Source: Gemmatimonadota bacterium
Lineage (GTDB): Bacteria > Gemmatimonadota > Gemmatimonadetes > Gemmatimonadales > GWC2-71-9
Length of the DNA stretch: 64,000 bases
NCBI GenBank assembly: GCA_039591655.1
Contig: JBDHDE010000005.1
Coordinates: 1 to 64,000 of the forward strand
Reading direction: 5' to 3'
Below the pieces are notes generated by a model. That model had not been told where the DNA came from and did no database searches. It saw only the letters and a program-made list of their open reading frames with translations. Shown piece by piece: positions 1 through 64,000 of the stretch; the first letter of the stretch is position 1, and every line of letters begins with the position of its first letter. The translations under genes were made by a program, and so were the position numbers.

Positions 1-2211
1 TCGGCAGGTGAAGCCGTTGTGGCGGACTTTGGCATTGCCAGGGCCATCTCCGAAGCCGGTGGAGAACACCTCACCGAGACGGGCATCAGTATCGGCACCC
101 CGGCCTACATGAGTCCTGAACAAGTAAGCGGGGAGCACAAGCTCGACGGACGGAGTGACATCTACTCGTTGGGCTGCGTGTTGTATGAGATGCTGGCAGG
201 CGAGCCGCCCCATACCGGACCGACGGCGCAGGCGATCATTGCCAAGCGGATCACGGAGCCCGCCCCTCGCGTCACGACGGTGCGGGAAACGGTGCCGGGC
301 CCCGTGGCGGACGCGCTGGAGCGAGCGCTCGCCAGACTCCCGGCGGATCGTTTTTCGACCGCGGACCGCTTCTCCGAAGCCGTCACCGGACCCGCAGCGG
401 CACCGGCCGCCGAGGTGTCTACCGCCAGGAGACCGGCGGTGCGGCGCAGCGTGATTGCGTACGGCGCCATCGCCATCCTCGCAATCATTGGAGCCTACAC
501 TGTAATCTCTCGCACTGTCAGCCCGCCCGAGCCTGTAGCGGCGGCCGAGCTGCCCAGGCTCGCGGTGCTCCCGTTCGACAACCTCGGCAGTCCCGAGGAC
601 GACTACTTCGCAGACGGAATCACCGAGGAGATCACCAGCAGGATCGCGGAGATCAGCGGGCTGCGAGTCATCTCACGTCAGAGCGCTATCCAATACAAGA
701 GTTCCGAGAAGGCGCTTCGGGATATCGGCGAAGAACTGAGCGTTGATTACGTGTTGGAGGGCACGATACGCACTGACCGAGCACCGGATGGTTCTGGTCA
801 GGTTCGGGTGACACCCCAGCTAATACGGGTTTCCGACGACGCCCATCTGTGGACGGATCGTTACACCGCCGATCTGATTCCCGGCGAGATCTTCCGCATT
901 CAGGAGCAGATCGCTAACCAGATCGCAGGGGCGTTGGACGTCACGCTGCTCGAGCCTGAACGCCGACGCCTGGCGGCAACGCCAACGGACAACCTGGAGG
1001 CGTACGAGTACTACCTGCGGGGCAATGACTACTTCGGTCGAAGCTATGAAGAACAGGACTTGCAGATTCCCATCCAAATGTACCAAAAGGCAATCGATCT
1101 GGACCCGGATTTCGCGTTGGGCTACGCTCGACTCTCGAGGGTTCATTCGAGGATGTGGTGGTTCTTCTATGACCGCACCCAAGAGCGTCTGGCCATGGCA
1201 AGGGAAGCGGTGGACCAGGCACTGAGGCTCGATCCCGATCTGCCCGAAGCACATGAGGCCATGGGCTTGTACTACTACCACGGTCATCTGGATTATGACC
1301 GTGCCCTGGCCGAGTTTGCCATCGCACGGAAAAGCCAGCCCAACAGCAGCGACCTCTTTGCGGCTACTGGCTATGTGCAGCGGCGGCAGGGGAGAATGGT
1401 CCAAGCACTGGCTAATCTTGAGAAGGCTGCAGAGCTTGATCCGCGCTCTGCAATGATGGCCCACGAGGTCGCCAGTACTCACTTCCTCTTGCGCGACCCT
1501 GTGGAGGCGGGGCGGGCCTTTGACCGCGCAATCTCCCTGAGTCCCGATTGGGCCCCTCCCTATGCCGGCAAGGCGGGGTGGCTACACCTCCGTCTGGAAG
1601 GCAGCACGGAAAGGGCGCGGGCGGTGCTGGAGGAGGCCCGAAGCGTTGGCCTCGCAGAGGCCCCCAGGATCGCATATCGGTCGGTCTTGCTCGAGATATG
1701 GGATGGAGACTATCAGCAGGCGTTGGAGCGGCTTGCTTTGGTTTCGTCAGAAGTTCTCTATGAAGAGCAAATGCTCTACCTGCCCAAGGCCCAACTACAT
1801 GCCCAGACTTATGGTCTCATGGGGAACCGGCAGCTCGAGCAAGCCTATTATGACTCGACGCGTAGCATTGTGGAGACCAGGATTCGGCAGCATCCCGATG
1901 ATTCTCGGTATCGGAGTGCGCTGGGCATTGCCTACGCTGGTCTCGGTCGCAAGGAAGAGGCGATCCGCGAAGGGGAGTTGGCCGTAGAGCTGCTTCCCAT
2001 GAGCAAGGAAGCCTGGCGAGGTGCTCATAGGTTGGAAGACCTGGCGCGTATCTACACGATGGTGGGCGAGTACGACGCCGCTATCGACCAACTGGAGGCC
2101 CTGTTGGCCGTTCCCTCGCCCATGTCCGTTCCAATGCTCAGGATCGATCCCACCTGGAATCCCCTGCGCGACCACCCGCGGTTTCAGCGGCTGCTGGCGG
2201 GCGACAGATAG
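1..2211 (+). CDS. Ser/Thr protein kinase, 5'-truncated at window edge (kinase subdomain VII onward), followed by TM helix, TolB-N-like region and TPR repeats
   Basis: Frame continues upstream of the ORF-track start at 19 (SAGEAV|VADFGIAR = DFG motif; GTPAYMSPEQ activation segment). After a TM segment comes the LPFDNLGSPEDDYFADGITEEI motif seen in TolB-N-like domains of membrane kinases/cyclases, then TPR-like repeats. Paralogous to the CDS at 7185-9464. Confidence 0.8.
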   Translation, partial: SAGEAVVADFGIARAISEAGGEHLTETGISIGTPAYMSPEQVSGEHKLDGRSDIYSLGCVLYEMLAGEPPHTGPTAQAIIAKRITEPAPRVTTVRETVPGPVADALERALARLPADRFSTADRFSEAVTGPAAAPAAEVSTARRPAVRRSVIAYGAIAILAIIGAYTVISRTVSPPEPVAAAELPRLAVLPFDNLGSPEDDYFADGITEEITSRIAEISGLRVISRQSAIQYKSSEKALRDIGEELSVDYVLEGTIRTDRAPDGSGQVRVTPQLIRVSDDAHLWTDRYTADLIPGEIFRIQEQIANQIAGALDVTLLEPERRRLAATPTDNLEAYEYYLRGNDYFGRSYEEQDLQIPIQMYQKAIDLDPDFALGYARLSRVHSRMWWFFYDRTQERLAMAREAVDQALRLDPDLPEAHEAMGLYYYHGHLDYDRALAEFAIARKSQPNSSDLFAATGYVQRRQGRMVQALANLEKAAELDPRSAMMAHEVASTHFLLRDPVEAGRAFDRAISLSPDWAPPYAGKAGWLHLRLEGSTERARAVLEEARSVGLAEAPRIAYRSVLLEIWDGDYQQALERLALVSSEVLYEEQMLYLPKAQLHAQTYGLMGNRQLEQAYYDSTRSIVETRIRQHPDDSRYRSALGIAYAGLGRKEEAIREGELAVELLPMSKEAWRGAHRLEDLARIYTMVGEYDAAIDQLEALLAVPSPMSVPMLRIDPTWNPLRDHPRFQRLLAGDR

Positions 2212-2307
2212 CGAGACAGCGGCGCGACTACCCGCTGTTCGGGAGTTGATGCGGTCGAGGGAAGAGGGCGCGCATCTTGAGGTAAGACGGAAGAGTCTGC
2301 GACAGGC

Positions 2308-2502
2308 CCTGACTGAGACCCACCGAAGATTGGCCGATCCGTAACTGGCTTGCGTGACGGGGCTTGCGAGGGGTGTGGCGGATCATCTTGCCAGCACCAA
2401 AGGCTGGCGTGTCCACCAGTTGCGCCACGGCCGCGGGTTGGTCAAAACTAAGGTCTAAGCCGTTGGGAGCATAGGGATTCCGCCCGGAGGACGGGGCTTC
2501 TC
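2308..2502. repeat. Partial copy (5' ~195 bp) of a ~570-bp repeat family (block CTGACTGAGACCCACCGAAGATTGGCCGATCCGTAA...GGACGGGGCTTCT)
   Basis: Matches the 5' part of the full copies at 5299-5864 and 16367-16933 block-by-block (e.g. CCGCCACGGCCGCGGGWTGGTCAAAA, GGTCTAAGCCGTTGGGAGCATAGGGATTCCGCCCGGAGGACGGGGCT). Confidence 0.75.
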
Positions 2503-2532
2503 AGACCATTCCGATGCCGACCCGCTCGTGTC

Positions 2533-3864
2533 TCAGGCCGCCACCGTGCGCCGTATGAACTCGAAGCCCAAGGTGGCCAACTCCTCGAGCAGCGGCCTGT
2601 ACAGTTCCGGCAGGGTCGGCGGCATCCTCGCTCCTGAGGCCTGAATCTCACCCTCCAGCACCAGCCGCGCGGCGATGGCCGCCGGCAGGGCGACGGCACG
2701 GGACATCGCGGTCGCGCCATCGGGAATCCCCTCGACGTGCATGGTGGCCAGCCGTCGTTCCTTGCGGCCGCCGGGGAACTCCGCCAGGACGTCGACGTGG
2801 AGGAGGATCATGTCCCGCTCGCCGGGCGCGTAGGACATTCTCGCCAGCATCCGGTCCAGCAGCACATCGAGACAGGTCCCCTTCGAGACGGCGACCGGCC
2901 GGTCCTCGAACAGCCCCAGCCACTTCAGGCGATGGATGATGTCTGCCAGCCTGTCGAGCCCCAGGTACCGCGCCACCGCCGACTCGACGTCGTCGGTCGG
3001 GCCGGCCTCGACGAGCGAGGCCATGAACTGGCGGTAGCTCATCCCCTCGAAGCTCCGCTCGCGCTCCGAGTCGATCAGTCCCAGGGCCAGCATGTTGCGC
3101 ATGTTGTTGCAGTAGCCGGAAAAGCGCAGGAGTCCGCGGTAGAACGAGACCTTCTCCCTGTCGAGTCCGAAGGGCTCGACGTACTTCTCAACGTCCTTGT
3201 TGGGGTAGGACTCGAAGGTCCCCAGCCCCTCGATGTCCAGCAGCCAGAAGTTCTCGAACAGCTTGTCCCCCGGTACCTCGATCTTCTTCCCCTCCTCGAG
3301 GTATGCACCGGGCGTCTGGGCGGCCACGAACACCGTCCTCGGGTCCCAGGAGAACTTGTATCCCATGGGATTGCGATTGGACTCGAACGCCGGCAGTCCG
3401 CTGCCGTACGAGTTCAGGCGGATCACGCGTCCTCCCTCCTGCCGGATCTCGTCGAGCACCAGCTGGGTTCCCATGTGGTCCATTCCCGGTACCTCGCCCA
3501 GCTCGTTGAGAATCAGGACACCCTTCTGCCGGGCCTCCTCGTCCAGGGCCATGAGCTCGGGGATCTCGTAGGCGGTGGTCAACATGTGCGTGCCGTGCCG
3601 CAGGCACGCCCGCGCGACGTGAATGTGGACCGGCTTCGGCACCATGCTGATGGCCAAATCTGCTTCGCGGATTACCTCGTCGAGGATATCGGGCTCGTCC
3701 GTCGACCATCGAACCGCCTTGCCACCCGCCCGGTCCGCGATGACGTCCTCCGCCTTGGAGAGCGTTCGGTTCGCCACCGTCACGAAGTAACCGCACGTCT
3801 CCATGAGGTAGTCGACGAGCGGCCTCGTCATCCAACCCGCGCCGATGATCGCAACTTTCTTCAT
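2533..3864 (-). CDS. Saccharopine dehydrogenase family protein (Lys9/carboxynorspermidine-dehydrogenase-like), NAD(P)-binding
   Basis: N-terminus MKKVAIIGAGWMTRP (Rossmann GxGxxG) and the overall sequence resemble saccharopine dehydrogenase family proteins. Start chosen at ATG 3864 with SD GGAGGAG 5 nt upstream; the ORF-track start at 4011 is rejected as an N-terminal extension. Confidence 0.6.
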   Translation of the reverse strand: MKKVAIIGAGWMTRPLVDYLMETCGYFVTVANRTLSKAEDVIADRAGGKAVRWSTDEPDILDEVIREADLAISMVPKPVHIHVARACLRHGTHMLTTAYEIPELMALDEEARQKGVLILNELGEVPGMDHMGTQLVLDEIRQEGGRVIRLNSYGSGLPAFESNRNPMGYKFSWDPRTVFVAAQTPGAYLEEGKKIEVPGDKLFENFWLLDIEGLGTFESYPNKDVEKYVEPFGLDREKVSFYRGLLRFSGYCNNMRNMLALGLIDSERERSFEGMSYRQFMASLVEAGPTDDVESAVARYLGLDRLADIIHRLKWLGLFEDRPVAVSKGTCLDVLLDRMLARMSYAPGERDMILLHVDVLAEFPGGRKERRLATMHVEGIPDGATAMSRAVALPAAIAARLVLEGEIQASGARMPPTLPELYRPLLEELATLGFEFIRRTVAA

Positions 3865-4065
3865 GCTGCTCCTCCGGTTCTCTCGCTCCGGGGGCCGCTG
3901 GAGCCTCTGTGCGTTCGACATAGTGATCTTCAGCCGCCGACTTGGTCCTTGATCATATCGACGCTCCGCGCCCCCGGACGCTCTGTAAGAATACGGCTGG
4001 TAGGCCAACACGGCCAGAAGGCGTCATCGCCCGTGCAGGACGACGCGCGGTGCTGGGATCCGACG

Positions 4066-4104
4066 GACCCAGACTGAGACCCACCGAAGATTGGCCGATC
4101 CGTG
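4066..4104. repeat. Short fragment (5' conserved block only) of the repeat family: CCCAGACTGAGACCCACCGAAGATTGGCCGATCCGT
   Basis: Near-identical to the 5' blocks at 2308, 5314, 12806 and 16384. Confidence 0.7.
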
Positions 4105-4109
4105 AGCGT

Positions 4110-4128
4110 GGCGAGCGAAGCTCGCCAT
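4110..4128 (-). terminator. GC-rich hairpin (GGCGAGC-gaa-GCTCGCC) just downstream of the minus-strand regulator gene
   Basis: Perfect 7-bp stem with 3-nt loop 20 nt after the stop of CDS 4148-4474. No clear U-tract, so only a putative terminator. Confidence 0.25.
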
Positions 4129-4147
4129 TGAGCCTCGGCTCCCGTTG

Positions 4148-4474
4148 TCACTCCGGCAGATCTGCTAGCGCCTGTTGGATGTTCGCTCGGTATTGTCGGA
4201 ACGCCGTGCGGCCCTCGCTCGTGAGGCGGATCATCGTGCAGGGTTTCTTCCCCCGGAAGCTTTTCTCGACGGCCACGTAGCCGCTCTCCTCCAGCTTGCT
4301 CAGATGGGTGGAGAGGTTGCCCCACGTGAGGCCCGTCTGCCCGACCAGGAACGTGGCATCGGCTGCCTCGACGACATACAGCAGAGTCAACACCATCAGC
4401 CTCGCTGGGGCGTGGACCACTGGGTCGATCTTGCTCAGCGGATGCGGCTGTGAGTCGCCGGAGCGATCAGCCAT
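4148..4474 (-). CDS. Winged-helix transcriptional regulator (MarR/PadR/ArsR-like small wHTH), co-transcribed with the upstream membrane protein
   Basis: PARLMVLTLLYVVEAADATFLVGQTGLTWGNLSTHLSKLEESGYVAVEK is a typical wHTH recognition-helix/wing. Start placed at MADRS (4474), 4 nt after the stop of the upstream gene. Confidence 0.5.
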   Translation of the reverse strand: MADRSGDSQPHPLSKIDPVVHAPARLMVLTLLYVVEAADATFLVGQTGLTWGNLSTHLSKLEESGYVAVEKSFRGKKPCTMIRLTSEGRTAFRQYRANIQQALADLPE

Positions 4475-5117
4475 CGCGTGCGGCCGGTGACGGCCCATCA
4501 CCGACAGGGCCATGGCTCCGGACGAGAAGGGCAAACTTGATCAGACCGACGGCGGCGATCACCCCAGCCGTGATCCCAGCCACGACGGGGTAGCCGTGGT
4601 GGGAGACGTAGCCGCGGCGGAATAGCCACTCGCCGATCAACGATCCAGCGGCGAGCAAGATTCCGTAGAGGAAGAGACGCGGGATTTCCAGGAAGTACGC
4701 CGCTAGCGAGAAACCCACGAGAACGATCAGTGAGAACACGATCGGGATGAACGGTTCTCCCATTCCCCGTTCCACGGCGATGAACGCGATGATGCCCAGC
4801 AGCGCCGCGACCACGTTGAAGATCAGCATCACCACGGTGAATCCTCGCAGCCGCCTCTTGCGATACGGGCCAAACCGCACCAGCCCGACGCGAGGAACGA
4901 CGACGCGCTCTCTGATGAGTCGGATCGCCAGATAGACGCCTCCGTAGACGGGAAGGAAGATGGCCGAACTCCAGAAATCGCCCATCGTCCCGCTCAACAG
5001 CGGTGCGATAGCCAACATCGCCACCACACTTGCGAGGAACACGTCCCATAGCCCGTGATCGACTGCGGTTCTGAAGGCGCGACGTTCCGCCGCCTTCAAG
5101 TCGTCGCTTATCATCAT
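4467..5117 (-). CDS. Hypothetical polytopic membrane protein (about 6 TM)
   Basis: Hydrophobic helices throughout. Start reassigned to ATGATG at 5117 because a strong SD (AAGGAGGG) lies immediately upstream; the ORF-track start at 5132 (MSKEG) lacks an SD. Confidence 0.5.
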   Translation of the reverse strand: MMISDDLKAAERRAFRTAVDHGLWDVFLASVVAMLAIAPLLSGTMGDFWSSAIFLPVYGGVYLAIRLIRERVVVPRVGLVRFGPYRKRRLRGFTVVMLIFNVVAALLGIIAFIAVERGMGEPFIPIVFSLIVLVGFSLAAYFLEIPRLFLYGILLAAGSLIGEWLFRRGYVSHHGYPVVAGITAGVIAAVGLIKFALLVRSHGPVGDGPSPAARDG

Positions 5118-5125
5118 GCCCTCCT

Positions 5126-5204
5126 TTGACAAGCCTGCACACTCTCCATAAGAGTCCTTTGCTTGTCAAAGAACACTCTAAGGGAGAGTCCGCAGTTTGT
5201 CAAG
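5126..5204 (-). promoter_or_regulatory. Operator/promoter region with three TTGACAAG / CTTGTCAA half-sites and two ~33-bp direct repeats upstream of the membrane-protein/wHTH operon
   Basis: TTGACAAG at 5126-5133, CTTGTCAA at 5162-5169, TTGTCAAG at 5197-5204. Direct repeats TTTGACAAGCCTGCACACTCTCCATAAGAGTCC and TTTGCTTGTCAAAGAACACTCTAAGGGAGAGTCC. Likely binding sites for the co-encoded wHTH regulator (autoregulation). Confidence 0.4.
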
Positions 5205-5298
5205 ACATCGACCATTCGACTCGCATAACTATATGGTCTACAACGGCTTGCGGCGCGCGGCTTGTGGGGCCGGTCCTGTGACAAGAGTTGTTGTACCA

Positions 5299-5864
5299 GG
5301 GGACAGAAGCAGGCCCAGACTGAGACCCACCGAACATTAGCCGATCCGTAAGTGGCTTGCGTGACGGGGCTTATGAGGGGTGTGTCGGGTTATCTTACCA
5401 GCTCCTAAGGCTGGCGCGTCTACCAGTTCCGCCACGGCCGCGGGATGGTCAAAACTCAGGTCTAAGCCGTTGGGAGCATAGGGATTCCGCCCGGAGGACG
5501 GGGCTCCTCGGGGTTCTGGGGCGGGTCCAGGTCGACCTTCAGATGTGGTGTTTTCCCGCACGGTCGGCGGTTTGGTGGGGCATTCTCCTGTATCTCCGCG
5601 GGTCCAGATGCGGGTCCACCTCTACCGAATGTCCCACAACGACACTCGATGCCCCCGAACAGTCCTGGCCGCGCGGCTCTCTGAATTGCAGATTGGCAGG
5701 ACAAAGATCCTCAGGGCCACTCCCCGTCCGCCCAGCGTTTGGGCGGATTAGGCTGCGTGCACGGTATGCGTCCGCTTTCCAGCCTAATCCCAGGGTAGGG
5801 TCGTGTTGTGCTGCGAACCACGCGGCGTTGGGGTGTGGACGATGCAGTCTACTACTAGTTAGGC
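5299..5864 (+). repeat. Full-length copy 1 of the ~570-bp repeat family (5' block GGACAGAAGCAGGCCCAGACTGAGACCCACCGAA ... 3' module GGGCGGATTAGGCTG...CAGCCTAATC...GATGCAGTCTACTACTAGTTAGGC)
   Basis: Aligns block-wise with 16367-16933 (~75-80% identity, conserved blocks separated by variable stretches). The 3' module contains the hairpin GATTAGGCTG/CAGCCTAATC and ends in the attC-like core GTTAGGC (5858-5864). Confidence 0.8.
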
Positions 5865-5925
5865 AGCGGGCGACCGGCCGGCGAGGATCAAGAGTACGTC
5901 ACCCTATCCTTGGAGGACTCCGAAC

Positions 5926-6285
5926 ATGGCTAGACACGTGTCGTGGATCCTCGAACTCAACATTCAGCCGGGTCGCGAGAAGGACTTTCGCGGCCTGATG
6001 GAGGAAATGGTCAGCGCGACGAGAGCGAATGAGCCTGGAACTCTCGCCTACGAGTGGAGCACCAATGCGGACGGCACGGTCTGTCACATCTCTGAGCGAT
6101 ACGTCGACTCGGCCGCCGTGCTGCCCCATCTGGGGACGTTTGGCGAGAAGTTTGCGAGCCGCTTCCTAGACATCCTCAAGCCCGTGCGCTTCGTGGTGTA
6201 CGGCTCGCCAAGCGCGGCGGTCCAGGATGCCCTAGCTGGCTTCAACCCTGTGTATATGGAGCCTGTGGGCGGTTTCAGCCGATAG
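5926..6285 (+). CDS. ABM (antibiotic biosynthesis monooxygenase)-fold protein; putative gene cassette
   Basis: 119-aa ferredoxin-like ABM pattern (ILELNIQPGREKDFRGLMEEMVSATRANEPGTLAYEWS...). SD GGAGGA 8 nt upstream of ATG. Followed by an attC-like site. Confidence 0.5.
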   Translation: MARHVSWILELNIQPGREKDFRGLMEEMVSATRANEPGTLAYEWSTNADGTVCHISERYVDSAAVLPHLGTFGEKFASRFLDILKPVRFVVYGSPSAAVQDALAGFNPVYMEPVGGFSR

Positions 6286-6323
6286 GCGCGCAGCTCGCCG
6301 TTCGCGTGTTTGCGAGCCCGCTG

Positions 6324-6464
6324 CCTAGCACGCGCATGCAGCTGCGGAGGCGCGTGGGATCTAAAGGAAGTTGTGATTGTGCGCCAGGTGAGATCCAGAA
6401 CAGATGGCTTTCCCTGCAGCTGCCGGCCCATCGCGCCCGCAGCTCATGCGCGAAGTCGTTAGGC
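6324..6464 (+). other. attC-like recombination site (141 bp): GCCTAGCacGCGCATGCAGCTGCGG ... CCCGCAGCTCATGCGCgaagtcGTTAGGC
   Basis: The ends are inverted repeats of each other with asymmetric bulges. The 5' core GCCTAGC is near RYYYAAC and the 3' core GTTAGGC is exact GTTRRRY. Lies immediately after the ABM ORF and immediately before the next ORF (ATG 6480). Confidence 0.55.
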
Positions 6465-6479
6465 TGCGACGGGCGTAAG

Positions 6480-7163
6480 ATGGCGCACCACGGCACGCTT
6501 TCCCATGACGAGGCCCGGGCCTTCTACGACCACTTCGGTTCGAAGCAGGATTGGCAGCGCTTCTACGAGGGGCCGGCGCTAGTCGAGCTCATTCGGCACG
6601 GGTCCTTCGCAGAGGCGAGTGCCGTCGTGGAGTTCGGCTGCGGCACAGGGCGGCTGGCCGAGCTGTTGTTACAGAATCATCTGCCGGATAGCGCGACGTA
6701 TCTCGCGCTCGATATCAGCTCTACTATGGTCTCCCTCAGCCGGAACCGGCTCGCCCGCTTCGGCAACCGGGTCCGGGTTGCGCAAACCGGTGGGAGTCCG
6801 CTATTGGGCGAGCCATCCGCATCGTGCGACCGATTCATATCCAGCTATGTGGTGGATCTGCTGGCGGTTGATGATATCACGACGCTGATCGCAGAGGCGC
6901 ATCGACTGCTCCGTTGGAGTGGGCGGATTGGGTTCGTAGGGCTCACGCACGGTGCGACAGCTGCGGCGCGGCTCGTTGAGCACCTGTGGGTAGCCGTACA
7001 CCGCATACGCCCATCCTGGGTGGGCGGCTGTCGACCCGTGTCTCTAACTGATTTCGTAGGCTCGGAGTGGCAGGTGACTCATCATGGCGTGGTGACCAGC
7101 TTTGCGATATCGTCGGAGGTCATCGTGGCACAGAAGGTACCTCGAGTCACAGCGCGCGAGTAG
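6480..7163 (+). CDS. Class I SAM-dependent methyltransferase
   Basis: Motif I VVEFGCGTGRLAELL and overall Rossmann MTase layout. Start at ATG 6480 just after the attC core; the ORF-track start at 6306 would overlap the attC site. Confidence 0.65.
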   Translation: MAHHGTLSHDEARAFYDHFGSKQDWQRFYEGPALVELIRHGSFAEASAVVEFGCGTGRLAELLLQNHLPDSATYLALDISSTMVSLSRNRLARFGNRVRVAQTGGSPLLGEPSASCDRFISSYVVDLLAVDDITTLIAEAHRLLRWSGRIGFVGLTHGATAAARLVEHLWVAVHRIRPSWVGGCRPVSLTDFVGSEWQVTHHGVVTSFAISSEVIVAQKVPRVTARE

Positions 7164-7184
7164 CCTCCCCCTACCCCTGAGCCG

Positions 7185-9464
7185 ATGCCCCGCGCACATT
7201 GGGTGGGCATGGCAGACTTTGTGGAACTCCTGCGGGCCGCGCTACGCGGTCGCTACTCGATCGGACGCAAGCTTGGCGAGGGCGGCATGGCTGTCGTCTT
7301 TCTCGCGAAGGACGAGCGGCATGACCGGAGCGTCGCACTCAAGGTGCTCCGGCCGGATCTGGCCTCCGAGGTCGGCGCGGAGCGATTCTTGAGGGAGATC
7401 AAGATCGCGGCCAAGCTGACCCACCCGCACATCCTCCCCCTGTATGACTCCGGCGAGGCCGACGGCTTCCTGTTCTACGTGATGCCCCTCATGGAGGGAC
7501 GGTCGTTACGGGAGCGCGTTGACAAGGAACGGCAGCTTCCACTGGATGAAGCAGTTCGCATCACGCAGGAGGTCGCGTCGGCGCTCGACTACGCGCATCG
7601 CCATGGTGTCATTCACCGGGACATCAAGCCAGCGAACATCTTGCTCCACGAAGGGGCGGCCATGGTGGCCGACTTCGGGATTGGCAAGCTGGTGAGCGCA
7701 GCCGAGGGCAAGATCACACAGACCGGGATGGCAATCGGCACGCCAGCGTACATGAGTCCGGAACAGGCATCTGCGGATTTCGAAGTGGATGGCCGCAGCG
7801 ATCTCTACAGCCTCGGATGCGTCCTGTACGAGATGCTGTCCGGTGAGCCGCCATACACTGGACCCACCGCGCAGGCGGTGATCGCCAAGCGGCTCGGCGC
7901 GCCGGTTCCGCACGTCAAAGTGGTTCGTGACGTCGCCGATCCGGTGGACGCGGTCGTCACGAGGGCGCTCGCGCGCACGCCGGTCGACCGATTTGCCTCA
8001 GCAGCCGAGTTTGCCGCGGCGCTGCGGGATGCACAGAGCGGAACGTTGCATACTCCGGAGGCTGTGCTGGCCGTCGGACAGGCCGGTAGCGATATCAAAT
8101 CCGTTGCGGTGCTGCCGTTCGCCAACTTGAGCGCGGATCCCGAGAACGAGTACTTCAGCGACGGCATGACTGAGGAGATCATCAACGTTCTCGGCAAGGT
8201 ACCGGGCATCCAGGTTGCGTCACGCACGTCGAGTTTCGCCTTCAAGGGTAAGGACGTCGACGTGCGACAGATCGGAGAGAAACTGGGTGTTGGGATCGTG
8301 CTCGAGGGAAGCGTACGCAAGGTGGGCCAGCGGATCCGCATTACCACGCAGCTCACCGATGTCACCAACGGCTACAACCTCTGGAACGAGACGTACGACC
8401 GGCAACTGGAGGACGTGTTCGCCATTCAGGACGAGATCTCCCGAGCGATCGCGGACGCCCTCAAGGTCAAGCTCGTCGGCGATATGGGGAGACGGATGGC
8501 CCCCGCGCCGGAGAACCTCGAAGCGTACAACCTCTACCTAAAAGGACGCTTCTTCTACAACAAGTTCACCGAGGTCGATCTCCGGCGAGGCGTCGAGCTG
8601 TTTGAGCACGCCTTGAAGGAGGCCCCGAAGTATGCTCGTGCCCACGCCGGTATCGCGGACTGTTGGGCCTATCTCGCGGACGATTGGGTGGCCCCAGACG
8701 AGGCGTACCCCAAGGCGAAAGCATCCGCGATGCGCGCGCTCGACCTCGAACCGTCCCTCGGAGACGCGTTCACCGCGCTGGGCAAGGTGCTGTGCTGGTA
8801 CGAGTGGGATTTCGCGGGTGCCGAACGGGAGCTGACGAGTGCGGTGAACCTGAACCCGAACTCGGCCGAAGCGCGCTTTGTCTTGGGCAGCGCGTTGCCG
8901 TGCGTCGGCAAGCTCGACAGGGGACTCGAGGAGCTGCGGCAGGCGCTCGTACTCGATCCGCTCGCCCCGCTGTTCAGTCGGTGGGTGGGCCGCTACCTGC
9001 TCTTCTCGGGCGACTACGACGGCACGATCGAGCAGAGCGAGAAGACGCTGGAGCTGGACCCCAACTACTTCCACTCGTTCCTTGATATCGGCTCCGCCTA
9101 CCTCGGCAAGGGCGCTCCCGAACACGCCCTCGAGTGGTACCGGAAGGGCCAGTCACTGCCGTCCAGCGTCCGCTCGTATGATGCACACCTGGTTCGTGCA
9201 CTTGCGGCCACGGGCCAGCAGGAAGAAGCACAAGCGATCCTCGAGCGGCTCGAAAAGGAGGCTCAGGAGCACTACCTCAGATCTGAAGTGCTCGCGATGG
9301 GCTATGCCGCCGTGGGGGACTTCGATGGGGCGTTCGCCGGCCTCGAGCAGGCAGTTCGGTCGCGCTCGGGAGGGCTCATCTTCATCCACCTGGATCCTGG
9401 CTACGAACCGCTGCGGACGGATGCGCGGTTCGCCAGGATCGTCGAGCAGGTGGGGGTCAGGTAG
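7185..9464 (+). CDS. Ser/Thr protein kinase with C-terminal TM, TolB-N-like region and TPR repeats (complete paralogue of the kinase at 1-2211)
   Basis: Gly-rich loop LGEGGMAVVF, VALK Lys, HRDIKPANILL catalytic loop, DFG, APE (GTPAYMSPEQ). Then LPFANLSADPENEYFSDGMTEEI motif and TPR-like repeats. Confidence 0.85.
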   Translation: MPRAHWVGMADFVELLRAALRGRYSIGRKLGEGGMAVVFLAKDERHDRSVALKVLRPDLASEVGAERFLREIKIAAKLTHPHILPLYDSGEADGFLFYVMPLMEGRSLRERVDKERQLPLDEAVRITQEVASALDYAHRHGVIHRDIKPANILLHEGAAMVADFGIGKLVSAAEGKITQTGMAIGTPAYMSPEQASADFEVDGRSDLYSLGCVLYEMLSGEPPYTGPTAQAVIAKRLGAPVPHVKVVRDVADPVDAVVTRALARTPVDRFASAAEFAAALRDAQSGTLHTPEAVLAVGQAGSDIKSVAVLPFANLSADPENEYFSDGMTEEIINVLGKVPGIQVASRTSSFAFKGKDVDVRQIGEKLGVGIVLEGSVRKVGQRIRITTQLTDVTNGYNLWNETYDRQLEDVFAIQDEISRAIADALKVKLVGDMGRRMAPAPENLEAYNLYLKGRFFYNKFTEVDLRRGVELFEHALKEAPKYARAHAGIADCWAYLADDWVAPDEAYPKAKASAMRALDLEPSLGDAFTALGKVLCWYEWDFAGAERELTSAVNLNPNSAEARFVLGSALPCVGKLDRGLEELRQALVLDPLAPLFSRWVGRYLLFSGDYDGTIEQSEKTLELDPNYFHSFLDIGSAYLGKGAPEHALEWYRKGQSLPSSVRSYDAHLVRALAATGQQEEAQAILERLEKEAQEHYLRSEVLAMGYAAVGDFDGAFAGLEQAVRSRSGGLIFIHLDPGYEPLRTDARFARIVEQVGVR

Positions 9465-9554
9465 CGGTCACCGCACCCGTGTTGCCCCAACCAGCACTGC
9501 CTCGCCAAGCCAGTACCCCCCGAGCTGCTCGAGTCTGAGCGACGCTGCTAACGT

Positions 9555-9716
9555 ATGTCGAGACTCTTGGCGGTGATCGGCGCGACCGTTGGGTGCACCC
9601 TAGGGTGGTGGCTGGGTGCGCAGGTTGGCTTCATGACCGCATTCCTGGTAGGCGTCGTCGGAACGGCGCTCGGCGTCTACATAGGCCGCCGTATTGCGCG
9701 AGATTACCTAGAGTGA
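9555..9716 (+). CDS. Small (53 aa) glycine-zipper membrane protein, not in ORF track
   Basis: Hand translation: MSRLLAVIGATVGCTLGWWLGAQVGFMTAFLVGVVGTALGVYIGRRIARDYLE. Paralogous to the 43-aa protein at 20420-20551 (shared GW..G...G zipper and C-terminal R-E/D-Y-L-E/D). Confidence 0.4.
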   Translation: MSRLLAVIGATVGCTLGWWLGAQVGFMTAFLVGVVGTALGVYIGRRIARDYLE

Positions 9717-9744
9717 ACGGGCCGATGGCTCCGGTTGCCGTGCC

Positions 9745-9804
9745 GCCTAACCCACGCCCGCAGCTGATGCGCGAAGTTGTCAGGCAGAACACAGACCGTT
9801 AGGC
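9745..9804 (+). other. attC-like site (60 bp): GCCTAACccacgCCCGCAGCTGATGCGCGAAGTtgtcaggcagaacacagaccGTTAGGC
   Basis: Exact RYYYAAC (GCCTAAC) and GTTRRRY (GTTAGGC) cores, mutually complementary, at the classic 59-be length. Shares the CCCGCAGCTSATGCGCGAAGT motif with the site at 6324-6464. Confidence 0.6.
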
Positions 9805-9933
9805 GGCGGCGGTCGTCCACCTTGGTATCGCGTGTGAACCTATTTCGATTGCAGGAAGAGGCTTTTCAGGTTCATCAGGAACGTTGGTTCTAGCGCATCA
9901 GATTCGTTGATTTCGATTGTTAAGGAGCAGATT

Positions 9934-10305
9934 ATGGACCTCGGTGCATTCTCGATCAGCTTGGCAGTGAAGGACATCGGAGCATCGAAGGAGTTTTACG
10001 AGAAGCTCGGTTTCGAAGTCTTCGGCGGCGATGCCTCGCAGAACTGGCTGATCATGAAGAATGGCGATCACGCGATCGGGCTCTTTCAGGGAATGTTCGA
10101 GAAGAACACCCTGACATTCAATCCTGGCTGGGACAGTAACGCCCATGAGCTCGATACCTACACAGATGTCCGCGAGCTACAGCGTCATCTGAAGGAGCAG
10201 GGAGTAGAGCTGATCAGCGAGGCGGACGAGAGCACCTCCGGACCCGCGAGTTTTATCGCAGTGGATCCTGATGGAAACCCGATCCTCGTCGATCAGCATG
10301 TCTGA
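9934..10305 (+). CDS. VOC (glyoxalase/bleomycin-resistance/dioxygenase) family protein; putative cassette
   Basis: [29 protein letters not shown] is a VOC beta-alpha-beta-beta-beta module. Start at ATG 9934 with SD AAGGAG 6 nt upstream; ORF-track start at 9907 rejected. Confidence 0.6.
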
Positions 10306-10327
10306 GCCATTGCACGCGCCCCTGGGC

Positions 10328-10449
10328 GGATTAGGCTGCACGCACGTTATGGGCGACAGCTCGCAGCCTGTTGCCGAGGTATGTTTGGTGTTAGACGGAG
10401 TATTCGGCAGGGCGGCAGTACAGATGACTCAGTCTAATACTAGTTAGGC
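10328..10449 (+). repeat. Stand-alone copy of the repeat family's 3' module (GATTAGGCTGC...GCAGCCT hairpin ... GATGACTCAGTCTAATACTAGTTAGGC), attC-like
   Basis: Matches 5746-5864 and 16813-16933. Ends in GTTAGGC (10443-10449); an additional GTTAGAC at 10391-10397. Confidence 0.6.
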
Positions 10450-10507
10450 GGATGCCCGTGCCACTCCGGAGCAGCGCCGACTTCGCTCCCATGCAACCGG
10501 GGCACCT

Positions 10508-10852
10508 GTGATTAACGGCATCCACGCGCTCATCTATGCCCAGCAGGCCGAAGAGGTCCGTGCTTTTTTTCGCGACACGCTCGGCTTGCCATCAGTCGAT
10601 GCCGGCAAGGGCTGGCTGATCTTCGCCCTGCCGCCGGCCGAACTAGCGGTCCATCCTGCCGACGAGGGGGCCTACGAGCTGTATCTCATGTGCGACGACC
10701 TCCACGCCACTATGGCGGATCTAGAGCGGCGAGGAGTCACGTTCTCTCAACCGGTCACCGAGCAGTCATGGGGGCTGGTCACCTCCATCCGCCTGCCGGG
10801 TGGCACGGAAATGCGGCTTTACGAACCACGCCATCCCTCACCGCTGACGTAG
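10508..10852 (+). CDS. VOC (glyoxalase-like) family protein, GTG start; putative cassette
   Basis: 114 aa; HALIYAQQAEEVRAFFRDTLGLPSVDAGKGWLIFALPPAELAVHP is the VOC fold. Second VOC in consecutive units. Confidence 0.5.
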   Translation: MINGIHALIYAQQAEEVRAFFRDTLGLPSVDAGKGWLIFALPPAELAVHPADEGAYELYLMCDDLHATMADLERRGVTFSQPVTEQSWGLVTSIRLPGGTEMRLYEPRHPSPLT

Positions 10853-10933
10853 CAGGCGGGCCCCGGAGTCATCTGACTCTGGATCACTGGACCCGCTCCG
10901 CACTCTCCATGTTGCCTACCCAAAGGCCCGCCC

Positions 10934-10989
10934 TTGACACCCCACTCACCATATTGTACTATATGACCATAACACTAGTATTATAGTAC
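10934..10989 (+). promoter_or_regulatory. Sigma70-like promoter (TTGACA-17-TACTAT) overlapped by palindromic operator GTACTATA-N18-TATAGTAC upstream of the GntR gene
   Basis: -35 TTGACA at 10934-10939, 17-bp spacer, -10 TACTAT at 10957-10962. Inverted repeat GTACTATA (10956-10963) / TATAGTAC (10982-10989), the GT..AC-type palindrome typical of GntR operators. Confidence 0.5.
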
Positions 10990-11006
10990 GCAAGGGATAC
11001 GGAACC

Positions 11007-11381
11007 TTGGAATTCTCCATCGACCCGAAGAGCGGCGTCCCCTTTTACCGGCAGATCATCGAGCGGGTCAAGTTCGGCATCGCCCGGGGTCTTCTCACGC
11101 CGGGGGACCAACTCCCCACGGTCCGGCAGCTCGCCACGGACTGTTCGGTCAATCCCAACACCGTCATCCGCGCCTACCGACAAATGGAGATCGAGGGCGT
11201 GCTGGACACGCAGCAGGGTTCCGGGACTTTCGTCAGCGACCGCCGGCCGGAGATCGACGATCTCGAGCGCCGCCGGATGCTCGACCAGATCCTCACCGAA
11301 ATGCTGGCCCGCGCCTCTGGGTATGGGTTCACGGTCGACGAGGTGTTCGAGGGGCTGCACCAGCGAAGGGAGGAGTCATGA
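11007..11381 (+). CDS. GntR-family transcriptional regulator (small, YhcF/YtrA-like), TTG start
   Basis: N-terminal wHTH: GDQLPTVRQLATDCSVNPNTVIRAYRQMEIEGVLDTQQGSGTFV (GntR signature). Stop overlaps the next gene's start (ATGA). Confidence 0.7.
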   Translation: MEFSIDPKSGVPFYRQIIERVKFGIARGLLTPGDQLPTVRQLATDCSVNPNTVIRAYRQMEIEGVLDTQQGSGTFVSDRRPEIDDLERRRMLDQILTEMLARASGYGFTVDEVFEGLHQRREES

Positions 11382-12487
11382 TCCACCGAACCTCCAAACA
11401 CCACCGTCCCGGGAAGTCGCAATTTGGGATCTCCCTTGAGAGATTCGCCACTTCGAGCCGGGCCGACTTTCGATTCGCACCCCTCAACGCCCTGTTGCTG
11501 GTGGCAATGTTCGTGATCGGGCTGACGGTGCACCTGAACGTACACGAGTTCACGATAAAGGCTGTCTACCTCTCCCTTGGATCGGCGCTGGGCCTCACTA
11601 TCCTCATTCGTTGGACCCAGGTGTGGGAAGCCGTCGTCATCCTCGGCACCGCCGTCTGCCTGACGATCTTCCTCGAGCTGCGTCCGAACAGCGAGATCCT
11701 GCTGGCGACCGCCATCGTGGCGCTGCTCGTGTCTCCCGCTGTCCAGATCGCCTACCAGTGGGAGCGGGCCGTGCTGCTCCGCTTCGGCAAGTTTTGTGGA
11801 TTGCGCAAGTCGGGTCTGTTTCCCGTCGTGCCGGTGATCGACAAGGTGGCCCAGTTCGTGGACCAGCGAATCCGGGTAACCGACTTCAGCGCCGAGACGA
11901 CCCTCACCGCCGATACGGTCCCGGTCAACGTGGACGCCATCGCGTTCTGGATGGTGTGGGACGCGGAGAAGGCGGTCCTGGAGGTGGAGCAGTTCGACGA
12001 CGCGGTGATCATGTCGGCACAGACGGCCCTGCGGAACGCCATCGGGAAGAATGACCTGGCAGTGCTGCTTTCCGAGCGTGACCGGTTGGGCAGCGAGATT
12101 CAGAAGCTGCTCGACTCGAAGACCAACGCCTGGGGCATCACCACCGAGGCAGTGGAGATCCGCGACATCATCATTCCCGAGGCTCTCGAAGATGCCATGT
12201 CGCGCCAGGCCCAGGCGGAGCGGGAGCGCCAGAGCCGCATCATCCTCGGCACTGCCGAGACCGAGATTGCGGAGAAGTTCGCCAAAGCGTCGGAGCATTA
12301 CCAGGACAACAGCGTCGCCCTGCATCTGCGGGCGATGAACATGGTCTACGAGGGATTGCGGCAGAAAGGCTCGATGGTCATCGTGCCCTCCACCGCAGTG
12401 GAGAGCATGGGCCTGGGAGCCCTCGGCGGGTTGACCGCCCTTGGCCGTGACGTGACTCCGCAAGACGCAGACCACGCCGAACCATGA
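11378..12487 (+). CDS. SPFH/band-7 (stomatin/prohibitin/HflKC-like) domain membrane protein
   Basis: N-terminal TM helices, then an SPFH core (PVIDKVAQFVDQRIRVTDF...TADTVPVNVDAIAFWMV...EIRDIIIPEALEDAMSRQAQAERERQSRI). SD GGGAGGAG; translationally coupled to the GntR gene. Confidence 0.7.
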   Translation: MIHRTSKHHRPGKSQFGISLERFATSSRADFRFAPLNALLLVAMFVIGLTVHLNVHEFTIKAVYLSLGSALGLTILIRWTQVWEAVVILGTAVCLTIFLELRPNSEILLATAIVALLVSPAVQIAYQWERAVLLRFGKFCGLRKSGLFPVVPVIDKVAQFVDQRIRVTDFSAETTLTADTVPVNVDAIAFWMVWDAEKAVLEVEQFDDAVIMSAQTALRNAIGKNDLAVLLSERDRLGSEIQKLLDSKTNAWGITTEAVEIRDIIIPEALEDAMSRQAQAERERQSRIILGTAETEIAEKFAKASEHYQDNSVALHLRAMNMVYEGLRQKGSMVIVPSTAVESMGLGALGGLTALGRDVTPQDADHAEP

Positions 12488-12542
12488 GCACGCAGACAGT
12501 TAGGTGCCCGGTTAGGCACGGCAACACGAAAGGGGGATCAAC

Positions 12543-12746
12543 ATGAAGCCGGCTGCAACGGTAGCCATCGTATTCCTTCTCCTGGTCGCGCTCGTGCATT
12601 TGCTCCGCCTGCTCTTCGGCGTTGCGATCACCGTGAGTGATACGACCATTCCAATGTGGGCGAGTGTCCTGGCCGTCATGGGCCCTGGAGCTCTGGCAGT
12701 GTGGTTGTGGCGCGAACAGTCCGCACCCCGCACGCCGACCGCCTAA
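12543..12746 (+). CDS. Small (67 aa) two-TM membrane protein
   Basis: MKPAATVAIVFLLLVALVHLLRLLFGVAITV... is hydrophobic. Its TAA stop lies inside the GCCTAAC core of the following attC-like site. Confidence 0.4.
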   Translation: MKPAATVAIVFLLLVALVHLLRLLFGVAITVSDTTIPMWASVLAVMGPGALAVWLWREQSAPRTPTA

Positions 12747-12795
12747 CGCGCGGCGGGCACGCGGGCGTTTCAGACGGAATGTCATGACGTTGGGC
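12741..12795 (+). other. attC-like site (55 bp): GCCTAAC ... GTTGGGC
   Basis: Exact RYYYAAC and GTTRRRY cores. The stop codon of the upstream ORF is embedded in the 5' core, as is common in integron cassettes. Confidence 0.45.
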
Positions 12796-12838
12796 AGAAA
12801 GCGGGCCCAGACTGAGACCCACCGAAGATTGGCCGATC
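12792..12838. repeat. Fragment (5' conserved block) of the repeat family, starting inside/right after the attC-like 3' core: GGGCAGAAAGCGGGCCCAGACTGAGACCCACCGAAGATTGGCCGATC
   Basis: Near-identical to the 5' blocks at 5299, 16367, 4066 and 2308. Confidence 0.7.
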
Positions 12839-12994
12839 ACCCGGGCTCTCTTTCTGAAGGGAGCTGCGGTACTGAAGCTCAAGGTGGCACAGCGCCCGGC
12901 CCCATGCCGGGCGCTGTTGTTTCCGGTCCAAGAATCCCGACGAGTGCTCGCCTTCACACACCAGTCGGCGCGGGCAAACCTCGCCTCTCGCGCT

Positions 12995-13960
12995 TCAGTT
13001 CGTGATCGTCGCCGTTCCGGTCGGCAAGGGACTCAAGGCGGTGATCGTCCGCTGGTCCGTCGGCCCACCATCGCCAAATGGATTCCCAAACGGCTTGAGT
13101 TGAAACGGTACGGCCGCGAGCGTCGCCTCGCCTTCGTCGAACGTGGGTTCGATCGAGATTACGTGCATCCACTCGCTGTCGCCGGTCACCTGGTCGTCCC
13201 CATTGAAGTCGAAGGGAAGCGCAATACCCCCGGGCACTGTATTTCCGTTGTCCATCACGAAGTCTCCGCCGGGGAAGGGTGGGCCGGCGCCCAAATCACC
13301 GGGCGCACCCGACAACGGCCCGGCGGCGTCACTGTCCCGTGTGCTCACCGTGCCGCCCGCCTGAGGCTCGTACTTACCGTAGGAGATGGCAGTCTGCATG
13401 GCGGTACCCGGCCTGTGAACGACCCAACCCTCGTAGACCCAACCGTCGGTGAGCGGTGGAAGCGTGACTGATGGGTCGGGTGCGCCGGAGGGATCGAGCA
13501 GCCAGATGCCCCCGTCGTCATCGCTGCCGGTCGTGGTAGTCGGCGTCAGCAGCACGTGGGTGCCCGGGGTCGTCGCGAAGTCGGCCGAACTGCTCACAGT
13601 GACGAACCCGAGGGCCGAAAGCGTCGCCATCCCGCTGGAGAACGCTCCGCCCAGGAGCTTCTGATCGGATGGGATGTCGTCAGTGTCGCCAGGCGGTTCG
13701 ACAGTGAGCACGAACATCATGGGCTCGGCGATCGGACTGGTGAACGTGTGCTGCCCGGAGGCTTCGAGATCGAACTTGCCCGTCGAGAACGGCGATCCAC
13801 TCGCGTCGATGACCCAACCTTCGTACGTACCCTCGGTCGCCGCGTCGAGGGCTGCGAGATCTTGGAACGCGACGTCGAGCGTCGCCATCTCTGGTCCTTC
13901 GTCTCCGCAGGCGACGAGTGCCGCGATCGCGAGGACGCCGACGTATCGCTTGAGCAACAT
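12995..13960 (-). CDS. Hypothetical lipoprotein (lipobox LVAC), Gly/Asp/Thr-rich secreted protein
   Basis: Signal peptide MLLKRYVGVLAIAALVACGDEG. SD GGAGGT 6 nt upstream of ATG. Confidence 0.5.
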   Translation of the reverse strand: MLLKRYVGVLAIAALVACGDEGPEMATLDVAFQDLAALDAATEGTYEGWVIDASGSPFSTGKFDLEASGQHTFTSPIAEPMMFVLTVEPPGDTDDIPSDQKLLGGAFSSGMATLSALGFVTVSSSADFATTPGTHVLLTPTTTTGSDDDGGIWLLDPSGAPDPSVTLPPLTDGWVYEGWVVHRPGTAMQTAISYGKYEPQAGGTVSTRDSDAAGPLSGAPGDLGAGPPFPGGDFVMDNGNTVPGGIALPFDFNGDDQVTGDSEWMHVISIEPTFDEGEATLAAVPFQLKPFGNPFGDGGPTDQRTITALSPLPTGTATITN

Positions 13961-14040
13961 GGGTTACCTCCGCACGAGATGAGAGTGTACGGAGGAAGCT
14001 GGTTTGGGCGCGACAGTGTTTGAAGGGAAGACTCCGAAGG

Positions 14041-14054
14041 TTAGAGCTTTCTAA
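14041..14054. promoter_or_regulatory. Palindromic box TTAGAGCTTTCTAA (copy 1), ~85 bp upstream of the lipoprotein gene and just downstream of the HK stop
   Basis: Exact 14-mer also at 16191-16204 upstream of the response-regulator gene. Extended here to GGTTAGAGCTTTCTAACC (7-bp arms). Confidence 0.45.
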
Positions 14055-14061
14055 CCTGCCT

Positions 14062-15465
14062 TTAATCTCCGGCCGGAAGCCAAAGCACGAAACGACTGCC
14101 TTTGTTCGGCGTGCTCTCCACCGATATGCTTCCGGCTTGGAGCTGTGCGAGCATGCGGGCGATGGTGAGACCCAAGCCCGCACCTCCGTGGGCACGACTG
14201 CGCGATCCCTCCACCCGTTCGAAGCGGTCGAAGACTCGGTCGAGGTCGTTCTCCGCAATCCCTACACCGGTGTCCGTGACGGAGACTCCGACCATGCCGT
14301 CCCTCCGCTGGAGCTCGAATAGGATGCTCCCCCTTGAGGTGTAGCGGACTGCGTTGGACGCCAGGTTCAAGAGGATTTGCCGCGTGCGATCGGCGTCACC
14401 GAGCGCCTCCGCGGAGTCTGTGAGGTCGGCCTTCACATCGATGTCGCGCCCCGATGCCATCGCTTGGGTTACTTCCTCCACATCCCGCGCGACTTCGGCG
14501 AGATCGAACGGCTGCAGCGCGAGCTCGAGCTGCTGGTTCTCACCACGAGCGATGAGGAGCAGGTCCTCGATCATCTTCGTTGTCTGATCGACCTCGCGCG
14601 CAATCTCCCCAAGTGCCTCACGCATCTCTTCGAGCGACCGGTGCTCAGCTAGCGCCCACTGGGCTTGCGCACGCAGATGTGTGAGTGGCGTTCGCAGTTC
14701 GTGACTCGCGTCTGCGGTGAATGCCTCGAGGGCAGCATTGGCTCGCTCCACGCGGGCGATCAGACGATTGATCTCGTCGGCCAGCTGGGTGACCTCGGTC
14801 AGACCCGTAGGGCTGGTGACTCGCTCAGAGAGATCCCGCGGATCGATCTGTTGCGTCTCTTCGACTGTCCGCGCGAATGGGATGAGCGCCGCGAGGATCG
14901 TGCGGCGCGTTGCGCGCTGTGCGACTAACGCTGCCGCTGGCAGGAGTGCGAGGGCCACGATACCCAGGCCGAGCATCGCAACCAGGTATGGGACTCGACT
15001 GCCGGCGACGAAGATGTCGAAGTCGCCCGCACGCCGATGGCCGACCCGGTAACGCCATCGACCGCGCTCGGCGATCACGGTCACCAGCTGCCGCCGCACC
15101 TGGTTGTGTGACGCATCCGGTGCCACTCGGACCTCTTTAGCCGGCATCGTCGGCGACAGGAAGTACACGGTGCGGTCGCCTCCCTCGGTCGCTATGGCGC
15201 GAGTGATCAGAAAGGGTTCGCTCATCTCCAAGAGCTGATCCGCCAGCATAGCCGGGGCGACGGACGTGCGCTCCCCGCCGGGATCCGCGTACAGCCCCAG
15301 GAGCGACTGAACGACGTCGGCGGAGTGATCGAGCGCCCGGCGGAGCGAGAGTTCACTCACCAATGCCGAGGCGCCGATCACGATGACTGCGTACACGATG
15401 AGGGTGTGCCAGAGGACGCGGCTCAAGCTCGCAGCCAGCCGTTGACGGAGGCGAGGTTCCATCAT
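14062..15465 (-). CDS. Sensor histidine kinase (HAMP + HisKA + HATPase_c), 2 TM
   Basis: H-box FTADASHELRTPLT, N/G boxes (LNLASNAVRYT, DTGVGI, GGAGLGL). Start at ATGATG overlapping the RR stop (ATGATGA). Confidence 0.8.
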   Translation of the reverse strand: MMEPRLRQRLAASLSRVLWHTLIVYAVIVIGASALVSELSLRRALDHSADVVQSLLGLYADPGGERTSVAPAMLADQLLEMSEPFLITRAIATEGGDRTVYFLSPTMPAKEVRVAPDASHNQVRRQLVTVIAERGRWRYRVGHRRAGDFDIFVAGSRVPYLVAMLGLGIVALALLPAAALVAQRATRRTILAALIPFARTVEETQQIDPRDLSERVTSPTGLTEVTQLADEINRLIARVERANAALEAFTADASHELRTPLTHLRAQAQWALAEHRSLEEMREALGEIAREVDQTTKMIEDLLLIARGENQQLELALQPFDLAEVARDVEEVTQAMASGRDIDVKADLTDSAEALGDADRTRQILLNLASNAVRYTSRGSILFELQRRDGMVGVSVTDTGVGIAENDLDRVFDRFERVEGSRSRAHGGAGLGLTIARMLAQLQAGSISVESTPNKGSRFVLWLPAGD

Positions 15466-16136
15466 GTCGCCTCCAGCCGATAGCCCACCCCGCGCACGGT
15501 GCGGATTCTCGCTCCCGCCGTGTGGAGATCGAGTTTCTTTCTCAAGTAGTTGATGTACACGTCCACCACGTTCGTCTCCGGGTCGAAGTGGTAGTCCCAC
15601 ACGGCTTCGGCGATGCGCGATCGGGAGACCGTGCGGCCGGCGTTTCGCATCAAGAACTCGAGGAGCGCCAACTCGCGGGGGCTCAAGTCGACGGTGCGGT
15701 CGGCGCTCGAGACACGCCGCTGTAACGTATCCACTCGTAGCTGTCCGACTTCGAGTGTCGTGTCCCGATGCCGTAGCTTGGCGCGCCGAATCAGGGCAAC
15801 GATGCGAGCCATGAGTTCGGGAAGATCGAACGGCTTGGTCAGGTAATCATCCGCACCGCCTTCCAGGCCGCGGACCCGATCGTCGAGATCGTGGCGTGCA
15901 GTGAGGAGCAGAATCGGCGTCGTCACGCCTCGCTGCCGCAGCTCGGCCACGACGCTGAACCCGTCGCGCCCCGGCAGCATCACATCAAGCACGATGCAGG
16001 CGTAGTCGCCTTTCAACGCGCGGTCGAGCCCCCGGTCACCGGATTCCGCGTAATCAACGGCGTAACCCTCTTCACGCAACGCCTTGCGCAGAAACGCGCG
16101 CAGGTTTCGGTCGTCTTCCACCAACAGAATCTTCAT
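15462..16136 (-). CDS. OmpR-family response regulator (REC + winged-helix)
   Basis: MKILLVEDD...DVMLPGRDG receiver, with C-terminal trans_reg_C (LSPRELALLEFLMRNAGRTVSRSRIAEAVW...GVGYRL). Confidence 0.85.
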   Translation of the reverse strand: MKILLVEDDRNLRAFLRKALREEGYAVDYAESGDRGLDRALKGDYACIVLDVMLPGRDGFSVVAELRQRGVTTPILLLTARHDLDDRVRGLEGGADDYLTKPFDLPELMARIVALIRRAKLRHRDTTLEVGQLRVDTLQRRVSSADRTVDLSPRELALLEFLMRNAGRTVSRSRIAEAVWDYHFDPETNVVDVYINYLRKKLDLHTAGARIRTVRGVGYRLEAT

Positions 16137-16190
16137 GAGTAAGGAAGGTAGGACTCTGCTCGGGGCCAGGGCAACGGCGAGAGCCCTCGA

Positions 16191-16204
16191 TTAGAGCTTT
16201 CTAA
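16191..16204. promoter_or_regulatory. Palindromic box TTAGAGCTTTCTAA (copy 2), ~60 bp upstream of the RR-HK operon
   Basis: Exact 14-bp match to 14041-14054. Both copies sit in promoter-proximal positions of minus-strand genes. Confidence 0.45.
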
Positions 16205-16366
16205 TGACTGGAAGCGGAAGGGAGCTGTGGTGCTCTCAACCGTCCGTCGCAACCCGCACCAACAACTGGTAATCGGGAAGCCCGCTATGTTGGCCCGAGT
16301 CTGCGTCTCATAAGCGCCAGCGCTAGCTACCGGTCATGGGGTGCCGTAGCGGGAGCTATCCTGCCG

Positions 16367-16933
16367 GGGGACAGAAGCGGGCCCAGACTGAGACCCACCG
16401 AAGATTCCCCAATTCGTAAGTCGCCTTCCTGAAGGGGTTTGCGAGGGCTTGGGCGGCTCTGCAGACCAGCTCCTAAGGCTGGCGCGTCTACCAGTTTCGC
16501 CATGGCCGCGGGATGGTCAAAAGTAATGTCTAAGTCGTTGTGGCCATAGTGGTTCTGCCCAAAGGACGGGGCTTCTGGGGGTCCTGGGGCGGGTCGTCGA
16601 TCCGCAGATGTGCTGTCTTCCCGTACGGTCGGCGGTTTTGCAGGGCATTCTCCCGTATCTCCGCGGGTCCAGATGGCGGGTCCACTGCGTCGAAGGTCCC
16701 AGATCAGGCACACGGTGCCCCCGAACAGTCCTGGCCACGCGGGTTTCCGAATCGCAGATTGGCAGGACGGAGATCTCCACGATCGCTCCCTGTCCACGTA
16801 GCGCATGGGCGGATTAGGCTGCAAGCGGAATGGGCTGGGGTGCTCGCAGCCTTATCCCGGCGGAGGTTCACGTTAGGCTGCGCGCGGTGCGCCAGTGGGG
16901 GAGGGAAAGATGCAGTCTACTACGAGTTGGGCG
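16367..16933 (+). repeat. Full-length copy 2 of the ~570-bp repeat family, ending in attC-like cores (GTTAGGC at 16873-16879, GTTGGGC at 16927-16933)
   Basis: Block-wise alignment to 5299-5864: GGGACAGAAGCGGGCCCAGACTGAGACCCACCGAAGATT, CCAGCTCCTAAGGCTGGCGCGTCTACCAGTT, GCATTCTCCYGTATCTCCGCGGGTCCAGATG, CCCCCGAACAGTCCTGGCC, GCAGATTGGCAGGAC, GGGCGGATTAGGCTGC, GATGCAGTCTACTAC. Confidence 0.8.
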
Positions 16934-16944
16934 GCGGGGGTCAG

Positions 16945-17463
16945 TTGAGCGGTACCGCACATCTCAAGGAGCCGATCGCCTGCACTGAGGGGGAGCGCCG
17001 GGAGTTCGCGCGTCTTGTTCGCCAAGGTTTTGAGACCGCGGCTGAGGACTTGGATGGCCGCATTCGTGATGCGGAATGGCTTGCGTTCCATTACGCGGAA
17101 GGCAACACGCTCGCGGCGGTCGCCGCCCTAAAGGCGCCCAACGTACGGTATCGGGACAACGTCTTCAAGAAGGCGGACGCACCCGTCAGCCCTGCTGCTT
17201 ACAAGCTCGAACTTGGCTGGGTCTTCGTCATTCCTGCCCACCGAGGGAACCGGATTGCCGAGAGTCTTTGCCAGCTGCTTTTGGCGCGCGTGCCTACGTC
17301 CTGTGTTTTTGCGACGACCCGCCCGAACAACATCTCCATGATTAGCATCCTTCTCGCCCTCGGCTTTGCGCGAGTCGGCAAGCCGTATCCCCACCGCAAC
17401 GAAGAGCTTGTACTATTCTTGCGGTCGTGGCCGCTCTTCGTGGCGCCAGGCCCCGCCGCCTAA
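16945..17463 (+). CDS. GNAT-family N-acetyltransferase (non-ATG start; 5' end uncertain); putative cassette
   Basis: C-terminal GNAT core LGWVFVIPAHRGNRIAESLCQLLLARVPTSCVFATTRPNNISMISILLALGF (motif A region). There is no in-frame ATG, so the start is probably the TTG near 16945. The ORF-track start at 16540 runs through the repeat and is rejected. TAA stop is embedded in GCCTAAC. Confidence 0.45.
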   Translation: MSGTAHLKEPIACTEGERREFARLVRQGFETAAEDLDGRIRDAEWLAFHYAEGNTLAAVAALKAPNVRYRDNVFKKADAPVSPAAYKLELGWVFVIPAHRGNRIAESLCQLLLARVPTSCVFATTRPNNISMISILLALGFARVGKPYPHRNEELVLFLRSWPLFVAPGPAA

Positions 17464-17492
17464 CCCGCAGCTGATGCGCAGAGCCATTAGGC
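17458..17492 (+). other. Short attC-like palindrome GCCGCCTAACccgcagctgatgcgcagagccATTAGGCGGC (degenerate)
   Basis: GCCTAAC core overlapping the GNAT stop; arms GCCGCCTAA/TTAGGCGGC. Shares the CCGCAGCTGATGCGC motif with other sites. The 3' core is ATTAGGC (one mismatch) and the site is shorter than a typical attC. Confidence 0.35.
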
Positions 17493-17537
17493 GGCTAACC
17501 ATGAACACTCTTCCTCACTGAGTGCGGAACGTCCAAG

Positions 17538-18434
17538 ATGCCGAGTATAAGAAGCCGGATTGTCCGTCTGTTTCTCAGGTATCAGATCTGGAAGGCTGAC
17601 AAGAACGCCACTTTGCAGCAACGACGGGCGACCCTTGAAGATGCCGCACGGCGTCTGCCAATGCCACGTCGCGTAGATGTGCAGCAGACTACTGTTGGAG
17701 AGACCCCTGCCGAGTGGCTTCGGCCTGCCGACACCACTGACAACCGGGCGATTCTGTACTTGCATGGTGGTGCCTACACGATGGGGTCGTGCACAACCCA
17801 TCGGGCCCTGGCATCTCGTATTGCTGTCGCTAGCAAGGCTCCTGCACTGCAACCCGAGTATCGCCTTGCGCCTGAGCATCCATTCCCGGCTGCTCTTCAG
17901 GATTGTGTGGCTGCTTATCGCTGGCTGCTCGACTACGGAATTCCACCACAGAAGACAGTTGTCGCGGGCGACTCGGCTGGAGGTGGTCTGGCTCTAGCCC
18001 TGGCTGTCACGCTTCGCGACGACTATGTCCCACTCCCGGCCGCAATCGTTTGCATGTCGCCGTGGGCCGATCTTGAGCTGACAGGCCAATCGCTTAGGAC
18101 CCGCGCGAATGTCGATCCCGTCTGTAGCCTGGAGGAAAGCCAGTTTCATGCGGGCCAATATGTTGGGAAGAACGATCCCCGGGCGGCACTCATTTCACCC
18201 ATCTATGCGGACCTACGTGGCCTGCCGCCAGTACTCATCCATGTCGGCGACAGAGAGATTCTGTTGAGTGATGCGATGCGACTGGCAGAACGTGCTCGTG
18301 AAGATGGGGTTGATGTAGAGCTGAAGATCTGGGAGGGCATGTGGCATGTTTGGCATCTGCTCGCCGGGTACGTGCCGGAAGGTCGACAAGCGGTTGACGA
18401 AATCGGTGCTTTCATCAGCAAATACACAGACTGA
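17538..18434 (+). CDS. Alpha/beta hydrolase fold-3 esterase/lipase (HSL family); putative cassette
   Basis: HGGAY oxyanion motif and GDSAGG nucleophile elbow. C-terminal Asp/His consistent with the catalytic triad. Confidence 0.75.
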   Translation: MPSIRSRIVRLFLRYQIWKADKNATLQQRRATLEDAARRLPMPRRVDVQQTTVGETPAEWLRPADTTDNRAILYLHGGAYTMGSCTTHRALASRIAVASKAPALQPEYRLAPEHPFPAALQDCVAAYRWLLDYGIPPQKTVVAGDSAGGGLALALAVTLRDDYVPLPAAIVCMSPWADLELTGQSLRTRANVDPVCSLEESQFHAGQYVGKNDPRAALISPIYADLRGLPPVLIHVGDREILLSDAMRLAERAREDGVDVELKIWEGMWHVWHLLAGYVPEGRQAVDEIGAFISKYTD

Positions 18435-18450
18435 GGCGGCCGTGGCAGCC

Positions 18451-18478
18451 GCCCAACAGGCGCATGAAGCTGCGGGGA
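18451..18478 (+). other. Truncated attC-like half-site GCCCAACaGGCGCATGAAGCTGCGGGG (R''/L'' arm only)
   Basis: RYYYAAC core plus the family motif (reverse complement of CCCGCAGCTCATGCGC). No matching 3' arm is seen, which could mark the distal end of the array. Confidence 0.3.
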
Positions 18479-18609
18479 CTTGAAACTTCCATGCCGGATC
18501 GCTCGTCTTTCCTATTAATTAGCAGAGACCCGTTAACTGGTAGAGGTCCGGCTCCCGAGAGTTCCGGGCCCGCCATACTCCAAGCTGAAACACCACTGGA
18601 GGCAGACGG

Positions 18610-20376
18610 ATGAAGTCCCATTTCGGGCTCGTGATGCTCGCCCTGGTTTCCACGCCGGCGGCGGCACAGACCGATACCCTGGTTGGCATCCAGGACCTCT
18701 CGGCGCGAGAGCATAGGATGCAGTCTTTCGTGCTTCCCCGCGCGCAGCAGCTGCAGGTAGAGGCCGTGGGAGGCGAGCCGCGGGGCATGAGCGCCTTCGA
18801 GCGGTTCCTGAAGCACGGCATCTTCATGAACAGGCACCGAGAGGACTTGGGGGACGTGTGGCCGGCGAACGCCTGGATTCTGGATGCCGGGACGCGGCGG
18901 GTGGTGTGGGAGCTGCGCACCGCGCCGACGCGGGAGAAAGGAGGCGGACTCCGCATGTTCGAGGGGACGCTCCAGCTGCAGGCTGGGGCGTACGAGGTGC
19001 ACTACGCGGCCCTCTACCCGGTCGCGGGGTTCGCTGGCGATGGGGATGACTGGCGCGCGCGAGGCTGGGACACGGTTTCCGACCTCGAGGGGCCGTATCT
19101 GGACGACGACCGCTATCGCGAATTCGGGATCGTGATCCGCGGGATGGGGTCGCGCGGCGCCGAGGGGGTGGCTGCGGAGGAGGGCGCTGCCGGGCCGCTC
19201 GTGGCGCTCAAGGGAGCGCAGGGCGAGGCGCGGGAACGGGTGGGCTTCGCGCTGGCGCGCACTACCGCGGTCGAGATCCGGGCGCTGGGTGAGGAGGTGG
19301 GCGATGAGTGGTTCGACTACGGTTGGATCGACGACGCGGCCTCCGGAGAGACGGTGTGGACCTTTGGCGACGGAGCAGTGAGCCACGCTGGTGGGGCGAA
19401 GAAGAACCGGGTGGTGACGGACCGGGTCACCCTGCCTGCGGGGCGCTACCTCGCCCATTATGTCACCGACGATTCTCACCAGGCGGGAGGTTGGAGCCAG
19501 GCCCCGCCCTACGACCCCTCGGCCTGGGGCCTCACGATTCGCGCGATCGACGCCGCCGCGGCCGCGCACGTCACGACGTTCCAGCACCAGCCCTTCCCCG
19601 CCGCCGCCGCCGTGATTGCGCTCACGGCTCTGGGTGACCGTGAGCTCGAGGCCCAACCATTCGTCGTCGAACGCCCGCTGGAGATCCGAATCTTCGCGCT
19701 GGGCGAAGGAACAGGTGAGATGCACGATTACGGCTGGATCGTGGACGGTGCGGGACGTGCGATCTGGCGGATGGAGTACAGCGAGACGCGAAGCGCGGGA
19801 GGCGCCACCAAGAACCGCCTGTTCGATGGCACCATGCGCCTCGAGCCCGGCAGTTACACCGCCTATTTCATGACCGACGGCTCCCACTCGTTCGGGGGCG
19901 GCTTCAACGCATCCAGGCCGTTCGACGCAGAGCACTGGGGCATGACCATCCTCCCGGCAAACGGCGCCACGAAGCAGGACTTCGTTTTGGAGCAAGCGGA
20001 CAAGCCCGACCCATCCGTCCTCGCCCGGATCGTCAAGGTGGGCGATGGGCGGCGGGAGGAGGCGCGGTTCCGCCTCACGCGGGACGGGAGCGTTCGGGTC
20101 CTGGCCATCGGCGAGGGGAGCGGCGAGATGTACGACTACGCCTGGATCGAGAACGCCGCGGGCAGCGTGGTGTGGCGCATGACGTACGAAGGGACCGAAC
20201 ACGCCGGCGGCGCTACCAAGAACCGGCGGGTGGACGAGGTGATCAGCCTCCCGGCGGGCGAGTACACAGTGCGTTACCGGAGCGACGGCTCGTACTCGTT
20301 CCGGGATTGGGACGCGGATCCGCCGGACGATCCGTTGAGTTGGGGGGTGACGGTGTCCAGGGTAGGAGGAGGCTAG
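18610..20376 (+). CDS. Secreted protein made of four tandem ~125-aa repeats of unknown function
   Basis: Signal peptide MKSHFGLVMLALVSTPAAAQ. Four repeats share A(L/I)GEG.GEM(Y/H)DYGWI..A.G..VW.M.Y..T..AGGA(K/T)KNR......L.AG.Y...Y.(T/S)DGS.S...W....P.D...WG.T(I/V). Confidence 0.6.
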   Translation: MKSHFGLVMLALVSTPAAAQTDTLVGIQDLSAREHRMQSFVLPRAQQLQVEAVGGEPRGMSAFERFLKHGIFMNRHREDLGDVWPANAWILDAGTRRVVWELRTAPTREKGGGLRMFEGTLQLQAGAYEVHYAALYPVAGFAGDGDDWRARGWDTVSDLEGPYLDDDRYREFGIVIRGMGSRGAEGVAAEEGAAGPLVALKGAQGEARERVGFALARTTAVEIRALGEEVGDEWFDYGWIDDAASGETVWTFGDGAVSHAGGAKKNRVVTDRVTLPAGRYLAHYVTDDSHQAGGWSQAPPYDPSAWGLTIRAIDAAAAAHVTTFQHQPFPAAAAVIALTALGDRELEAQPFVVERPLEIRIFALGEGTGEMHDYGWIVDGAGRAIWRMEYSETRSAGGATKNRLFDGTMRLEPGSYTAYFMTDGSHSFGGGFNASRPFDAEHWGMTILPANGATKQDFVLEQADKPDPSVLARIVKVGDGRREEARFRLTRDGSVRVLAIGEGSGEMYDYAWIENAAGSVVWRMTYEGTEHAGGATKNRRVDEVISLPAGEYTVRYRSDGSYSFRDWDADPPDDPLSWGVTVSRVGGG

Positions 20377-20419
20377 AGCCCCACAGGCGGAGACACCTGT
20401 TGTGAGCTGGAAGTGGCGC

Positions 20420-20551
20420 ATGGCCCCGGCGCTGGCAATTGCCGGATGGTTCGTTACCGGATTGGTCGGAACTCCACTGTGGGGCTCTGCGATTGGCGCT
20501 GTCTGCGGCTGGCTGGTTGGCTGGTACCTGGGGCGGGAATACCTGGATTGA
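20420..20551 (+). CDS. Small (43 aa) glycine-zipper membrane protein, paralogue of 9555-9716
   Basis: Hand translation: MAPALAIAGWFVTGLVGTPLWGSAIGAVCGWLVGWYLGREYLD. Confidence 0.35.
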   Translation: MAPALAIAGWFVTGLVGTPLWGSAIGAVCGWLVGWYLGREYLD

Positions 20552-20598
20552 CGCCTTCTGAGGGCGACGCGGAGCATCTACCACAGGGAGGTTCCCAA

Positions 20599-20766
20599 GT
20601 GCGGGATATCATCGCGGGTGTGGTTCTGATCGCGATCGGTCTATTCTTTGGCGGGTCCGTCTTCTTGGGTGATTTCAGCCTATTCAACCTCATCTTCGAC
20701 GGCCTCGGGACGTTCTTCATCATCAAGGGTCTTATTGCTGTCTACAAGAGCAAACAGGCGTCCTGA
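20599..20766 (+). CDS. Small (55 aa) two-TM membrane protein, GTG start with SD GGGAGG
   Basis: VRDIIAGVVLIAIGLFFGGSVFLGDFSLFNLIFDGLGTFFIIKGLIAVYKSKQAS. SD GGGAGG 8 nt upstream. The ORF-track start at 20413 is rejected because it overlaps the preceding small ORF in another frame. Confidence 0.4.
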   Translation: MRDIIAGVVLIAIGLFFGGSVFLGDFSLFNLIFDGLGTFFIIKGLIAVYKSKQAS

Positions 20767-20772
20767 CCGCAG

Positions 20773-21984
20773 ATGACCGGATCTTCAGCAACCGAGTTGC
20801 CGTTAAGCGGGTACCGGGTGCTCGATCTTTCCCGGATACTCGCCGGCCCATACTGCACCATGATTCTCGGGGATCAGGGCGCCGAGGTGATCAAGGTGGA
20901 GCGGCCTGACTCCGGCGACGACACGCGGAGCTGGGGACCTCCCTTCGCCGGCGGCGAGAGCGCTTACTACCTCTGCTGCAACCGAAACAAGAAGTCCATT
21001 GCCGTCGACCTCAAGCACCCCTCGGGCGCTGAGCTGGTGCGCGAGCTGGCCAAGGTCTCCGACGTCCTGGTCGAGAATTTCACCCCGGGACTCACGCAGC
21101 GCTTCGGGCTGGACTACGAGACGCTCCGGGGCATTAATCCCCGGCTCGTGTACGCGTCCATCACCGCGTACGGGCAAGACGGCCCCTACCGGGATAGGCC
21201 GGGCTACGACATGGTGCTCTCCGCCGTCGGAGGGCTCATGTGGATCACCGGCGAGCGGGACGGGAACCCGTGCAAGGTGGGTGTGGCGATCACCGACGTG
21301 CTCACCGGCATCTATGCGTCGGGGGCGATCACCGCAGCGCTGCTGTGGCGGGAGCGCTCCGGCCGGGGCCAATACCTCGACATCAGTCTGCTCGACGCCC
21401 AGGTCTCCGCGCTCGCCAACATCGCCAGCAATTACCTAGTCGCGGGTCAGGAAGCGACGCGCTGGGGCACGGCCCACGAATCCATCATTCCCTATCAGGT
21501 GTTTCGCACCAAGGACCGGCCGATCGCCATCGCCGTGGCGAATCAGAAGCTGTGGGTCAACTTCTGCAAACTGGTCGGCAGGCCGCAGTGGCTGGAGGAT
21601 CCGCGGTTCGAGTCCAACCCCAAGCGGGTCGAGCACCGCGAGGTGCTCCTTCCGCTCATCGACGAGCTGATGGCCCAGCGGACGTGTGACGAGTGGATGG
21701 AAGTGTTCGTGGAAGCGGCGATCCCGTGCGGTCCAGTCAACGACATGGAACATCTCTTCGCTGACCCGCAGGTGCTGCACCGGGCCATGATCGCCGAAGT
21801 GCCGCACCCGACGATCGGGTCCCTCCGTCTCACTGGGACGCCGATCAAGTACTCAGAGACACCCGCAACCATCCGCCGCCATCCACCGCTCCTCGGCGAG
21901 CACACCGACGAGGTCTTGGCCGAGGTGCTGGAGTATCAGCCCGAGAGAATCGAGGCCCTCAGACAACAGCGCGCCATTCTGTAG
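20773..21984 (+). CDS. CoA-transferase family III (CaiB/BaiF/Frc-like) protein
   Basis: N-terminal LSGYRVLDLSRILAGPYCTMILGDQGAEVIKVERP...RNKKSIAVDLK is the family III CoA-transferase signature. Confidence 0.8.
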   Translation: MTGSSATELPLSGYRVLDLSRILAGPYCTMILGDQGAEVIKVERPDSGDDTRSWGPPFAGGESAYYLCCNRNKKSIAVDLKHPSGAELVRELAKVSDVLVENFTPGLTQRFGLDYETLRGINPRLVYASITAYGQDGPYRDRPGYDMVLSAVGGLMWITGERDGNPCKVGVAITDVLTGIYASGAITAALLWRERSGRGQYLDISLLDAQVSALANIASNYLVAGQEATRWGTAHESIIPYQVFRTKDRPIAIAVANQKLWVNFCKLVGRPQWLEDPRFESNPKRVEHREVLLPLIDELMAQRTCDEWMEVFVEAAIPCGPVNDMEHLFADPQVLHRAMIAEVPHPTIGSLRLTGTPIKYSETPATIRRHPPLLGEHTDEVLAEVLEYQPERIEALRQQRAIL

Positions 21985-21991
21985 CTCGGCA

Positions 21992-22969
21992 TCACTGTGG
22001 CGGGAGCATGCCAATACCGGGCTTTGGCTCCTTGGGACGGGCGATGCGCCGGAACTGGAAGCCAGCGATGTTGAGAGTCGGTAGGGCTCCGCACACCAGC
22101 ACGGCCTGCCGCAGAATCAATCCGCCGATCAGACCCAGTACGGCGCCGACGGCCACCACGAGCAGGTCGCTACCGGCACCGGGCCGGGCCATGGAGCGAT
22201 ACACGATCAACATCAGCATCAGGGGCGCGGCCAATCCCAGGATGAAGTAGCCGACGACGAACGAGCGCCTCCGCAAGATGCGCTCCGCCGACTCCCGCGA
22301 GTCGGGCAGCTTGTACGCCGCCTGAAGGAAGAAGACGATGGCAAGCACCTCCAGGGCCACCAACACGGCCGCTTCCAGGGCCATCGTCCGCAGTGACTCC
22401 GCAGTGGCGGCGGCCTCGTTGAAGAGCGTCATGCCCAGCATGATCGTGAAGTGACCCGTGACCAGCGCTGAGATCACGAAGACCACCGGAACCACCCCGG
22501 AACGCCAGAAGGGTATGCCCTTCGAGGCACCGAGCAGGATACCGGTATATGCCATCGTCATCACGGCAAACACGATTCCGGTGACGGCGATGACGGTCAC
22601 GACCGTTCTGCCGCCAGAGGTCTGGCCGACGTCGGTGTACAAGTGCAGGATGAAGTGCAGCAACGCCAGGATCATGAAGATGCCGATGATCCAGAACCCC
22701 CGTGCGATCCACGACGACCCCGGTTTCATGCCGGACAGGAAGGCGCGGGTCGGTGAGCCGAGATCCGCAAGCAGGCAGATGCTGCCGATGAGGAGCGCCG
22801 GGAAGGCGATCCAGAGGCCCACCGTCGTCGACGGTTCCGCACCATCACCGAGGAAGCCGTTGATGGCTGCGATGGTGTAGGCACCGGCTCCGACGCCGCC
22901 GAGAAAGAGATAGATCGCTACGAGCCAACCCCACTCCGTCTGCAGCTGACCATCGACTTTCGGATCCAT
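21992..22969 (-). CDS. NrfD/PsrC-type polytopic membrane anchor subunit of a molybdopterin oxidoreductase complex
   Basis: 8+ TM helices (WGWLVAIYLFLGGVGAGAY...). Start at ATG 22969 (MDPKVDG), 4 nt after the FeS gene stop; the ORF-track N-terminal extension is rejected. Confidence 0.7.
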   Translation of the reverse strand: MDPKVDGQLQTEWGWLVAIYLFLGGVGAGAYTIAAINGFLGDGAEPSTTVGLWIAFPALLIGSICLLADLGSPTRAFLSGMKPGSSWIARGFWIIGIFMILALLHFILHLYTDVGQTSGGRTVVTVIAVTGIVFAVMTMAYTGILLGASKGIPFWRSGVVPVVFVISALVTGHFTIMLGMTLFNEAAATAESLRTMALEAAVLVALEVLAIVFFLQAAYKLPDSRESAERILRRRSFVVGYFILGLAAPLMLMLIVYRSMARPGAGSDLLVVAVGAVLGLIGGLILRQAVLVCGALPTLNIAGFQFRRIARPKEPKPGIGMLPPQ

Positions 22970-22973
22970 AGGC

Positions 22974-23600
22974 CTATCTCGGCGCGAGGTAGTAAACCTT
23001 GGGTTTGTTGCCGAGCTCCGGATGCAGCACTTCACCCCGGTGCCTCTTGATCAGGATGGAGACCTCGCTGTCCGGATCATCGAGATCGCCGAAGGTGCGC
23101 GCGACGGCCGGGCATGCCTCGACGCACGCCGGCTGCCTGCCGTCGGTGATTCTGTCCTTGCAGAAATCACACTTCGTCGCGACCCCACATCCGGACCGCT
23201 CCTCCCAGGCCTGCTTGGCGAATTCCTCATAGGGCGAGAGCGGCAGCCCTTCCGGGAAGTAGCTCTCCCACTTCGGGACCGTGTAACGCGCGCCGTAGGG
23301 ACATGCCATGATGCAATACTTGCAGCCCATGCACTTATCCTTCTCCACAATCACGATGCCGTCGTCACGCTTGACGGTGGCGCCGGTGGGACACACCTCG
23401 AGGCATGACGGCTCGTCGCACTGCATGCAGAGGACCGGCAAGGCCTGGCGGACGACATTGGGAAAGGTTCCCGTCTCGCCCTTGAGGAGCCGACACCAGA
23501 AGACCCCGGGCGGGGTGTGATTCGCCACCTTGCACGCCATGACGCAAGCGTAGCAGCCGTAACACCTCTTGAGGTCAATGACCATTCCCCAGCGCGGCAT
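22974..23600 (-). CDS. 4Fe-4S ferredoxin-type iron-sulfur subunit (DmsB/PsrB/SoeB-like)
   Basis: Four Cys clusters (CYGCYACVMAC, CMQCDEPSCLEVCP, CMGCKYCIMACP, CDFC...C..ACP). Confidence 0.85.
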   Translation of the reverse strand: MPRWGMVIDLKRCYGCYACVMACKVANHTPPGVFWCRLLKGETGTFPNVVRQALPVLCMQCDEPSCLEVCPTGATVKRDDGIVIVEKDKCMGCKYCIMACPYGARYTVPKWESYFPEGLPLSPYEEFAKQAWEERSGCGVATKCDFCKDRITDGRQPACVEACPAVARTFGDLDDPDSEVSILIKRHRGEVLHPELGNKPKVYYLAPR

Positions 23601-23611
23601 GGCTGTCTCCC

Positions 23612-26302
23612 CTAGCGACTTTTTGCTGGCTCCGCCCTATAGATCTTCACGCGGACGCATATGTCCTGGTTGAACGTGAGAGGATCGGTATGGGGCAGGT
23701 CCATCTCGACGAGGTCGTTGAAGAACGTGCCCTTCCCCTTGGCGATGGGCATATAGTTGCCCCAGTGACCCGCCACGGCCGCGATGGCGAGATGGTGGGG
23801 CTCGATCCCGTCCGTCGTGGCCACCCACCCTTTCACGCGGTGGCCCTTCGGGTTCTCCAGCCAGACGAAGTCGCCGTCCCCGATGCCCTTCGCAGCGGCA
23901 GTGTCCTTGTGCATCTGGATCGAGTACACGTGCGGGTCTTCCTGGGAGCACTCGTCGAGGTATGGATTCTGCTGCGTCATCGAGTTGCAGTGCATGACCG
24001 CACGCCAGTAGAAGGCGTGCAGGTCGTACTCGGGGTCTGTCTCGGTGTGTGTCGGACAAGGATACCAGTCCGCCAGGGCCTTGAATCGTGACCAGTCCAG
24101 GTCGAAGAAATCCTGGCCGCCGAACTCGTTCCATAGTCTGTCGATCTGCTCCCCCGAGTCGATGAAGTACTCGAAGTAGATCGGCACCCTCGAAGGGTTG
24201 AACCACTTCCAGTAGACGTCTTCCTTCTTCTTCGGCCAGGTGAAGACACCCTTTTGCCTCACGTGCTCGAGGCCGTGCTCCTCGCCGAAGCGATCCTTGA
24301 GAAGGCGGTCGCAGACCTCTTCCCAGGTGTGTTCCACGCTGCCGTCTTCCACGAGCTTGTACTTCTCGTCCATCTCGCCGCCGTAGCGTACGCCGATCGA
24401 GTCATTCAGTCCCTTGTAGTACTTGCCCAGGATGCCGAGTCGCTTGCAGATGTCCAGCATCACCTCGTTGAAGTCACGCCGCTCGTATAACGGCTCGATG
24501 ACCGGCTGCCGGATCGACCAGCCCCAGTCATCCTCACCCTGCGGATGGGAGAACGTCGACGGGAAACTGACAGCCGGGGTGTAGCGTTCGAGGAAGCAGG
24601 TGTCAGGAAGCACGATGTCCGCGACCGCCTCCTCGAACTCCGTCACAAACAACTGGAACGAGAAAATGAAGTTGAACTTCTTCAGGAAATTCTCGGTCAC
24701 CGCCTCAGCGTTCCCCATGGTCATCACCGAGTTGGAGCCGAAGTTGATCATGACGTCGGGCCTGTAGGGGATCTTGAAGCGCTCCAGCATCTCGAACCAC
24801 CGTGGGCTCGTGATGGTGAACGCGTTGTAGATCGATGTCGGGAACATGTCGTGCAGGTCCAGCCGGGTCGGGGGCTTCGGCACCCGCATCGGGTAGGGGA
24901 CGTGATCGTAGACCCACGTCTTGACCACCATCAGGCCGTCGGGGCAGGGGTAGGGTACCTGGTCGGGCTTGCCGGTCTTCTCGTACCCGCTCCCGACCGC
25001 GGCCCCCAGACCGAACGCTCCCCCGTACGTATCGGCTGCGCCGACGATGTGGTTGACCATGTCGATGGCGAGGCAGGTCCAGCCGGAGTTGACGTGCCCC
25101 TGGCTGCCGCGGAAGAAGTGTGTCGCCACCGGACGCTTGGGGATCCTCTTCGGGCCCTTGCTCGTCTCGATGGTGACCGTGGCGCCGATTTCGGCGGCCT
25201 CGCCGAACTCCTTGGCGATTCGGCTCACGGTAGCCGCCGGCACCCACGTGACCTCCTCGACGTACTCCGGGGTGTACTGCCTGACGTGCTCCTTTAGCAG
25301 CTCGAAGGCCGGGCGGCACTGCACACCGTCTACCGTGTAGGTGCCCAAGAGCGCGACCTCGTTCGCCTCGTCCTCGCATTCCACTCGGGTCACCGACGCA
25401 TCGTTGTGCACCTTGGGACAGTTGTCGACCGAGTCCCAGACTAGAGGCTTGTTGGTCTCCTTGTCCCGCATGTAACGCCCGTCCGAGGGCCGGATCAGGT
25501 ACGGGGCGTTCGTCTTGTACATCAGGTATTCGGCGTCGTAGATGCCGTGTTCGTTGAGCAGGGAGTTGATCAGGCCCAGTGCCAGAGCGCCGTCGGTTCC
25601 GACCCGAACGGGCACCCACTCGTGAGCCTTGGAGGCCTGGGCACTCTGAAACGGATCGAAGACGATGTTCTTGAAGCCGCGGAACCGGGCGTCGGCGGCC
25701 TGGGTGGCGTTCTGCACAGCCACGTGCCCGGCACCGTGACCCTTGGAGCAACCGAAGTTCAGCGCGTAGTTGCAGTGCGCGAAGTCGGGGATGATCGACC
25801 ACGCGGCGTGCATGATCCCGTTCATGAAGTGCGCGCCGTTGCCGCAATGCAGCCCGCCGCCGGAAACCCAGTAGTTGGGCGTTCCAAAGGCCTTCATGAA
25901 CCCGATCACCCCAAACCGGATCTCCGAAGCCTGGGTCGTGGTCGCCTGGAAATAGGCCCCTCGAGGGTCCTGCTCGCGGCACTCTTCCAGCTTCTTGACG
26001 ATGATGTCGAGCGCCTCGTCCCAGGAGATACGCTGCCACTTCGGGTCGACGCCGAGGCCTTTGGCGGGATTGGTTCGCTTCAGGGGGTAGTTCACCCGAT
26101 AGGGATCGTAGAGCAGGTGAGACGACGCGAGGCCCTTAACGCAGATCCGACCCCGCCCGCTCGGGGCATCGAGGTTTCCCGCGACTTCCGTCACGACACC
26201 GTTCTGCCGCCGGACCTTGATGCCGCACATGCAGTAGCACTGCCCGCAACTAGTCGGGATCCAAACATCCTCCTTGAGCGGCTTCTGCGCGGTTACGGCC
26301 AT
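23612..26302 (-). CDS. Molybdopterin-dependent oxidoreductase catalytic subunit (DMSO-reductase/CISM family), no Tat signal
   Basis: 896 aa. N-terminal FeS0 Cys motif SCGQCYCMCG...C after only ~17 residues (MAVTAQKPLKEDVWIPTSCGQC), with no RR twin-arginine leader. SD AGGAG 7 nt upstream of ATG. Gene order A-B-C. Confidence 0.8.
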   Translation of the reverse strand: MAVTAQKPLKEDVWIPTSCGQCYCMCGIKVRRQNGVVTEVAGNLDAPSGRGRICVKGLASSHLLYDPYRVNYPLKRTNPAKGLGVDPKWQRISWDEALDIIVKKLEECREQDPRGAYFQATTTQASEIRFGVIGFMKAFGTPNYWVSGGGLHCGNGAHFMNGIMHAAWSIIPDFAHCNYALNFGCSKGHGAGHVAVQNATQAADARFRGFKNIVFDPFQSAQASKAHEWVPVRVGTDGALALGLINSLLNEHGIYDAEYLMYKTNAPYLIRPSDGRYMRDKETNKPLVWDSVDNCPKVHNDASVTRVECEDEANEVALLGTYTVDGVQCRPAFELLKEHVRQYTPEYVEEVTWVPAATVSRIAKEFGEAAEIGATVTIETSKGPKRIPKRPVATHFFRGSQGHVNSGWTCLAIDMVNHIVGAADTYGGAFGLGAAVGSGYEKTGKPDQVPYPCPDGLMVVKTWVYDHVPYPMRVPKPPTRLDLHDMFPTSIYNAFTITSPRWFEMLERFKIPYRPDVMINFGSNSVMTMGNAEAVTENFLKKFNFIFSFQLFVTEFEEAVADIVLPDTCFLERYTPAVSFPSTFSHPQGEDDWGWSIRQPVIEPLYERRDFNEVMLDICKRLGILGKYYKGLNDSIGVRYGGEMDEKYKLVEDGSVEHTWEEVCDRLLKDRFGEEHGLEHVRQKGVFTWPKKKEDVYWKWFNPSRVPIYFEYFIDSGEQIDRLWNEFGGQDFFDLDWSRFKALADWYPCPTHTETDPEYDLHAFYWRAVMHCNSMTQQNPYLDECSQEDPHVYSIQMHKDTAAAKGIGDGDFVWLENPKGHRVKGWVATTDGIEPHHLAIAAVAGHWGNYMPIAKGKGTFFNDLVEMDLPHTDPLTFNQDICVRVKIYRAEPAKSR

Positions 26303-26599
26303 GGGTCAACTCCTACCTGTCTCCTGCGAGGACGCTATGATGGATGTTCGGGAGGCTCAGGGACACACCTCCAAGAACGTATAGGAGCCCACACATGAAG
26401 ACCGCGTGAAACCTGGCTGAACGGGCGTGAGGTGGCGGGGTCGGGCTCACCAGGATGGTAAGTTGAGGTCCCTCAGTCACTTAGATGGCTGTGGGGCCGG
26501 GGGCTCCGGAGCGCTGCCAACACTCGCCGTTGGTTATCTTCAGAACGCTGAGGAGTAGATGTTCTCCGAGGAGCATGCGCACACGGTCGGGCGGCTGCC

Positions 26600-28252
26600 A
26601 TGGATCTGTGGACTGCGTTACTCGACATCCTGATCCTCCTGGGGGCCGCTATGCTCCTGGGGGCGTTGTGCGAGCGGCTCAAGCAGAGCGCCCTGCTCGG
26701 CTACCTGCTCGCCGGCACCCTGCTCGGCCCCAATGCTCTCAACGTCCTGCCCAGCTACGAGGCGGTGTCCACCATCGCCGAGCTAGGGATTGCCCTGCTC
26801 CTGTTCAGCATCGGTCTGGAGTTCTCGTGGCGACGGCTGCGCAGCGTGGGCGCCATCGCGGCCGGGGGCGGCACGCTGCAGATCCTGCTCACGGGTGCCG
26901 CCACCGTGCTGCTGTGCCGACTGCTCGGCCTGGACGGTCCCGCCGCGCTGGCCATCGGTGCGGTCGTCGCTATGAGCAGCACGGCTGCCACGCTGCGGGT
27001 GCTGGCCGCCCGCCAGGAGATCGATGCCGTGCACGGCCGCAACGCGCTCGGCATTCTCCTGCTGCAGGATGTGGCCGTCGTGCCGGCGGCACTGTTCGTG
27101 GCTGCGCTGGGGCTGGGCGGCGGGATCGCTCAGGTGGCGTGGGCCGTGGTGCAGGCGCTGGGGCTGGCCACGGTGCTGGCCGGCGCGCTCTACGTGGTGG
27201 TGAGTCACGTGCTCCCGAGGCTGCTGGGTGCGGCGCTCGTGGCCGCGAACCGCGACCTGTCCATCCTGCTCGCCATCGTGACGGTCACGGGGGCCGCGTG
27301 GCTGTCGCACGCGCTGGGGTTCTCACCCGTGCTGGGCACGTTCGTGGCGGGCATGGTGCTGGCGGAGTCGCCGTTCGCCGTGCAGATCCGCGCCGACATT
27401 GTGCCGCTTCACACCCTGTTCGTGACGCTCTTCTTCAGCGCGATCGGCATGCTGGCCAACCCGGGCTGGGCCGCTGAGCACTGGGCGCTGCTGGGCGGGG
27501 TCGTGCTGCTCATCGTGGTCGGCAAGACGGTCGCCACGGCCGGTGTGGTGCGCCTGTTCCGCATTCCCCCGGGGCAGTCGCTGGCCACGGGACTGGTCCT
27601 GGCGCAGCTGGGGGAGTTCTCGCTCGTACTCGCCATTCTGGCACGCGACAGCCAGATCATCAGCTTGAGCCTGTTCGACCTGCTGGTCGCCGCCATGATC
27701 GTGACCCTGTTCCTCACTCCCTACCTGGCAGCGCTCGCCCCGCGGCTGGCGATGGTGGTAGGACGGATCAAGACGCAGGAACATGGGGTGCTGACCGCGG
27801 CCGAGGCGGTGGCCGGGCACGGCGAGGGCCTGAGCGGACACCTCGTCATCGTAGGGTTTGGGCCCGCGGGGCAGCGCGTGGCCGTGACGCTGATGGGGAG
27901 GGGTGACCTTGGGATCGTGGTCACCGACCTGAGTGCGAGCACGCTGGACCTGGCTCGCTCCTACGGTCTGCGGACGGTCGTGGGCGATGCAACGCGGGAG
28001 AGCGTGCTCGCGCGGCTGTACATTCGCACCGCGGCGGCCGTCGCCATCACCCTGCCAGACCCTCGCGCCGCGCGTCAGGTGGTCCAGATGGTTCGTGCGC
28101 TGGCCCCCGACACGCGGATCGTTGTGAGGTCACGCTACCACGTGCACCGGTGGCAGCTCGACGTGGCGGGCGCGCACACGGTCGTGGACGAGGAGGACGA
28201 GGTGGGCGTGCGCATCGCGGCCGAGATCGGGGCGCTGCTGCCGGCGGGCTGA
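26600..28252 (+). CDS. Monovalent cation:proton antiporter-2 (Kef-type K+/H+ antiporter) with C-terminal TrkA-N/RCK domain
   Basis: N-terminal CPA2 Na_H_Exchanger TM domain. C-terminal HLVIVGFGPAGQRVA Rossmann (RCK). Confidence 0.8.
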   Translation: MDLWTALLDILILLGAAMLLGALCERLKQSALLGYLLAGTLLGPNALNVLPSYEAVSTIAELGIALLLFSIGLEFSWRRLRSVGAIAAGGGTLQILLTGAATVLLCRLLGLDGPAALAIGAVVAMSSTAATLRVLAARQEIDAVHGRNALGILLLQDVAVVPAALFVAALGLGGGIAQVAWAVVQALGLATVLAGALYVVVSHVLPRLLGAALVAANRDLSILLAIVTVTGAAWLSHALGFSPVLGTFVAGMVLAESPFAVQIRADIVPLHTLFVTLFFSAIGMLANPGWAAEHWALLGGVVLLIVVGKTVATAGVVRLFRIPPGQSLATGLVLAQLGEFSLVLAILARDSQIISLSLFDLLVAAMIVTLFLTPYLAALAPRLAMVVGRIKTQEHGVLTAAEAVAGHGEGLSGHLVIVGFGPAGQRVAVTLMGRGDLGIVVTDLSASTLDLARSYGLRTVVGDATRESVLARLYIRTAAAVAITLPDPRAARQVVQMVRALAPDTRIVVRSRYHVHRWQLDVAGAHTVVDEEDEVGVRIAAEIGALLPAG

Positions 28253-28297
28253 GCGCCGCGACGCGTATTCTTCTGGCGTCCTGACCGCTGCCGCCTA

Positions 28298-28696
28298 TCA
28301 GTCGGGCAGCGCGAGCGCGGCGTCTCCCAACACCAGGAGCTGGCGCCTGAGGTCGTTCACCAGCGGGTCCAGGCGGTCTGCCAGATCGTGGCGGACGGGG
28401 CCGTAGGCGCGTAGCTGCTTGGCCCCGAGCTCGTGGACCCGGGTGGCCCACACGTTGGCGGCTGCCTGGATGTGTTGCCTCGCGCCGTGGACCCGGCGCG
28501 GCGGCAGGTCGAGCTTTTCCACCATCCGTTGGGCGCCGGCTTCCACCTCGTCCAGCGCCGCGCACAGTCGCTGAAACGACGCCTCGGGACGGCTCAACTC
28601 CGCCAACTGGCGCAACTGCGCGATGTCGTCCAGCAGGAGATGCACGTGAGTCGCCACGTGCCGCTTCTGGTTCTCGTTGAGCAGGCTCTGGGACAT
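28298..28696 (-). CDS. Hypothetical protein (132 aa, helical, no recognised domain)
   Basis: ORF only; coding-like codon usage. Confidence 0.35.
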   Translation of the reverse strand: MSQSLLNENQKRHVATHVHLLLDDIAQLRQLAELSRPEASFQRLCAALDEVEAGAQRMVEKLDLPPRRVHGARQHIQAAANVWATRVHELGAKQLRAYGPVRHDLADRLDPLVNDLRRQLLVLGDAALALPD

Positions 28697-28896
28697 GCCG
28701 GGAATGATAGCGGGCGACCGCGAGCCCCGTCACCGGCGGAGACTCCGGGGGGTGGCGGGCGTCGCTCCCGGCCCCCAAGATATCAGGCGTCCGCGGCCCG
28801 GCGATCCGCACCGCGATGCCGAAAAGCCGATCACGCGAGTCGCAGTAGGCAGTCTTCCGTGCGTCCCGCCGCACTGATCCGAAAGGACACCGCACC

Positions 28897-30645
<1,749 letters not shown>

Positions 30646-30649
30646 GGAG

Positions 30650-31195
30650 ATGAAATACACCGGCTATCTGCTGATCACCGCCGGCTTCCTGCTCGGGGCG
30701 CTGGCTAGCGTGCTGGACGAGGAGCTGGTACGCTGGAGCCTGTACGGTGGCGCCCTGGGCGCGGGCATCCTGGGCATCATCATCGTGCGAGCCATGGCCC
30801 GCCAGCACGCCCGTGCCGAGGGTACGCTGGCGCGCGGCATGCAGGACATCGATGCGAGCCTGCAGGGCATCGTGCGCAACATCGGGCAGCTGAACGCGGA
30901 GAAGGAGGGGCTGCATCCGTACGACGTGCGGCAGCGTATCGATGAGCTGTTCCCCGACGATATCAACGTGTTCGTGGAGGCGCGCCAGAGCATCACGCAC
31001 GTGTACGGGCTCCAGGCCTATGCCGAGGTGATGAACTACTTCACGGCGGGGGAGCGCTACCTCAACCGGGTGTGGTCGGCGTCGGCCGACGGGTACGTGG
31101 ACGAAGTGAACGAGTATTTGGAGCGATCCCAGGTCCAGTTCGAGGAAGCGTTGCAGCAGTTGCGGCTGCTGGAGGAGGGGGGCACGCCGGCCTGA
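30650..31195 (+). CDS. Hypothetical membrane protein (2 N-terminal TM, helical C-terminal domain)
   Basis: ORF immediately downstream of the OPT gene (4-nt gap). Confidence 0.4.
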   Translation: MKYTGYLLITAGFLLGALASVLDEELVRWSLYGGALGAGILGIIIVRAMARQHARAEGTLARGMQDIDASLQGIVRNIGQLNAEKEGLHPYDVRQRIDELFPDDINVFVEARQSITHVYGLQAYAEVMNYFTAGERYLNRVWSASADGYVDEVNEYLERSQVQFEEALQQLRLLEEGGTPA

Positions 31196-31208
31196 GGCTC
31201 GAGATGAC

Positions 31209-32507
31209 ATGCTAGCGAACGCAAAGCTCGTACAAGATCAAGCTGCCTCCGACAGCACGGGGGTGCTGCGCTCCGTGCTCACGTGGCTGACTGATCAGCC
31301 CACCCTGGCCTCCCAAGCGGTGAGCGCAGGGCTCGTGCTGGTCGCGGCCTGGCTGGCCGGCCTTGTGGCACGCCGCGTTATCGCCACGGCAGTCGGCCGG
31401 GTAGCGCGGCGCACCGCTACCGGGTGGGATGACGCATTGATGCGGCGCAAGGTGTTCCACCGACTGGCTCATCTCGTGCCGGCCCTGGTGATCTACTACG
31501 GCGTCCAGCTGGCCTCGGTCTCCGACTACCTGACCGCGCTGGTCGTGCGGGCCACTGCGGCCGCGATGGTGCTGATCGCCGTGTCGGCGGCGACGGCTTT
31601 TCTGTCGTCCGTGAACGACATCTACGAGCGGCGCCCCGAGGCGCGAAACCGCCCCATCAAGGGGTTCATCCAGGTCGTCCAGATAGCGCTGTTCGTCACC
31701 GGCGGCATCGTGGTCCTCGCCACGCTGCTGGACCGCTCGCCATTGGTGTTCTTGAGCGGCATTGGCGCCATGACCGCCGTGCTGCTGCTGATCTTCCGCG
31801 ACACGATCCTGTCTTTCGTGGCCTCCCTCCAGATGGGGAGCTATGATCTGGTGAGGGTGGGGGACTGGATCGAGGCGCCCCAGTACGGCGCCGACGGCGA
31901 TGTGGTGGACGTTGCGCTGCACACGGTGAAGGTGCAGAACTGGGACAAGACTATCACCACCATTCCCACCCACAAGCTCATCGACGGCTCCTTCAAGAAC
32001 TGGCGTGCGATGCCCGAGTCCGGTGGGCGGCGCATCAAGCGGGCCGTGTTCATCGACATGAACACGGTGCGGTTCCTCGAGGAGGCAGACGTGGAACGGT
32101 TCGAGCGGTTTGCCCTGCTGACGGACTACATCCGGGACAAGCGAGCCGAGCTGGCAGCGGACGCGGAGGCACGACCAGTCGCTGAGGACCTGATCGTCAA
32201 CGCGCGCCGCCTCACCAACCTCGGGACCTTCCGCGCGTACCTCGCACGGTACCTGAAGCAGCATCCGAAGGTGCACGAGGGCATGACCCTGATGGTGCGG
32301 CAGCGGGATCCAACGCCTGACGGACTGCCGCTGGAGGTCTACGCGTTCTCCAACGACACCGACTGGGTTAGCTACGAGGGGATCCAGTCCGACATCTTTG
32401 ACCACATTCTCGCGGTCGCTCCCGAGTTCGGCCTGCGGGTGTTCCAGCACCCGGCCGGAAGGGACTTCGAGGCGGCCATCGGAGCCACCCGCGGGACAGG
32501 AGTATAG
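31209..32507 (+). CDS. Mechanosensitive ion channel, MscS family
   Basis: TM3 pore helix plus beta-domain: LLLIFRDTILSFVASLQMGSYDLVRVGDWIEAPQYGADGDVVDVALHTVKVQNWDKTITTIPT. Confidence 0.8.
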   Translation: MLANAKLVQDQAASDSTGVLRSVLTWLTDQPTLASQAVSAGLVLVAAWLAGLVARRVIATAVGRVARRTATGWDDALMRRKVFHRLAHLVPALVIYYGVQLASVSDYLTALVVRATAAAMVLIAVSAATAFLSSVNDIYERRPEARNRPIKGFIQVVQIALFVTGGIVVLATLLDRSPLVFLSGIGAMTAVLLLIFRDTILSFVASLQMGSYDLVRVGDWIEAPQYGADGDVVDVALHTVKVQNWDKTITTIPTHKLIDGSFKNWRAMPESGGRRIKRAVFIDMNTVRFLEEADVERFERFALLTDYIRDKRAELAADAEARPVAEDLIVNARRLTNLGTFRAYLARYLKQHPKVHEGMTLMVRQRDPTPDGLPLEVYAFSNDTDWVSYEGIQSDIFDHILAVAPEFGLRVFQHPAGRDFEAAIGATRGTGV

Positions 32508-32512
32508 GATTG

Positions 32513-33676
32513 ATGATGCGTCCACGTTCCACTCTCTGGCTTGTCGCGGCCGTCGCGGCCTGCAGCTCCGCGAACCCGCCCCCCGTGACGCCGCCGGCGC
32601 CGGTCCCGGGCGCCGACGAGATCGAGACCAGCCTGTTCCTCATCGGCGATGCGGGTGCGCCGCTGCCGGGCGATCAGGTGCTCGCGGCATTACGTGCCCA
32701 GATGGAGCAGCAGCCCGAGCGCAGCGTCGCGGTCTTCCTGGGCGACAACATCTATCCCTTGGGATTGCCGGACACTGCCGCCGATGACCGGGCTGAGATG
32801 GAGCGGCGGCTGATGGAGCAGATAGACGCTGTGCTCGAGAGCGGCGGGCGCGGCATCTTCGTGCCGGGCAACCACGACTGGATCCGCGGCCGTGAGGGCG
32901 GCTGGGAGGCGATCCTGCGGCAGGAGCGCTTCGTGATTGAGCGGGGCGCGCCGGACGTGGTGTGGCTTCCCAGTGGCGGGTGTCCCGGGCCGGTGTCTGT
33001 GGACCTCGGAGAGCGGGTGCGCGTGGTGGCGATCGACACCCAGTGGTGGCTCAACAAGCACGCGAAGCCAAAGCACCCCTACTCATCCTGCTCAGCGGAT
33101 GCGAAGTGGGAGTTCACCGATTCGCTCCGCGCAGAGGTGCGCCGCGCCGGTGACCGCCACGTGGTGGTCGCGGCGCATCACCCCTTGGCCACCGGCGGTA
33201 CGCACGGCGGGAACTTCACCGTGAAGGACCACATCTTCCCGCTCACTGTGGCAGTGAAGTGGCTGTACCTGCCGCTTCCCATCATCGGATCGGCCTACCC
33301 CATCGCCCGGCAGTCCGGGATCTCCGACCAGGACATGTCCGGAAAGCTGAACCGGCAGATGCGGGACTCCATCGAGACGGCCCTCGCCGTGCACCCCGCA
33401 CTGGTCTACGCGGCGGGGCACGAGCACAACCTGCAGGTGATCGACGGGCGGGACGAGCAGCACGCGAAGCACATCGTGGTGAGCGGCGCGGGGTACTTCG
33501 CCCACACGGACCGCGCCCCCTACATTGACGGAACCCGCTACGCCGCTGCGGCGAGCGGCTTCGTACGGGTTGATTTCTTGCGTGACGGCCGGGCCCGGCT
33601 CGGCGTCACGACGGTGGATGAGGAGGGGAGGACCACGGAAGCGTTCTCGATGTGGCTAGATACCGGCGGAGGCTGA
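32513..33676 (+). CDS. Metallophosphoesterase (calcineurin-like) lipoprotein
   Basis: Lipobox VAAC. Metal-binding motifs GDAG, GDNIYPLG, GNHDW, GHEH. Confidence 0.75.
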   Translation: MMRPRSTLWLVAAVAACSSANPPPVTPPAPVPGADEIETSLFLIGDAGAPLPGDQVLAALRAQMEQQPERSVAVFLGDNIYPLGLPDTAADDRAEMERRLMEQIDAVLESGGRGIFVPGNHDWIRGREGGWEAILRQERFVIERGAPDVVWLPSGGCPGPVSVDLGERVRVVAIDTQWWLNKHAKPKHPYSSCSADAKWEFTDSLRAEVRRAGDRHVVVAAHHPLATGGTHGGNFTVKDHIFPLTVAVKWLYLPLPIIGSAYPIARQSGISDQDMSGKLNRQMRDSIETALAVHPALVYAAGHEHNLQVIDGRDEQHAKHIVVSGAGYFAHTDRAPYIDGTRYAAAASGFVRVDFLRDGRARLGVTTVDEEGRTTEAFSMWLDTGGG

Positions 33677-33678
33677 CC

Positions 33679-36246
33679 ATGCCCACCTCCCGCGGCGCGC
33701 GCGCGTGTGTCTCCGGCGCGTTGCTGATTGTTCTCTCCGTGACATTCGGCGCACTGCCTGCCGGCGCCCAGCAGCGCGATACCACGGTCGTGGCGGGCCC
33801 GCAGTACAGCAAAGGCGGGCTCTACCGCCTGTACTTCGGGAACGACTACCGCGATCTCTGGACCGCACCGGTTCGCGTACAGCTGCTCGACCTGCGAACG
33901 TTCGCCGGCGGTCTCACACCCACCACCGCCGGCGGTGGTTTCCAGACCAAGTCGCTGCGGTTCCGCGGCGCCGACGGCTTCCAGTACAGCTTCCGCTCGG
34001 TGGACAAGGACATGGATGTTCTGCCACCGGAGTGGGAGGGGTCGGTGGTGGAGGACATCGTGCAGGACCAGACCTCTGCGGCGCACCCAGGGGCCCCGCC
34101 GGTGGTGGCCGCGCTCATGGAAGCGGCCGGGATCCCGCACACCGAGCCCCGGCTCGTCGTGTTGCCCGATGATGCTGCGCTCGGTGAGCACCGGGAGCGC
34201 TTCGCTGGCACCGTTGGGTACATCGAGCGACGCGCCATCACGGAGCCAGGGGTGCCCGGCTTTGCCGGTGCGGATGAGATCATCGACGGGGACGACGTCA
34301 TGGAGCGGGTGCAGCGAAGCGCCCGGGATCGCGTCGCCGCGCGGGCCCTGCTCGACGCGCGTCTCCTCGATCTGCTGATCGGCGACTGGGACCGCCACCG
34401 GGGGCAGTGGGGGTGGGCGCGCTTCGGGGAGGAGCCCGTCACCCACTGGGTGCCCATTCCGGAGGACCGGGACCAGGCCCTGGTGCGGTTCGACGGTGTG
34501 GGGCTCTGGTTGGGGCGGAACTACGCGCCGCAACTCGTGAAGTTCGGCCCCAAATACTCGAGCACGCTCGGTCTCAGCTTCAACGCCCGCGAGTTGGACC
34601 GGCGGTTTCTCGTCGGACTCGAGAGACCCGCGTGGGACTCCGCGGCCGCGCAGCTCAAGTGGCGCCTCACCGACTCGGTAATCGAGGATGCGGTGAGCCG
34701 GATGGCGCCGGAGTACGTAGCGATTGGCGGCGAGTGGCTGGCTCAGGCCCTCAAGCAGCGCCGGGACGAGCTGCCCCAAGCGGCCGATCGCCTATACCGG
34801 CTGCTCGCGGGTGACGTGGACATCCAGGGAACAGACGAGGCGGAAGAGATCCTGATCCAGCGGCATGCCAACGATACGGTGGAGGTCACAATCCAGAGCG
34901 GTCGGCAGCGGTTGCCCTACCTCCACCGCCGGTTCGACACCCGCGAGACCAGTGAGCTCCGGTTCTACCTGCACGGCGGTGAGGATCGCGTGATCGTGAC
35001 GGGACCGGGGCGGGGCGTCACGCTACGGGTGATCGGGAGTGGCAACGACGTGGTGATTGACTCCTCCGATGCGGGCGGTGTGCGGTTCTACGCTACGGGC
35101 GATGATGAGGCCAGTGGGCCCACGAATGTGAAGGTGGACCGCAGGCCCTACACTCCCCCGCCGCTGGGACCACGGGATAGGATGCATCCGCCCGACTGGG
35201 GGCACAGGTGGCAGGGCTTGGGCTGGATCGGGGCCGGGCCCGACCTCGGGTTCTTCTTCGGGGGCGGCGCCTTCGTCACCACTAACGGATTCCGCCGGCA
35301 CCCCTACGCCTCCAAGGTCCAGTTCCGGGCGGGGTTCTCCACGGGGGCCACCACGGGCCGCTTCGACTTCCAGAGCGATATCACCTGGACCAACTCTAAC
35401 GTGCACATGGAGCTGTACGGGTTGCTGAGCGGCATCGAGACGCTGCGGTTTTACGGCTTCGGCAACGACTTCGCGATCAACGATTCGCTGGACGATGCCA
35501 ACTTCTACCGTGTGAACCAGCGCCAGATCACGGTGGCGCCCGTGCTCTTCCTCCCCTTTGGCAGCCGGAATGTCGAGCTGGGCGTCGGGCCGATCATGAA
35601 CTACTTCGATACCAAGGAGGACACCACCCGGATCATCAGGAGTGACACGCTGTACGGCTCGGGGACGCTCGGGGAGGTGGGAGTGATCGGGGGGCTGCGG
35701 ATCGATACGCGGGATCTACCATCCTGGCCCACGCGGGGATTCCACGTGTTGCTCACGGGTGAGCTGTATCCGGAGGTGTGGGATGTGGCGACGATCTACG
35801 GGGTGCTCGAGGGCGTCGCATCCACCTACCTCACCGCCCGTTCGCTGCCGTTCAGGCCCACCCTGGCGCTGCGGGCCGGCGCCAGGAAGGTGTTCGGCGA
35901 CTCGATCCCGTTCCAACACGCCGCCTACATCGGCGACGACCGGACGGTGCGGCTGGGCCGGCAGAATCGCTTCGGGGGTGACGCGGCGGTGTGGGGCAAC
36001 GCCGAGCTCCGCTTCAACGCCCAGCGCTTCATGCTTCTCCTACCCGGCCAGTTCGGGCTGTTCGCACTGGGCGATCTGGGGAGGGTGTTCCTCGATGGGG
36101 AGGAATCCGACACCGACACATGGCACTGGGCGGCGGGCGGCGGCGTGTGGCTCTCGTTCGTCGCGCAGCGGATGACGCTGAGCGTCGCCGTCGCCGCGAG
36201 CGACGAGCGAACGGCCGTCTATTTCCGGACGGGCTTCGCGTACTAG
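33679..36246 (+). CDS. Outer-membrane beta-barrel protein, Omp85/BamA-TamA-like (putative)
   Basis: Signal peptide MPTSRGARACVSGALLIVLSVTFGALPAGAQQ. Long soluble region followed by a C-terminal barrel ending ...AVYFRTGFAY (aromatic terminus). Start set at ATG 33679, right after the upstream stop. Confidence 0.45.
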   Translation: MPTSRGARACVSGALLIVLSVTFGALPAGAQQRDTTVVAGPQYSKGGLYRLYFGNDYRDLWTAPVRVQLLDLRTFAGGLTPTTAGGGFQTKSLRFRGADGFQYSFRSVDKDMDVLPPEWEGSVVEDIVQDQTSAAHPGAPPVVAALMEAAGIPHTEPRLVVLPDDAALGEHRERFAGTVGYIERRAITEPGVPGFAGADEIIDGDDVMERVQRSARDRVAARALLDARLLDLLIGDWDRHRGQWGWARFGEEPVTHWVPIPEDRDQALVRFDGVGLWLGRNYAPQLVKFGPKYSSTLGLSFNARELDRRFLVGLERPAWDSAAAQLKWRLTDSVIEDAVSRMAPEYVAIGGEWLAQALKQRRDELPQAADRLYRLLAGDVDIQGTDEAEEILIQRHANDTVEVTIQSGRQRLPYLHRRFDTRETSELRFYLHGGEDRVIVTGPGRGVTLRVIGSGNDVVIDSSDAGGVRFYATGDDEASGPTNVKVDRRPYTPPPLGPRDRMHPPDWGHRWQGLGWIGAGPDLGFFFGGGAFVTTNGFRRHPYASKVQFRAGFSTGATTGRFDFQSDITWTNSNVHMELYGLLSGIETLRFYGFGNDFAINDSLDDANFYRVNQRQITVAPVLFLPFGSRNVELGVGPIMNYFDTKEDTTRIIRSDTLYGSGTLGEVGVIGGLRIDTRDLPSWPTRGFHVLLTGELYPEVWDVATIYGVLEGVASTYLTARSLPFRPTLALRAGARKVFGDSIPFQHAAYIGDDRTVRLGRQNRFGGDAAVWGNAELRFNAQRFMLLLPGQFGLFALGDLGRVFLDGEESDTDTWHWAAGGGVWLSFVAQRMTLSVAVAASDERTAVYFRTGFAY

Positions 36247-36329
36247 CGATCCCGCGTCTCGAGAGCGGGCGGCCCATGTCCGGGCCGCCCGCTATCTTTC
36301 CTAGAACCACCCACGGGATCACGGTAAAC

Positions 36330-39074
36330 ATGGTGCGTAGAGCAGTGGTGCTGATCGTCGGGCTGGCGGCAGTCCTCGTGGCGCTCACCGGCCTGCCGGC
36401 TTTGGTCGACCTGATGGCGGACTGGTACTGGTTCGAGGCCCTGGGATATCAGTCGGTCTTTCTCGCCGCCCTCAAGGCGAAACTGGGCCTGGGAGTGGTG
36501 GTGGGCGTGCTGGCCTTCCTGTTCATCTGGGTCAACCTGCGGCTGGCCCAGCGGGGCCTCGTGCCGGACCCGATGGTGGTGGATCTGCGCTCGGGGTTGC
36601 CCAAGCTCAACCTCACCCGCCTGGTCCGCGTCGTGAGCCTCCCCATCGCCGCGCTCTTCGCGCTGCTGATCGGCGCGGCCGCCTCCAGCGCGTGGCTCAC
36701 TCTCTTGCGGTTCCGCCACCGCACAGCGTTCGACGTCGTGGATCCGGTGTTCGGCAGGGATGTGGGCTACTACGTGTTCACGCTGCCTGCACTCTCTGTG
36801 GTGATCGGTTTGGTGGTGACTGTCATCGTGCTAACACTCGCCATGACGGCCGGTCTCTACCTGTTTCGGGGCGACCTGCTCATCCGTCGCCGCCAGGTCA
36901 CGATCGAGCGGTCGGCCGAGCTGCACCTCGCCCTGCTCATCGCACTGCTGTTCGTGACGACGGCGCTCACCGTGTTCCTGGTGCGCATCCCGGCGTTGCT
37001 ATACTCCACCACCGGGCCCATGCTGGGGGCCAGCTACACCGATCTCTCGATTCAGGTGCCGGCGCTTCGCATCGCGGGCGTGGTGGCCCTGCTCGGGGCG
37101 GGCTTCGTGCTGTTCGGCCTGCGCACCCGCCGCCTCGTGCGCCACACGGTCGTGGCCGCGGTGGCGTACATTGTCATCGGTCTGCTGGGGACCCTGACCG
37201 CGGCGGCGGTCCAGCGTCTGGTGGTCGTGCCCAACGAGCTCGTCAGGGAGTCGCCGCAGCTCCAGCACCACATCACCGCGACGCGCCTCGCTTGGGGCCT
37301 GGACGGAGTCGTCACCCGAGACCTCAGCGGCGAGTCACGGCTCGCGCTCGCCGACATCGAGGCCAACGGCGCGACGATCAGCAACGTCCGGTTGTGGGAT
37401 CGGGAGCCTCTGCTGCAGACCTTCGGGCAGCTGCAGGAGATCCGCACCTACTACGACTTCATCTCGGTAGACGACGATCGCTACTGGATCGATGGGGAGT
37501 ACCGGCAGGTGCTGCTCTCCCCCCGGGAGCTGAACAGCATGTCGCTGCCCGCCAGGACCTTCATCAACGAGCGACTGAGGTTCACTCACGGGATGGGACT
37601 TACACTGGGACCGGTGAACCAGGTCACGGAAGAGGGCCTTCCGGTACTCTTCATCAAGGACCTTCCCCCAGCCTCCTCGGTGTCGCTCGGCGTGACCCGC
37701 CCCGGGATCTACTACGGCGAGCTCTCCCGCAGCTACGTGTTCGTGAACACGCAACAGGAGGAGTTCGACTTCCCCTCCGACGCGGGCGACGTCGTGGCGG
37801 AATATGAAGGCACGGGTGGCGTCCCGACATCGTCGTTGCTCCGGCGGCTGCTGTTCAGCATGCACTTCGGCTCGATGAAAATCCTGCTGTCACACGACAT
37901 CACGTCCGACAGCCGAGTCATGTATCACCGCAGCGTGCGAGAGCGGGCGGCGAAGGCGCTACCGTTTCTCCGGTGGGACAGCGACCCCTATCTAGTGATT
38001 ACCGAGGCCGGCAAGCTCAAGTGGATCCTCGACGCCTACACGGTGAGCGGCCGCTACCCCTATGCCCAGCGCGCGAGCGATGGGACCAACTACATGCGCA
38101 ACAGCGTGAAGGTCGTGATCGACGCCTACGACGGCGACGTTCAAGCGTACGTCGCCGAACCGGACGATCCGTTGATCCGCACCTACGCCGAGATCTTCAC
38201 CGGGATCTTCCAGCCGCTGGATGCCATGCCCCCCGACCTCCGGGCCCACATCCGCTATCCGGAGGATCTCTTCCGCATCCAGACGGCGCTCCACACGACT
38301 TATCACATGAGCGAGCCGACCATCTTCTACCACCGGGAGGATCAGTGGCAGATCCCGGTGCTGGCGCGCGGAGAGGACGCCCGGGATCCCTTCCTGCGAC
38401 ACATCATCATGAAGCTGCCCGGCGAGTCCCAGGCAGAGTTCATCATGATGGCGCCGTTCACGCCGCGACAGAAAGACAACCTCTCGGCCTGGATGGTCGT
38501 CCGCAGCGACGGCGAGCACTACGGCCAGCTCGTGGTGTACCGGTTTCCGCGCCAGAGCCTGGTCTTCGGCCCAGCGCAGATCGTGAACCGCATCAATCAG
38601 GACACCGAGATCTCACGCCAGGTCTCCCTGTGGGATCAACGGGGCTCCGAGGTGATTCGGGGGAACCTGCTGGTGATCCCCATCGAGGAGTCGCTGATCT
38701 TCGTCCAGGCGCTGTACCTGCGTGCCGAGGGGGGCCGCATCCCCGAGCTGAAGCGGGTGATCGTGGCTTACGAGAACCAGGTGGTGATGGAGGAGACGCT
38801 GGAGGAGGGCCTGGCACGGCTATTCGGGGCCATGGCTCCTGCGGAGGTCCGTCCCATCGCTGCGGCCGCAGCGGCTGCGGCCGCAGCTCCGGAGGCGGCG
38901 CTGCCCGCCGCGGACGTCGCCGATCTGGTACAACAGGCCGCCGAGCACTACGAGCGGGCGACGGCGGCGCAGCGGGTCGGCGACTGGGCGCGCTACGGTG
39001 AGGAGATGCGCCAGGTGGGGGCGCTGCTTGGGCGGCTACGCCAGCTCACCGAGGGAGCGCCACCCCGGGAGTAG
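36330..39074 (+). CDS. UPF0182-family large membrane protein
   Basis: Family N-terminal motif DLMADWYWFEALGYQSVF, 7 N-terminal TM helices, ~900-aa length, poly-Ala/Glu C-tail. ORF-track start at 35991 rejected (it overlaps the OMP gene); ATG 36330 used. Confidence 0.7.
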   Translation: MVRRAVVLIVGLAAVLVALTGLPALVDLMADWYWFEALGYQSVFLAALKAKLGLGVVVGVLAFLFIWVNLRLAQRGLVPDPMVVDLRSGLPKLNLTRLVRVVSLPIAALFALLIGAAASSAWLTLLRFRHRTAFDVVDPVFGRDVGYYVFTLPALSVVIGLVVTVIVLTLAMTAGLYLFRGDLLIRRRQVTIERSAELHLALLIALLFVTTALTVFLVRIPALLYSTTGPMLGASYTDLSIQVPALRIAGVVALLGAGFVLFGLRTRRLVRHTVVAAVAYIVIGLLGTLTAAAVQRLVVVPNELVRESPQLQHHITATRLAWGLDGVVTRDLSGESRLALADIEANGATISNVRLWDREPLLQTFGQLQEIRTYYDFISVDDDRYWIDGEYRQVLLSPRELNSMSLPARTFINERLRFTHGMGLTLGPVNQVTEEGLPVLFIKDLPPASSVSLGVTRPGIYYGELSRSYVFVNTQQEEFDFPSDAGDVVAEYEGTGGVPTSSLLRRLLFSMHFGSMKILLSHDITSDSRVMYHRSVRERAAKALPFLRWDSDPYLVITEAGKLKWILDAYTVSGRYPYAQRASDGTNYMRNSVKVVIDAYDGDVQAYVAEPDDPLIRTYAEIFTGIFQPLDAMPPDLRAHIRYPEDLFRIQTALHTTYHMSEPTIFYHREDQWQIPVLARGEDARDPFLRHIIMKLPGESQAEFIMMAPFTPRQKDNLSAWMVVRSDGEHYGQLVVYRFPRQSLVFGPAQIVNRINQDTEISRQVSLWDQRGSEVIRGNLLVIPIEESLIFVQALYLRAEGGRIPELKRVIVAYENQVVMEETLEEGLARLFGAMAPAEVRPIAAAAAAAAAAPEAALPAADVADLVQQAAEHYERATAAQRVGDWARYGEEMRQVGALLGRLRQLTEGAPPRE

Positions 39075-39096
39075 CACGCCGCCCGCCTGCCGGGCC

Positions 39097-39936
39097 TCAG
39101 GAGAATCGCGCCACGACGACCGTGACGTTGTCGCGTCCTCCCGCGTCCAGGGCGGCGACAACCAAGTCCTCACATGCCTCCTGGGCAGTGGCCGCGGCAC
39201 GCAACTTCCCGGCGATCTCCTCATCGGACAGATGCCTGGTCAGGCCGTCGGTACAGAGCATGAGGGTGTCGCCCGTCGCCAGGTCCACCTTGGAGATCTC
39301 GGGTTCCACCTCGGGCGCGCCCCCGCCAATGGCCTGCGACAGCACACTGCTGTACGGGGACTGCTGGGCGTCGCTCGGGGAGAGGGCGCCCTCCTCGACC
39401 AGCAACTGCACCACGGTCTGGTCCCGGGTTACCTGGCTGAAGGCGTCGCCCCGCAGGTGGTAGCACCGGCTGTCGCCGATCTGCACCGTATAGACCCTGG
39501 GCCACAGCACGTGCGCCATCGTCAGGGTAGTGGCCATGCCGGAGCGCTCGGGATCTTCCTGCGCGCGGTCGAGCACTGCGGCGTGACTGCGCTGGACGGA
39601 CGAGGCGAGCTCCTGTAGCAGGTCCGACGGAAGTTGATCGTCCAGCTTGTAGAAGCATCGCATGGAGTTCGTCACGTAGCTCGTCACGGCGTCGAGGGTG
39701 ACGCTGGAAGCCTCCTCGCCACCGGCGTGGCCGCCGACGCCGTCCGCCACCATGAGGAGCAGGGCGCGAGCCCCGCTGTCGAACCGCTTGCGATAGGAAC
39801 CGGGAATACTGGTTCCCTGGATCTCGACCACCTTGTGAAGCGCCGCGATGAGGAATTGGTCCTGGTTCTCCTTCCGCACCTTCCCCACGTCCGTGCTGCC
39901 GTAGGAGTCGACCTCCACGCCGTCGGACATCAGCAT
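39097..39936 (-). CDS. PP2C-family Ser/Thr protein phosphatase
   Basis: DSYGSTDVGKVRKENQD, LLMVADGVGGHAGGEEAS, LCTDGLT, GGRDNVTVVVARF motifs. Start at MLMSDG. Confidence 0.8.
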   Translation of the reverse strand: MLMSDGVEVDSYGSTDVGKVRKENQDQFLIAALHKVVEIQGTSIPGSYRKRFDSGARALLLMVADGVGGHAGGEEASSVTLDAVTSYVTNSMRCFYKLDDQLPSDLLQELASSVQRSHAAVLDRAQEDPERSGMATTLTMAHVLWPRVYTVQIGDSRCYHLRGDAFSQVTRDQTVVQLLVEEGALSPSDAQQSPYSSVLSQAIGGGAPEVEPEISKVDLATGDTLMLCTDGLTRHLSDEEIAGKLRAAATAQEACEDLVVAALDAGGRDNVTVVVARFS

Positions 39937-40146
39937 AGGGCACCTCGGCGGGGTTGCCGCAGGTTGACGGATGCGGTGCCGCGACTGGGCGCCGCGCAGG
40001 GGCGGCCTCGCTGCCGCCCTGAGCATAGAATAGCCCGCCGGCGCACCCACGGCCAAGGGCGCTCATCGGTTGCCGGGGGGCGTGCCCGGGAATTGACCTT
40101 CCCGTGACGAGGCGGTAGGAATGATGAGGGCCCAGCGGAGGACGGG

Positions 40147-41151
40147 ATGATGACGCGGTACTCGCGTATGGCAAGTGTCGGTCACTTCGTGCCGGATCGG
40201 GTGGTGACCAACCACGATCTGGAGCAGGTGATGGATACCTCCGACGAGTGGATTCGTGAGCGGAGCGGCATTGCCGAGCGTCGCTTCGCAGACGACGGCG
40301 TTGGTTGCACGGACCTCGGGATCCGAGCGGCGCAGGTGGCGATGGATAAGGCGGGCTGGAAGCCCGAGGACGTCGATTTCGTGCTGTTCGCGACCCTCTC
40401 GCCGGACATGTACTTCCCTGGAAACGGCGTGCTGCTGCAGCGAGAGCTGGGGCTGCGGGACGTAGGGGCGATGGACGTTCGGAACCAATGCACGGGTTTC
40501 GTATACGCCATCTCAGCCGCCGACGCCTTCATCCGGATGGGGATGTTCGACCGAGTGTTGGTGGTGGGGGCCGAAAAGCACTCGGCCGGGCTCCGCATGG
40601 ACTCCGACGGACGCGATACGGCGGTGCTGTTCGGGGACGGCGGGGGCGCGGCGTGCCTAGAGGTCACCGACGGGTCCGACGGTAGCCGGTTCCTCTGGCA
40701 CCACCTTCACTCGGACGGCCGCTACGCCACGGAGCTTTGCATCGCGAAGCCCGGCGCCGGGAACACGCCGTGGATCAGCGCCGAGATGATCGAGGAGGGA
40801 TCGGTCCATCCGTACATGAACGGCCGGGAGGTGTTCAAGCACGCCGTAACCAAGTTTCCCGCGGTGATCCAGGAGGTTCTTGCCACGGAGGGCTTCAAGC
40901 CTGAGGATGTCGACCTCGTGATCCCGCACCAGGCAAACGAGCGCATCACCGAGGTCGTGCGCAAGCGGCTTGGGGTGCCGGACGAGAAGGTCTACTCCAA
41001 CATCGCCAGGTACGGCAACACCACGGCGGCGAGCATCCCCATCGCGTTGAGCGAAGCGGTGGCCGAGGGACTCGTGAAGCGGGGGAGCCTGGTCTGTCTC
41101 GCGGCTTTCGGCTCGGGCTTCACGTGGGCCGCGAACCTGCTGCGCTACTGA
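40147..41151 (+). CDS. fabH: 3-oxoacyl-[ACP] synthase III
   Basis: Active-site NQCTGFVYAISAAD (Cys), His/Asn regions (HQANERI, GNTTAASIP). SD GGAGGA. The start could be 40147/40150 or the internal Met at 40168. Confidence 0.85.
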   Translation: MMTRYSRMASVGHFVPDRVVTNHDLEQVMDTSDEWIRERSGIAERRFADDGVGCTDLGIRAAQVAMDKAGWKPEDVDFVLFATLSPDMYFPGNGVLLQRELGLRDVGAMDVRNQCTGFVYAISAADAFIRMGMFDRVLVVGAEKHSAGLRMDSDGRDTAVLFGDGGGAACLEVTDGSDGSRFLWHHLHSDGRYATELCIAKPGAGNTPWISAEMIEEGSVHPYMNGREVFKHAVTKFPAVIQEVLATEGFKPEDVDLVIPHQANERITEVVRKRLGVPDEKVYSNIARYGNTTAASIPIALSEAVAEGLVKRGSLVCLAAFGSGFTWAANLLRY

Positions 41152-41175
41152 GCGGCGCTTGGCACCGATCGCCGA

Positions 41176-44079
41176 TCAGTTCACTGACTCGAGGCGCGAC
41201 CGGACCGCATCGACTCGCGGGGCGAGGGCCGCATCCGCCCCGATCCAGTGGCGCAGGAACTCGACGTAGGCTTCGGCGGCGCCGGTGATGTCCCCCTCCG
41301 CGTCCAAAGTCCGTCCCAGGGCCTCGAGACCCGGGGGTACGAACTCCTGGTCGTCGGGGCGAATCCCGTAGCGTAGGCGACGGAGCCCCTCCTCGCGCGT
41401 TGCTCCCCGCGCCGCCAGGGTGAGCGCCAGCCGGAAGCGAAGCGGCGCCGCCTCCTCGGTGACCCACGGCCAGTATCCCGCATCCTCCAAACCGGCGCGC
41501 AGGCGAGCCACCCCCAGCGTCGTGTCCCCCGCGATCAAGTCGGCCCAGCCCTGCACCGCGGTGAAGAGCCCGCGGTAGGGGAGGGTGTTGCCCGTGGTGT
41601 CGCCGGCCAGCCCGGCGGCGGCGCGGAGGCGGGCGGTGTCGCCATGGCCCTGGCCCAGTGCCCCGAGGGCACGCCAGTAGTCCGTCTCCGGATCACCGCG
41701 GGTGGTGAGCGACTGAGCGTCGGCAAGTTGCCGCAAGGCACGCCCGGCGCTCGACGCGGGAGCGTACCCGGCGAGCACGGGCAGCAGGCTGACCGTCCTC
41801 GCCAGAACCGGTGTGGTCTCAAACAGCGCCGTCAGCTGTGCGCCGGCGTCCTCCAGTCGGCCGGCGGCGTTGAGCGTCCGCACCTTGGTGGCAATGAGCT
41901 CGGCGCGCCGCGCGTCGTTCGGCGGCGTGGCGGCCAGGATGGTGTCGACGGCGGCCACCAGCGTTGCCGAGCTCCAGCCGGTTGGGAGCCGGGCGACGCC
42001 GATCATTAGACGCAGCAGGCGCATCGCCTCACGCACCGGGTCGAAGCCCGGTCCGAAGGCGACAGTCCCGATCAGCGCCACCGCCGAATCCGGTGGACTC
42101 CAGAGAAGGCGGCGCGCCAGCTCGAAGCGCTCGACCTGCCGTGCGCTCGTGCTCTGCGCAAGTGAGCCGAAGTAGCGCGCAAAGCGTGTGCTGTCCCCTT
42201 CGAGGAGACTCAGCTCCAGCGGGTCGAGCAAGGCCGGCGCCAGCGTCGAGTCCAGCTCGTACCCGCGATCGAAGGGCGCATAGAGCTCCTCTGGCGGCAT
42301 CGCGATGACAGACCGCGCCCGGTACTGCACGTCGCCGTATTGGTGCCACCCTTCCGCGTCGTTGGGGTAGCGCGTCACGTAGGCGCGCAGGGTGTCCAGC
42401 GCCGCCAGGCGCCCCGCCTGGAACAGCTGGTTCGCCCGCACCAGGGTGCGCTCCCGCGGCGGGAGTCGCTCGGCGAACTCCGCCGCTGCCTGACCCAGGC
42501 GCACGGCCTGGGGCGATCCGTGCCCCCGCAGCCAGCTGATCGCCTGGCCCATGCGGTACAGGGCAAGGGCGAACGTGGGGTCCTCACCTATCGCCGTGCC
42601 GAACGCAGCCGCCGCCGAGTCCCAATGTGAGCGCCTGTAGTACTGCTCTCCCTGCAGGTACGCCCGGGTTGCGTTGAGGGAGCCCGTCGTGATGGCACTG
42701 ACGCGGAGATCTGGCAGGGGTTGGCGGGAGCGCCAGATCTCCCGCAGCAGCCTCAGGCTCAAGCTGTCCACCAGGGCGAGTACGCTGTCCGCCGGTCCGT
42801 CGGCCGTGGCCTGCGCCAGACGCTCCCCCCGAACGGTGCGCAGCTCCGCCGAGAGCCGTACCTCCGGCCCGGCCTCGACGATGCTGCCCAGGAGGACGGA
42901 GCCGGCACTCACCTCCCGCCCCACGGCGAGCGAGCCCTCCAGGTCCACGCCGTCCTCATCCGCACGCTGTCGCCAGCGGTGCAGCACCGTGCGGGTGTCC
43001 ACCGTCCGGATGCCGCCGACGGCGTCCAGGTTGGTGGAAAGGAGGTCCACCATCCCCTCTCCTAGGACCGCCACGTTCGGACCGGACGTCGTGAACGGAA
43101 CGACGGCGATGACTTGGGCATCGGAGGCGACCGCGCTCTCCAGGCTCCGCGGCCGCAGCCACCACGCGACGGCCAGCACCGCCAACAGGCCTGCTGCGCC
43201 CAGCACGACTCCCCGTCGCCGGCGGCCGGGACGCCAGTCCACCTGGCCCGATTGCAGCGCGGCCGCGAACTCGGCTCCGGTGGCGAACCGCTGTCCCGGC
43301 GACTTCGCCAGGGCCTTTGCCGTGACATCGGCCACGTGCTTGGGCGTGTCGGGCCGAGCCTGGCGCAGTTCGGGCGTGGCTCCGGCGAGGACCTTCGCGA
43401 AGATGGCCTCGAGGGTGGGTCCCTGGTACGGCGGGCGCCCGGCGAGCATCTCGTACAGCACGCACCCAAGGCTGTAGATGTCCGTCCGCGCGTCGATCTC
43501 ACCGGTGTCCGCCGCCGCTTGTTCGGGGCTCATGTACGACGGTGTGCCGATGGGACTGCCCTCCTGCGTGATCTGGGTCGCGGCCGCAGCGCTCACCGCA
43601 CGGGCGATCCCGAAATCGGTTACCACCGCGTGGCCACCCGAGAGCAGGATGTTGGCCGGCTTGATATCCCGGTGCACGACCCCCTGCCGGTGGGCGTAGT
43701 CGAGGGCGCTCGCAACCTCCGAGGCGATGGCCACCGCGTTGTCGACCTGCAGCGGACCCTCGCGCTCGAGGCGGATCGCCAGCGACTCTCCCTCGACGAA
43801 CGGCATGACGTAGTAGAGGATCCCGTCCGCGGTGCCGGAGTCGTGGAGCGGCAGGATATGAGGATGCTGCAGGCGGGCTACGATCTGGATCTCGCGCAGA
43901 AAGCGCTCCGTGCCCAGCGAGGCGGCGAGCTCCGGGCGGAAGACCTTGATGGCCACCGGCCGGTCGTGCTTGAGGTCCCGGGCCAGGTAGACGATGGCCA
44001 TGCCGCCGCGACCGATCTCACGGTCCACGGCATAGCGCTCGGCGAGCGCGTAGCGCACCTGCCCGATGATATTGCTCAC
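41176..44079 (-). CDS. Ser/Thr protein kinase with TM and very large C-terminal TPR/helical-repeat region (start uncertain, GTG proposed)
   Basis: IGRGGMAIVYLARD, AIKVF, HRDIKPANILL, DFGIAR, GTPSYMSPEQ. There is no in-frame ATG near the kinase N-terminus, so a GTG at 44079 is proposed. Confidence 0.75.
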   Translation of the reverse strand: MSNIIGQVRYALAERYAVDREIGRGGMAIVYLARDLKHDRPVAIKVFRPELAASLGTERFLREIQIVARLQHPHILPLHDSGTADGILYYVMPFVEGESLAIRLEREGPLQVDNAVAIASEVASALDYAHRQGVVHRDIKPANILLSGGHAVVTDFGIARAVSAAAATQITQEGSPIGTPSYMSPEQAAADTGEIDARTDIYSLGCVLYEMLAGRPPYQGPTLEAIFAKVLAGATPELRQARPDTPKHVADVTAKALAKSPGQRFATGAEFAAALQSGQVDWRPGRRRRGVVLGAAGLLAVLAVAWWLRPRSLESAVASDAQVIAVVPFTTSGPNVAVLGEGMVDLLSTNLDAVGGIRTVDTRTVLHRWRQRADEDGVDLEGSLAVGREVSAGSVLLGSIVEAGPEVRLSAELRTVRGERLAQATADGPADSVLALVDSLSLRLLREIWRSRQPLPDLRVSAITTGSLNATRAYLQGEQYYRRSHWDSAAAAFGTAIGEDPTFALALYRMGQAISWLRGHGSPQAVRLGQAAAEFAERLPPRERTLVRANQLFQAGRLAALDTLRAYVTRYPNDAEGWHQYGDVQYRARSVIAMPPEELYAPFDRGYELDSTLAPALLDPLELSLLEGDSTRFARYFGSLAQSTSARQVERFELARRLLWSPPDSAVALIGTVAFGPGFDPVREAMRLLRLMIGVARLPTGWSSATLVAAVDTILAATPPNDARRAELIATKVRTLNAAGRLEDAGAQLTALFETTPVLARTVSLLPVLAGYAPASSAGRALRQLADAQSLTTRGDPETDYWRALGALGQGHGDTARLRAAAGLAGDTTGNTLPYRGLFTAVQGWADLIAGDTTLGVARLRAGLEDAGYWPWVTEEAAPLRFRLALTLAARGATREEGLRRLRYGIRPDDQEFVPPGLEALGRTLDAEGDITGAAEAYVEFLRHWIGADAALAPRVDAVRSRLESVN

Positions 44080-44223
44080 AGCATGGCGTCGTGTGGCTGC
44101 TTGTGGATGATAGGCCCGAGCCGTGCCCCCGGCCAGATGCCCCGGCTGGAGAGCGGTTGGCCGCGGGAACCTTCCTGTCGGCCCGATGTTTGAGAGGGGT
44201 AGCCACGCTAGCCTTGCACCGCC

Positions 44224-44928
44224 GTGACCGCATTTCGCTCCCGCCTCGCTCTCGTCCTGGGGTTCGCCGCGCTGCCGGCGCCTGGGGAGCCACTCGTGCA
44301 TCCTGGCGCGGCCGGCGGAGCCGTCCACTTCGTCGAGACCTTCGAGGGCGACTGGCGTGACCGGTGGCGGGAGCGGCGCCTCGCTAACCGTACGACGCGC
44401 TATAAGGTCGTCGAGGACGGCGGCGGGACGGTGCTGCAGGCCGATAGTCGCGCGGGGGCCTCCGGGGTGTGGCGCCCCGTGACGGCGGAGGAGCCCGTGG
44501 CCGGACGCCTGGCGTGGCGCTGGAAGGTGGAGCACACGATCGCGGACAACGACCGCGAGCGGGAGCGCCGGGGCGACGACTACGCCGCGCGTGTGTTCGT
44601 GGTGTTCGACGGGGATTTCGCCAGTCGAAGGGCCAAGGCCGTGTGCTACGTGTGGGCAGCACGGGAGTCCGTGGGCAGTGTTTTCCCGAGCCCCTACACG
44701 GCGAACGTCGCCATGGTCGTGTTGGCGAGTGGGGACGACGAGGCCGGCGCATGGCGCCGCGAGGAGCGGGACGTCCTCGCCGACTACCGTGCCTTCTTCG
44801 GCGAGGACGCCGATGACGTCTCGGCGGTGGCGATCATGGTGGACACGGACAACACCGGGTCACGGGCGCGGTCGTACTTCGACGACGTGGAGCTGGAAAT
44901 CCGGACCGCCGTCGCGGACGCCCGGTAG
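44224..44928 (+). CDS. DUF3047-like secreted protein
   Basis: Signal peptide, then HFVETFEGDWRDRW...YKVVEDGGGTVLQADS...LAWRWKVE...DDYAARVFVVFDG, which resembles the DUF3047 family. Confidence 0.45.
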   Translation: MTAFRSRLALVLGFAALPAPGEPLVHPGAAGGAVHFVETFEGDWRDRWRERRLANRTTRYKVVEDGGGTVLQADSRAGASGVWRPVTAEEPVAGRLAWRWKVEHTIADNDRERERRGDDYAARVFVVFDGDFASRRAKAVCYVWAARESVGSVFPSPYTANVAMVVLASGDDEAGAWRREERDVLADYRAFFGEDADDVSAVAIMVDTDNTGSRARSYFDDVELEIRTAVADAR

Positions 44929-44960
44929 CCCGGCACCGGACCCACCGGTATCTTCGCTTC

Positions 44961-45242
44961 ATGGTTTCAGCCATCGTTCTTCTGAGCGTCGAGCGCGAAG
45001 GGATCAACGAGGTCGCGGAGCGTCTGGCGGGGCTGGACGGGGTGTCCGAGGTCTACTCGGTCGCCGGACGGTACGACCTAGTCGCGATCCTCCGGGTGAG
45101 CACGAACGAGCAGCTCGCTGACCTCGTGACCGGGAAAATGCTCAAGCTCGACGGGATCAGGGACACCGAGACGCTAATCGCGTTTCGGGCCTACTCCCGC
45201 CACGATCTCGAAGCCGCCTTCACACTGGGCCCCCCGAAGTAA
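44961..45242 (+). CDS. Stand-alone Lrp/AsnC-type ligand-binding (RAM) domain protein
   Basis: 93 aa; VSEVYSVAGRYDLVAILRVSTNEQLADLV..KMLKLDGIRDTETLIAF matches the AsnC C-terminal domain fold. Confidence 0.5.
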   Translation: MVSAIVLLSVEREGINEVAERLAGLDGVSEVYSVAGRYDLVAILRVSTNEQLADLVTGKMLKLDGIRDTETLIAFRAYSRHDLEAAFTLGPPK

Positions 45243-45258
45243 CCCTGGGAGCGGGGCC

Positions 45259-45492
45259 TCAGGGCTGCCGCGCGATCGAATCCTCCCGGGCGCGCCGGGC
45301 GGCCGCCGAGTCTGCGGCCCGCACGGCGCCGCGAACACCGCCGGCGCCGGGGAGCCTGGACTCACCGATGGCGCTGTCGATCTGCCGTGTCGTCATCGTG
45401 TCCAGCGCCTCGGCCTGTCGCTCCTCCTCACTCTTCTCGGCACAGGACGCGAGGAACAAGAGACCAACGAGGAGAAGGCATCGCATCGTCAC
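45259..45492 (-). CDS. Small lipoprotein, hypothetical
   Basis: MTMRCLLLVGLLFLASCAEK lipobox. Confidence 0.35.
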   Translation of the reverse strand: MTMRCLLLVGLLFLASCAEKSEEERQAEALDTMTTRQIDSAIGESRLPGAGGVRGAVRAADSAAARRAREDSIARQP

Positions 45493-45515
45493 CTCCTGGC
45501 GCTTGGCGCCTTCAG

Positions 45516-47966
45516 TTACCAGGTGCGTAGCCTGACGGCCTCGCTCCGCACCCGCTCCCAGATATGGCTCCGCACCTGCTCGACTCCTCGGGCGAATGCC
45601 GGGTCATGGCGCACGCCGTCGAAGAGCCGCGATTGCAGCACCCGAATCTCGATCCCGCTGGGCGACAGCTCGTAGGCCGTGGTCAGCCAACGCAGCGCTG
45701 CTTCGGCGTCCCCCGTCCACGCGTAGTACGACGCGAGGTCCTCGGCGCGGGTAACGTCGGTGAACGTCGGGTCTCCCGCCGTGCCCTGGGCCACTGCCGC
45801 TTCCACCGAGTCGATGATTGCAGCGGCCTCGTCCACCCGGCCCAGCGTGTGCAGGCACGTGGCGCGAATGGCCGCGTGGGGGCCCAGCCGCATGGACGCG
45901 CAGCGTTCCGCGTCGCCGTTGAGCAGATGGGCGCGGGCCTCGATGGCACGGGGAAGGACTAGCTCGGGCTCGAGAGCCCCCGCGATTTGCGCCTCTCGAA
46001 TGGCGACCGCGTAGCGTCCGTTGCCGAGTGCCTCGTACGCGAGGGCGAGGCGACGTCCGGGCGACTGCGGGTCCAACGCCACGGCCCGCTCCGACTCGGC
46101 GAACGCGGAGTCGATCCGCCCCGCCGCGGCCAGCGGCCGGCTGCACCAACTCGGGCCGTCGGGGTCGCTGGGCTCGAGCTCGAGGATGCGCTCGCAATCC
46201 GCGGAGACGTCTGCTAGGGGCGCGCCGGAGCGGCTCGCGATGTAGGCCCGCGACGCATAACCGTCGGCGAGCTCGGGATCGAGCTCGGTTGCCCGATCGG
46301 CCAGGGCGAGTGCCATGCCCGCGGCCAGGTACCCTTGCAGGTTGACGCGGTACCTGTATGCCAGTGAGAGCGCGTATGCCTGGGAGAGGCCGGCGTACGC
46401 CGGGGCGAAGCCGGAGTCGTTGGCGATCGCCTGGCTGTAGGCCGCGATCGCCCGGGCAACGGCCGGCGCCGTGCGGCGCGGCAGCCAATGGTGCCCGATG
46501 AGGTAGGCATCGCGCCCGGCGCTCGGTTGTGCCGGCGCCGCCTCCGGCCGCGGCGCGATCCCACCAATGTTCTCGGCCACCGCCGCGCCGATCCAGCGGG
46601 CGATCTCCTGGTCGGCCACGGTGATGTCGGCGACCTCACGCGTCTCGTTCCACAGGTGCGCGTCCGACTGGGCGTCCACGAGCCAGGCGTTCACGACCGT
46701 GTGATCGGCCCGCCGGCGCAGCTGGGCCTCGACGATCAGCCGGACCTTGAGGGTGTCGGCGAGTTGGGGCGTGGTGAGCCTCGCGTCGGCGAGGGCCTCG
46801 ACCGAGTGGAGGGAGATCACCTTGAGCCGGTCGATGCGTGTGAGGTAAGCGATGATGTCGTGGGTGATCGCGTGGGACACCTGCTGGAGCGCGGTGTCAC
46901 CGGTCAGATTCTCGACCACCGTCACCGCCAGCGAGTCGACGTAGCCTGTGCCGGCGCTCGCCGCAGTGCCACCGCTGCGCCAGGGCTGCCACCAGAACAC
47001 CAGAATCACGCCCAGCACGGCGGCGACCGCGCCGGTGAACCAGCGTCTGGTGTGGGCGAAGCGGATCCGCCGGTGTGGCCTGGCCGGCAGCAGGTCGCCG
47101 GTCTGGGGCGTCGTCCAGAGTGTCGCGCCGCCGTACGCCTGCGCCAGCGCCTCAGCGAAGGCCCGGGCGCTCTGGTACCGGTCCGTGCGGCTCTTCTGCA
47201 AGGCTCGTCCGATGACCTGCTCTACCTCCACCGGCGTTGAGCGGCGCAGCGCGCGGAGCGATGGCACGGGATCCACCAGGTGGCGGGCCAGAGTGCCTTG
47301 GGTCGATTGGGCCTGAAACGGGGGCTCGCCGCCGATCATCTCGTACAGCACGCAGGCCAGCGCGTAGATATCGGTGCGGCCGTCCAGATCCCCGTCCCCG
47401 GAGGCCTGCTCCGGGCTCATGTAGGCCGGCGTGCCCAGCGTCGTTCCCGCCTCGGTGATCGGCTCCACCCCCGCCGCGGTGATGGCGCGCGCGATGCCGA
47501 AGTCGGCCACCAGCGCGTGCTCGTCGTGCAGCAGGATGTTCTCTGGCTTGATGTCCCGGTGCACCACGTTGTGCTGATGGGCATAGTCCAGTGCGCGGGC
47601 GACCTGATGGGCGATCCCTACGGCCTCCTCCAGGGGAAGCTGCTTCCCGCGCCGCAGCCGCCGCCGCAGTGATTCGCCCGCCACGTACGGCATCACGTAG
47701 TACAGCAGGCCTCCGGCTTCCCCCGCGGCGAAGATGGGGACCACGTGCGGGTGGGTGAGGCTGGATGCGACGTCGACTTCCCGAAGGAACCGCTCTCGCC
47801 CGATACGCGCCGTGAGCCCGGGGTCGAGCACCTTGATCGCCACTTGTCGGGAGGGATGGCTCTCCCGCGCCAGATAGACTGTGGCGGCGCCCCCACGGCC
47901 GATGAGGCCTTCGATGGTATAGCGCTCGGGCAGCGCCTCTTGCAGGCGATCGCGCAGGTCGTTCAC
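45516..47966 (-). CDS. Ser/Thr protein kinase with TM and C-terminal TPR-like region (GTG start proposed at 47966)
   Basis: IGRGGAATVYLARE, AIKVL, HRDIKPENILL, DFGIAR, GTPAYMSPEQ. The ORF-track N-terminal extension up to 48707 overlaps the upstream gene and is rejected. Confidence 0.75.
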   Translation of the reverse strand: MNDLRDRLQEALPERYTIEGLIGRGGAATVYLARESHPSRQVAIKVLDPGLTARIGRERFLREVDVASSLTHPHVVPIFAAGEAGGLLYYVMPYVAGESLRRRLRRGKQLPLEEAVGIAHQVARALDYAHQHNVVHRDIKPENILLHDEHALVADFGIARAITAAGVEPITEAGTTLGTPAYMSPEQASGDGDLDGRTDIYALACVLYEMIGGEPPFQAQSTQGTLARHLVDPVPSLRALRRSTPVEVEQVIGRALQKSRTDRYQSARAFAEALAQAYGGATLWTTPQTGDLLPARPHRRIRFAHTRRWFTGAVAAVLGVILVFWWQPWRSGGTAASAGTGYVDSLAVTVVENLTGDTALQQVSHAITHDIIAYLTRIDRLKVISLHSVEALADARLTTPQLADTLKVRLIVEAQLRRRADHTVVNAWLVDAQSDAHLWNETREVADITVADQEIARWIGAAVAENIGGIAPRPEAAPAQPSAGRDAYLIGHHWLPRRTAPAVARAIAAYSQAIANDSGFAPAYAGLSQAYALSLAYRYRVNLQGYLAAGMALALADRATELDPELADGYASRAYIASRSGAPLADVSADCERILELEPSDPDGPSWCSRPLAAAGRIDSAFAESERAVALDPQSPGRRLALAYEALGNGRYAVAIREAQIAGALEPELVLPRAIEARAHLLNGDAERCASMRLGPHAAIRATCLHTLGRVDEAAAIIDSVEAAVAQGTAGDPTFTDVTRAEDLASYYAWTGDAEAALRWLTTAYELSPSGIEIRVLQSRLFDGVRHDPAFARGVEQVRSHIWERVRSEAVRLRTW

Positions 47967-48037
47967 GGTCGTAACGATAGGTTCCGGTGCGGCAGGGGTC
48001 CAGATGCCCGATAGGCGGGCAGGCGGAGGCGACGCGG

Positions 48038-50386
48038 CTATGCCGGTGGCACCCGGGCCGGTGGAGCGGCACGGTACAGCGCGACCGCTGCGCCGTATGC
48101 GACCGCCGCCACCAGCCAAAGCGTCCGCGCCCCGGCCTGGAGAGCGATGAGGGCTGCGAGCGGCGCGGCGACCACCGACGCGAAGCCGTTCGCCGCCCAG
48201 GCCCACGCCAGTCGCACGGTATCGTCTCCGGCGAGACGTCTCAGCCCCAGCGCGAAAGGCATGCCCATGACGAACGCCAGCGGTGCGAGAACCACGGCGG
48301 CCACGGCGCACCGGGCCGCTAGCGGTGCGCCCTGGAAGCGGTGCACGAGGGGGAGCACGGTGACCGCGCACATCGAGAGGAGCAGGGCGAGCGCCGCGGC
48401 GGCGCGCCAGCCCAGGCCCGCCGGGACGCGATCCGACCACATACTGCCCAGGCCGGAGCCGATGAGGAGGGCGGTCAGGACTGCCACTACCGCGTAGACG
48501 GGGTGGCCGAGGAGTAGGCTCAGCTGTTGGATGGCGACGATCTCGGCCGCGAGGTACGCCACACCGAGAGCACCGAAGTAGGCGATGACGGGCAGCAGCT
48601 GCAGGCCGACCCTCGACCGGGTGCGCACGACGGTCGGCAGCAATAGACAGAGGCCGGCGAGGACGACGCTCTGGACCATGGTGGCGACGAGGGCGACGTA
48701 CCCCCACTCGGCGAACGGGAGCCAGTCACCCTGATCGCTCGTCATGAACGACCGCAAAGAGCCGCCTCGCAGGAAGTGGTGCGGGTACGGTCGGTCATCG
48801 GTGGCTGGTGCCACCCAGAACGGATAGGCGGCGGCGAATCGAGTCGCGGCTTGCCGCCCGGCGACCGCCGCTTGCGCCGCGCGGAACAGGGTGGGCTCGT
48901 CGAGCCGATGAAACGCGCTCTCGGGAGCGTCCAGGCCCGGCGCCCAGTCGAGATCGAACCGGCGGTCGACGGCCCACTGACGCAGCGCGGCCACGTCCCC
49001 CGGTGTGAATCCGGCGGGCTTGATGAGCGTCGTGGCGGTGCCCCACGAGCGCACCACCAACAGGCCCTGCGTGACGCCTCCGGGGGACACCCGTCGCAGC
49101 GCCTCGGCCGCGGTGAGGATCACCCGCACATTGGCGCGGGGGGGGACCGAGAGCCAGCGGGTCACGGCCAACACGCCCCCGTCGGTGAGGATCTGCAGGT
49201 AGCGGACGTAAGCCTCCACGGTGTGTGCGAAGTCCTCGCCGAGAGCGTGCACGCCAGCCACGGCGGAGCCCGGCCCCCCGGCGGGGCCGATGCTCACCAC
49301 ATCGAACGACTCAGGGACCCGTGCCACGAGGGAGCGTGCGTCGGCCACCGCCCAGGACACACGCCTGCCGGCGGTCGAGGAGAACGGCGCATACGCCTGC
49401 GTCAGCTCCACCACATGGGGAACGAGCTCGACCGCAGTCACCCGGCCGGCGCCGTGGGCCAGGGCGTTCCATGCCTCCGTTCCGCCTCCGTCGTTCAGGA
49501 CCAGCACGCGCCTCGGCGGTCCGAGGGCGTAGGGAAGGGCCGAGGGCAGCCAGTCCGTGAGAGCGAGCGCGGCGCTGTCGCTCTCGAATCGGGAGGCCGC
49601 GCCCACGATGTCGCCGTCCACCATCAGGGCGAGTTGCGGGGGGAATTCCCCGCGGTAGGAGAGCGAGAGTCCCGGGGCGTGGCGGAACGCTGGGGCCTCC
49701 ACGGCCACCGTCCATCCCAGCGGCGCCGAGCGTTCGGCGAGCCGCACTGCATCGGGAAACGCCTCCACCTGCGGCAGTGCCTTGTACGGGGTGATATCCA
49801 ATCGCCACGGGGGCCACACGGCCGCTGCGAGCCCCACGAGCATCGCCACCGCTGCGAGAGCCGTAACTCCGGGGGTGCGGGGCGGGGCACGACCGGCGGC
49901 CACGGCTCCCGCTCCGGCGAGCACTGCCGGAATCGCGAGAGCCTCGAGCGGGGGCATCTGCCAGAGGACGCCCGTGGCGAGCAGCGCTCCCGCCCCGGAG
50001 CCGAGGAAACTCGCGCCGTAGATGCGGCCCGGCCGCCGCCCGGCGAGCCCGAGCCCCAGCAGTACGGGGAGAGCGCCGACGCCGAACGGCAGGGCCAGCA
50101 GAAGATAGACGAGCCCCAGGCGGGGCCACTGCGCGAAGTTCCAGGCGAGCTGCGTAGGATCGACCCCGATGCGGTCGGCCACCGCTGGCGCCGCGATCAA
50201 CGCGAAGGCGGTCAAGGCAGCGGAGCGCCCGAACCACCGGTCGGCGCGCGCGGTCTCGAGCCGCCCCACCAGCGTGAGCAGAGTGCCGGCTGCCCCGAAG
50301 CCGAGCATGGCCACCCCGATGGCCATGTAGGCGAAGTGGTAGAACTGCTCGATGGCGAAGACCCGAACCAGGAGGATCTCGTACAT
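48038..50386 (-). CDS. Fused polytopic membrane domain + spermidine synthase-like (PABS) aminopropyltransferase domain protein
   Basis: About 12 TM N-terminal half, then LNDGGGTEAWNAL...VTAVELVPHVVELTQ...FDVVSIG (PABS/SAM fold). Start set at ATG 50386; the ORF-track start at 50674 would overlap the upstream PCMT gene. Confidence 0.55.
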   Translation of the reverse strand: MYEILLVRVFAIEQFYHFAYMAIGVAMLGFGAAGTLLTLVGRLETARADRWFGRSAALTAFALIAAPAVADRIGVDPTQLAWNFAQWPRLGLVYLLLALPFGVGALPVLLGLGLAGRRPGRIYGASFLGSGAGALLATGVLWQMPPLEALAIPAVLAGAGAVAAGRAPPRTPGVTALAAVAMLVGLAAAVWPPWRLDITPYKALPQVEAFPDAVRLAERSAPLGWTVAVEAPAFRHAPGLSLSYRGEFPPQLALMVDGDIVGAASRFESDSAALALTDWLPSALPYALGPPRRVLVLNDGGGTEAWNALAHGAGRVTAVELVPHVVELTQAYAPFSSTAGRRVSWAVADARSLVARVPESFDVVSIGPAGGPGSAVAGVHALGEDFAHTVEAYVRYLQILTDGGVLAVTRWLSVPPRANVRVILTAAEALRRVSPGGVTQGLLVVRSWGTATTLIKPAGFTPGDVAALRQWAVDRRFDLDWAPGLDAPESAFHRLDEPTLFRAAQAAVAGRQAATRFAAAYPFWVAPATDDRPYPHHFLRGGSLRSFMTSDQGDWLPFAEWGYVALVATMVQSVVLAGLCLLLPTVVRTRSRVGLQLLPVIAYFGALGVAYLAAEIVAIQQLSLLLGHPVYAVVAVLTALLIGSGLGSMWSDRVPAGLGWRAAAALALLLSMCAVTVLPLVHRFQGAPLAARCAVAAVVLAPLAFVMGMPFALGLRRLAGDDTVRLAWAWAANGFASVVAAPLAALIALQAGARTLWLVAAVAYGAAVALYRAAPPARVPPA

Positions 50387-50445
50387 CAGCGTGCCGGCCG
50401 CCACGAGGCCGACCGCCAACGCTCGGGACGTGCCGCTTGAGTGGC

Positions 50446-51225
50446 TCAGCGCAGGCCCTGCAACATGGGGACGAACCGTACGGGGAGGAGATTCCGGGTC
50501 GTGACCTCGCCGGCCGCGTCCTTCTCCACGAGGATCAGGTTTTGCACCCCGTAGACGCTTCCCACCGGGATCACCATTCGCCCGCCGGGCTTGAGTTGCT
50601 CCACCAGCGCCGGCGGGATGTAGCCGGCGGCTGCAGTGACGATCACGGCGTCGAAGGGCGCTGCCTCCGGCCAACCGAAATGCCCGTCGGCGTGGCGCAC
50701 AGTGGCGTTGGCGTAGCCGAGCCGCGCGAGGCGCTCCCGGGCGCTGGTGGCCAGCGCGCCGTAGATCTCCATGGTGTGGACCGCGACATCCAGCGCAGCC
50801 AGGACGGCCGCCTGGTATCCCGAGCCGGTGCCCACTTCGAGCACACGCATGCCGGCGCGGACCCGAAGCGCCTCGGTCATGTAGGCGACGATGTAGGGCT
50901 GAGAGATCGTCTGGCCGTGTCCGATGGGCAGTGGATGGTCGCCGTAGGCGCGATGGCGGTGCTGCTGGGGGACGAACTCGTGACGCGGGACGGCGCGCAT
51001 CGCCCGGAGCGTCGCCGTGTCGCGCACGCCGTACGAGGCGATGAGCGATACCATGTTCTCGCGCTGCTCGCGGTACCGCTCGGTGGGCTCCTGGGCGGAG
51101 ACCGGGACGGCACCCGCAAGAGCCAGCAGCACGAAAAGCTGGCGGAGCAGCGCCTTGAGGGAGATGGTGCCGCTACGACCCGGCCAGCGATCTGAGCACC
51201 CGCTTGTCCAGTCGGTGTCCTCCAT
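50446..51225 (-). CDS. pcm: Protein-L-isoaspartate O-methyltransferase with N-terminal signal peptide (start uncertain)
   Basis: GHGQTISQPYIVAYMTE, VLEVGTGSGYQAAVLA, FDAVIVTAAA (PCMT signature). N-terminal LLALAGAVPVSAQEP. Confidence 0.75.
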   Translation of the reverse strand: MEDTDWTSGCSDRWPGRSGTISLKALLRQLFVLLALAGAVPVSAQEPTERYREQRENMVSLIASYGVRDTATLRAMRAVPRHEFVPQQHRHRAYGDHPLPIGHGQTISQPYIVAYMTEALRVRAGMRVLEVGTGSGYQAAVLAALDVAVHTMEIYGALATSARERLARLGYANATVRHADGHFGWPEAAPFDAVIVTAAAGYIPPALVEQLKPGGRMVIPVGSVYGVQNLILVEKDAAGEVTTRNLLPVRFVPMLQGLR

Positions 51226-51820
51226 TGAATTGGACCGTCTCGAAGGGGATGTCTTTTTCCAACAGCCACGTCTCCAGCTCCTCGAGCTTGCCGGTGTCGA
51301 GCTGCGGATCTCTGGTGCCCACCACGAACGTGAGTCGCGAGTCCTCGAGCTTGCCCCATGCCATCCCGAGGTCGAGGTCGGGTGGCAACATGCCGCACCA
51401 CAGTATCAAGCGGTCGGCGACGACCGATCCATGTGTGACCCAGCGTACTGCTGTGGCGACGCCCTGAGAGAATCCCAGCACGTGAACGGTGACCGCACTG
51501 CGATCGATTGCGCCGAGCACATGCCGATACAACCCGTCCAGGTAGGTCACGTAATCGGAGATCTCGGCGAGCCGGTCTTCTCGGGTCATCCAGCTCGCCC
51601 CCACCACCCGCTCCGTGTGGTCCGTGTAGTAGCGGGAGAGGCCCTCCGGCGCCACGATGAGTCGGCGGCCGTCATCCAGCGGGGCGAAGTGCGCCAGGAA
51701 CTCCTGGGCCAACTGTCCGTATCCGTGGCACACGAACCAGACCTGGCGCACGTCGTGGTTCGGAGTGCCCAGCGTGAAGTAGCGGGCGGTGCGCGACACC
51801 GGGAAGTGGTGTTGCTGCAT
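51173..51820 (-). CDS. Alpha/beta hydrolase, phospholipase/carboxylesterase family (predicted esterase)
   Basis: VWFVCHGYGQLAQEF...VHVLGFSQGVATA (GFSQG nucleophile elbow) ...GGHRLD. Confidence 0.6.
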   Translation of the reverse strand: MQQHHFPVSRTARYFTLGTPNHDVRQVWFVCHGYGQLAQEFLAHFAPLDDGRRLIVAPEGLSRYYTDHTERVVGASWMTREDRLAEISDYVTYLDGLYRHVLGAIDRSAVTVHVLGFSQGVATAVRWVTHGSVVADRLILWCGMLPPDLDLGMAWGKLEDSRLTFVVGTRDPQLDTGKLEELETWLLEKDIPFETVQFNGGHRLDKRVLRSLAGS

Positions 51821-51896
51821 GAGGCCAACTTACGGCCAGGGCCCGGGTTGGGCGAGAGGCTGCGGGGGCATCAGGGCTCCAGCCGGAGCGCGCAGC

Positions 51897-52516
51897 TCAC
51901 GGCGCGCACTGCACCAGCACCGTTGCGATCTCGTAAGGACTCAGTGACACGCGGAGCGTCCGGCCGTTCACCGGCAGTGATTCCTCCGCATCCTCCAGGA
52001 GATTCGCCGCGTGCGCCTCGGCGACGTCGCAGTGCACTGTCACCCGGACATCGGCGCTCGCACCGTGCCACTCCACGAGCCGCAGCACGAGGCGCTCCGT
52101 CCGCTGCCCAAGCCCCGTGCCACGACGTTCGCCCACACCCGCTGACCGTTCACCAAGGCCACCAGGTCGTCGTCGCTGTCCATGACCAGGAGCACCGTGC
52201 GCTCCTTCGGCGCGTAGACATAGGTGTGGGCGTAGGCCACGTTCCAGTCGGCGGCCGTGGCGAAGACGTCGTTGAGGTTCAGCCCGCCCAGAGAGTCGGC
52301 GGTCCACCGCACGAACCCCCCTGCGGCGACTGTGTCCTCCACATCCGGCAGGATGGTCGCCTCGCCGGAGAGATAGTCCGTGAGCACTCCCGTCCGACCG
52401 GTGTCGGCGGGAATGGGGCCGCGGATCAGCCACTCGTGAACGATGAGGTCCTGTGCCGCTCCCGGACGGGCAAGCGCCAGGAGCGAGACTAGCAGCAGCG
52501 GTAGATGGCGTCGCAC
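51897..52516 (-). pseudogene. Secreted hypothetical protein disrupted by a single-base frameshift near 52105-52125 (or sequencing error)
   Basis: Two overlapping ORFs (52040-52891 and 51897-52577) in adjacent frames. Frame 1 is protein-like up to ...VNGQRVWANVVARGLG; frame 2 is protein-like only after GLGQRTERLVLRLVEWHG.... Signal peptide RRHLPLLLVSLLALARPGAAQD with a putative GTG start at 52516. Confidence 0.45.
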
Positions 52517-52631
52517 CGTCGCCTCGCCGGCTGAGAGGTTGCTCGGGCGGCGTCGGACATCGACGCCGCCCAAGCATGTCTGGGCGCCTTGGGGAGAAGT
52601 TACCGTGCGGCGCGGCTCACTGTGAGAGCAG

Positions 52632-53780
52632 TTAGAACCGGGCGCTGAGCAACGTGAACTGCGCCGCCGGCCGCGTGCGAATCGCGCCCTGCCGGTCGAT
52701 GACCTGGACGGTTGCAGGCCTGGGCATCGGGAAATCCAACTCGAGGCCCCGGTCCCAGTTGAGGAGCGAGCCGTGGAGCGTGCCGCGGCTCGCCTCGCTG
52801 CGGGACGGCTCCCCGGGAGCCGTGACCACGACACCGGCGGCCAGTCCCACCGTGGCCCCGAGGGTCGGCAGCAGCACGGCGGTCTGGTCATCGTCCACGG
52901 AGAGCAGCAGATCGAGGCCGAAGCCCCCCAACAGCCCGGCCAGACCCGCGATGCTCACCAGGCGGACCCTCCCAGGGCTGGGATTCCACGATCGCGCCAG
53001 GGGGATGCCGGCCACCAGAGCCACGTCCCCGCCGATCAGCGTCCAGGTGAGAAGGGCGTCATCTTCCGCCTCGGCCAGGATCCCCCCGGCGAGCCCGTAC
53101 CAGGTGCCCCACAGGGCGGCGTGGTTCACCAACTCGATGTGGCTCTCCGGAATGTCGGTGAGCCGGGTGATGACGAGGCCGGTGCCCAGCCCGGCGAGCC
53201 CCCCGACGAGGGCCGCAGCGAAAGGCGCCGTCTCGGAGGTGATGCAGCCGAACTCGGTGCAGTCGTCCCCGATGTCGAGGACCTGCTGCCATCCCACCCC
53301 CTGCCAGGTGCCCCACATCTCGGCGAAGTTGATCACCCCCGCCTGGCCCTTGCTCATGGGGTTGTTGCGGGCGTAGACGCTGGACCAGAAGAACCCGGTG
53401 GGTCCGCCGAGCAGCAGGCCCAGGCCAAACGGCTCGGGGTCCTCCGCCCCGAAAGCGGCTGGAACCGCTACCCCCAGCCATGCCCCGAACAGGGTTTGGA
53501 AGACGATGAAACGGGTGCGTCCCTCGGTCGCCGTGCGGGTTCTGCGCAGCTCGGCCAGCCAATCCTCAGCATCGGTGGCTGCGGGAGTCCCGGGATAGTG
53601 CCGCACGATGAAGAGCAGCAGCTCCTCGAGCGTCTCCCAGGCGCGCTCCTGCTCGAGAACGCGTGCGACGTCGATGAGGACCGCGGCGGTGTCGGCGGGT
53701 GTTTCCTGGGCAGCGGCCGGTGCCGCACTGGCCACACATACGGCGAGCCCCAGGCCGGCCAGAAGATGTCGCATCTTCAT
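52632..53780 (-). CDS. Hypothetical secreted/outer-membrane protein (signal peptide, Gly/Trp-rich, C-terminal Phe)
   Basis: MKMRHLLAGLGLAVCVASAAPAAAQE signal; ends ...FTLLSARF. Confidence 0.4.
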   Translation of the reverse strand: MKMRHLLAGLGLAVCVASAAPAAAQETPADTAAVLIDVARVLEQERAWETLEELLLFIVRHYPGTPAATDAEDWLAELRRTRTATEGRTRFIVFQTLFGAWLGVAVPAAFGAEDPEPFGLGLLLGGPTGFFWSSVYARNNPMSKGQAGVINFAEMWGTWQGVGWQQVLDIGDDCTEFGCITSETAPFAAALVGGLAGLGTGLVITRLTDIPESHIELVNHAALWGTWYGLAGGILAEAEDDALLTWTLIGGDVALVAGIPLARSWNPSPGRVRLVSIAGLAGLLGGFGLDLLLSVDDDQTAVLLPTLGATVGLAAGVVVTAPGEPSRSEASRGTLHGSLLNWDRGLELDFPMPRPATVQVIDRQGAIRTRPAAQFTLLSARF

Positions 53781-53978
53781 GGTCTCTCCTCCGCCGGCTG
53801 GGAGGGTGCCGGCTGTTTGTCACCGGCGAGCCAATCTGGGCGCCGGTGGCAAGCAGGCGTCAAGCAGCCGTGCTGCCGGCCCCGTGTCGGGTCGGCAGCG
53901 CGTATGGAAATACCCTTGCTGTTGGGAGCGGTTCCGGAGCCGCGGCTATGAGGCCGGCGGAGGAGCTCCCCCCGGCCT

Positions 53979-54389
53979 CTAGGAGGCTGTTCCTTGGAGC
54001 ACCCGCTCCATGCGGGAGCGCACTTCCTGGGCCACGGGCTCCATGGCCTCGATCCCCGCGATGCCCAGCTGCTTCACCGGATCGAGCGCGGCCACCACGC
54101 ACTTGTTGGGGTCGTCTGCGGCGTACACGATGACGTTGCAGGGAAGGAGCAGCCCGATGTCCCGCTCCGTGGAGAGGGCCTGGTGCGCCAGCGGCGGGTT
54201 GCACGCTCCCAGGATCACGTAGGGCCGGAAGTCCACGTCCAGCTTCTTCTTGAGTGTTGCCTTGACGTTGATCTCGGTCAGGACGCCGAAGCCCTCCTTG
54301 CTCAGCTCCTCGCGGACCCGCTCCACTGCCTCGTCGTACGGCAGGTCCACTGTGACGCTCAGTCCATACTCGGTCGTCTGCTGCACCAT
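53979..54389 (-). CDS. DUF302 domain protein
   Basis: MVQQTTEYGLSVTVDLPYDEAVERVREELSKEGFGVLTEINVKATLKKKLDVDFRPYVILGACNP matches DUF302. Start at ATG 54389; the upstream extension is rejected. Confidence 0.65.
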   Translation of the reverse strand: MVQQTTEYGLSVTVDLPYDEAVERVREELSKEGFGVLTEINVKATLKKKLDVDFRPYVILGACNPPLAHQALSTERDIGLLLPCNVIVYAADDPNKCVVAALDPVKQLGIAGIEAMEPVAQEVRSRMERVLQGTAS

Positions 54390-54598
54390 GGTCTCCTGGT
54401 CTGGCCGCTGGGGCCTCACCCGCGAGGGGCCCGCGGTGATTCCGACGAGCAACTGTTGCTGACGGTTATTAAAGGTAAAGAGACTCCGCTGCGGTGGGAG
54501 TCGCGGAATGTTGACCTGTTGGGTCGGGGACTGTAGAATACCCCGCCGGCTCCGTCGAACGACGGGGCCGGTTGGTTTCTGGGAGACCCTCGACGCAC

Positions 54599-55630
54599 AT
54601 GGACGCACACCAGACCCAACGAGCAGGCCCGTCGCGAATCCTGGTGGGAGCGGCGCTGATCGCCCTCGTGGCCGTGATCTCCGCCTGCTCCGGGGAGTAT
54701 CCCCAATCCACGCTCCACCCGACGGCGGACTTCGGCAGCGAGATCGACCGCCTGTACCGGACCATCGTATGGTGGGCGCTGGGCGTGTTCGTGGTGGTGG
54801 AGACGGCGCTCTTCGTGGCGATCCTCAAGTTCCGCGATAGGCCGGGCGCCGGCGATCCCAAGCAGGTGCACGGCAGCACGCTGCTGGAGATCTCCTGGAC
54901 CCTGGCACCCGCGGTGGTGCTCATCTTCATCGCCGTCCCGACGATCCGCACCATCTTCCGCACCGACGGCACCCCGGCGGCGGACGCGATGGAGGTCGAG
55001 GTCATCGGGCACCAGTGGTGGTGGGAGTTCCACTACCCCGAGCTTGGCATCACCACGGCCAACGAGCTCCACATGCCGGCGGGTCGACCGGTGTCGCTGG
55101 TGATGACCTCCGAGGACGTGATCCACAGTTTCTGGGTGCCGAAGCTCGGTGGTAAGCGGGACGTGATGCCCGGCCGCACGACCCGGATCGCGTTCACCCC
55201 CGACTCGGTTGGTGCCTTCTTCGGGCAGTGCGCCGAGTTCTGCGGCGTGTCGCACGCGAACATGCGTATGCGGCTCGTGGTGGACGACTCGGCGGGTTTC
55301 GCGGCCTGGGTGGCGCAGGAGCAGACGCCGCCGCCGGGTGTCGAGGCCCTCGGCGCGGTGGAGCAGCAGGGTTATGAGGTGTTCCGCACCAAGGGCTGCA
55401 TGGCCTGCCATACCATCGATGGTGTCGCTGCCGGCGTGTTGGGACCCGATCTCACGCACGTGGGTAGCAGGACGACCATTGCCGCCGGCATTCTGCCCAA
55501 CACGGCGGAGGGGCTCGCGCGGTGGTTGCGGAACCCGGTAGCCGAGAAGCCCGGGAGCCTGATGCCCCGGATGCCGCTGACCGAGGAAGAGATCGCGGCC
55601 CTCGCCGCGTATCTCAAGAGCTTGAAATGA
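54599..55630 (+). CDS. coxB: Cytochrome c oxidase subunit II with C-terminal cytochrome c domain (caa3-type)
   Basis: CuA site H..CAEFCGVSHANM; C-terminal heme-c CMACH. Signal/lipoprotein-like N-terminus. Confidence 0.85.
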   Translation: MDAHQTQRAGPSRILVGAALIALVAVISACSGEYPQSTLHPTADFGSEIDRLYRTIVWWALGVFVVVETALFVAILKFRDRPGAGDPKQVHGSTLLEISWTLAPAVVLIFIAVPTIRTIFRTDGTPAADAMEVEVIGHQWWWEFHYPELGITTANELHMPAGRPVSLVMTSEDVIHSFWVPKLGGKRDVMPGRTTRIAFTPDSVGAFFGQCAEFCGVSHANMRMRLVVDDSAGFAAWVAQEQTPPPGVEALGAVEQQGYEVFRTKGCMACHTIDGVAAGVLGPDLTHVGSRTTIAAGILPNTAEGLARWLRNPVAEKPGSLMPRMPLTEEEIAALAAYLKSLK

Positions 55631-57393
55631 AGGTCTGGAGCTGGATCACGACCACCGACCACAAGCGGATCGGGATTCTCTACGGGGTGAGCGCCTTCGC
55701 GTTCTTCCTCCTCGGGGGTCTCGAGGCGCTCGTCATGCGCGTGCAGTTGTCGTCGCCGAACAACACGGTCGTGAGCGCCGAGACGTTCAACGAGTTGTTC
55801 ACGATGCACGGCACGACCATGGTGTTCTTGGCGATCATGCCGCTGTCGGCTGCGTTCTTCAACTTCATCGTGCCGCTGCAGATCGGCGCCCGGGACGTGG
55901 CGTTCCCCAGGCTGAACGCGTTCAGCTACTGGGTCTTCCTGGTGGGCGGCCTCTTCATGAACGTCAGCTTCCTCGTGGGCGCCGCTCCCAACGCCGGATG
56001 GTTCGGCTACGCCAACCTCACGAACACCCAATACTCCCCCGGGCTGCACGTCGACTTCTGGGTGCTGGGTCTCCAGATCCTCGGTATCGCGTCCATCGCC
56101 GCCGGCATCAACTTCATCGTTACCATAGTGAACCTGCGGGCGCCGGGCATGCGGTTCATGCGGATGCCCGTGTTCACCTGGATGACGCTCGTGACACAGT
56201 TCATCATCGTCACGGCCTTCCCGGTGATCACGGTCGCGCTGGTGTTCCTGATGTTCGACCGCTTCTTCGGCACGAATTTCTACTCGGTGGCGGCCGGCGG
56301 TGACGTGCTGCTGTGGCAGCACCTGTTCTGGTTGTTCGGCCACCCCGAGGTCTACATCCTAATCCTCCCGGCCATGGGCGTGGTCTCCGAGGTGATCCCC
56401 ACCTTCTCCCGGAAGCCGCTGTTCGGATACGCCGTGGTGGTCTACTCGGGTTTGCTCATCGGGATCCTCGGTTGGGGCGTGTGGGCGCACCACATGTTCC
56501 AGGTCGGGCTGGGTCCCATCGCCGACTCCGTGTTCTCGGCCACGACCATGCTCATCGCCATCCCCACGGGCGTGAAGATCTTCAACTGGATCGCGACGAT
56601 GTGGGGCGGGAGGCTGCAGTTCAAGACGTCGTTCCTGTTCGCCGTCGGCTTCATCGCTATGTTCATCGTCGGCGGACTCTCGGGCGTGATGCACTCCTCG
56701 CCACCGGCCGACCTACAGCAGACCGACACGTACTTCGTGGTGGCTCACTTCCACTACGTGCTGGTGGGCGGCTCCGTCATGGGGTTGTTCGCCGGCATCT
56801 ACTATTGGTGGCCCAAGATCTTCGGCGGGATGCTGAGCGAGGCCATTGGGAAGTGGCACTTCTGGCTCACCATCATCGGCGCGAACCTCGCATTCTTTCC
56901 GATGCACTTCATCGGGCTGCTAGGTATGCCCAGGCGGGTGTACACCTACGATGCCGCCCTGGGCCTGGACACGATGAACCTGGTGGCCACGGTTGGCGCA
57001 TTCACCATGGGGCTGGGCAGCCTCGTCTTTCTGGTGAACGTCGTGTGGTCCGCGCGGCGCGGGCGGCGTGCCGACGCGAACCCGTGGGGTGGAGCGACGC
57101 TCGAGTGGGCGATTCCCTCGCCGCCGCCGGCGTACAATTTCTCGGTCACGCCGAAGGTGATGAGCCGGCTGCCGCTCTGGTCGGAGAAGGGCTACGAGCC
57201 CAAGCCGCTTCCGGCTACGCCGCCCGAAGCGGTCCACCTGCCGGGTGGCTCGTTCTGGCCGCTGGTCTCGGCCATTGGAATCGTGACGATGGCAAGCGGC
57301 GCCGTGCTCCACTCCCTGTGGGTGGCGCTCGCCGGTGCCGCCGTTCTGGTGGTGAGCATCTACGCGTGGGCCTTCGAGCCCTTCGAGGTCTGA
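55627..57393 (+). CDS. coxA: Cytochrome c oxidase subunit I
   Basis: WITTTDHKRIGILY..., 12-TM heme-copper oxidase signature. ATGA overlap with coxB. Confidence 0.9.
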   Translation: MKVWSWITTTDHKRIGILYGVSAFAFFLLGGLEALVMRVQLSSPNNTVVSAETFNELFTMHGTTMVFLAIMPLSAAFFNFIVPLQIGARDVAFPRLNAFSYWVFLVGGLFMNVSFLVGAAPNAGWFGYANLTNTQYSPGLHVDFWVLGLQILGIASIAAGINFIVTIVNLRAPGMRFMRMPVFTWMTLVTQFIIVTAFPVITVALVFLMFDRFFGTNFYSVAAGGDVLLWQHLFWLFGHPEVYILILPAMGVVSEVIPTFSRKPLFGYAVVVYSGLLIGILGWGVWAHHMFQVGLGPIADSVFSATTMLIAIPTGVKIFNWIATMWGGRLQFKTSFLFAVGFIAMFIVGGLSGVMHSSPPADLQQTDTYFVVAHFHYVLVGGSVMGLFAGIYYWWPKIFGGMLSEAIGKWHFWLTIIGANLAFFPMHFIGLLGMPRRVYTYDAALGLDTMNLVATVGAFTMGLGSLVFLVNVVWSARRGRRADANPWGGATLEWAIPSPPPAYNFSVTPKVMSRLPLWSEKGYEPKPLPATPPEAVHLPGGSFWPLVSAIGIVTMASGAVLHSLWVALAGAAVLVVSIYAWAFEPFEV

Positions 57394-57394
57394 G

Positions 57395-57985
57395 ATGACG
57401 CACGCCGCGACCGCCCACGCGCATCATACGAGCACCGGGCTCGACAGCCGGAAGATCGGCTTCTGGACGTTCATCGGGTCAGAGTGTCTGCTCTTCGGCT
57501 CGCTGATCTCCACCTACCTCGTGTACAAGGGTCGAAGCGTGGTGGGGCCGATGCCCGAGGAGATCCTCAACATCCCGGTGACCTCCGTGAGCACCTTCGA
57601 CCTGCTGATGTCCAGCCTGGCGATGGTGCTGGCGCTGGCGGCCGTCACCCGGGGCGATCGGGTCTGGTCGAGGGTTTGGCTCGGAACGACGGCGCTGCTA
57701 GGGCTGGTGTTCCTCGGATTCCAGGCGTACGAGTTCACCTCGTTCGTGCATGAGGGGCTCACCCTGCAGACCAACCTCTTCGGCTCTACGTTCTTCGTGC
57801 TGACCGGCACTCACGGGGCCCACGTCGCGGTTGGGGTGATCTGGCTGCTGACACTGTTGGTGCGTTCGTTCCAGGGTAAGCTCGGACCCGAGAAGGCCAT
57901 GAACGTGGAGCTCGCAGGCCTTTACTGGCACTTCGTCGATGTTGTCTGGATCGTGATCTTCACCGTGGTGTACCTGCTTCGGTAA
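57395..57985 (+). CDS. coxC: Cytochrome c oxidase subunit III
   Basis: GFWTFIGSECLLFGSLI...GTHGAHVAVGVIWL...YWHFVDVVWIVIF. Confidence 0.85.
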   Translation: MTHAATAHAHHTSTGLDSRKIGFWTFIGSECLLFGSLISTYLVYKGRSVVGPMPEEILNIPVTSVSTFDLLMSSLAMVLALAAVTRGDRVWSRVWLGTTALLGLVFLGFQAYEFTSFVHEGLTLQTNLFGSTFFVLTGTHGAHVAVGVIWLLTLLVRSFQGKLGPEKAMNVELAGLYWHFVDVVWIVIFTVVYLLR

Positions 57986-57996
57986 CGGGTGGCAAG

Positions 57997-58314
57997 ATGA
58001 GCGAGCAGCACGGACACGAGGAACACGCACACCCTGGCGTCGGCACGTACCTCACGGTTGCCGCCGTCCTCACCATCATCACGCTCGTCGAGGTCGGCGT
58101 CTTCTACGTTCCCGCCTTCCAGGGGGTGCTGGCCCCGATTCTCCTCACCCTCTCGGCGGTGAAGTTCGTGCTGGTGGTGGGATTCTACATGCATCTGAAG
58201 ACCGACCACCGTCTCTTCGCGGCGATCTTCACGGTGCCACTGCTCATCGCCGTCGCGGTGGTCGTAGCGCTGCTCTTCCTGTTCGGGGTGGTTGCCCTTC
58301 CCGCTGCGTCCTGA
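57997..58314 (+). CDS. Cytochrome c oxidase subunit IV (caa3-type small subunit)
   Basis: 105 aa, 3 TM, YLTVAAVLTIITLVEV...VKFVLVVGFYMHLK, as in prokaryotic COX IV. Confidence 0.7.
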   Translation: MSEQHGHEEHAHPGVGTYLTVAAVLTIITLVEVGVFYVPAFQGVLAPILLTLSAVKFVLVVGFYMHLKTDHRLFAAIFTVPLLIAVAVVVALLFLFGVVALPAAS

Positions 58315-58344
58315 GCCGACGGGACGGCGGTTGCCACCGCCCGA

Positions 58345-58878
58345 TCACACAGGCCGAATGCTGTCAGAGGACTCGTCGATGGGTGCGCCCAGCGGGTGCT
58401 TGGCGAGCTGCTCCCGCAGCTTGGGGTGCTGGTGCCACAGATAGTACCCCATGCCTGCCGCCGCGATGGCGTTGCCGACGGCCACGCTCCACCACGCCAG
58501 CGCGCCGAGGAGAGGTTGGGCCAGGACTGCCACCACGATGTAGAAGCCGAACTCGAAGGCGGCGAACAGCACGACCACGATGAACAGCGTGGATGGTGCC
58601 CGCTCCACTTGGCAGGCGAGTGCGGCGGCGGTCATTCCCACGAGGACGAAGGTGAGCGCGTGCACCACCGTGTAGCCGACCACGGCCTGGAAAGAGATCT
58701 GCACCGCGCCGGGATCCCGCAGTCCCCAGAACAACGCCGAGCCGAGCATGGCCGGTGTGAAGAAGGGCTCGCGGGCGATACTGTCCACGATCAGGAACCA
58801 GGTCGCGATGGCTGCGGCACCGATCATACCGGCGACGAGCCCTTCGCGAGAGACGCGCTTGAGGTTCATGCTGCCCAT
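58345..58878 (-). CDS. Hypothetical 4-5 TM membrane protein
   Basis: Hydrophobic ORF; no recognised motif. Confidence 0.4.
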   Translation of the reverse strand: MGSMNLKRVSREGLVAGMIGAAAIATWFLIVDSIAREPFFTPAMLGSALFWGLRDPGAVQISFQAVVGYTVVHALTFVLVGMTAAALACQVERAPSTLFIVVVLFAAFEFGFYIVVAVLAQPLLGALAWWSVAVGNAIAAAGMGYYLWHQHPKLREQLAKHPLGAPIDESSDSIRPV

Positions 58879-59117
58879 CCTGCCTCGCAGTTGGAACGCC
58901 TACGTAAAGCCGACAACATTGGTCGGTCAAGGGGCCGTGCGTGTGACGCGTTCGGCACCCATGCTAACGTGCCCGTGCCGGTCTCCAGTTCCCCGTGCGC
59001 CTTGACGGGGGAGGTTGTGGCCGGCATGCTCGCTTGCGTTCAGGCGGGAGACGAGGCTTACCCCATGCAACGAGTCGGACGGGGCGCCATGGCGCGACGT
59101 GGCCGAGGGAGGGCGGC

Positions 59118-59996
59118 GTGAGCATATCACTGGTGGCGCCCCGCGGCCGCGCAGCGGATTACCTGGAGCTCACGAAGCCCAACATCGTGGCCATGATCCT
59201 GGTCACGGTGGCGGCGGGCTTCTATCTCGGTGCTGAGGGAGCGCTGGACGTCGTCCTGCTGGTGCATACGCTCGTCGGCTCTGCGCTGGTCGCCGGCGGG
59301 AGCAACGCCCTCAATCAGATCCTCGAGCGTAAGATCGACGCCCGCATGCGGCGCACCGAGAACCGGCCCCTCCCTGCCGGACGCCTCGGCGTGTCTCGGG
59401 CGACTGTCTTCGCGTGGGGCTTGGGCCTGAGCGGCGTCGCGTACCTGGCGGCCATGACCAACCCCACGGTGACGTTCCTGGCGGCGGCGACGCTGGGCTC
59501 CTACGTGTTCGTCTACACTCCGCTCAAGCGCAAGACATCGCTGTGCACGCTGGTTGGCGCGGTGCCCGGCGCCCTGCCGATCGTGGGGGGCTGGGCGGCT
59601 GCCCGCGGCACGGTGGGCCTCGAGGCGTGGGTGCTGTTCGTGCTGCTCTACCTCTGGCAGCTGCCCCACTTCCTCGCCCTCGCCTGGCTGTGCCGCGAGG
59701 ACTACGCCCGGGCGGGCCTCCGGATGCTGAGCGTTACAGCAGGGGCTGACGCGACGTTCCGCCAGGCGCTGCTCTACGCCGTGGCGATCCTGCCGGTGAG
59801 CCTCATGCCGACCGTGCTGGGGACGACGGGGCCGGTGACGTTCTTCGGTGCGATGACCTGCTCGCTGTGGCTCATCTGGGCCACCGCCTCGGCGGCCCGG
59901 GATCGCTCGCGCAACAAGGCCCGCCGACTGTTTCTGGTGACGGTGATCTACCTGCCGGCGGTGTTGCTGCTGATGATCGTCGACAAGGCCATCTGA
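59118..59996 (+). CDS. ctaB: Protoheme IX farnesyltransferase (heme O synthase)
   Basis: UbiA-family motifs NALNQILERKIDARMRRTENRPLPAGR and YLWQLPHFLALAW. GTG start at 59118 with SD GAGGGAGGG. Confidence 0.85.
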   Translation: MSISLVAPRGRAADYLELTKPNIVAMILVTVAAGFYLGAEGALDVVLLVHTLVGSALVAGGSNALNQILERKIDARMRRTENRPLPAGRLGVSRATVFAWGLGLSGVAYLAAMTNPTVTFLAAATLGSYVFVYTPLKRKTSLCTLVGAVPGALPIVGGWAAARGTVGLEAWVLFVLLYLWQLPHFLALAWLCREDYARAGLRMLSVTAGADATFRQALLYAVAILPVSLMPTVLGTTGPVTFFGAMTCSLWLIWATASAARDRSRNKARRLFLVTVIYLPAVLLLMIVDKAI

Positions 59997-60110
59997 GCGG
60001 CCGCAGCCAATCAGCGCTCACCCTCACGCGTCGCAATGAGACGGGCGCCCCGTCCGCATCAGGACCGGGGCGCCCGCTGGGTTCAGGGAGCCGGCCGGCC
60101 CCCGCGACGG

Positions 60111-61682
60111 CTACTCGCCCGCCGTGCGCAGACGAATGATCCGCGCGCCCAGGCCGACCTGGAAGACCCGGAGGGATACGATGGTTCCGGGCTCCACCTC
60201 GGCCAGCGCCGCTCCCAGCTCGTCCACGTTCCGCACCCGTTGGCCCTCGACGTGTGTGATGATGTCCAGCACGCCCTGCCGGGCGTTGGCCTCTCGCAGG
60301 GGCTTGTCCCGGGCTGGGCCGTCGGGATCGACCTGCATGATGACGGGGCCCTGGTTCTCCCGCCCGATGCGTGAATCCGAGGTCATCCGTGTGGGGAGCG
60401 TCTCCACCTCCAGGCCGAGCTTCTCCTCGAACGAGGCTGTCTCGCCCTCGTCGTCGCTGTCGGCCCTGGCGACCTGGGGCCGCGCCTCTGTGTCGGCCTC
60501 CCCCAGTTCCACGCTGACCTCCCGGCGGTCGCCGCCCTTCCGCATCACGGTCACGACGATCACGTCGCCGGGCTGCTTGAAGCCGACCATCTGCTGGAGC
60601 TGCGCGACGTAGTCGATCTGCTCGCCGTCCACGGCGACGATCACGTCTCCGGGCTGGAGGCCGGCGCGCTCAGCCGGGCTGGCGTCACCGTTGAAGTCGT
60701 TGATCCGGACGCCCCGAATCTCGTCGAGGCCCACGTACGCTGCGTCATCCACGTCGGCGTTTTGGATGGTGACCCCGAGGGCCGCGCGGGTGACCTTGCC
60801 GTGCTCCACCAGCTGATCGGCCACCATCCTGGCGAGGTTGATGGGAATGGCAAAGCTGTAGCCCGAGTAATAGCCGGTCCGGCTGGCGATGGCGGAGTTC
60901 ACACCCACGACCTGGCCGTTGACGTTGACCAGGGGGCCGCCGGAGTTCCCCGGGTTGATGGCAGCGTCCGTCTGGATGAAGTCCTGGATCGACCAACGCT
61001 GCGACGGGTCCAGGAGGCCCGGCAGGCCCCGACCTCGGCCGCTCACGATGCCCGCGGTGACCGTGAAGGAGAAGTCCCTGCCCAGCGGGTTCCCAATGGC
61101 CAGCACCCACTCGCCGACCCTCAGGGCATCGGAGTCGCCGAAGGAGGCGGTCGGCAGGTCGTTGGCGTCGATCTTGATCACCGCCACGTCGGTGTTCGGG
61201 TCCCGGCCGACGACCCGCGCCGAGAACAGGCGGTCGTCGAACAAGCGCACCTCGAAGCGGTCGAACCCCTCGACCACGTGATTGTTGGTGAGGATGTACC
61301 CGTTGGGCGCGATTATGAAGCCGCTGCCGGTCCCGCGGCGCGGCTGATCGGGCGCCTCGAAGTACCGATCGAACGGCGCCGGCACTTCGGGGTGCTCCTG
61401 GCGCTCGCCGCGAGCCTCGATGAAGACCACGGCCGGGCGCACCGCGTCGGCCACCTGGACGAAGGCGTTGCCCAGGTCCTGGACGGGCTCGGCACCCTCG
61501 ACCGGCGCCGGCCGGTCCGGGAAGACGCTGGCGGGGGCGTAGCCCGCCGGCGTCGACGTGAAACTCGATGCCTGCGCCAGCGACCGGCTCGGGAAGTCCA
61601 CTACCGAGACGAACGCCACGGCCAGCGCCAGTGCAACCGCCACCAGCGATCCAAACTTGATCCACTCTCGGGTACGTGACAT
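60111..61682 (-). CDS. degP: DegP/HtrA-family periplasmic serine endoprotease with two PDZ domains
   Basis: Signal/TM anchor; catalytic TNNHVV (His), D, GNSGGPL (Ser). PDZ regions follow. Confidence 0.85.
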   Translation of the reverse strand: MSRTREWIKFGSLVAVALALAVAFVSVVDFPSRSLAQASSFTSTPAGYAPASVFPDRPAPVEGAEPVQDLGNAFVQVADAVRPAVVFIEARGERQEHPEVPAPFDRYFEAPDQPRRGTGSGFIIAPNGYILTNNHVVEGFDRFEVRLFDDRLFSARVVGRDPNTDVAVIKIDANDLPTASFGDSDALRVGEWVLAIGNPLGRDFSFTVTAGIVSGRGRGLPGLLDPSQRWSIQDFIQTDAAINPGNSGGPLVNVNGQVVGVNSAIASRTGYYSGYSFAIPINLARMVADQLVEHGKVTRAALGVTIQNADVDDAAYVGLDEIRGVRINDFNGDASPAERAGLQPGDVIVAVDGEQIDYVAQLQQMVGFKQPGDVIVVTVMRKGGDRREVSVELGEADTEARPQVARADSDDEGETASFEEKLGLEVETLPTRMTSDSRIGRENQGPVIMQVDPDGPARDKPLREANARQGVLDIITHVEGQRVRNVDELGAALAEVEPGTIVSLRVFQVGLGARIIRLRTAGE

Positions 61683-61782
61683 CGCTATGACTCACCTACT
61701 TGTGAAACGTGAGCTTGTGGTTGCGTTCCGATTGTCGACCGGCGCAACTGGTTGGGTCGTTCCGGCCGCCGTCCTAAATGTA

Positions 61783-61822
61783 ACCCGGACCGGAGCGGGG
61801 GTTTCCCGCCGCCCCGGTCCGC
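61783..61822 (-). terminator. GC-rich hairpin downstream of dnaK (putative intrinsic terminator)
   Basis: CGGACCGG...CCGGTCCG stem about 20 nt after the dnaK stop. T-tract weak. Confidence 0.25.
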
Positions 61823-61841
61823 GTGTGGCCCCCGGCGACGC

Positions 61842-63758
<1,917 letters not shown>

Positions 63759-64000
63759 GGGGATGCTCCTCAGATGCGGGTATAGATGCGTACTTCAGCC
63801 AGAAGGTCGCTGGTGCAAGGCGCATACCGCCCAAATGCGCCAAACTGGCAGATCACGGTGGCGCGGGTCTCTACTGTCTATTTCCGCATCATGCAACAAC
63901 TTACGCTGTACGGACCGGCCGGCCGCCGAGCGTCGTGCGTGGGGCCCCCTCTCCGCCGGTGGCGATGACCCAGGGGCCACGTTAGATACATACTTCCGCG

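Follow-up and report, generated by a model that had tools for sequence, protein, structure and literature searches.

A conserved operon of a YtrA-type GntR regulator and a slipin, with a predicted autoregulatory operator, in a Gemmatimonadota genome

The window analysed here is the whole stretch of 64,000 nucleotides (positions 1 to 64,000 of the forward strand of contig JBDHDE010000005.1, assembly GCA_039591655.1) from a Gemmatimonadota bacterium, in which an earlier note, made from the letters alone, had described a promoter overlapped by an inverted repeat, a GntR-type regulator gene, two genes for membrane proteins and a closing attC-like site. The promoter, the repeat, the open reading frames, the ATGA junction between the first two genes and the heptamers of the attC-like site are all present by direct reading, and the features considered below are the following:

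10934-10939, + strand: -35 hexamer TTGACA, from direct reading and conservation in orthologous loci
10957-10962, + strand: -10 hexamer TACTAT, lying within the left outer half-site of the operator
10955-10990, no strand: predicted 36-bp palindromic operator, from the consensus, a position weight matrix (PWM) and mirrored conservation
11007-11381, + strand: YtrA-subfamily GntR regulator, 124 aa, TTG start, from a Pfam GntR match and a fold match
11378-12487, + strand: stomatin-type SPFH (slipin) membrane protein, 369 aa, from a Band_7 match
12543-12746, + strand: open reading frame for a 67-aa protein with two hydrophobic segments, a lineage-specific accessory gene
12741-12795, no strand: 'attC-like' stretch GCCTAAC...GTTGGGC, here judged neither an attC nor a component of the module
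12796-12844, no strand: copy of a 45-nt lineage-specific interspersed repeat, here called 'C', with core GCGGGCCCAGACTGAGACCCACCGAAGATTGGCCGATC, in the probable 3' UTR
12889-12927, + strand: terminator-like hairpin with an 11-12-bp G+C stem, CAGCGCCCGGC/GCCGGGCGCTG, followed by TTGTTT, from sequence and RNA fold

As judged from its sequence and modelled structure, the product of the first gene is a GntR regulator of the YtrA subfamily. It matches the Pfam GntR family (PF00392) with an E-value of 9.5e-17 over residues 14-76, and the aligned start codon is TTG, GTG or ATG in different orthologs, which supports the TTG start. The sequence matches in the PDB are 4HAM, 3BY6, 4R1H, 3NEU and 6SBS (E-values from 7e-17 to 2e-11), and the AlphaFold2 model, with a pLDDT of 85, places helices at residues 13-26, 39-46 and 50-62 and strands at 66-69 and 72-75, as in a winged helix-turn-helix, followed by a C-terminal part of two helices (85-105 and 110-123). 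The best fold match found for this model by Foldseek is the Sulfolobus YtrA (6SBS), and the top nine PDB rows are chains of the same five YtrA-type entries, with 2EK5/2DU9 further down the list. Members of the YtrA subfamily are about 120-130 aa long and have their C-terminal domain reduced to two helices and about 50 aa (PMC4494728, PMC6746942), a length and an architecture into which the 124-aa protein fits, and these sequence and fold matches agree with the earlier description of the regulator as YtrA-like. An ABC-transporter operon, typical of the subfamily though not strictly defining it, is not what accompanies it, the partner being a slipin in all sampled loci. The nearest NCBIfam models are those of Rv1152 and of PmtR, the latter named as regulating PSM peptide export, and the protein scores below the cut-offs of both, which points to a distinct ortholog group.

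The stop codon of the regulator gene overlaps the start codon of the slipin gene by 4 nt (ATGA, 11378-11381), and a Shine-Dalgarno sequence for the latter, AAGGGAGGAG, lies at 11366-11375. The protein matches Band_7/SPFH (PF01145) with an E-value of 3e-33, and by sequence it is closer to stomatins than to HflK/C: its PDB matches include the PH1511 stomatin (5e-37), human stomatin (4e-34, over residues 117-338) and QmcA (3e-27), whereas the match to HflK reaches just 3e-9 and neither the HflK nor the HflC model of NCBIfam reaches its cut-off. Likewise, it bears the name 'slipin family protein' in source records, and the protein aligns to chains of 16-chain stomatin entries of the PDB, in the case of 9WMJ over residues 25-247 of 256. 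Four N-terminal hydrophobic segments (at about 35-52, 60-76, 80-98 and 105-121) are kept across orthologs, and a conserved motif, SLERFAxxxRADFRFAPLNA, precedes the first of them; compared with the usual stomatin anchor, the protein thus has three additional N-terminal hydrophobic segments and the motif. By the positive-inside rule, the SPFH domain is predicted to face the cytoplasm.

Prokaryotic stomatins are also known from NfeD (STOPP)-stomatin operons, such as PH1510/PH1511 of P. horikoshii and ybbJ-qmcA of E. coli. The present unit resembles these operons in being small and centred on a stomatin, and its slipin is closest to PH1511 and also matches QmcA, but its upstream gene encodes a predicted DNA-binding repressor, whereas the partner in NfeD-stomatin operons is an NfeD membrane protease or OB-fold protein. 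No Pfam family scored above threshold for the N-terminal 130 aa of the slipin, with no sign of a fused NfeD, and NfeD was not found among the proteins of the module or the sampled downstream genes.

The pairing of the two genes was surveyed in related loci of species genomes that number at least 574, carry the labels of many phyla and range from 35 to 69% GC. All 80 loci with upstream sequence have a GntR ortholog in the operon of the slipin gene, and in 77 of 84 loci it stands directly 5' of that gene; among the other seven, four stop at a contig end and three have a GntR ortholog 0.5-1 kb upstream, an extra open reading frame separating the two genes in the two of these three that were examined (L070 and L072). 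The 4-nt overlap of stop and start recurs in 46 of 66 loci, and for both proteins the identity between genomes at 35% and at 69% GC amounts to 65-92%. Hundreds of species, mostly uncultured, carry the unit of regulator, operator and slipin, and the pair is also found in the cultured Parabacteroides distasonis (UNS60_RS15255/15260), with an overlap of 11 nt and a slipin of 292 aa. The genes that flank the unit vary between genomes, and the only constant next to the palindrome is the GntR-slipin pair; no transporter genes were linked to it in any sampled locus, and PADLOC returned no match to anti-phage defence. The adjacency is thus no local accident, and the condition under which the earlier note would have given up its reading, a lack of such conservation in other genomes, clearly does not hold; the same note's remark that it is not commonly described agrees with the literature searched, where no paper on a GntR-SPFH operon was found and the co-mentions of GntR with SPFH, stomatin or Band 7 were incidental.

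The conserved core does not extend to the third gene of what had been described as a three-gene module. Homologs of the 67-aa protein are encoded directly 3' of the slipin gene in L064 (75% identity), L018 (56%) and L077 and L081 (about 40% each), and tblastn gave weaker matches in L039 (45%) and in L030 and L031 (42%), in the last two some 1 kb farther in the 3' direction. Genes unrelated to it follow the slipin gene in other loci, among them those for DUF6868, DUF3592, one PEMT-like protein and one unassigned protein of about 520 aa, none of which explains the function of the unit. No Pfam family scored above threshold for the 67-aa protein, and from this distribution in sequenced loci the gene is a lineage-specific accessory gene. 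Further downstream, the 'C' repeat has four copies in the window (at 4064, 5310, 12802 and 16378), is confined to loci of same-species MAGs and has no Rfam match; an exact 21-mer scan for it in metagenome contigs returned nothing. The hairpin at 12889-12927 probably ends the transcription unit, as judged from its sequence: the RNA fold gives a 12-bp stem, and the element is borderline, not being listed by the strict terminator scan. Apart from this hairpin, the RNA folds around the operon end and the local repeats are unremarkable. Rfam searches gave no match in the 64 kb at the gathering threshold, the attC-like region included, and at relaxed thresholds gave chance-level matches and one weak tRNA-like match; ARAGORN found no tRNA genes.

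Between the 67-aa gene and the 'C' repeat lies the stretch that the earlier note had taken for an attC-like terminator of the module, which it had inferred to be carried as mobile cargo. The TAA stop of the 67-aa gene (12744-12746) falls inside GCCTAAC (12741-12747), and GTTGGGC stands at 12789-12795. If the site were the attC at the 3' border, the module would be an integron cassette, or part of an attC array devoid of an integrase, and would have arrived by site-specific recombination. The resemblance is real as far as the outer cores go, since GCCTAAC and GTTGGGC match the RYYYAAC/GTTRRRY (R''/R') cores, are complementary at six of seven positions, span 55 nt end to end and, as in an integron, sit at a stop codon. 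Moreover, a second core pair with a perfect 10-bp pairing (9745-9804) lies just after another small gene, the window contains three core pairs against 0.5 expected (P = 0.015), and all its GTTAGGC and GCCTAAC heptamers cluster at 5.8-17.5 kb, among small genes of accessory type (ABM, methyltransferase, two glyoxalases, GNAT). The inner architecture of an attC is nevertheless missing. At 12741-12795 pairing is limited to the outer 8 bp, GCGGGCA and GGAATGT, the two candidate L boxes, do not complement each other, and the pair at 9745-9804, the only other R''/R' pair nearby, likewise shows no inner L''/L' pairing. Folding of single-stranded DNA gave weak structures (-12 to -16 kcal/mol, z from -0.65 to -1.45), no better than those of shuffled sequences; the bottom strand of 12741-12795 reaches -12.1 kcal/mol (z = -0.65), a value equalled or surpassed by 47 of 200 shuffles. 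GTTGGGC forms the 5' edge of another, unrelated local repeat and aligns with GGGGGAC/AGGGGAC, and GCCTAAC consists of the C-terminal codons and the stop of the 67-aa gene, reading GCCTGAC in the ortholog of L064, where the downstream DNA is unrelated. A search of the neighbours and of the integrase-sized open reading frames of the window yielded no tyrosine recombinase (Phage_integrase), and none of the 80 other-species loci contains the site or the local repeats around it, so that the site is not inherited together with the module. The codon-position GC of the GntR and slipin genes matches that of the host; no close relative was found on known phages, and plasmid records hold distant slipins only, apart from the pair of P. 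distasonis, in a record that looks chromosomal. The identification of 12741-12795 as an attC was rejected on the folds, the lack of an integrase among the neighbours and open reading frames searched and the absence of the site from the other loci, and we regard a mobile cassette as an extremely improbable explanation of this locus.

At the other end of the unit, TTGACA and TACTAT are separated by 17 nt, and the usual distance from a -10 hexamer predicts a transcription start at about 10969-10971. Considered alone, neither the promoter nor the repeat stands out: a promoter scan is no better than chance (one site in 5 kb against 0.7 expected from shuffles), and the 8-bp inverted repeat by itself is weakly significant, so that it is the comparative data that decide whether they differ from chance. 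Of 74 distinct upstream regions of orthologs, 61 have TTGACN 16-18 nt 5' of a TAnnnT -10 element, with an exact TTGACA in 48 and a 17-nt spacer in 51 of these 61. As far as a consensus match can indicate, a near-consensus sigma-70-type promoter heads the operon.

The inverted repeat in question, GTACTATA at 10956-10963 and TATAGTAC at 10982-10989 with 18 nt between, corresponds to the outer half-site pair of a longer, 36-bp palindrome. In conserved loci the latter has the layout TGTACTA-N4-ACTA-N6-TAGT-N4-TAGTACA; in the window its outer half-sites are TGTACTA (10955-10961) and TAGTACg (10984-10990), its inner half-sites ACCA (10966-10969, ACTA in the consensus) and TAGT (10976-10979), and its centre of symmetry falls at 10972/10973 (PWM index 18.5, window position 10972.5). 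The consensus of 63 distinct loci is ATTGTACTAtt..ACTAgaACA.TAGt..acTAg.aCa. In a PWM built from 62 sites of other species, that of the window being left out, the window site scores 40.2 bits when read on the + strand and 26.4 on the - strand, against a background of -67 +/- 14; the best unrelated site in the 64 kb reaches -9.2, so the operator is unique within the window. The -35 element, the 17-nt spacer and the -10 element with the palindrome are kept across loci of 35-69% GC, and the gene of P. distasonis is preceded by a related palindrome, TTGTATATTTGT..ACAAATAGTACAA. Accordingly, the claim that the unit has a promoter and an operator of its own agrees with what the orthologous loci show. 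The -10 hexamer is overlapped by the left arm, and the palindrome as a whole also covers the predicted start; as the left arm doubles as the -10, its conservation is confounded with that function.

Whether the GntR protein is the factor that recognizes this palindrome has to be weighed against the alternative that the site serves another regulator, or that it combines promoter elements with an RNA element of the 5' UTR. The coincidence of the left arm with the -10 and the position of the right arm, which would be transcribed as 5' UTR, are compatible with such a reading. Within loci, moreover, no arm-to-arm co-variation beyond the shared consensus was detected (9.67 against 9.53 mirrored matches, not significant), so that it is conservation only that speaks for symmetric recognition. 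Nevertheless, mirrored positions of the operator are conserved in 70-94% of loci, and the right arm, located 3' of the start and with no promoter role, is yet kept and mirrors the left. A dyad centred on the predicted start, half of it untranscribed, argues for recognition as DNA, and the fold of the strand in this region is insignificant (z = -0.88). Two further observations point to the GntR protein itself. First, across genomes with unrelated flanks nothing but the GntR-slipin pair is conserved next to the palindrome. Secondly, YtrA-type operators are unusually long palindromes with GT and AC far from the centre (PMC4494728, PMC6746942), and here GT (10956-10957) and AC (10988-10989) each lie about 16 bp from it, so that length and distal GT/AC alike match the described operators of the subfamily. 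We therefore consider a site unrelated to the GntR protein very unlikely. Since palindrome and GntR gene are jointly conserved across phyla, autoregulation, as the earlier note had suggested, is the best reading of these sequences.

This reading is in accordance with what is established for other members of the subfamily. YtrA-type regulators are typically encoded by the first gene of the operon that they repress (PMC4494728, PMC6746942), and a subgroup with membrane-protein partners has been described (PMC6746942). In Sulfolobus, YtrA represses its own operon, which includes a membrane-protein gene, via a 32-bp inverted repeat over the start (PMC6746942). The unit described here has the same plan as that of the S. 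acidocaldarius protein (YtrASa, 6SBS): the regulator is the first of two genes and the second encodes a membrane protein, and an inverted repeat covers the start, of 32 bp and demonstrated in YtrASa, of 36 bp and predicted here. The YtrASa repeat consists of a core palindrome and direct repeats of each half-site, which here have their counterpart in ACTA-N4-ACTA and TAGT-N4-TAGT. In contrast, YtrASa is archaeal, acts on an archaeal promoter and is about 33% identical to the GntR protein of the window; its partner is a membrane protein with no predicted function, not described as SPFH, and its binding has been shown experimentally, whereas the present regulator is known from its sequence and a model. 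With the bacterial members, namely YtrA of B. subtilis (ytrGABCDEF), PmtR of S. aureus (pmtABCD) and Rv1152 of M. tuberculosis, it shares size and domain plan, and with the bacterial YtrA-subfamily repressors a place as first gene of the operon and a long palindromic operator. The cargo differs, being a slipin here and an ABC transporter in the operons of B. subtilis, S. aureus and M. tuberculosis.

Based on these comparisons, we think it probable that the locus is a conserved, self-contained operon of a YtrA-type autorepressor and a translationally coupled slipin. In such an operon, the near-consensus sigma-70-type promoter would drive both genes, and GntR dimers would most likely bind the 36-bp palindrome, which extends from about -15 to +20 and so includes the -10 and the start. 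Bound GntR would block RNA polymerase, the operon thereby limiting its own expression by negative autoregulation, and release of the repressor would lead to derepression. The slipin made in this way may assemble into an oligomeric scaffold in the inner membrane, with the SPFH domain in the cytoplasm. By analogy with other YtrA-type regulators the releasing cue is probably related to the envelope or the membrane: YtrA of B. subtilis answers cell-wall antibiotics (PMC6746942), and PMC4923875 links Rv1152 to the response to vancomycin. By the same analogy, the 'stress module' label of the earlier note might apply. YtrA proteins have no established physiological ligand (PMC6746942), and consequently the induction step is speculative.

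The same circuit could also work with no signal at all, as a pure negative-feedback homeostat, not inducible by stress, in which the first gene product throttles a strong promoter and so keeps slipin at a constant level. A C-terminal domain of only two helices in the regulator and the lack of an established ligand in the subfamily would suit this mode, and a near-consensus promoter, an operator over the start and translational coupling make up the layout expected of a dosage homeostat; against it stand the described YtrA-type relatives, which answer envelope-related cues. We regard a signal-free homeostat as possible, though doubtful. Nothing in the sequence separates the homeostatic from the inducible mode. 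A more speculative and rather unlikely variant of control starts from the lack of a real ligand-binding domain in the regulator: the co-translated slipin itself, through its SPFH domain or its highly conserved N-terminal motif, captures and releases the repressor according to scaffold assembly or membrane state. If so, the SPFH protein would be both sensor and output of the circuit, and control by the partner would explain the near-invariant 4-nt coupling as well as the unusually high conservation of both proteins across genomes that bear the labels of different phyla.

Bacterial stomatin-like (SPFH) proteins are widespread, and little is known of their function and control. Although the GntR-slipin operon reveals no new kind of mechanism, the locus defines a compact and very strongly conserved unit of regulator, operator and slipin, and it extends the small class of YtrA regulators paired with membrane proteins, and not with ABC transporters, by one whose cargo is an SPFH protein. 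With a predicted operator, a predicted repressor and a tractable host, the conditions that switch on a bacterial stomatin become testable.

All of the sequence features reported in the earlier note were recovered at their positions by direct reading of the sequence, and are listed below with a strong hairpin that falls beyond the end set for the module in that note. The transcription unit probably ends at this hairpin and the TTGTTT behind it.

Features of the operon (forward-strand coordinates of the window)
10934-10939: -35 element TTGACA, followed by a 17-nt spacer (read from sequence)
10957-10962: -10 element TACTAT (read from sequence)
10956-10963 and 10982-10989: inverted-repeat arms GTACTATA and TATAGTAC, respectively (read from sequence)
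11007-11381: GntR ORF, TTG start, 124 aa; Pfam GntR, E 9.5e-17
11378-12487: SPFH/slipin ORF; Pfam Band_7/SPFH, E 3e-33; its ATG start and the GntR TGA stop overlap as ATGA
12543-12746: small hydrophobic ORF, 67 aa; TAA stop within GCCTAAC
12789-12795: GTTGGGC heptamer, 3' of the 67-aa ORF
12889-12927: strong hairpin, then TTGTTT (sequence and RNA fold)

Close relatives of the slipin, a stomatin-type SPFH (Band 7) membrane protein, number in the thousands, the best 120 being 76-100% identical. With each species represented by a single genome, a scan detected relatives in at least 574 genomes; 80 loci were retained, and their submitters assign them to Gemmatimonadota, Acidobacteriota, Latescibacterota, Planctomycetota, Myxococcota, Krumholzibacteriia, Verrucomicrobia, Eubacteriales, Petrotogaceae and others; these are labels of metagenome-assembled genomes (MAGs) and possibly erroneous, but the GC content of the loci, from 35% to 69%, shows that the taxonomic spread is genuine. 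In 77 of 84 loci the gene directly upstream of the slipin encodes a GntR ortholog (54-85% identical). Four of the remaining seven are truncated at the slipin gene, and in the other three the ortholog is found 0.5-1 kb upstream, with one extra membrane-protein gene intervening in the two that were examined (L070 and L072, both of Phycisphaerae), that of L072 carrying a DUF3592 domain. Stop and start codons overlap by 4 nt in 46 of 66 loci, and in 57 of the 66 the junction falls between -12 and +15 nt. Judged from these comparisons, the pairing is conserved essentially without exception, and the adjacency first noticed at this single locus holds elsewhere.

The genes outside the pair are unrelated from genome to genome. 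GntR and slipin are each 65-92% identical at the protein level across loci labelled as different phyla and separated by more than 30 points of GC (for instance L020, 35%, and L024, 69%), which implies that the genes were transferred horizontally, are under unusually strong constraint, or both; this very high identity across distant genomes suggests that the two-gene unit has spread horizontally, by some route. In a plasmid collection, a single Parabacteroides distasonis record was the best match for both proteins. This cultured gut bacterium (NZ_OY725779.1, 91857-93120) harbors a shorter module, with a GntR of 131 aa and a slipin of 292 aa encoded by adjacent genes overlapping by 11 nt; the record is labelled 'plasmid 34', yet it encodes serB and xth (exodeoxyribonuclease III) and looks chromosomal. 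Defence-system models gave no match to the module.

The earlier note had described a three-gene module, of which the GntR-slipin pair stands and the 67-aa gene does not stand as a core member. Homologs of the 67-aa protein lie directly 3' of the slipin gene in few relatives (L064, 75%; L018, 56%; L077 and L081, about 40%), with weaker matches in L039 and, farther downstream, in L030 and L031. Other lineages have in third position a protein of about 520 aa without assignment, a DUF6868 protein, a PEMT-like protein, or nothing. At many Gemmatimonadota-type loci (L006, L015, L016, L022, L032, L040, L044 and L062) the place of the 67-aa gene is taken by one for a conserved protein, about 520-610 aa long, whose N-terminus resembles that of a secreted protein or lipoprotein and which has no Pfam assignment. 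The conserved core is thus formed by two genes.

A promoter scan of positions 9500-14500 returned a single site, but 0.7 are expected in shuffled sequences, so the match alone proves nothing, and it is the comparison across genomes that carries the argument. An alignment of the sequences preceding the GntR orthologs shows conservation of TTGACA, of a 17-nt spacer and of a TAYTAN -10, the pattern being present in 61 of 74 distinct regions (exact TTGACA in 48, 17-nt spacer in 51). It is followed by a conserved block, ATTGTACTAtt..ACTAgaACA.TAGt..acTAg.aCa, which constitutes a 36-bp palindrome, TGTACTA-N4-ACTA-N6-TAGT-N4-TAGTACA, and each half can also be read as a pair of direct repeats 8 bp apart (ACTA..ACTA; TAGT..TAGT). 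Mirrored positions are kept in 70-94% of loci, also in the arm that lies 3' of the start site and plays no part in the promoter. The window, scored with a matrix derived from 62 other-species sites, gave 40.2 bits at 10954 and, owing to the dyad symmetry, 26.4 bits on the opposite strand, while the next unrelated site within the 64 kb scored -9.2. The symmetry centre, 10972.5, is exactly that of the inverted repeat in the earlier note, which therefore corresponds to the outer half-site pair of the palindrome. Transcription is predicted to start at about 10969-10971, at the dyad centre. In P. distasonis a related palindrome immediately precedes the GntR start codon, and the TTG start assigned here is supported by the alternation of TTG, GTG and ATG at the aligned position in orthologs.

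The nearest NCBIfam models to the regulator, both below cut-off, are Rv1152 and PmtR, short YtrA-type regulators, and its best PDB sequence matches (4HAM, 3BY6, 4R1H, 3NEU and 6SBS) are proteins of about 120-135 aa. An AlphaFold2 model (pLDDT 85) displays a winged helix-turn-helix followed by only two helices, 85-105 and 110-123, and its top Foldseek match is YtrA of Sulfolobus (6SBS), other YtrA-type structures coming next. On the predicted fold and these matches, the protein belongs to the YtrA subfamily as structurally defined (PMC4494728, PMC6746942). The second protein, labelled 'slipin family protein' in database sources, is by sequence nearest to stomatins (PH1511, 5e-37; human stomatin, 4e-34; QmcA, 3e-27), HflK matching at just 3e-9. 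Most columns of the slipin alignment are more than 90% conserved. The protein has four N-terminal hydrophobic segments in place of the usual single anchor, the first preceded by the very conserved motif SLERFAxxxRADFRFAPLNA, and both termini, hence also the SPFH domain, are predicted from the positive-inside rule to be cytoplasmic.

We consider it likely that the operon is autorepressed. The YtrA-type regulator, encoded by the first gene, would act on a putative operator spanning the promoter-start region, where the bound repressor would block RNA polymerase. This reading draws on the position of the regulator, on a long dyad over the promoter-start region with GT/AC far from its centre, and on the co-inheritance of dyad and regulator gene while the surroundings change; binding, repression and an inducing cue are what we infer for this operon. 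An envelope or membrane cue is compatible with the sequence, the envelope cue being suggested by the analogous regulators B. subtilis YtrA, PmtR and Rv1152. The sequence is also compatible with a dosage homeostat that responds to no signal, which we regard as possible but less likely than not.

The earlier note had also read the module as mobile integron cargo ending in an attC-like site. GCCTAAC and GTTGGGC do match attC outer cores, a second core pair lies at 9745-9804, and the window holds three such pairs where 0.5 are expected. However, the inner L''/L' pairing is absent, single-strand folds are no better than those of shuffles, and neither the neighbouring genes nor the window's ORFs of integrase size yielded an integrase. 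Moreover, GCCTAAC is the last codon and stop of the 67-aa gene, reading GCCTGAC in the nearest other-species ortholog, where the downstream DNA is unrelated, and GTTGGGC aligns to the 5' edge of a 45-nt repeat that occurs four times in the window and reads GGGGGAC or AGGGGAC there in other copies. Since, in addition, the local repeat families are absent from about 600 kb of other-species loci, a search of a phage collection did not find the module, and its codon-position GC is that of the host, an integron gene cassette is highly improbable and this reading was rejected, the outer cores alone fitting.

The operon is located in a repeat-rich stretch (4-17.5 kb of the window). Flanking this stretch are two paralogous genes for Ser/Thr protein kinases, both with long TPR regions (19-2211 and 7185-9464). 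The 45-nt repeat (4064-4106, 5310-5352, 12802-12844 and 16378-16420) contains an invariant 21-mer, CCCAGACTGAGACCCACCGAA, with a different hairpin after each copy, and was found in same-species MAGs only; an exact scan of metagenome contigs was empty and Rfam gave no match. Two further intergenic families, A (6434-6464, 9745-9804, 17458-17492) and B (5740-5870, 10323-10455, 16806-16938), terminate in GTTAGGC or TTAGGC, and contigs of same-species MAGs break at them; possible readings are a REP-like family specific to this lineage and an atypical cassette array. The 64-kb window has nine GTTAGGC/GCCTAAC heptamers, every one of them within 5.8-17.5 kb and interspersed with small genes of accessory type (ABM, methyltransferase, two glyoxalases, GNAT). 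One glyoxalase/bleomycin-resistance-family gene (9907-10305) has about 50-55% GC against 66% for the window, suggesting that it was acquired recently. A direct duplication of about 570 nt (5300-5870 and 16368-16938, about 80-86% identical) starts with the 45-nt core and finishes with a B repeat, and looks non-coding, given its 1-nt indels and the lack of a called gene in same-species MAG annotation. Its most conserved part (about 5385-5440, minus strand) reads like a near-perfect 5' half of tRNA-Leu(UAG), with the 5' strand of the acceptor stem, a D arm and an anticodon arm but no T arm (Rfam tRNA 19.3 bits, E 0.32; no ARAGORN call).

The classical partner of a prokaryotic stomatin is an NfeD protein. 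No NfeD was found in the module or among the sampled downstream genes. YtrA-type autorepressors as such are already well known, and a subgroup associated with membrane proteins and not with ABC transporters occurs in actinomycetes and Sulfolobus (PMC6746942). The Sulfolobus operon likewise comprises a regulator and a membrane protein, and its YtrA was shown experimentally to repress via an inverted repeat of 32 bp that covers the start site and is composed of a core motif and flanking half-site repeats (PMC6746942); the present operon has the same layout, with a long inverted repeat over its predicted start. Full-text searches of the searchable literature found no paper describing a pairing of GntR with SPFH, stomatin or Band 7, or of YtrA with stomatin, in agreement with the earlier remark that the pairing is not commonly described. 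We classify the locus within a large, previously undescribed ortholog group of putative YtrA-type autorepressors with slipin cargo. The mechanism is ordinary; the breadth and degree of conservation are notable, and SPFH biology gains a regulatory entry point that can be tested in a host already in culture.

What the first reader, a model, noticed from the sequence alone, without database searches (positions are those of the whole stretch)
12995..16204. Exact 14-bp palindromic box TTAGAGCTTTCTAA upstream of both a two-component operon and an adjacent lipoprotein gene
Seen: the identical 14-mer occurs at 16191-16204 (about 60 bp upstream of the OmpR-family RR start; RR and HK are translationally coupled via ATGATGA) and at 14041-14054. 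The second copy is extended to GGTTAGAGCTTTCTAACC, lies between the HK stop and the lipoprotein gene, and is about 85 bp upstream of the lipoprotein ATG. A 14-bp exact repeat is not expected by chance in 64 kb. Both copies are promoter-proximal to minus-strand genes. Inference: this is an autoregulatory RR box defining a mini-regulon (the TCS plus a Gly/Asp-rich lipoprotein). Alternatively the boxes are recombination scars bracketing an inserted 2.15-kb TCS module that interrupts the attC array.
Basis: seen in the sequence. Interest (0 to 1): 0.5.

Follow-up and report, generated by a model that had tools for sequence, protein, structure and literature searches.

The report
Response-regulator operator shared by two promoters
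The repeated 14-bp box is most likely the DNA site where this two-component system's own regulator binds, to control both its own operon and the neighbouring lipoprotein gene. This is a well-supported but ordinary piece of bacterial wiring, with a slightly unusual operator sequence.

Summary
TTAGAGCTTTCTAA occurs exactly twice in 64 kb, at 14041-14054 and 16191-16204, with none expected by chance.

It is an imperfect palindrome, not a perfect one. On the gene strand it reads TTAGA-AAGC-TCTAA, and the copy upstream of the response regulator (RR) extends to a perfect 6-4-6 repeat, ATTAGA-N4-TCTAAT.

- Six non-redundant RR orthologues (75-88% identical) keep the box 52-54 nt before the RR start.
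- Orthologues of the lipoprotein (LP) keep it 75-80 nt before their start, even where no two-component system is adjacent.
- The arms are about 93% conserved, while the spacer and flanks are about 50%.
- No compensatory changes, hairpin stability or U-tract point to an RNA element.
- In 1.37 Mb of fetched loci the strict pattern occurs 12 times, always upstream of these genes.

The box has the geometry of the CopR/CusR/AgrR "copper box" (ATKACA-N4-TGTMAT). It carries G/C where that box has its critical C/G, and the RR recognition helix differs to match (YINY versus A-I/V-K/R-R).

The "recombination scar" alternative is not supported. The real repeats bracketing the module are tRNA-Leu-derived elements.

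No binding experiment exists. I class it as a new member of a known kind, of modest interest.

The parts
16190..16205 (-). Operator of the RR-HK operon. It is a perfect-armed 6-4-6 inverted repeat, ATTAGA-AAGC-TCTAAT on the gene strand, and contains the reported 14-mer at 16191-16204.
   Evidence: Conserved with 0-1 arm mismatches, 52-54 nt upstream of the RR start, in L165, L161, L167, L164, L171 and L169.
16169..16174 (-). Inferred -35-like hexamer TTGCCC, 16 nt downstream of the 14-mer box.
   Evidence: (G/T)TTGCC is conserved at the same distance in all RR-orthologue promoters. This is an inference; the sigma-70 consensus scan did not call it.
16145..16150 (-). Inferred -10-like hexamer TACCTT. 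It lies 18 nt after TTGCCC and 8 nt before the RR ATG, which implies a leaderless or near-leaderless mRNA.
   Evidence: CTA(C/A/G)CTT is conserved at the same position in the orthologues. This is an inference.
15462..16136 (-). OmpR/PhoB-family response regulator, 224 aa, with recognition helix ...NVVDVYINYLRKKL.
   Evidence: Pfam Response_reg plus Trans_reg_C. The best NCBIfam model is TIGR01387 (heavy-metal RR) at 234.6 bits, below its 279.2 cut-off.
14062..15465 (-). Sensor histidine kinase. Its ATG overlaps the RR stop (ATGA).
   Evidence: Pfam HisKA plus HATPase_c. Best NCBIfam model TIGR01386 at 219.6 bits, cut-off 292.55. The N-terminus is conserved in orthologues.
14039..14056 (-). Operator of the lipoprotein promoter, GG-TTAGAAAGCTCTAA-CC on the gene strand. 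It contains the reported 14-mer at 14041-14054.
   Evidence: Conserved upstream of LP orthologues in L165, L161, L162, L082, L081, L171 and L180, and upstream of a lactonase-like gene in L170.
14060..14065 (-). Extra half-site TTAAAG, a direct repeat 11 bp upstream of the first arm. It overlaps the HK stop codon.
   Evidence: TTAGAG, TTAAAG, TTAGCA (L165) or TTAGGC lies at -11 in all nine target-class sites. That includes L162 and L180, where no HK gene is adjacent, and L170, where the HK stop lies elsewhere.
14019..14024 (-). Inferred -35-like hexamer TTCAAA of the LP promoter, 16 nt downstream of the box. This is the same spacing as at the RR promoter.
   Evidence: CTTCAA(A/T)C is conserved in the window, L165, L161 and L162. 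This is an inference.
13996..14001 (-). Inferred -10-like hexamer CAGCTT of the LP promoter, after a 17-nt spacer. It is followed by a 35-nt leader carrying a GGAGG ribosome-binding site at 13967-13971.
   Evidence: (C/G)A(G/C)CTT is conserved at the same position in L165, L161, L162 and L170. This is an inference.
12995..13960 (-). Lipoprotein, 321 aa, with lipobox LVAC and an RskA_C-like beta-sandwich domain. It is the putative regulated output.
   Evidence: Pfam RskA_C, E = 5e-9. 128 homologues found. In the AlphaFold2 model only the N-terminal domain is confident.
12799..12841 (+). Context only: D2 repeat copy on the LP side of the module.
16375..16417 (+). Context only: D2 repeat copy on the RR side of the module. 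It is part of a repeat of about 600 bp that carries a 5' half of tRNA-Leu(TAG) on the minus strand at about 16466-16509.

Best explanation
The two boxes are operators for the response regulator (RR) encoded at 15462-16136.

Proposed mechanism:
- The phosphorylated RR binds as a symmetric, head-to-head dimer to the 6-4-6 inverted repeat ATTAGA-N4-TCTAAT.
- The repeat is centred about 58 bp upstream of the inferred transcription start, immediately upstream of the -35 region, at two promoters.
- Binding at its own promoter gives autoregulation of the RR-HK operon, most likely positive.
- Binding at the second promoter induces the downstream RskA_C-type lipoprotein (LP).
- At the LP-type promoters a third half-site lies 11 bp upstream in direct orientation. 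It may recruit a further protomer or allow head-to-tail binding.

What is shown: the sequence, its conservation, its fixed geometry, and its co-occurrence with the RR and LP genes.

What is inferred: that this RR is the binding protein, the direction of regulation, the -35/-10 assignments and the leaderless RR mRNA. The signal sensed by the kinase is unknown.
For: 1. Exact duplication that chance does not explain.

2. Footprinting at RR promoters. In six non-redundant orthologous RR promoters (75-88% protein identity) the arms are 94% conserved, against about 50% for spacer and flanks, at a constant 52-54 nt from the start codon. A near-identical seventh locus, L165 (95%), carries the same box.

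3. Footprinting at target promoters. In eight non-redundant target promoters the arms are 93% conserved. L162 and L180 keep the box although no two-component system is adjacent. L170 has it in front of a different downstream gene, a lactonase-like protein.

4. Specificity of location. In 178 fetched loci (1.37 Mb) the strict TTAGA-N4-TCTAA pattern occurs 12 times, all upstream of RR or LP genes.

5. Shared geometry. In the window and its closest relatives both promoter classes run box, 16 nt, -35-like hexamer, 17-18 nt, -10-like hexamer.

6. Family precedent. The RR's best family model is the heavy-metal RR model. Members of that clade bind 16-bp 6-4-6 inverted repeats, ATKACA-N4-TGTMAT, sometimes with an extra in-phase direct-repeat half-site, and autoregulate positively (PMC7380067). 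The E. coli cusR-cusC spacer contains ATGACAATTTTGTCAT.

7. A distant RR with the same box. The Mucilaginibacter RR in L046 is only 45% identical but has the same recognition-helix motif DVYINYLR. It carries two tandem TTAGAA-NN-TTCTAA boxes 61 and 81 nt before its start.

8. The contrast class. RRs with a CusR-like helix (DVA[VI][KR]RLR) in L067 and L073 carry classical ATKACA boxes.
Against: - There is no binding or expression experiment.
- Most OmpR-family regulators bind direct rather than inverted repeats.
- The RR and HK score below the NCBIfam heavy-metal cut-offs, so the analogy with CopR/CusR/AgrR rests on a sister-group relationship.
- The consensus sigma-70 scan finds no promoter in this region, and the -10-like hexamers are poor matches to TATAAT.
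- The L170 RR promoter has a degenerate right arm.
- LP orthologues in L163 and L179 lack the box and sit next to an ECF sigma factor instead, so the RR-LP link is not universal.
- The link between recognition helix and box rests on few loci and is confounded by GC content.
Confidence: 0.75

Rival explanations
1. The box is a genuine operator, but for a different transcription factor encoded elsewhere. Its position next to this two-component system would then be incidental or reflect co-regulation by a third party.
For: No direct binding data exist. The palindromic 5-4-5 or 6-4-6 architecture is also typical of many dimeric helix-turn-helix regulators. LP orthologues carry the box without an adjacent two-component system (L162, L180).
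Against: The box sits at the same distance upstream of the RR gene in every orthologous operon examined, whatever the flanking genes are. No other regulator gene is consistently nearby. The architecture matches that of the RR's closest characterised clade. A distant RR sharing the recognition helix also shares the box.
Confidence: 0.12
2. The boxes act at the RNA level. The extended copy GGUUAGAAAGCUCUAACC would form a hairpin after the HK stop and serve as a terminator, attenuator or processing site between HK and LP.
For: The window copy can form an 8-bp stem with a 4-nt loop just after the HK stop. The local fold is -17.7 kcal/mol.
Against: - The fold z-score is only -1.64, and +0.12 for the RR copy.
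- No U-tract is present and no terminator was called.
- In L161 and L162 the minimum-energy fold does not use the box as a hairpin.
- Variation among orthologues sits in the spacer and in unpaired-equivalent flanks. It includes arm mismatches without compensation, such as TCCAA in L161 and TGAGA in L171, L081 and L180.
- The RR copy lies upstream of the inferred promoter, so it is probably not transcribed with the operon.
Confidence: 0.04
3. The boxes are recombination scars or target-site duplications left by insertion of the 2.15-kb RR-HK module.
For: The two copies are exact, in direct orientation, and flank RR-HK. Presence of the two-component system next to LP varies between genomes (L161 versus L162). 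The region lies in a repeat-rich, apparently variable segment.
Against: - Each box is conserved on its own in genomes that have only the two-component system (L164, L167, L169) or only LP (L162, L180), at a fixed promoter-proximal distance.
- Arm conservation with spacer drift over 66-88% protein identity is the signature of selection, not of a scar.
- In L162 the sequence upstream of the single box is unrelated to the RR-upstream flank of L161, so this is not a box-to-box deletion.
- The unit shared with the 91%-identical locus L165 is the whole RR-HK-LP block, 12980-16217, with both boxes inside it.
- The bracketing repeats are D2 / tRNA-Leu-derived sequences, not the boxes.
Confidence: 0.03

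Closest known systems
AgrR/CopR/CusR/PcoR/HprR 'copper box' operators of heavy-metal OmpR-family response regulators (ATKACA-N4-TGTMAT)
   Same: - A 16-bp 6-4-6 imperfect inverted repeat lying just upstream of the promoter.
- Present in the regulator's own promoter (autoregulation) and in the adjacent target promoter.
- An optional additional in-phase direct-repeat half-site (PMC7380067; E. coli cusR-cusC spacer).
- The RR's best NCBIfam model is this clade's model.
   Different: - Position 5 of each half-site is G here and C there, with the symmetric partner C here and G there. This is exactly the transversion that nearly abolished AgrR-dependent activation.
- The recognition helix reads DVYINYLR instead of DVA(V/I)(K/R)RLR.
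- RR and HK score below the family cut-offs.
- No metal-handling gene is adjacent. The output is an RskA_C-like lipoprotein.
- The box centre, inferred at about -58, is further upstream than the class II position proposed for AgrR.
CovR (CsrR) of streptococci and its ATTARA motif
   Same: The half-site ATTAGA matches ATTARA. The ATTARA motif is documented in PMC8893699. From my own recollection, not checked here, the CovR recognition helix (NVVDVYIRYLR) is nearly identical to this RR's.
   Different: CovR sites are AT-rich, numerous and best modelled as tandem head-to-tail repeats with a 5-bp spacer, and CovR is mainly a repressor. Here the sites are two isolated palindromes in a 63% GC background. 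This is a resemblance only; membership was not tested.
Generic positively autoregulated OmpR/PhoB two-component operons such as PhoBR and PhoPQ
   Same: The RR and HK genes overlap and are probably translationally coupled. There is an operator upstream of their own promoter and a small local regulon.
   Different: Those regulators use direct repeats with a 10-11 bp period. This one uses an inverted repeat, with a direct-repeat half-site added only at the target promoters.

Membership tests
OmpR/PhoB-family response regulator | N-terminal receiver domain plus C-terminal winged-helix Trans_reg_C domain | tested here: met
   Pfam PF00072 (100.3 bits) and PF00486 (96.8 bits), both above their cut-offs.
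Heavy-metal response regulator subfamily (NCBIfam TIGR01387 cztR_silR_copR) | Score at or above the curated cut-off of 279.2 bits | tested here: not met
   It is the best-scoring family, but at 234.6 bits. The nearest plasmid-borne 'heavy metal response regulators' are about 50% identical.
Heavy-metal sensor kinase subfamily (NCBIfam TIGR01386 cztS_silS_copS) | Score at or above the curated cut-off of 292.55 bits | tested here: not met
   It is the best-scoring family, but at 219.6 bits, and only residues 173-465 align, so the periplasmic sensor domain is not covered.
CopR/CusR/AgrR-type operator (copper box) | 16-bp 6-4-6 inverted repeat located promoter-proximally, including in the regulator's own promoter | tested here: met
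   ATTAGA-AAGC-TCTAAT at 16190-16205, conserved in orthologues. The architecture is as described in PMC7380067.
CopR/CusR/AgrR-type operator (copper box) | Consensus ATKACA-N4-TGTMAT with the highly conserved, symmetric C and G | tested here: not met
   All sites here have G and C at those positions. The same swap nearly abolished AgrR activation.
CopR/CusR/AgrR-type operator (copper box) | Specific binding by the cognate phosphorylated or unphosphorylated RR | not testable with these tools
   Requires EMSA, footprinting or DAP-seq.
Intrinsic (rho-independent) terminator | GC-rich stem-loop followed by a U-tract | tested here: not met
   No terminator called in 12900-16400. The stem is AT-rich and the tail reads UUCGGAGUC. 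The fold is not better than shuffled sequence.
Integron attC recombination site, or recombination scar | A 50-150 bp imperfect palindrome with R''(RYYYAAC) and R'(GTTRRRY) cores at cassette boundaries | tested here: not met
   The box is 14-18 bp and lacks both cores. It is conserved as a promoter element in non-array contexts. attC-like palindromes do exist elsewhere in the window, for example 17455-17497.

The most novel reading that the evidence does not exclude
ATTAGA-N4-TCTAAT together with a DVYINYLR recognition helix may define a separate, mutually insulated specificity branch of the palindrome-binding CopR/CusR-type response regulators. It would be present in both Gemmatimonadota-like lineages and Bacteroidota (Mucilaginibacter). 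A single symmetric base-pair swap would keep it orthogonal to classical copper-box systems. Its conserved output would be an RskA_C-like lipoprotein that different genomes wire either to this two-component system or to an ECF sigma factor. That lipoprotein could be a periplasmic stress effector or a feedback partner of the kinase.
Probability: 0.35. Interest if true: 0.45.

Novelty: new member of a known kind. Interest (0 to 1): 0.3.

Why it matters
The finding gives a testable operator, a promoter model and a minimal regulon for an uncharacterised two-component system. Close homologues of the RR are abundant in metagenomes: 6130 proteins at E <= 1e-40, many of them 73-95% identical.

The operator differs from the well-studied copper box at exactly the base pair shown experimentally to be essential there. 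This pair of systems is therefore a natural case for studying how response-regulator DNA specificity diverges and how cross-talk is avoided.

The system also links a family of RskA_C-type lipoproteins of unknown function to envelope signalling.

None of this overturns current understanding.

Tried and rejected
- Genome-collection scan with the RR. It was saturated by the generic DDYLTKPF pattern and returned only 40-54% identical paralogues. These served only as a contrast set (L046, L067, L073).
- Metagenome scan with the LP alignment. It returned mostly 33-42% homologues. Few of them are next to a two-component system, and none carries the strict box.
- Rfam at gathering and E-value thresholds. 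Nothing was found for the boxes or the repeats.
- tRNA scan of the window. None found.
- Terminator and promoter consensus scans. None found.
- AlphaFold2 model of LP (mean pLDDT 57) and Foldseek against PDB (no hit with E <= 0.001). Neither gave a functional clue.
- Grouping 80 distant RRs by recognition-helix quartet against upstream TTAGA counts. The result is suggestive for YINY and YISY but rests on small numbers and is confounded by GC content, so it is not used as main evidence.
- Best plasmid hit, Paraburkholderia. It has a different helix (LVCR) and no box, so it is uninformative.
- Search for an integron integrase among larger ORFs of the window. None found.
- Folding and coding tests of the repeat of about 260 nt. 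It is not unusually stable, shows no convincing covariation and is non-coding.
Full report
**Observation.** The 14-mer TTAGAGCTTTCTAA is present at 14041-14054 and 16191-16204 on the + strand. It occurs nowhere else in the window, even allowing two mismatches, and none of 100 dinucleotide-preserving shuffles gave a match. The arms-only pattern TTAGA-N4-TCTAA with one mismatch also finds only these two sites, against 0.15 expected.

All three genes concerned are on the minus strand:
- an OmpR-family response regulator (RR, 15462-16136);
- a histidine kinase (HK, 14062-15465);
- a lipoprotein (LP, 12995-13960) with a lipobox and a Pfam RskA_C domain.

On the gene strand the box reads TTAGAAAGCTCTAA. 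It is an imperfect palindrome: 5-bp arms around a non-symmetric centre. At the RR copy the arms extend to a perfect 6-4-6 repeat, ATTAGA-AAGC-TCTAAT (16190-16205). At the LP copy they extend to GGTTAGA...TCTAACC. The gaps between box and start codon are 54 nt (RR) and 80 nt (LP). The RR stop overlaps an HK ATG (ATGA). The N-terminus encoded from that start (M-x-EPRL...) is conserved in orthologues.

**Comparative evidence.** Two broad collection scans were largely wasted, because generic peptide patterns saturated them. Exact-protein look-ups then recovered orthologous loci.

Upstream of RR orthologues, the box is present with 0-1 arm mismatches and a constant 52-54 nt gap to the start codon. 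This holds in L165 (95% identical RR), L161 (88%), L167 (84%), L164 (78%), L169 (75%) and L171. L170 (76%) has a degenerate right arm.

Upstream of LP orthologues (66-87% identical), the box is present in L165, L161, L162, L082, L081, L171 and L180. Two points matter here:
- L162 and L180 have LP with the box but no adjacent two-component system.
- L164, L167 and L169 have the two-component system with the box but no adjacent LP.
So each box is maintained independently of the other.

In L170 a box follows the HK stop in front of a different gene, a lactonase-like beta-propeller.

In a non-redundant set of 6 RR promoters and 8 target promoters, the arm columns are 93-94% conserved. The two central positions and the flanks are about 50% conserved. 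Arm changes are not compensated (TCCAA in L161; TGAGA in L171, L081 and L180). That pattern fits a protein-binding site and not an RNA helix.

Across all 178 fetched loci (1.37 Mb), the strict pattern occurs 12 times, every time upstream of an RR or LP gene.

**Promoter geometry (inferred).** Both promoter classes show the same layout.
- RR class: box, 14-17 nt (16 in the window), (G/T)TTGCC, about 17-18 nt, CTA(C/A/G)CTT, about 8 nt, ATG. This predicts a leaderless or near-leaderless RR mRNA.
- LP class (window, L165, L161, L162): box, 16 nt, CTTCAA(A/T)C, 17 nt, (C/G)A(G/C)CTT, then a leader of about 30 nt with GGAGG.

The box would therefore be centred near -58, just upstream of the -35 region. 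This position fits activation better than repression. These hexamers are poor matches to the E. coli sigma-70 consensus, and the consensus scan called nothing. The assignment rests on conservation only.

All nine target-class sites have a further half-site (TTAGAG, TTAAAG, TTAGCA or TTAGGC) exactly 11 bp upstream of the first arm, in direct orientation. In the window it overlaps the HK stop codon (14060-14065). It persists in L162 and L180, where no HK gene is present, and in L170, where the stop lies elsewhere. It is therefore probably part of the site.

**RNA alternative.** The window's LP copy can fold into a short hairpin (-17.7 kcal/mol for the local 56-nt fold), but the z-score is only -1.64. 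The RR copy scores +0.12. The orthologous L161 and L162 regions do not fold the box as a hairpin. There is no U-tract.

**Comparison with known systems.** The RR's best NCBIfam model is the heavy-metal RR subfamily (TIGR01387) and the HK's is TIGR01386. Both score below the curated cut-offs, so they are relatives and not members.

For that clade, the AgrR study reports the following (PMC7380067):
- a 16-bp 6-4-6 imperfect inverted repeat, ATKACA-N4-TGTMAT;
- positive autoregulation;
- near-complete loss of activation when the conserved symmetric C and G are swapped to G and C.

I confirmed the classical box in the E. coli cusR-cusC spacer, ATGACAATTTTGTCAT. The box here, ATTAGA-N4-TCTAAT, has the same geometry and carries exactly that swap.

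The recognition helix differs in step. This RR and all its orthologues read DV-Y-(I/V)-N-Y-LR. E. coli CusR reads DVAVKRLR.

Among the distant RRs fetched:
- The Mucilaginibacter RR in L046 is 45% identical. It is followed by an HK, an outer-membrane efflux protein and a CusB/HlyD-type fusion protein. It has the DVYINYLR helix and two tandem TTAGAA-NN-TTCTAA boxes 61 and 81 nt upstream of its start.
- L073 and L067 have DVAIRRLR-type helices and carry classical ATKACA-N4-TGTMAT boxes upstream.

This small contrast set agrees with the idea that the helix and operator position 5 changed together. A broader grouping of helices against half-site counts is confounded by GC content and is not relied on.

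The half-site also matches the streptococcal CovR motif ATTARA (PMC8893699). That is a resemblance only.

**Function of the output and the signal.** LP has an RskA_C-like N-terminal beta-sandwich. The AlphaFold2 model is otherwise of low confidence (mean pLDDT 57), and structure search found no significant match.

In L163 and L179 the LP orthologue lacks the box. It sits next to a divergently transcribed ECF sigma factor (with an anti-sigma gene in L163) and has a GGAAT...CTGTTC-type upstream element. In L179, mercuric-reductase-like and HMA-domain genes lie about 2.5 kb away. This suggests an envelope-stress type of output that can be wired to either kind of extracytoplasmic signalling system.

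The ligand is unknown. The HK periplasmic domain is conserved among orthologues but did not align to the heavy-metal sensor model.

**The "inserted module" alternative and genomic context.** Nucleotide homology between the window and the 91%-identical locus L165 covers exactly 12980-16217. That span runs from 13 nt upstream of the RR box to 15 nt past the LP stop, and the flanks are unrelated. More distant loci also start to align at the box. The transferable or conserved unit is therefore the whole self-contained block: box, promoter, RR-HK, box, promoter, LP. The boxes are its functional ends, not scars.

The segment is bracketed in the window by two copies of a different 43-nt repeat, D2, at 12799-12841 and 16375-16417. 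D2 has five copies between 2.3 and 16.4 kb. Three copies belong to longer repeats which, read on the minus strand, contain the upstream region and 5' half of a tRNA-Leu(TAG) gene. L165 carries an intact tRNA-Leu(TAG) 1.1 kb downstream of the same module.

No intact tRNA and no integrase were found in the window. Short attC-like palindromes exist elsewhere, for example at 17455-17497. The module therefore lies in a variable, tRNA-Leu-associated region. This explains why its neighbourhood differs between close relatives, but it has nothing to do with the 14-bp boxes.

**Verdict.** Direct binding, the direction of regulation and the signal remain untested. This is a new member of a known kind of system: an autoregulated OmpR-family two-component operon with a local target. 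Its operator is a single-position specificity variant of the copper box. Interest is modest.

Noticed in passing
window 2265-2520, 5272-5870 and 16340-16938 (long copies); 4061-4103 and 12799-12841 (short copies): A repeat family with a 43-nt core, D2 (GGCCCAGACTGAGACCCACCGAAGATTGGCCGATC), in five direct copies. On the minus strand the three long copies contain the upstream region and 5' half (acceptor, D arm and anticodon arm, anticodon TAG) of a tRNA-Leu gene. This is followed by about 55 nt of unrelated sequence and then D2, which loosely resembles a variable arm and T arm. The window has no intact tRNA and no 3' half. The repeats are non-coding, not unusually stable and have no Rfam match. 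They may be remnants of serial integration at tRNA-Leu, or a tRNA-derived repeat family.
   Followed up: partly
L165 10234-10315 and 5874-5911, compared with window 12980-16217: The 91%-identical RR-HK-LP module of a sister contig from the same metagenome series lies in a completely different neighbourhood (TonB-dependent receptor, DUF5916, PP2C). An intact tRNA-Leu(TAG) lies 1.1 kb downstream, and a fragment of the tRNA-derived repeat abuts its upstream end. The module seems to have moved as a unit within tRNA-Leu-associated variable regions.
   Followed up: partly
window about 9745-9790, 17455-17497, 6434-6464, 5827-5870, 10412-10455 and 16895-16938: Short imperfect palindromes of the form GCCGCCTAAC...(G/A)TTAGGCGGC, and shared sequences ending in ...ACTAGTTAGGC. 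They lie between small unrelated genes (ABM monooxygenase, methyltransferase, two glyoxalase-like genes, GNAT, alpha/beta hydrolase). They look like attC sites, with RYYYAAC and GTTRRRY cores, but no integron integrase was found among the window ORFs tested.
   Followed up: partly
L163 4886-5000 and L179 782-896: LP orthologues (68% identical) that lack the box sit next to a divergent ECF sigma factor (with an anti-sigma gene in L163). They share an upstream GGGAATA(A/T)TC...GGCTGTTC element resembling an ECF-type promoter. In L179, mercuric-reductase-like and HMA-domain genes are nearby. The same lipoprotein family seems to be wired alternately to a two-component system or to an ECF sigma factor.
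   Followed up: partly
L161, L162 and L167 (ATP synthase neighbourhood): Three related genomes share the context NAD_binding_2 gene plus the atp operon. They differ just upstream: esterase, RR, HK, LP (L161); esterase, RR, HK with no LP (L167); DUF2339, LP with no two-component system (L162). The two-component system and LP are gained or lost independently at one chromosomal position.
   Followed up: no
window 18434-20773: A stretch of about 2.3 kb with long overlapping ORFs on both strands (588 aa on +, 720 aa on -). Neither ORF has a Pfam match.
   Followed up: no
window 19-2211 and 7185-9464: Two Ser/Thr protein kinase-TPR genes within the repeat-rich segment. Further kinase-like matches occur at about 43.4-44.0 kb and 47.3-47.6 kb.
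   Followed up: no

Follow-up and report, generated by a model that had tools for sequence, protein, structure and literature searches.

A predicted cytoplasm-facing molybdenum A-B-C operon of a Gemmatimonadota bacterium encodes a candidate PadBCD-like acyl-CoA:quinone oxidoreductase

The 64,000-nucleotide stretch of Gemmatimonadota DNA analysed here (the window) carries an A-B-C operon encoding a Mo(W)-bisPGD / 4x[4Fe-4S] / NrfD complex that is predicted to face the cytoplasm and that, on balance, is probably a PadBCD-like acyl-CoA:quinone oxidoreductase, with glutaryl-CoA as a possible substrate. The first-pass annotation had placed an A-B-C operon at 21992-26302 and likened it to SoeABC, with sulfite as a candidate substrate. 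The operon is there, on the minus strand and with all elements present, but neither SoeA kinship nor sulfite is supported, the match being one of orientation and architecture. The features are as follows.

23612-26302, minus strand: A subunit, Tat-less Mo/W-bisPGD catalytic subunit, 896 aa (Pfam and motifs)
26306-26314, minus strand: translation-start context of A, with AGGAG at 26310-26314 and an in-frame TGA at 26306-26308 (read off the sequence)
22974-23600, minus strand: B subunit, ferredoxin, 208 aa, no signal peptide (Cys groups and profile matches)
21992-22969, minus strand: C subunit, NrfD/PsrC-type anchor, 325 aa, 8 predicted helices (PF03916, E 6e-31)
20773-21984, plus strand: family III CoA-transferase, SUGCT-like, 403 aa (PF02515, 458 bits)

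The elements of the A-B-C operon are strong domain matches rather than chance open reading frames. Subunit A begins MAVTAQKPLKEDVWIPTSCGQCYCMCG, with the AGGAG 7 nt 5′ of its ATG and the in-frame TGA two codons 5′ of the start, which makes a longer N-terminus, and with it an RRxFLK motif, impossible; the good Shine-Dalgarno sequence and the missing twin-arginine leader described earlier are thus borne out, and the upstream Tat start that would have spoken against that description does not exist. Neither a Tat nor any other leader was found on any listed close homologue of A. Pfam assigned Molybdop_Fe4S4 (PF04879), Molybdopterin (PF00384) and Molydop_binding (PF01568) domains to A, and the four cysteines of its FS0 motif (C19-x2-C22-x3-C26-x27-C54) were invariant among 15 aligned homologues. 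Cys153 (codon 25844-25846) is predicted to ligate the metal; it too is invariant in the 15 homologues, and it lies in the segment GGGLHCGNGAH, which is invariant in the family except for His152. In alignments with PsrA (2vpw) and acetylene hydratase (2e7z), Cys153 falls in line with active-site segments that contain a Cys, and these cysteines are the metal ligands in the published structures.

The ATG of B has GGGGAG on its 5′ side and lies 12 nt past the A stop. B contains four complete Cys groups (C13/16/19/23, C58/61/66/70, C90/93/96/100 and C144/147/159/163; 16 Cys) and is predicted to bind four [4Fe-4S] clusters, with PsrB as its best solved relative in a PDB sequence search (E 3e-51, 177 bits). 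C likely starts at the ATG at 22969 (325 aa) rather than at the GTG at 23035. Its lysines and arginines number 18 on the side of the termini versus 4 on the opposite side and are concentrated in both termini and the even-numbered loops, predicting an N-in/C-in topology, inverted relative to E. coli NrfD (5 versus 12) and DmsC (4 versus 8). The Tat-less A, the four Cys groups of B and the inverted charge bias of C together support a cytoplasm-facing, quinone-linked enzyme. The earlier reading of a quinone-linked cytoplasmic oxidoreductase with a 4x[4Fe-4S] subunit and an NrfD/PsrC-like anchor is upheld by these features and by the Tat-less homologues. MopB domains, FS0 cysteines, the Cys ligand position, a four-cluster B and an NrfD-type C were all found, as in CISM / Mo-bisPGD (MopB) enzymes.

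The best NCBIfam match of A was PhsA at 211 bits, far under the cut-off of 694, its best solved relatives by PDB sequence matching were PsrA (2vpw, E 1e-31), acetylene hydratase and ArrA, and a fold search with A returned generic MopB matches only. Alternative complex III was rejected as an identity. In ActB a cofactor-less MopB-like part is fused to an FeS subunit, the protein carries a Tat signal and haem c subunits accompany it, whereas A and B are separate genes and neither FS0 nor the Cys ligand has been lost from A. No ActB chain occurred among the PDB matches of A at E≤0.001, and B scored 62-88 bits against subunit B of that complex, far weaker than against PsrB, so that the grouping with its Mo subunit named earlier as a possible refutation found no affinity to rest on.

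The likeness to PadB is drawn through a pad-like cluster, L094, itself named from gene context (padBCD-like plus padEFGHI-like), rather than through Thauera or Aromatoleum PadB. Full-length comparison of A with the two Mo subunits of L094 gave 38.7% identity for each (617-620 bits); A and these subunits share the motifs G-L-H-C-G-N-G-A-H-F and FG(C/S)(S/N)KG, neither of which occurs in the Burkholderia SoeA-type protein. L094 also encodes a B subunit, a membrane subunit, a five-subunit OFOR and a 4-hydroxybenzoyl-CoA-reductase-like trio, and one relative of its Mo subunit bears the annotation padB2. A PadB model is lacking from NCBIfam. For the OFOR, the matching Pad model was the best NCBIfam match for G, H and I, the second for PadE and the sixth for PadF, the OFOR subunits scoring under the equivalog cut-offs. 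In a neighbour-joining tree, which is coarse, carries no support values and has star-like deep branches, the window family was placed with Tat-less clades, the pad-like proteins among them, yet in a clade distinct from theirs.

Relatives of the window A family were present in at least 391 GTDB species genomes, from Gemmatimonadota, Zixibacteria, Latescibacterota, Planctomycetota, Acidobacteriota, Myxococcota and some archaea. The A-B-C locus appears to belong to a Tat-less radiation that is large, uncharacterised and common among uncultured bacteria, and that also takes in PadBCD-like enzymes.

The CoA-transferase III gene is convergent with C, the two stop codons being separated by 7 bp. Its best NCBIfam match was succinate--glutarate CoA-transferase, and it is about 50% identical to human SUGCT (9br6) over 386 residues (E 4e-132). 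An orthologue occurred at 35 of 82 A-B-C loci and at 23 of the 38 flanked by at least 6 kb on both sides, spanning at least 6 phyla, with some CoA-linked neighbour at 28 of those 38; about 40% of well-flanked loci had no CoA-transferase inside 10 kb. Identity to the window copy was 72-85% where A was about 80-88% identical, and 55-61% at the Acidobacteriota operon-type loci, where A was about 79-80% identical. The orientation of the gene relative to A-B-C varies among phyla (convergent-downstream or co-directional-upstream), and that the pairing is kept despite this change argues for selection on the pairing. It was earlier thought that the CoA-transferase may be unrelated; its conserved synteny and its co-variation with A across phyla contradict this, marking it as an apparent conserved functional partner of the operon. 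In the window it is the only recurrent partner present and, being convergent, is not co-transcribed with A-B-C.

In a census by Pfam family of the 138 proteins flanking 21 loci, the 25 families listed were headed by FdhD (14), CoA_transf_3 (13), domains of ADP-forming acyl-CoA synthetase (5-6) and DASS (5), CoA-transferase III and FdhD being the operon's most conserved pair of neighbours; FdhD, DASS, OFOR and acyl-CoA synthetase genes were all absent from the 64-kb window. A haem-copper oxidase is encoded within the same 64 kb. At Planctomycetota loci, OFOR alpha and beta genes adjoin A-B-C, and the OFORs beside family members are two-subunit and 2-oxoacid/2-oxoglutarate-like; at one further locus (L004), TCA-cycle genes adjoin the operon. 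Acidobacteriota operons run on a single strand as oah, had, dch-like, SDR, thiolase, CoA-transferase, A-B-C and acyl-CoA synthetase, with oah (534 bits, cut-off 464) and had (469, cut-off 339) both above threshold. In the benzoyl-CoA pathway, oah/had-type lower steps yield glutaryl-CoA, and this gene order thus places A-B-C directly after glutaryl-CoA-yielding steps.

A SoeABC-type sulfite:quinone oxidoreductase, oxidising cytoplasmic sulfite to sulfate with reduction of quinone, would share the gross architecture seen here; PhsA is the best NCBIfam match of the SoeA-type protein as it is of A, and a DASS transporter, of the 'sodium:sulfate symporter' family, adjoins some loci. Compared with a Burkholderia protein taken as SoeA-type from the IMG names of its 81-85% relatives, however, A is 26.5% identical, is about 80 residues shorter, has LHCGNGAH in place of GGFC-SANM at the Cys-ligand motif and lay far off in the neighbour-joining tree, and membership of the SoeA / bacterial-SreA lineage is therefore not supported. 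IMG, which gives the name SoeA to the Burkholderia clade, gives it to none of the listed homologues of A. Neither the scanned window ORFs nor the 25 families listed for the 138 census neighbours included any sox, dsr, apr, sat or sulfonate-degradation genes. Reports of SoeC are confined to Proteobacteria, a few Clostridia and Aquificae (PMC8076601). Taken together, a sulfite-oxidising function is very improbable.

A closer contender, though still unlikely, is PadBCD proper, a genuine arylacetyl-CoA (phenylacetyl-CoA-type) oxidoreductase passing aromatic (amino-)acid carbon to the benzoyl-CoA pathway. The pad-like proteins are the closest relatives with interpretable gene context, and Acidobacteriota members lie near benzoyl-CoA lower-pathway and HdrA/MvhD/NuoEF-like genes, a Thermoplasmata member beside an aldehyde:ferredoxin oxidoreductase and Planctomycetota members beside the OFOR genes. 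By contrast, activation falls to a conserved SUGCT-like dicarboxylate CoA-transferase rather than to an arylacetate-CoA ligase (AMP-binding ligases made up 2 of the 138 neighbours), the recurrent transporter is a DASS carboxylate transporter of the di/tricarboxylate type, no five-subunit PadEFGHI-type OFOR adjoins the family, and its clade is separate from the pad-like one. It is also doubtful that A-B-C is a cytoplasmic reductase or oxidoreductase for a substrate other than a CoA ester (polysulfide or sulfur, as in the former bacterial Sre, a free organic acid or an oxyanion), its link to the CoA-transferase reflecting co-transfer of a module. Such a substrate would accord with the solved relatives of A, with the generic fold matches and with the loci that lack the CoA-transferase; identities across phyla of 72-88% for A, B and the CoA-transferase and 65-75% for C are high enough to suggest a mobile module spread horizontally as a block, so that linkage could partly reflect co-transfer. 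Against this, the pairing outlasts rearrangement, several independent kinds of CoA-linked neighbour recur in different phyla, and more distant Tat-less relatives likewise adjoin CoA-transferase III, acyl-CoA dehydrogenase, enoyl-CoA hydratase or organic-acid transporter genes.

For the PadBCD-like acyl-CoA:quinone oxidoreductase that we favour, we propose that the SUGCT-type CoA-transferase makes or handles a carboxylic acid as its CoA thioester, the acid most likely being a C5-type dicarboxylate such as glutarate, and that A would oxidise the C-H next to the thioester at its Cys-ligated Mo centre with oxygen from water. The Mo centre is probably sulfido-bearing, because FdhD, absent from the window, is a conserved neighbour of the family. 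Electrons would pass from FS0 through the four B clusters and reach quinone at a site in C that lies toward the cytoplasm, and the quinol could then feed the respiratory chain, for which the window encodes the haem-copper oxidase. The parallel with PadBCD suggests a 2-oxoacid as product, namely 2-oxoglutarate should glutaryl-CoA be the substrate; in this reading the complex would run as an oxidase rather than a reductase. Weighing against this reading, 39% identity does not carry substrate specificity over, and glutaryl-CoA offers an alpha C-H less activated than the benzylic one of phenylacetyl-CoA.

Metagenome surveys usually take cytoplasm-facing Mo-bisPGD A-B-C enzymes for SoeABC and count them as sulfite oxidation. 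The large family described here, which has relatives in at least 391 species genomes, shares that architecture but appears from its gene context and relatives to be tied instead to CoA-thioester metabolism and related to PadBCD-like enzymes, and it would be a mistake to use its genes as markers of the sulfur cycle. Should the proposed substrate prove right, the family would define a C-H oxidation step that needs no oxygen and is new to central carbon catabolism. The most specific form of that proposal is speculative and, as it stands, rather unlikely: a Mo-dependent, O2-independent glutaryl-CoA (C5-dicarboxylyl-CoA):quinone oxidoreductase, alpha-oxidising its substrate to 2-oxoglutarate via the 2-oxoglutaryl-CoA ester. 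Were it true, the enzyme would stand as an anaerobic parallel to the CsiD/LhgO route and could take the place of glutaryl-CoA dehydrogenase, passing four electrons to quinone; a self-sustaining CoA loop would be completed by the SUGCT-type CoA-transferase together with oxidation of 2-oxoglutarate to succinyl-CoA, giving lysine, dicarboxylate and benzoyl-CoA catabolism a new finish in many uncultured sediment and soil phyla.

Among known systems, PsrABC of Thermus thermophilus (2vpw) has the same cofactor set and anchor type as the window enzyme, but its catalytic subunit is ~20% identical to A in structural alignment and its anchor topology is opposite to that of C; Psr faces the periplasm and carries a Tat leader. 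SoeABC of Allochromatium vinosum and Aquifex aeolicus shares the Tat-less A and B, the A-B-C order and the 8-helix NrfD-type anchor, and SoeC has been proposed to be inverted, with the catalytic dimer toward the cytoplasm, as predicted for C (PMC8076601); the two differ in taxa, motif, length, A-subunit identity and sulfur-metabolism neighbours, of which there were none among the scanned window ORFs or the listed census families. Human SUGCT is the closest known relative of the partner gene and has the same family III CoA-transferase fold, although the window protein falls under the NCBIfam equivalog cut-off (411 against 750 bits). PadBCD is the phenylacetyl-CoA:acceptor (quinone) oxidoreductase (EC 1.17.5.1) of Thauera aromatica and Aromatoleum (Rhee & Fuchs 1999, as cited in PMC5109826 and PMC4453571). 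It is a membrane-bound three-subunit Mo-FeS enzyme with a cytoplasmic CoA thioester substrate, which the architecture and predicted orientation of the window enzyme fit, and both PadBCD-like enzymes and the window family associate with CoA-activating enzymes and 2-oxoacid oxidoreductases. The PadBCD partner is a phenylacetate-CoA ligase and that of the window family a SUGCT-like CoA-transferase, clustering with PadEFGHI/PadJ is not seen in the window or the family, and FdhD and DASS recur instead, suggesting that the substrate is probably a different one.

The three closely packed minus-strand genes A, B and C form the A-B-C operon that the first-pass annotation had described, which is present as claimed judging by the open reading frames, Pfam domains, cysteine groups and the AGGAG sequence lying 7 nt 5′ of the A start codon. 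The operon and its convergent neighbor are as follows:

23612–26302, minus strand: A, the Mo catalytic subunit, 896 aa, beginning MAVTAQKPLKEDVWIPTSCGQCYCMCG, with three MopB domains (Pfam)
22974–23600, minus strand: B, with four complete cysteine groups and PsrB as its best solved relative
21992–22969, minus strand: C, an NrfD protein (E 6e-31), its start likely at 22969, 5 nt past the B stop
20773–21984, plus strand: family III CoA-transferase, convergent with C, 7 bp separating the stop codons

An Rfam scan of the window returned no match, and a PDB sequence search with C matched no NrfD-type chain.

The N-terminal FS0 cysteine motif of A reads C19x2C22x3C26x27C54. A TGA codon lies in frame with A two codons ahead of its ATG, which makes a Tat-bearing extension impossible and rules out a longer A with a Tat leader from an upstream start. 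All listed homologues of A are 860–900 aa long and align from residue 1, indicating that they are also leaderless. Subunit C has eight predicted helices, with 18 lysine and arginine residues on the side of both termini versus 4 on the other side; the same bias occurs in ten family members (13–20 versus 0–3), in contrast to the opposite bias of E. coli NrfD (5 versus 12) and DmsC (4 versus 8). Taken together, the leaderless A homologues and the charge bias of C make the prediction of a cytoplasm-facing, quinone-linked complex well supported; the architecture and cytoplasmic orientation proposed earlier were right. The same inverted orientation has been proposed for SoeC (PMC8076601). Within the otherwise Tat-less radiation of the neighbor-joining (NJ) tree, built without support values, a small Tat-bearing clade is sister to a Tat-less representative (the proteins concerned are P0143, P0154, P0182 and P0194), and this placement suggests that membrane orientation switched within the enzyme group.

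No NCBIfam equivalog fits A, the top model being PhsA at 211 bits versus a cut-off of 694, and among solved structures PsrA and acetylene hydratase are closest to it in sequence. The AlphaFold model of A had a pLDDT of 69, and a Foldseek search with it against the PDB gave generic MopB matches only (13–20% identity) that did not inform function. A relative of A is encoded in at least 391 GTDB species genomes, the closest (93%) in a Gemmatimonadaceae MAG, which makes Gemmatimonadota the probable source of the window. In a library-wide search, the nearest representative clusters (roughly 34–51% identity, full length) were mostly Tat-less, and Tat-bearing relatives predominated beyond them. A tblastn search against plasmids found no close relative (best match 27% identity) and supplied outgroups from Sporomusa, Sulfuricella and Burkholderia, the last a SoeA-type protein.

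Among the Tat-less relatives, P0283 is 38.7% identical to A over its full length and is encoded in a Desulfobacteraceae MAG locus, L094, whose pad-like character we infer from gene context:

L094, 1–18509: two PadB-like Mo subunits, a 4-hydroxybenzoyl-CoA-reductase-like trio, B and a membrane subunit (PadC/D-like genes), a five-subunit 2-oxoacid:ferredoxin oxidoreductase (OFOR) and a TRAP transporter

This order agrees with the padBCD-padEFGHI order of denitrifiers (PMC4453571, PMC5109826). OFOR subunits G, H and I have the corresponding Pad model as their best NCBIfam match, and the PadE and PadF models rank second and sixth, respectively, all of these matches lying below the equivalog cut-offs. 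Neither the literature nor cluster names yielded an authentic PadB sequence, the only label being padB2 on a Chloroflexi MAG protein 49% identical to P0283. The locus amounts to a complete pad-like cluster with two PadB-like paralogues; Desulfococcus multivorans was reported to be without padB and padEFGHI in its genome paper (PMC5109826).

To characterize the gene neighborhood, we clustered ORFs from 86 related loci. An orthologue of the CoA-transferase is among the two most conserved neighbors of the operon: 35 of 82 loci have it, as do 23 of the 38 loci whose flanks extend 6 kb or more in each direction. It is convergent and downstream in Gemmatimonadota, Zixibacteria, Latescibacterota and some Planctomycetota loci, differently placed in other Planctomycetota loci, and co-directional and immediately upstream in Acidobacteriota. 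Its percent identity with the CoA-transferase of the window moves in step with that of A, being 72–85% where A is ~80–88%; in the Acidobacteriota operon-type loci it is 55–61%, with A at ~79–80%. In a Pfam census covering 21 loci in several phyla (138 flanking proteins), the leading families were FdhD (14), CoA_transf_3 (13), ADP-forming acyl-CoA synthetase domains (5–6), the DASS transporter (5) and thiolase (3), and the 25 families listed included no sulfur-oxidation family or acyl-CoA dehydrogenase. The conserved synteny, the tracking of A and the census rank of the CoA-transferase contradict the earlier remark that this gene may be unrelated. Distant Tat-less relatives adjoin CoA-transferase III, acyl-CoA dehydrogenase, enoyl-CoA hydratase, or TRAP or MFS transporters.

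Compared across MAGs assigned to Gemmatimonadota, Zixibacteria, Latescibacterota, Planctomycetota and Myxococcota (window 20773–26302 versus L007–L086), A, B and the CoA-transferase are 72–88% identical and C is 65–75% identical, far above the expectation for vertical descent, so that the four-gene module looks horizontally mobile. On a complete Zixibacteria chromosome (L014, 16802–17641), the CoA-transferase ORF beside the operon has 279 aa versus ~400 elsewhere, and may be a frameshift or pseudogene. In Acidobacteriota, a conserved stretch of ~950 bp separates the CoA-transferase from A (L080, 6972–7922; same place in L051, L052, L059, L060, L065, L068 and L069). A forward ORF there, c9, was rejected as an operon gene, being in the wrong frame with codon position 1 the most variable; the pattern points to a putative opposite-strand gene (L080 7041–7730, 229 aa, is an example), a shifted forward frame being less likely. 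Neither the forward nor the opposite-strand ORF has a Pfam match.

Several clues bear on the substrate. The CoA-transferase is ~50% identical to human succinyl-CoA:glutarate CoA-transferase (SUGCT; E 4e-132), its top NCBIfam model is succinate--glutarate CoA-transferase, below the cut-off, and DASS anion symporters are the recurrent transporters of family loci. Two Acidobacteriota loci, L052 and L086, encode on one strand and in this order oah, had, a dch-like hydratase, an SDR, a thiolase (accompanied by DUF35 in L052), the CoA-transferase, A-B-C and an ADP-forming acyl-CoA synthetase, with oah and had both exceeding equivalog cut-offs. Benzoyl-CoA pathway steps of this oah-had-dch-SDR-thiolase kind finish at glutaryl-CoA. 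HdrA/MvhD/NuoEF-like genes lie upstream in some other loci, and Planctomycetota loci contain two-subunit OFOR genes. In an Eisenbacteria MAG (L004, 7845–14168), A-B-C begins 15 bp past ATP-citrate lyase, with aconitase, isocitrate dehydrogenase and OFOR genes in the same cluster and an acetyl-CoA hydrolase/transferase gene after A-B-C. The SUGCT-like CoA-transferase, DASS, the Acidobacteriota operons and the OFOR/TCA neighbors fit a PadBCD-like reaction in which glutaryl-CoA would be alpha-oxidized to 2-oxoglutarate and succinyl-CoA would be regenerated to serve as CoA donor. FdhD, whose role is established in formate dehydrogenases, suggests as a conserved neighbor that A may carry a sulfido-Mo center suited to C–H oxidation. 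The 64-kb window itself contains no FdhD, DASS, OFOR or acyl-CoA synthetase gene.

The window also contains the following genes, the four kinase genes being large:

55522–57393: haem-copper oxidase subunit I (COX1, E 3e-160)
19–2211 and 7185–9464: Ser/Thr protein kinases with TPR repeats
41176–44535 and 45516–48707: Ser/Thr protein kinases

The COX1 gene implies an organism that is at least facultatively aerobic, with a sink for quinol-derived electrons. G+C is 0.61–0.65 to the left of ~26 kb (~1–26000, including the operon and CoA-transferase) versus 0.66–0.73 to the right (26000–64000), the step falling at the operon's upstream end. Two overlapping opposite-strand ORFs, 18415–20577 (minus, 720 aa) and 18610–20376 (plus, 588 aa), have no Pfam or NCBIfam match.

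The best-supported reading, to which we give somewhat better than even chances, is an uncharacterized acyl-CoA:quinone oxidoreductase that is related to PadBCD and has a SUGCT-type CoA-transferase as its partner; that glutaryl-CoA would be its specific substrate is a much more tentative and rather unlikely proposal. An alternative complex III or Qrc module was ruled out by the retained cofactor ligands, separate subunits and cytoplasmic orientation, and a fumarate-reductase-like role, raised by the rTCA context of the Eisenbacteria locus, was dropped because that context was seen once. The first-pass annotation had instead likened the operon to SoeABC, with sulfite as a candidate substrate. 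The Burkholderia SoeA-type protein, a Tat-less protein of 978 aa whose 81–85% identical relatives are named ‘sulfite dehydrogenase (quinone) subunit SoeA’ by IMG, shares only 26.5% identity with A, and its Cys-ligand motif is HGGFC-SANM rather than the GGGLHCGNGAHF of A or the GVGLHCGNGAHF of L094. In a coarse NJ tree without support values, the window family has Tat-less clades around it, the pad-like proteins among them, and the SoeA-type protein lies far outside. Resemblance to SoeABC does not extend beyond architecture, and the sulfite proposal is poorly supported, with no sulfur-oxidation family among the 25 listed in the census. The enzyme family is widespread, and on architecture alone it could be mistaken for a sulfur-cycle marker; the window operon and SoeABC are alike in that architecture only.
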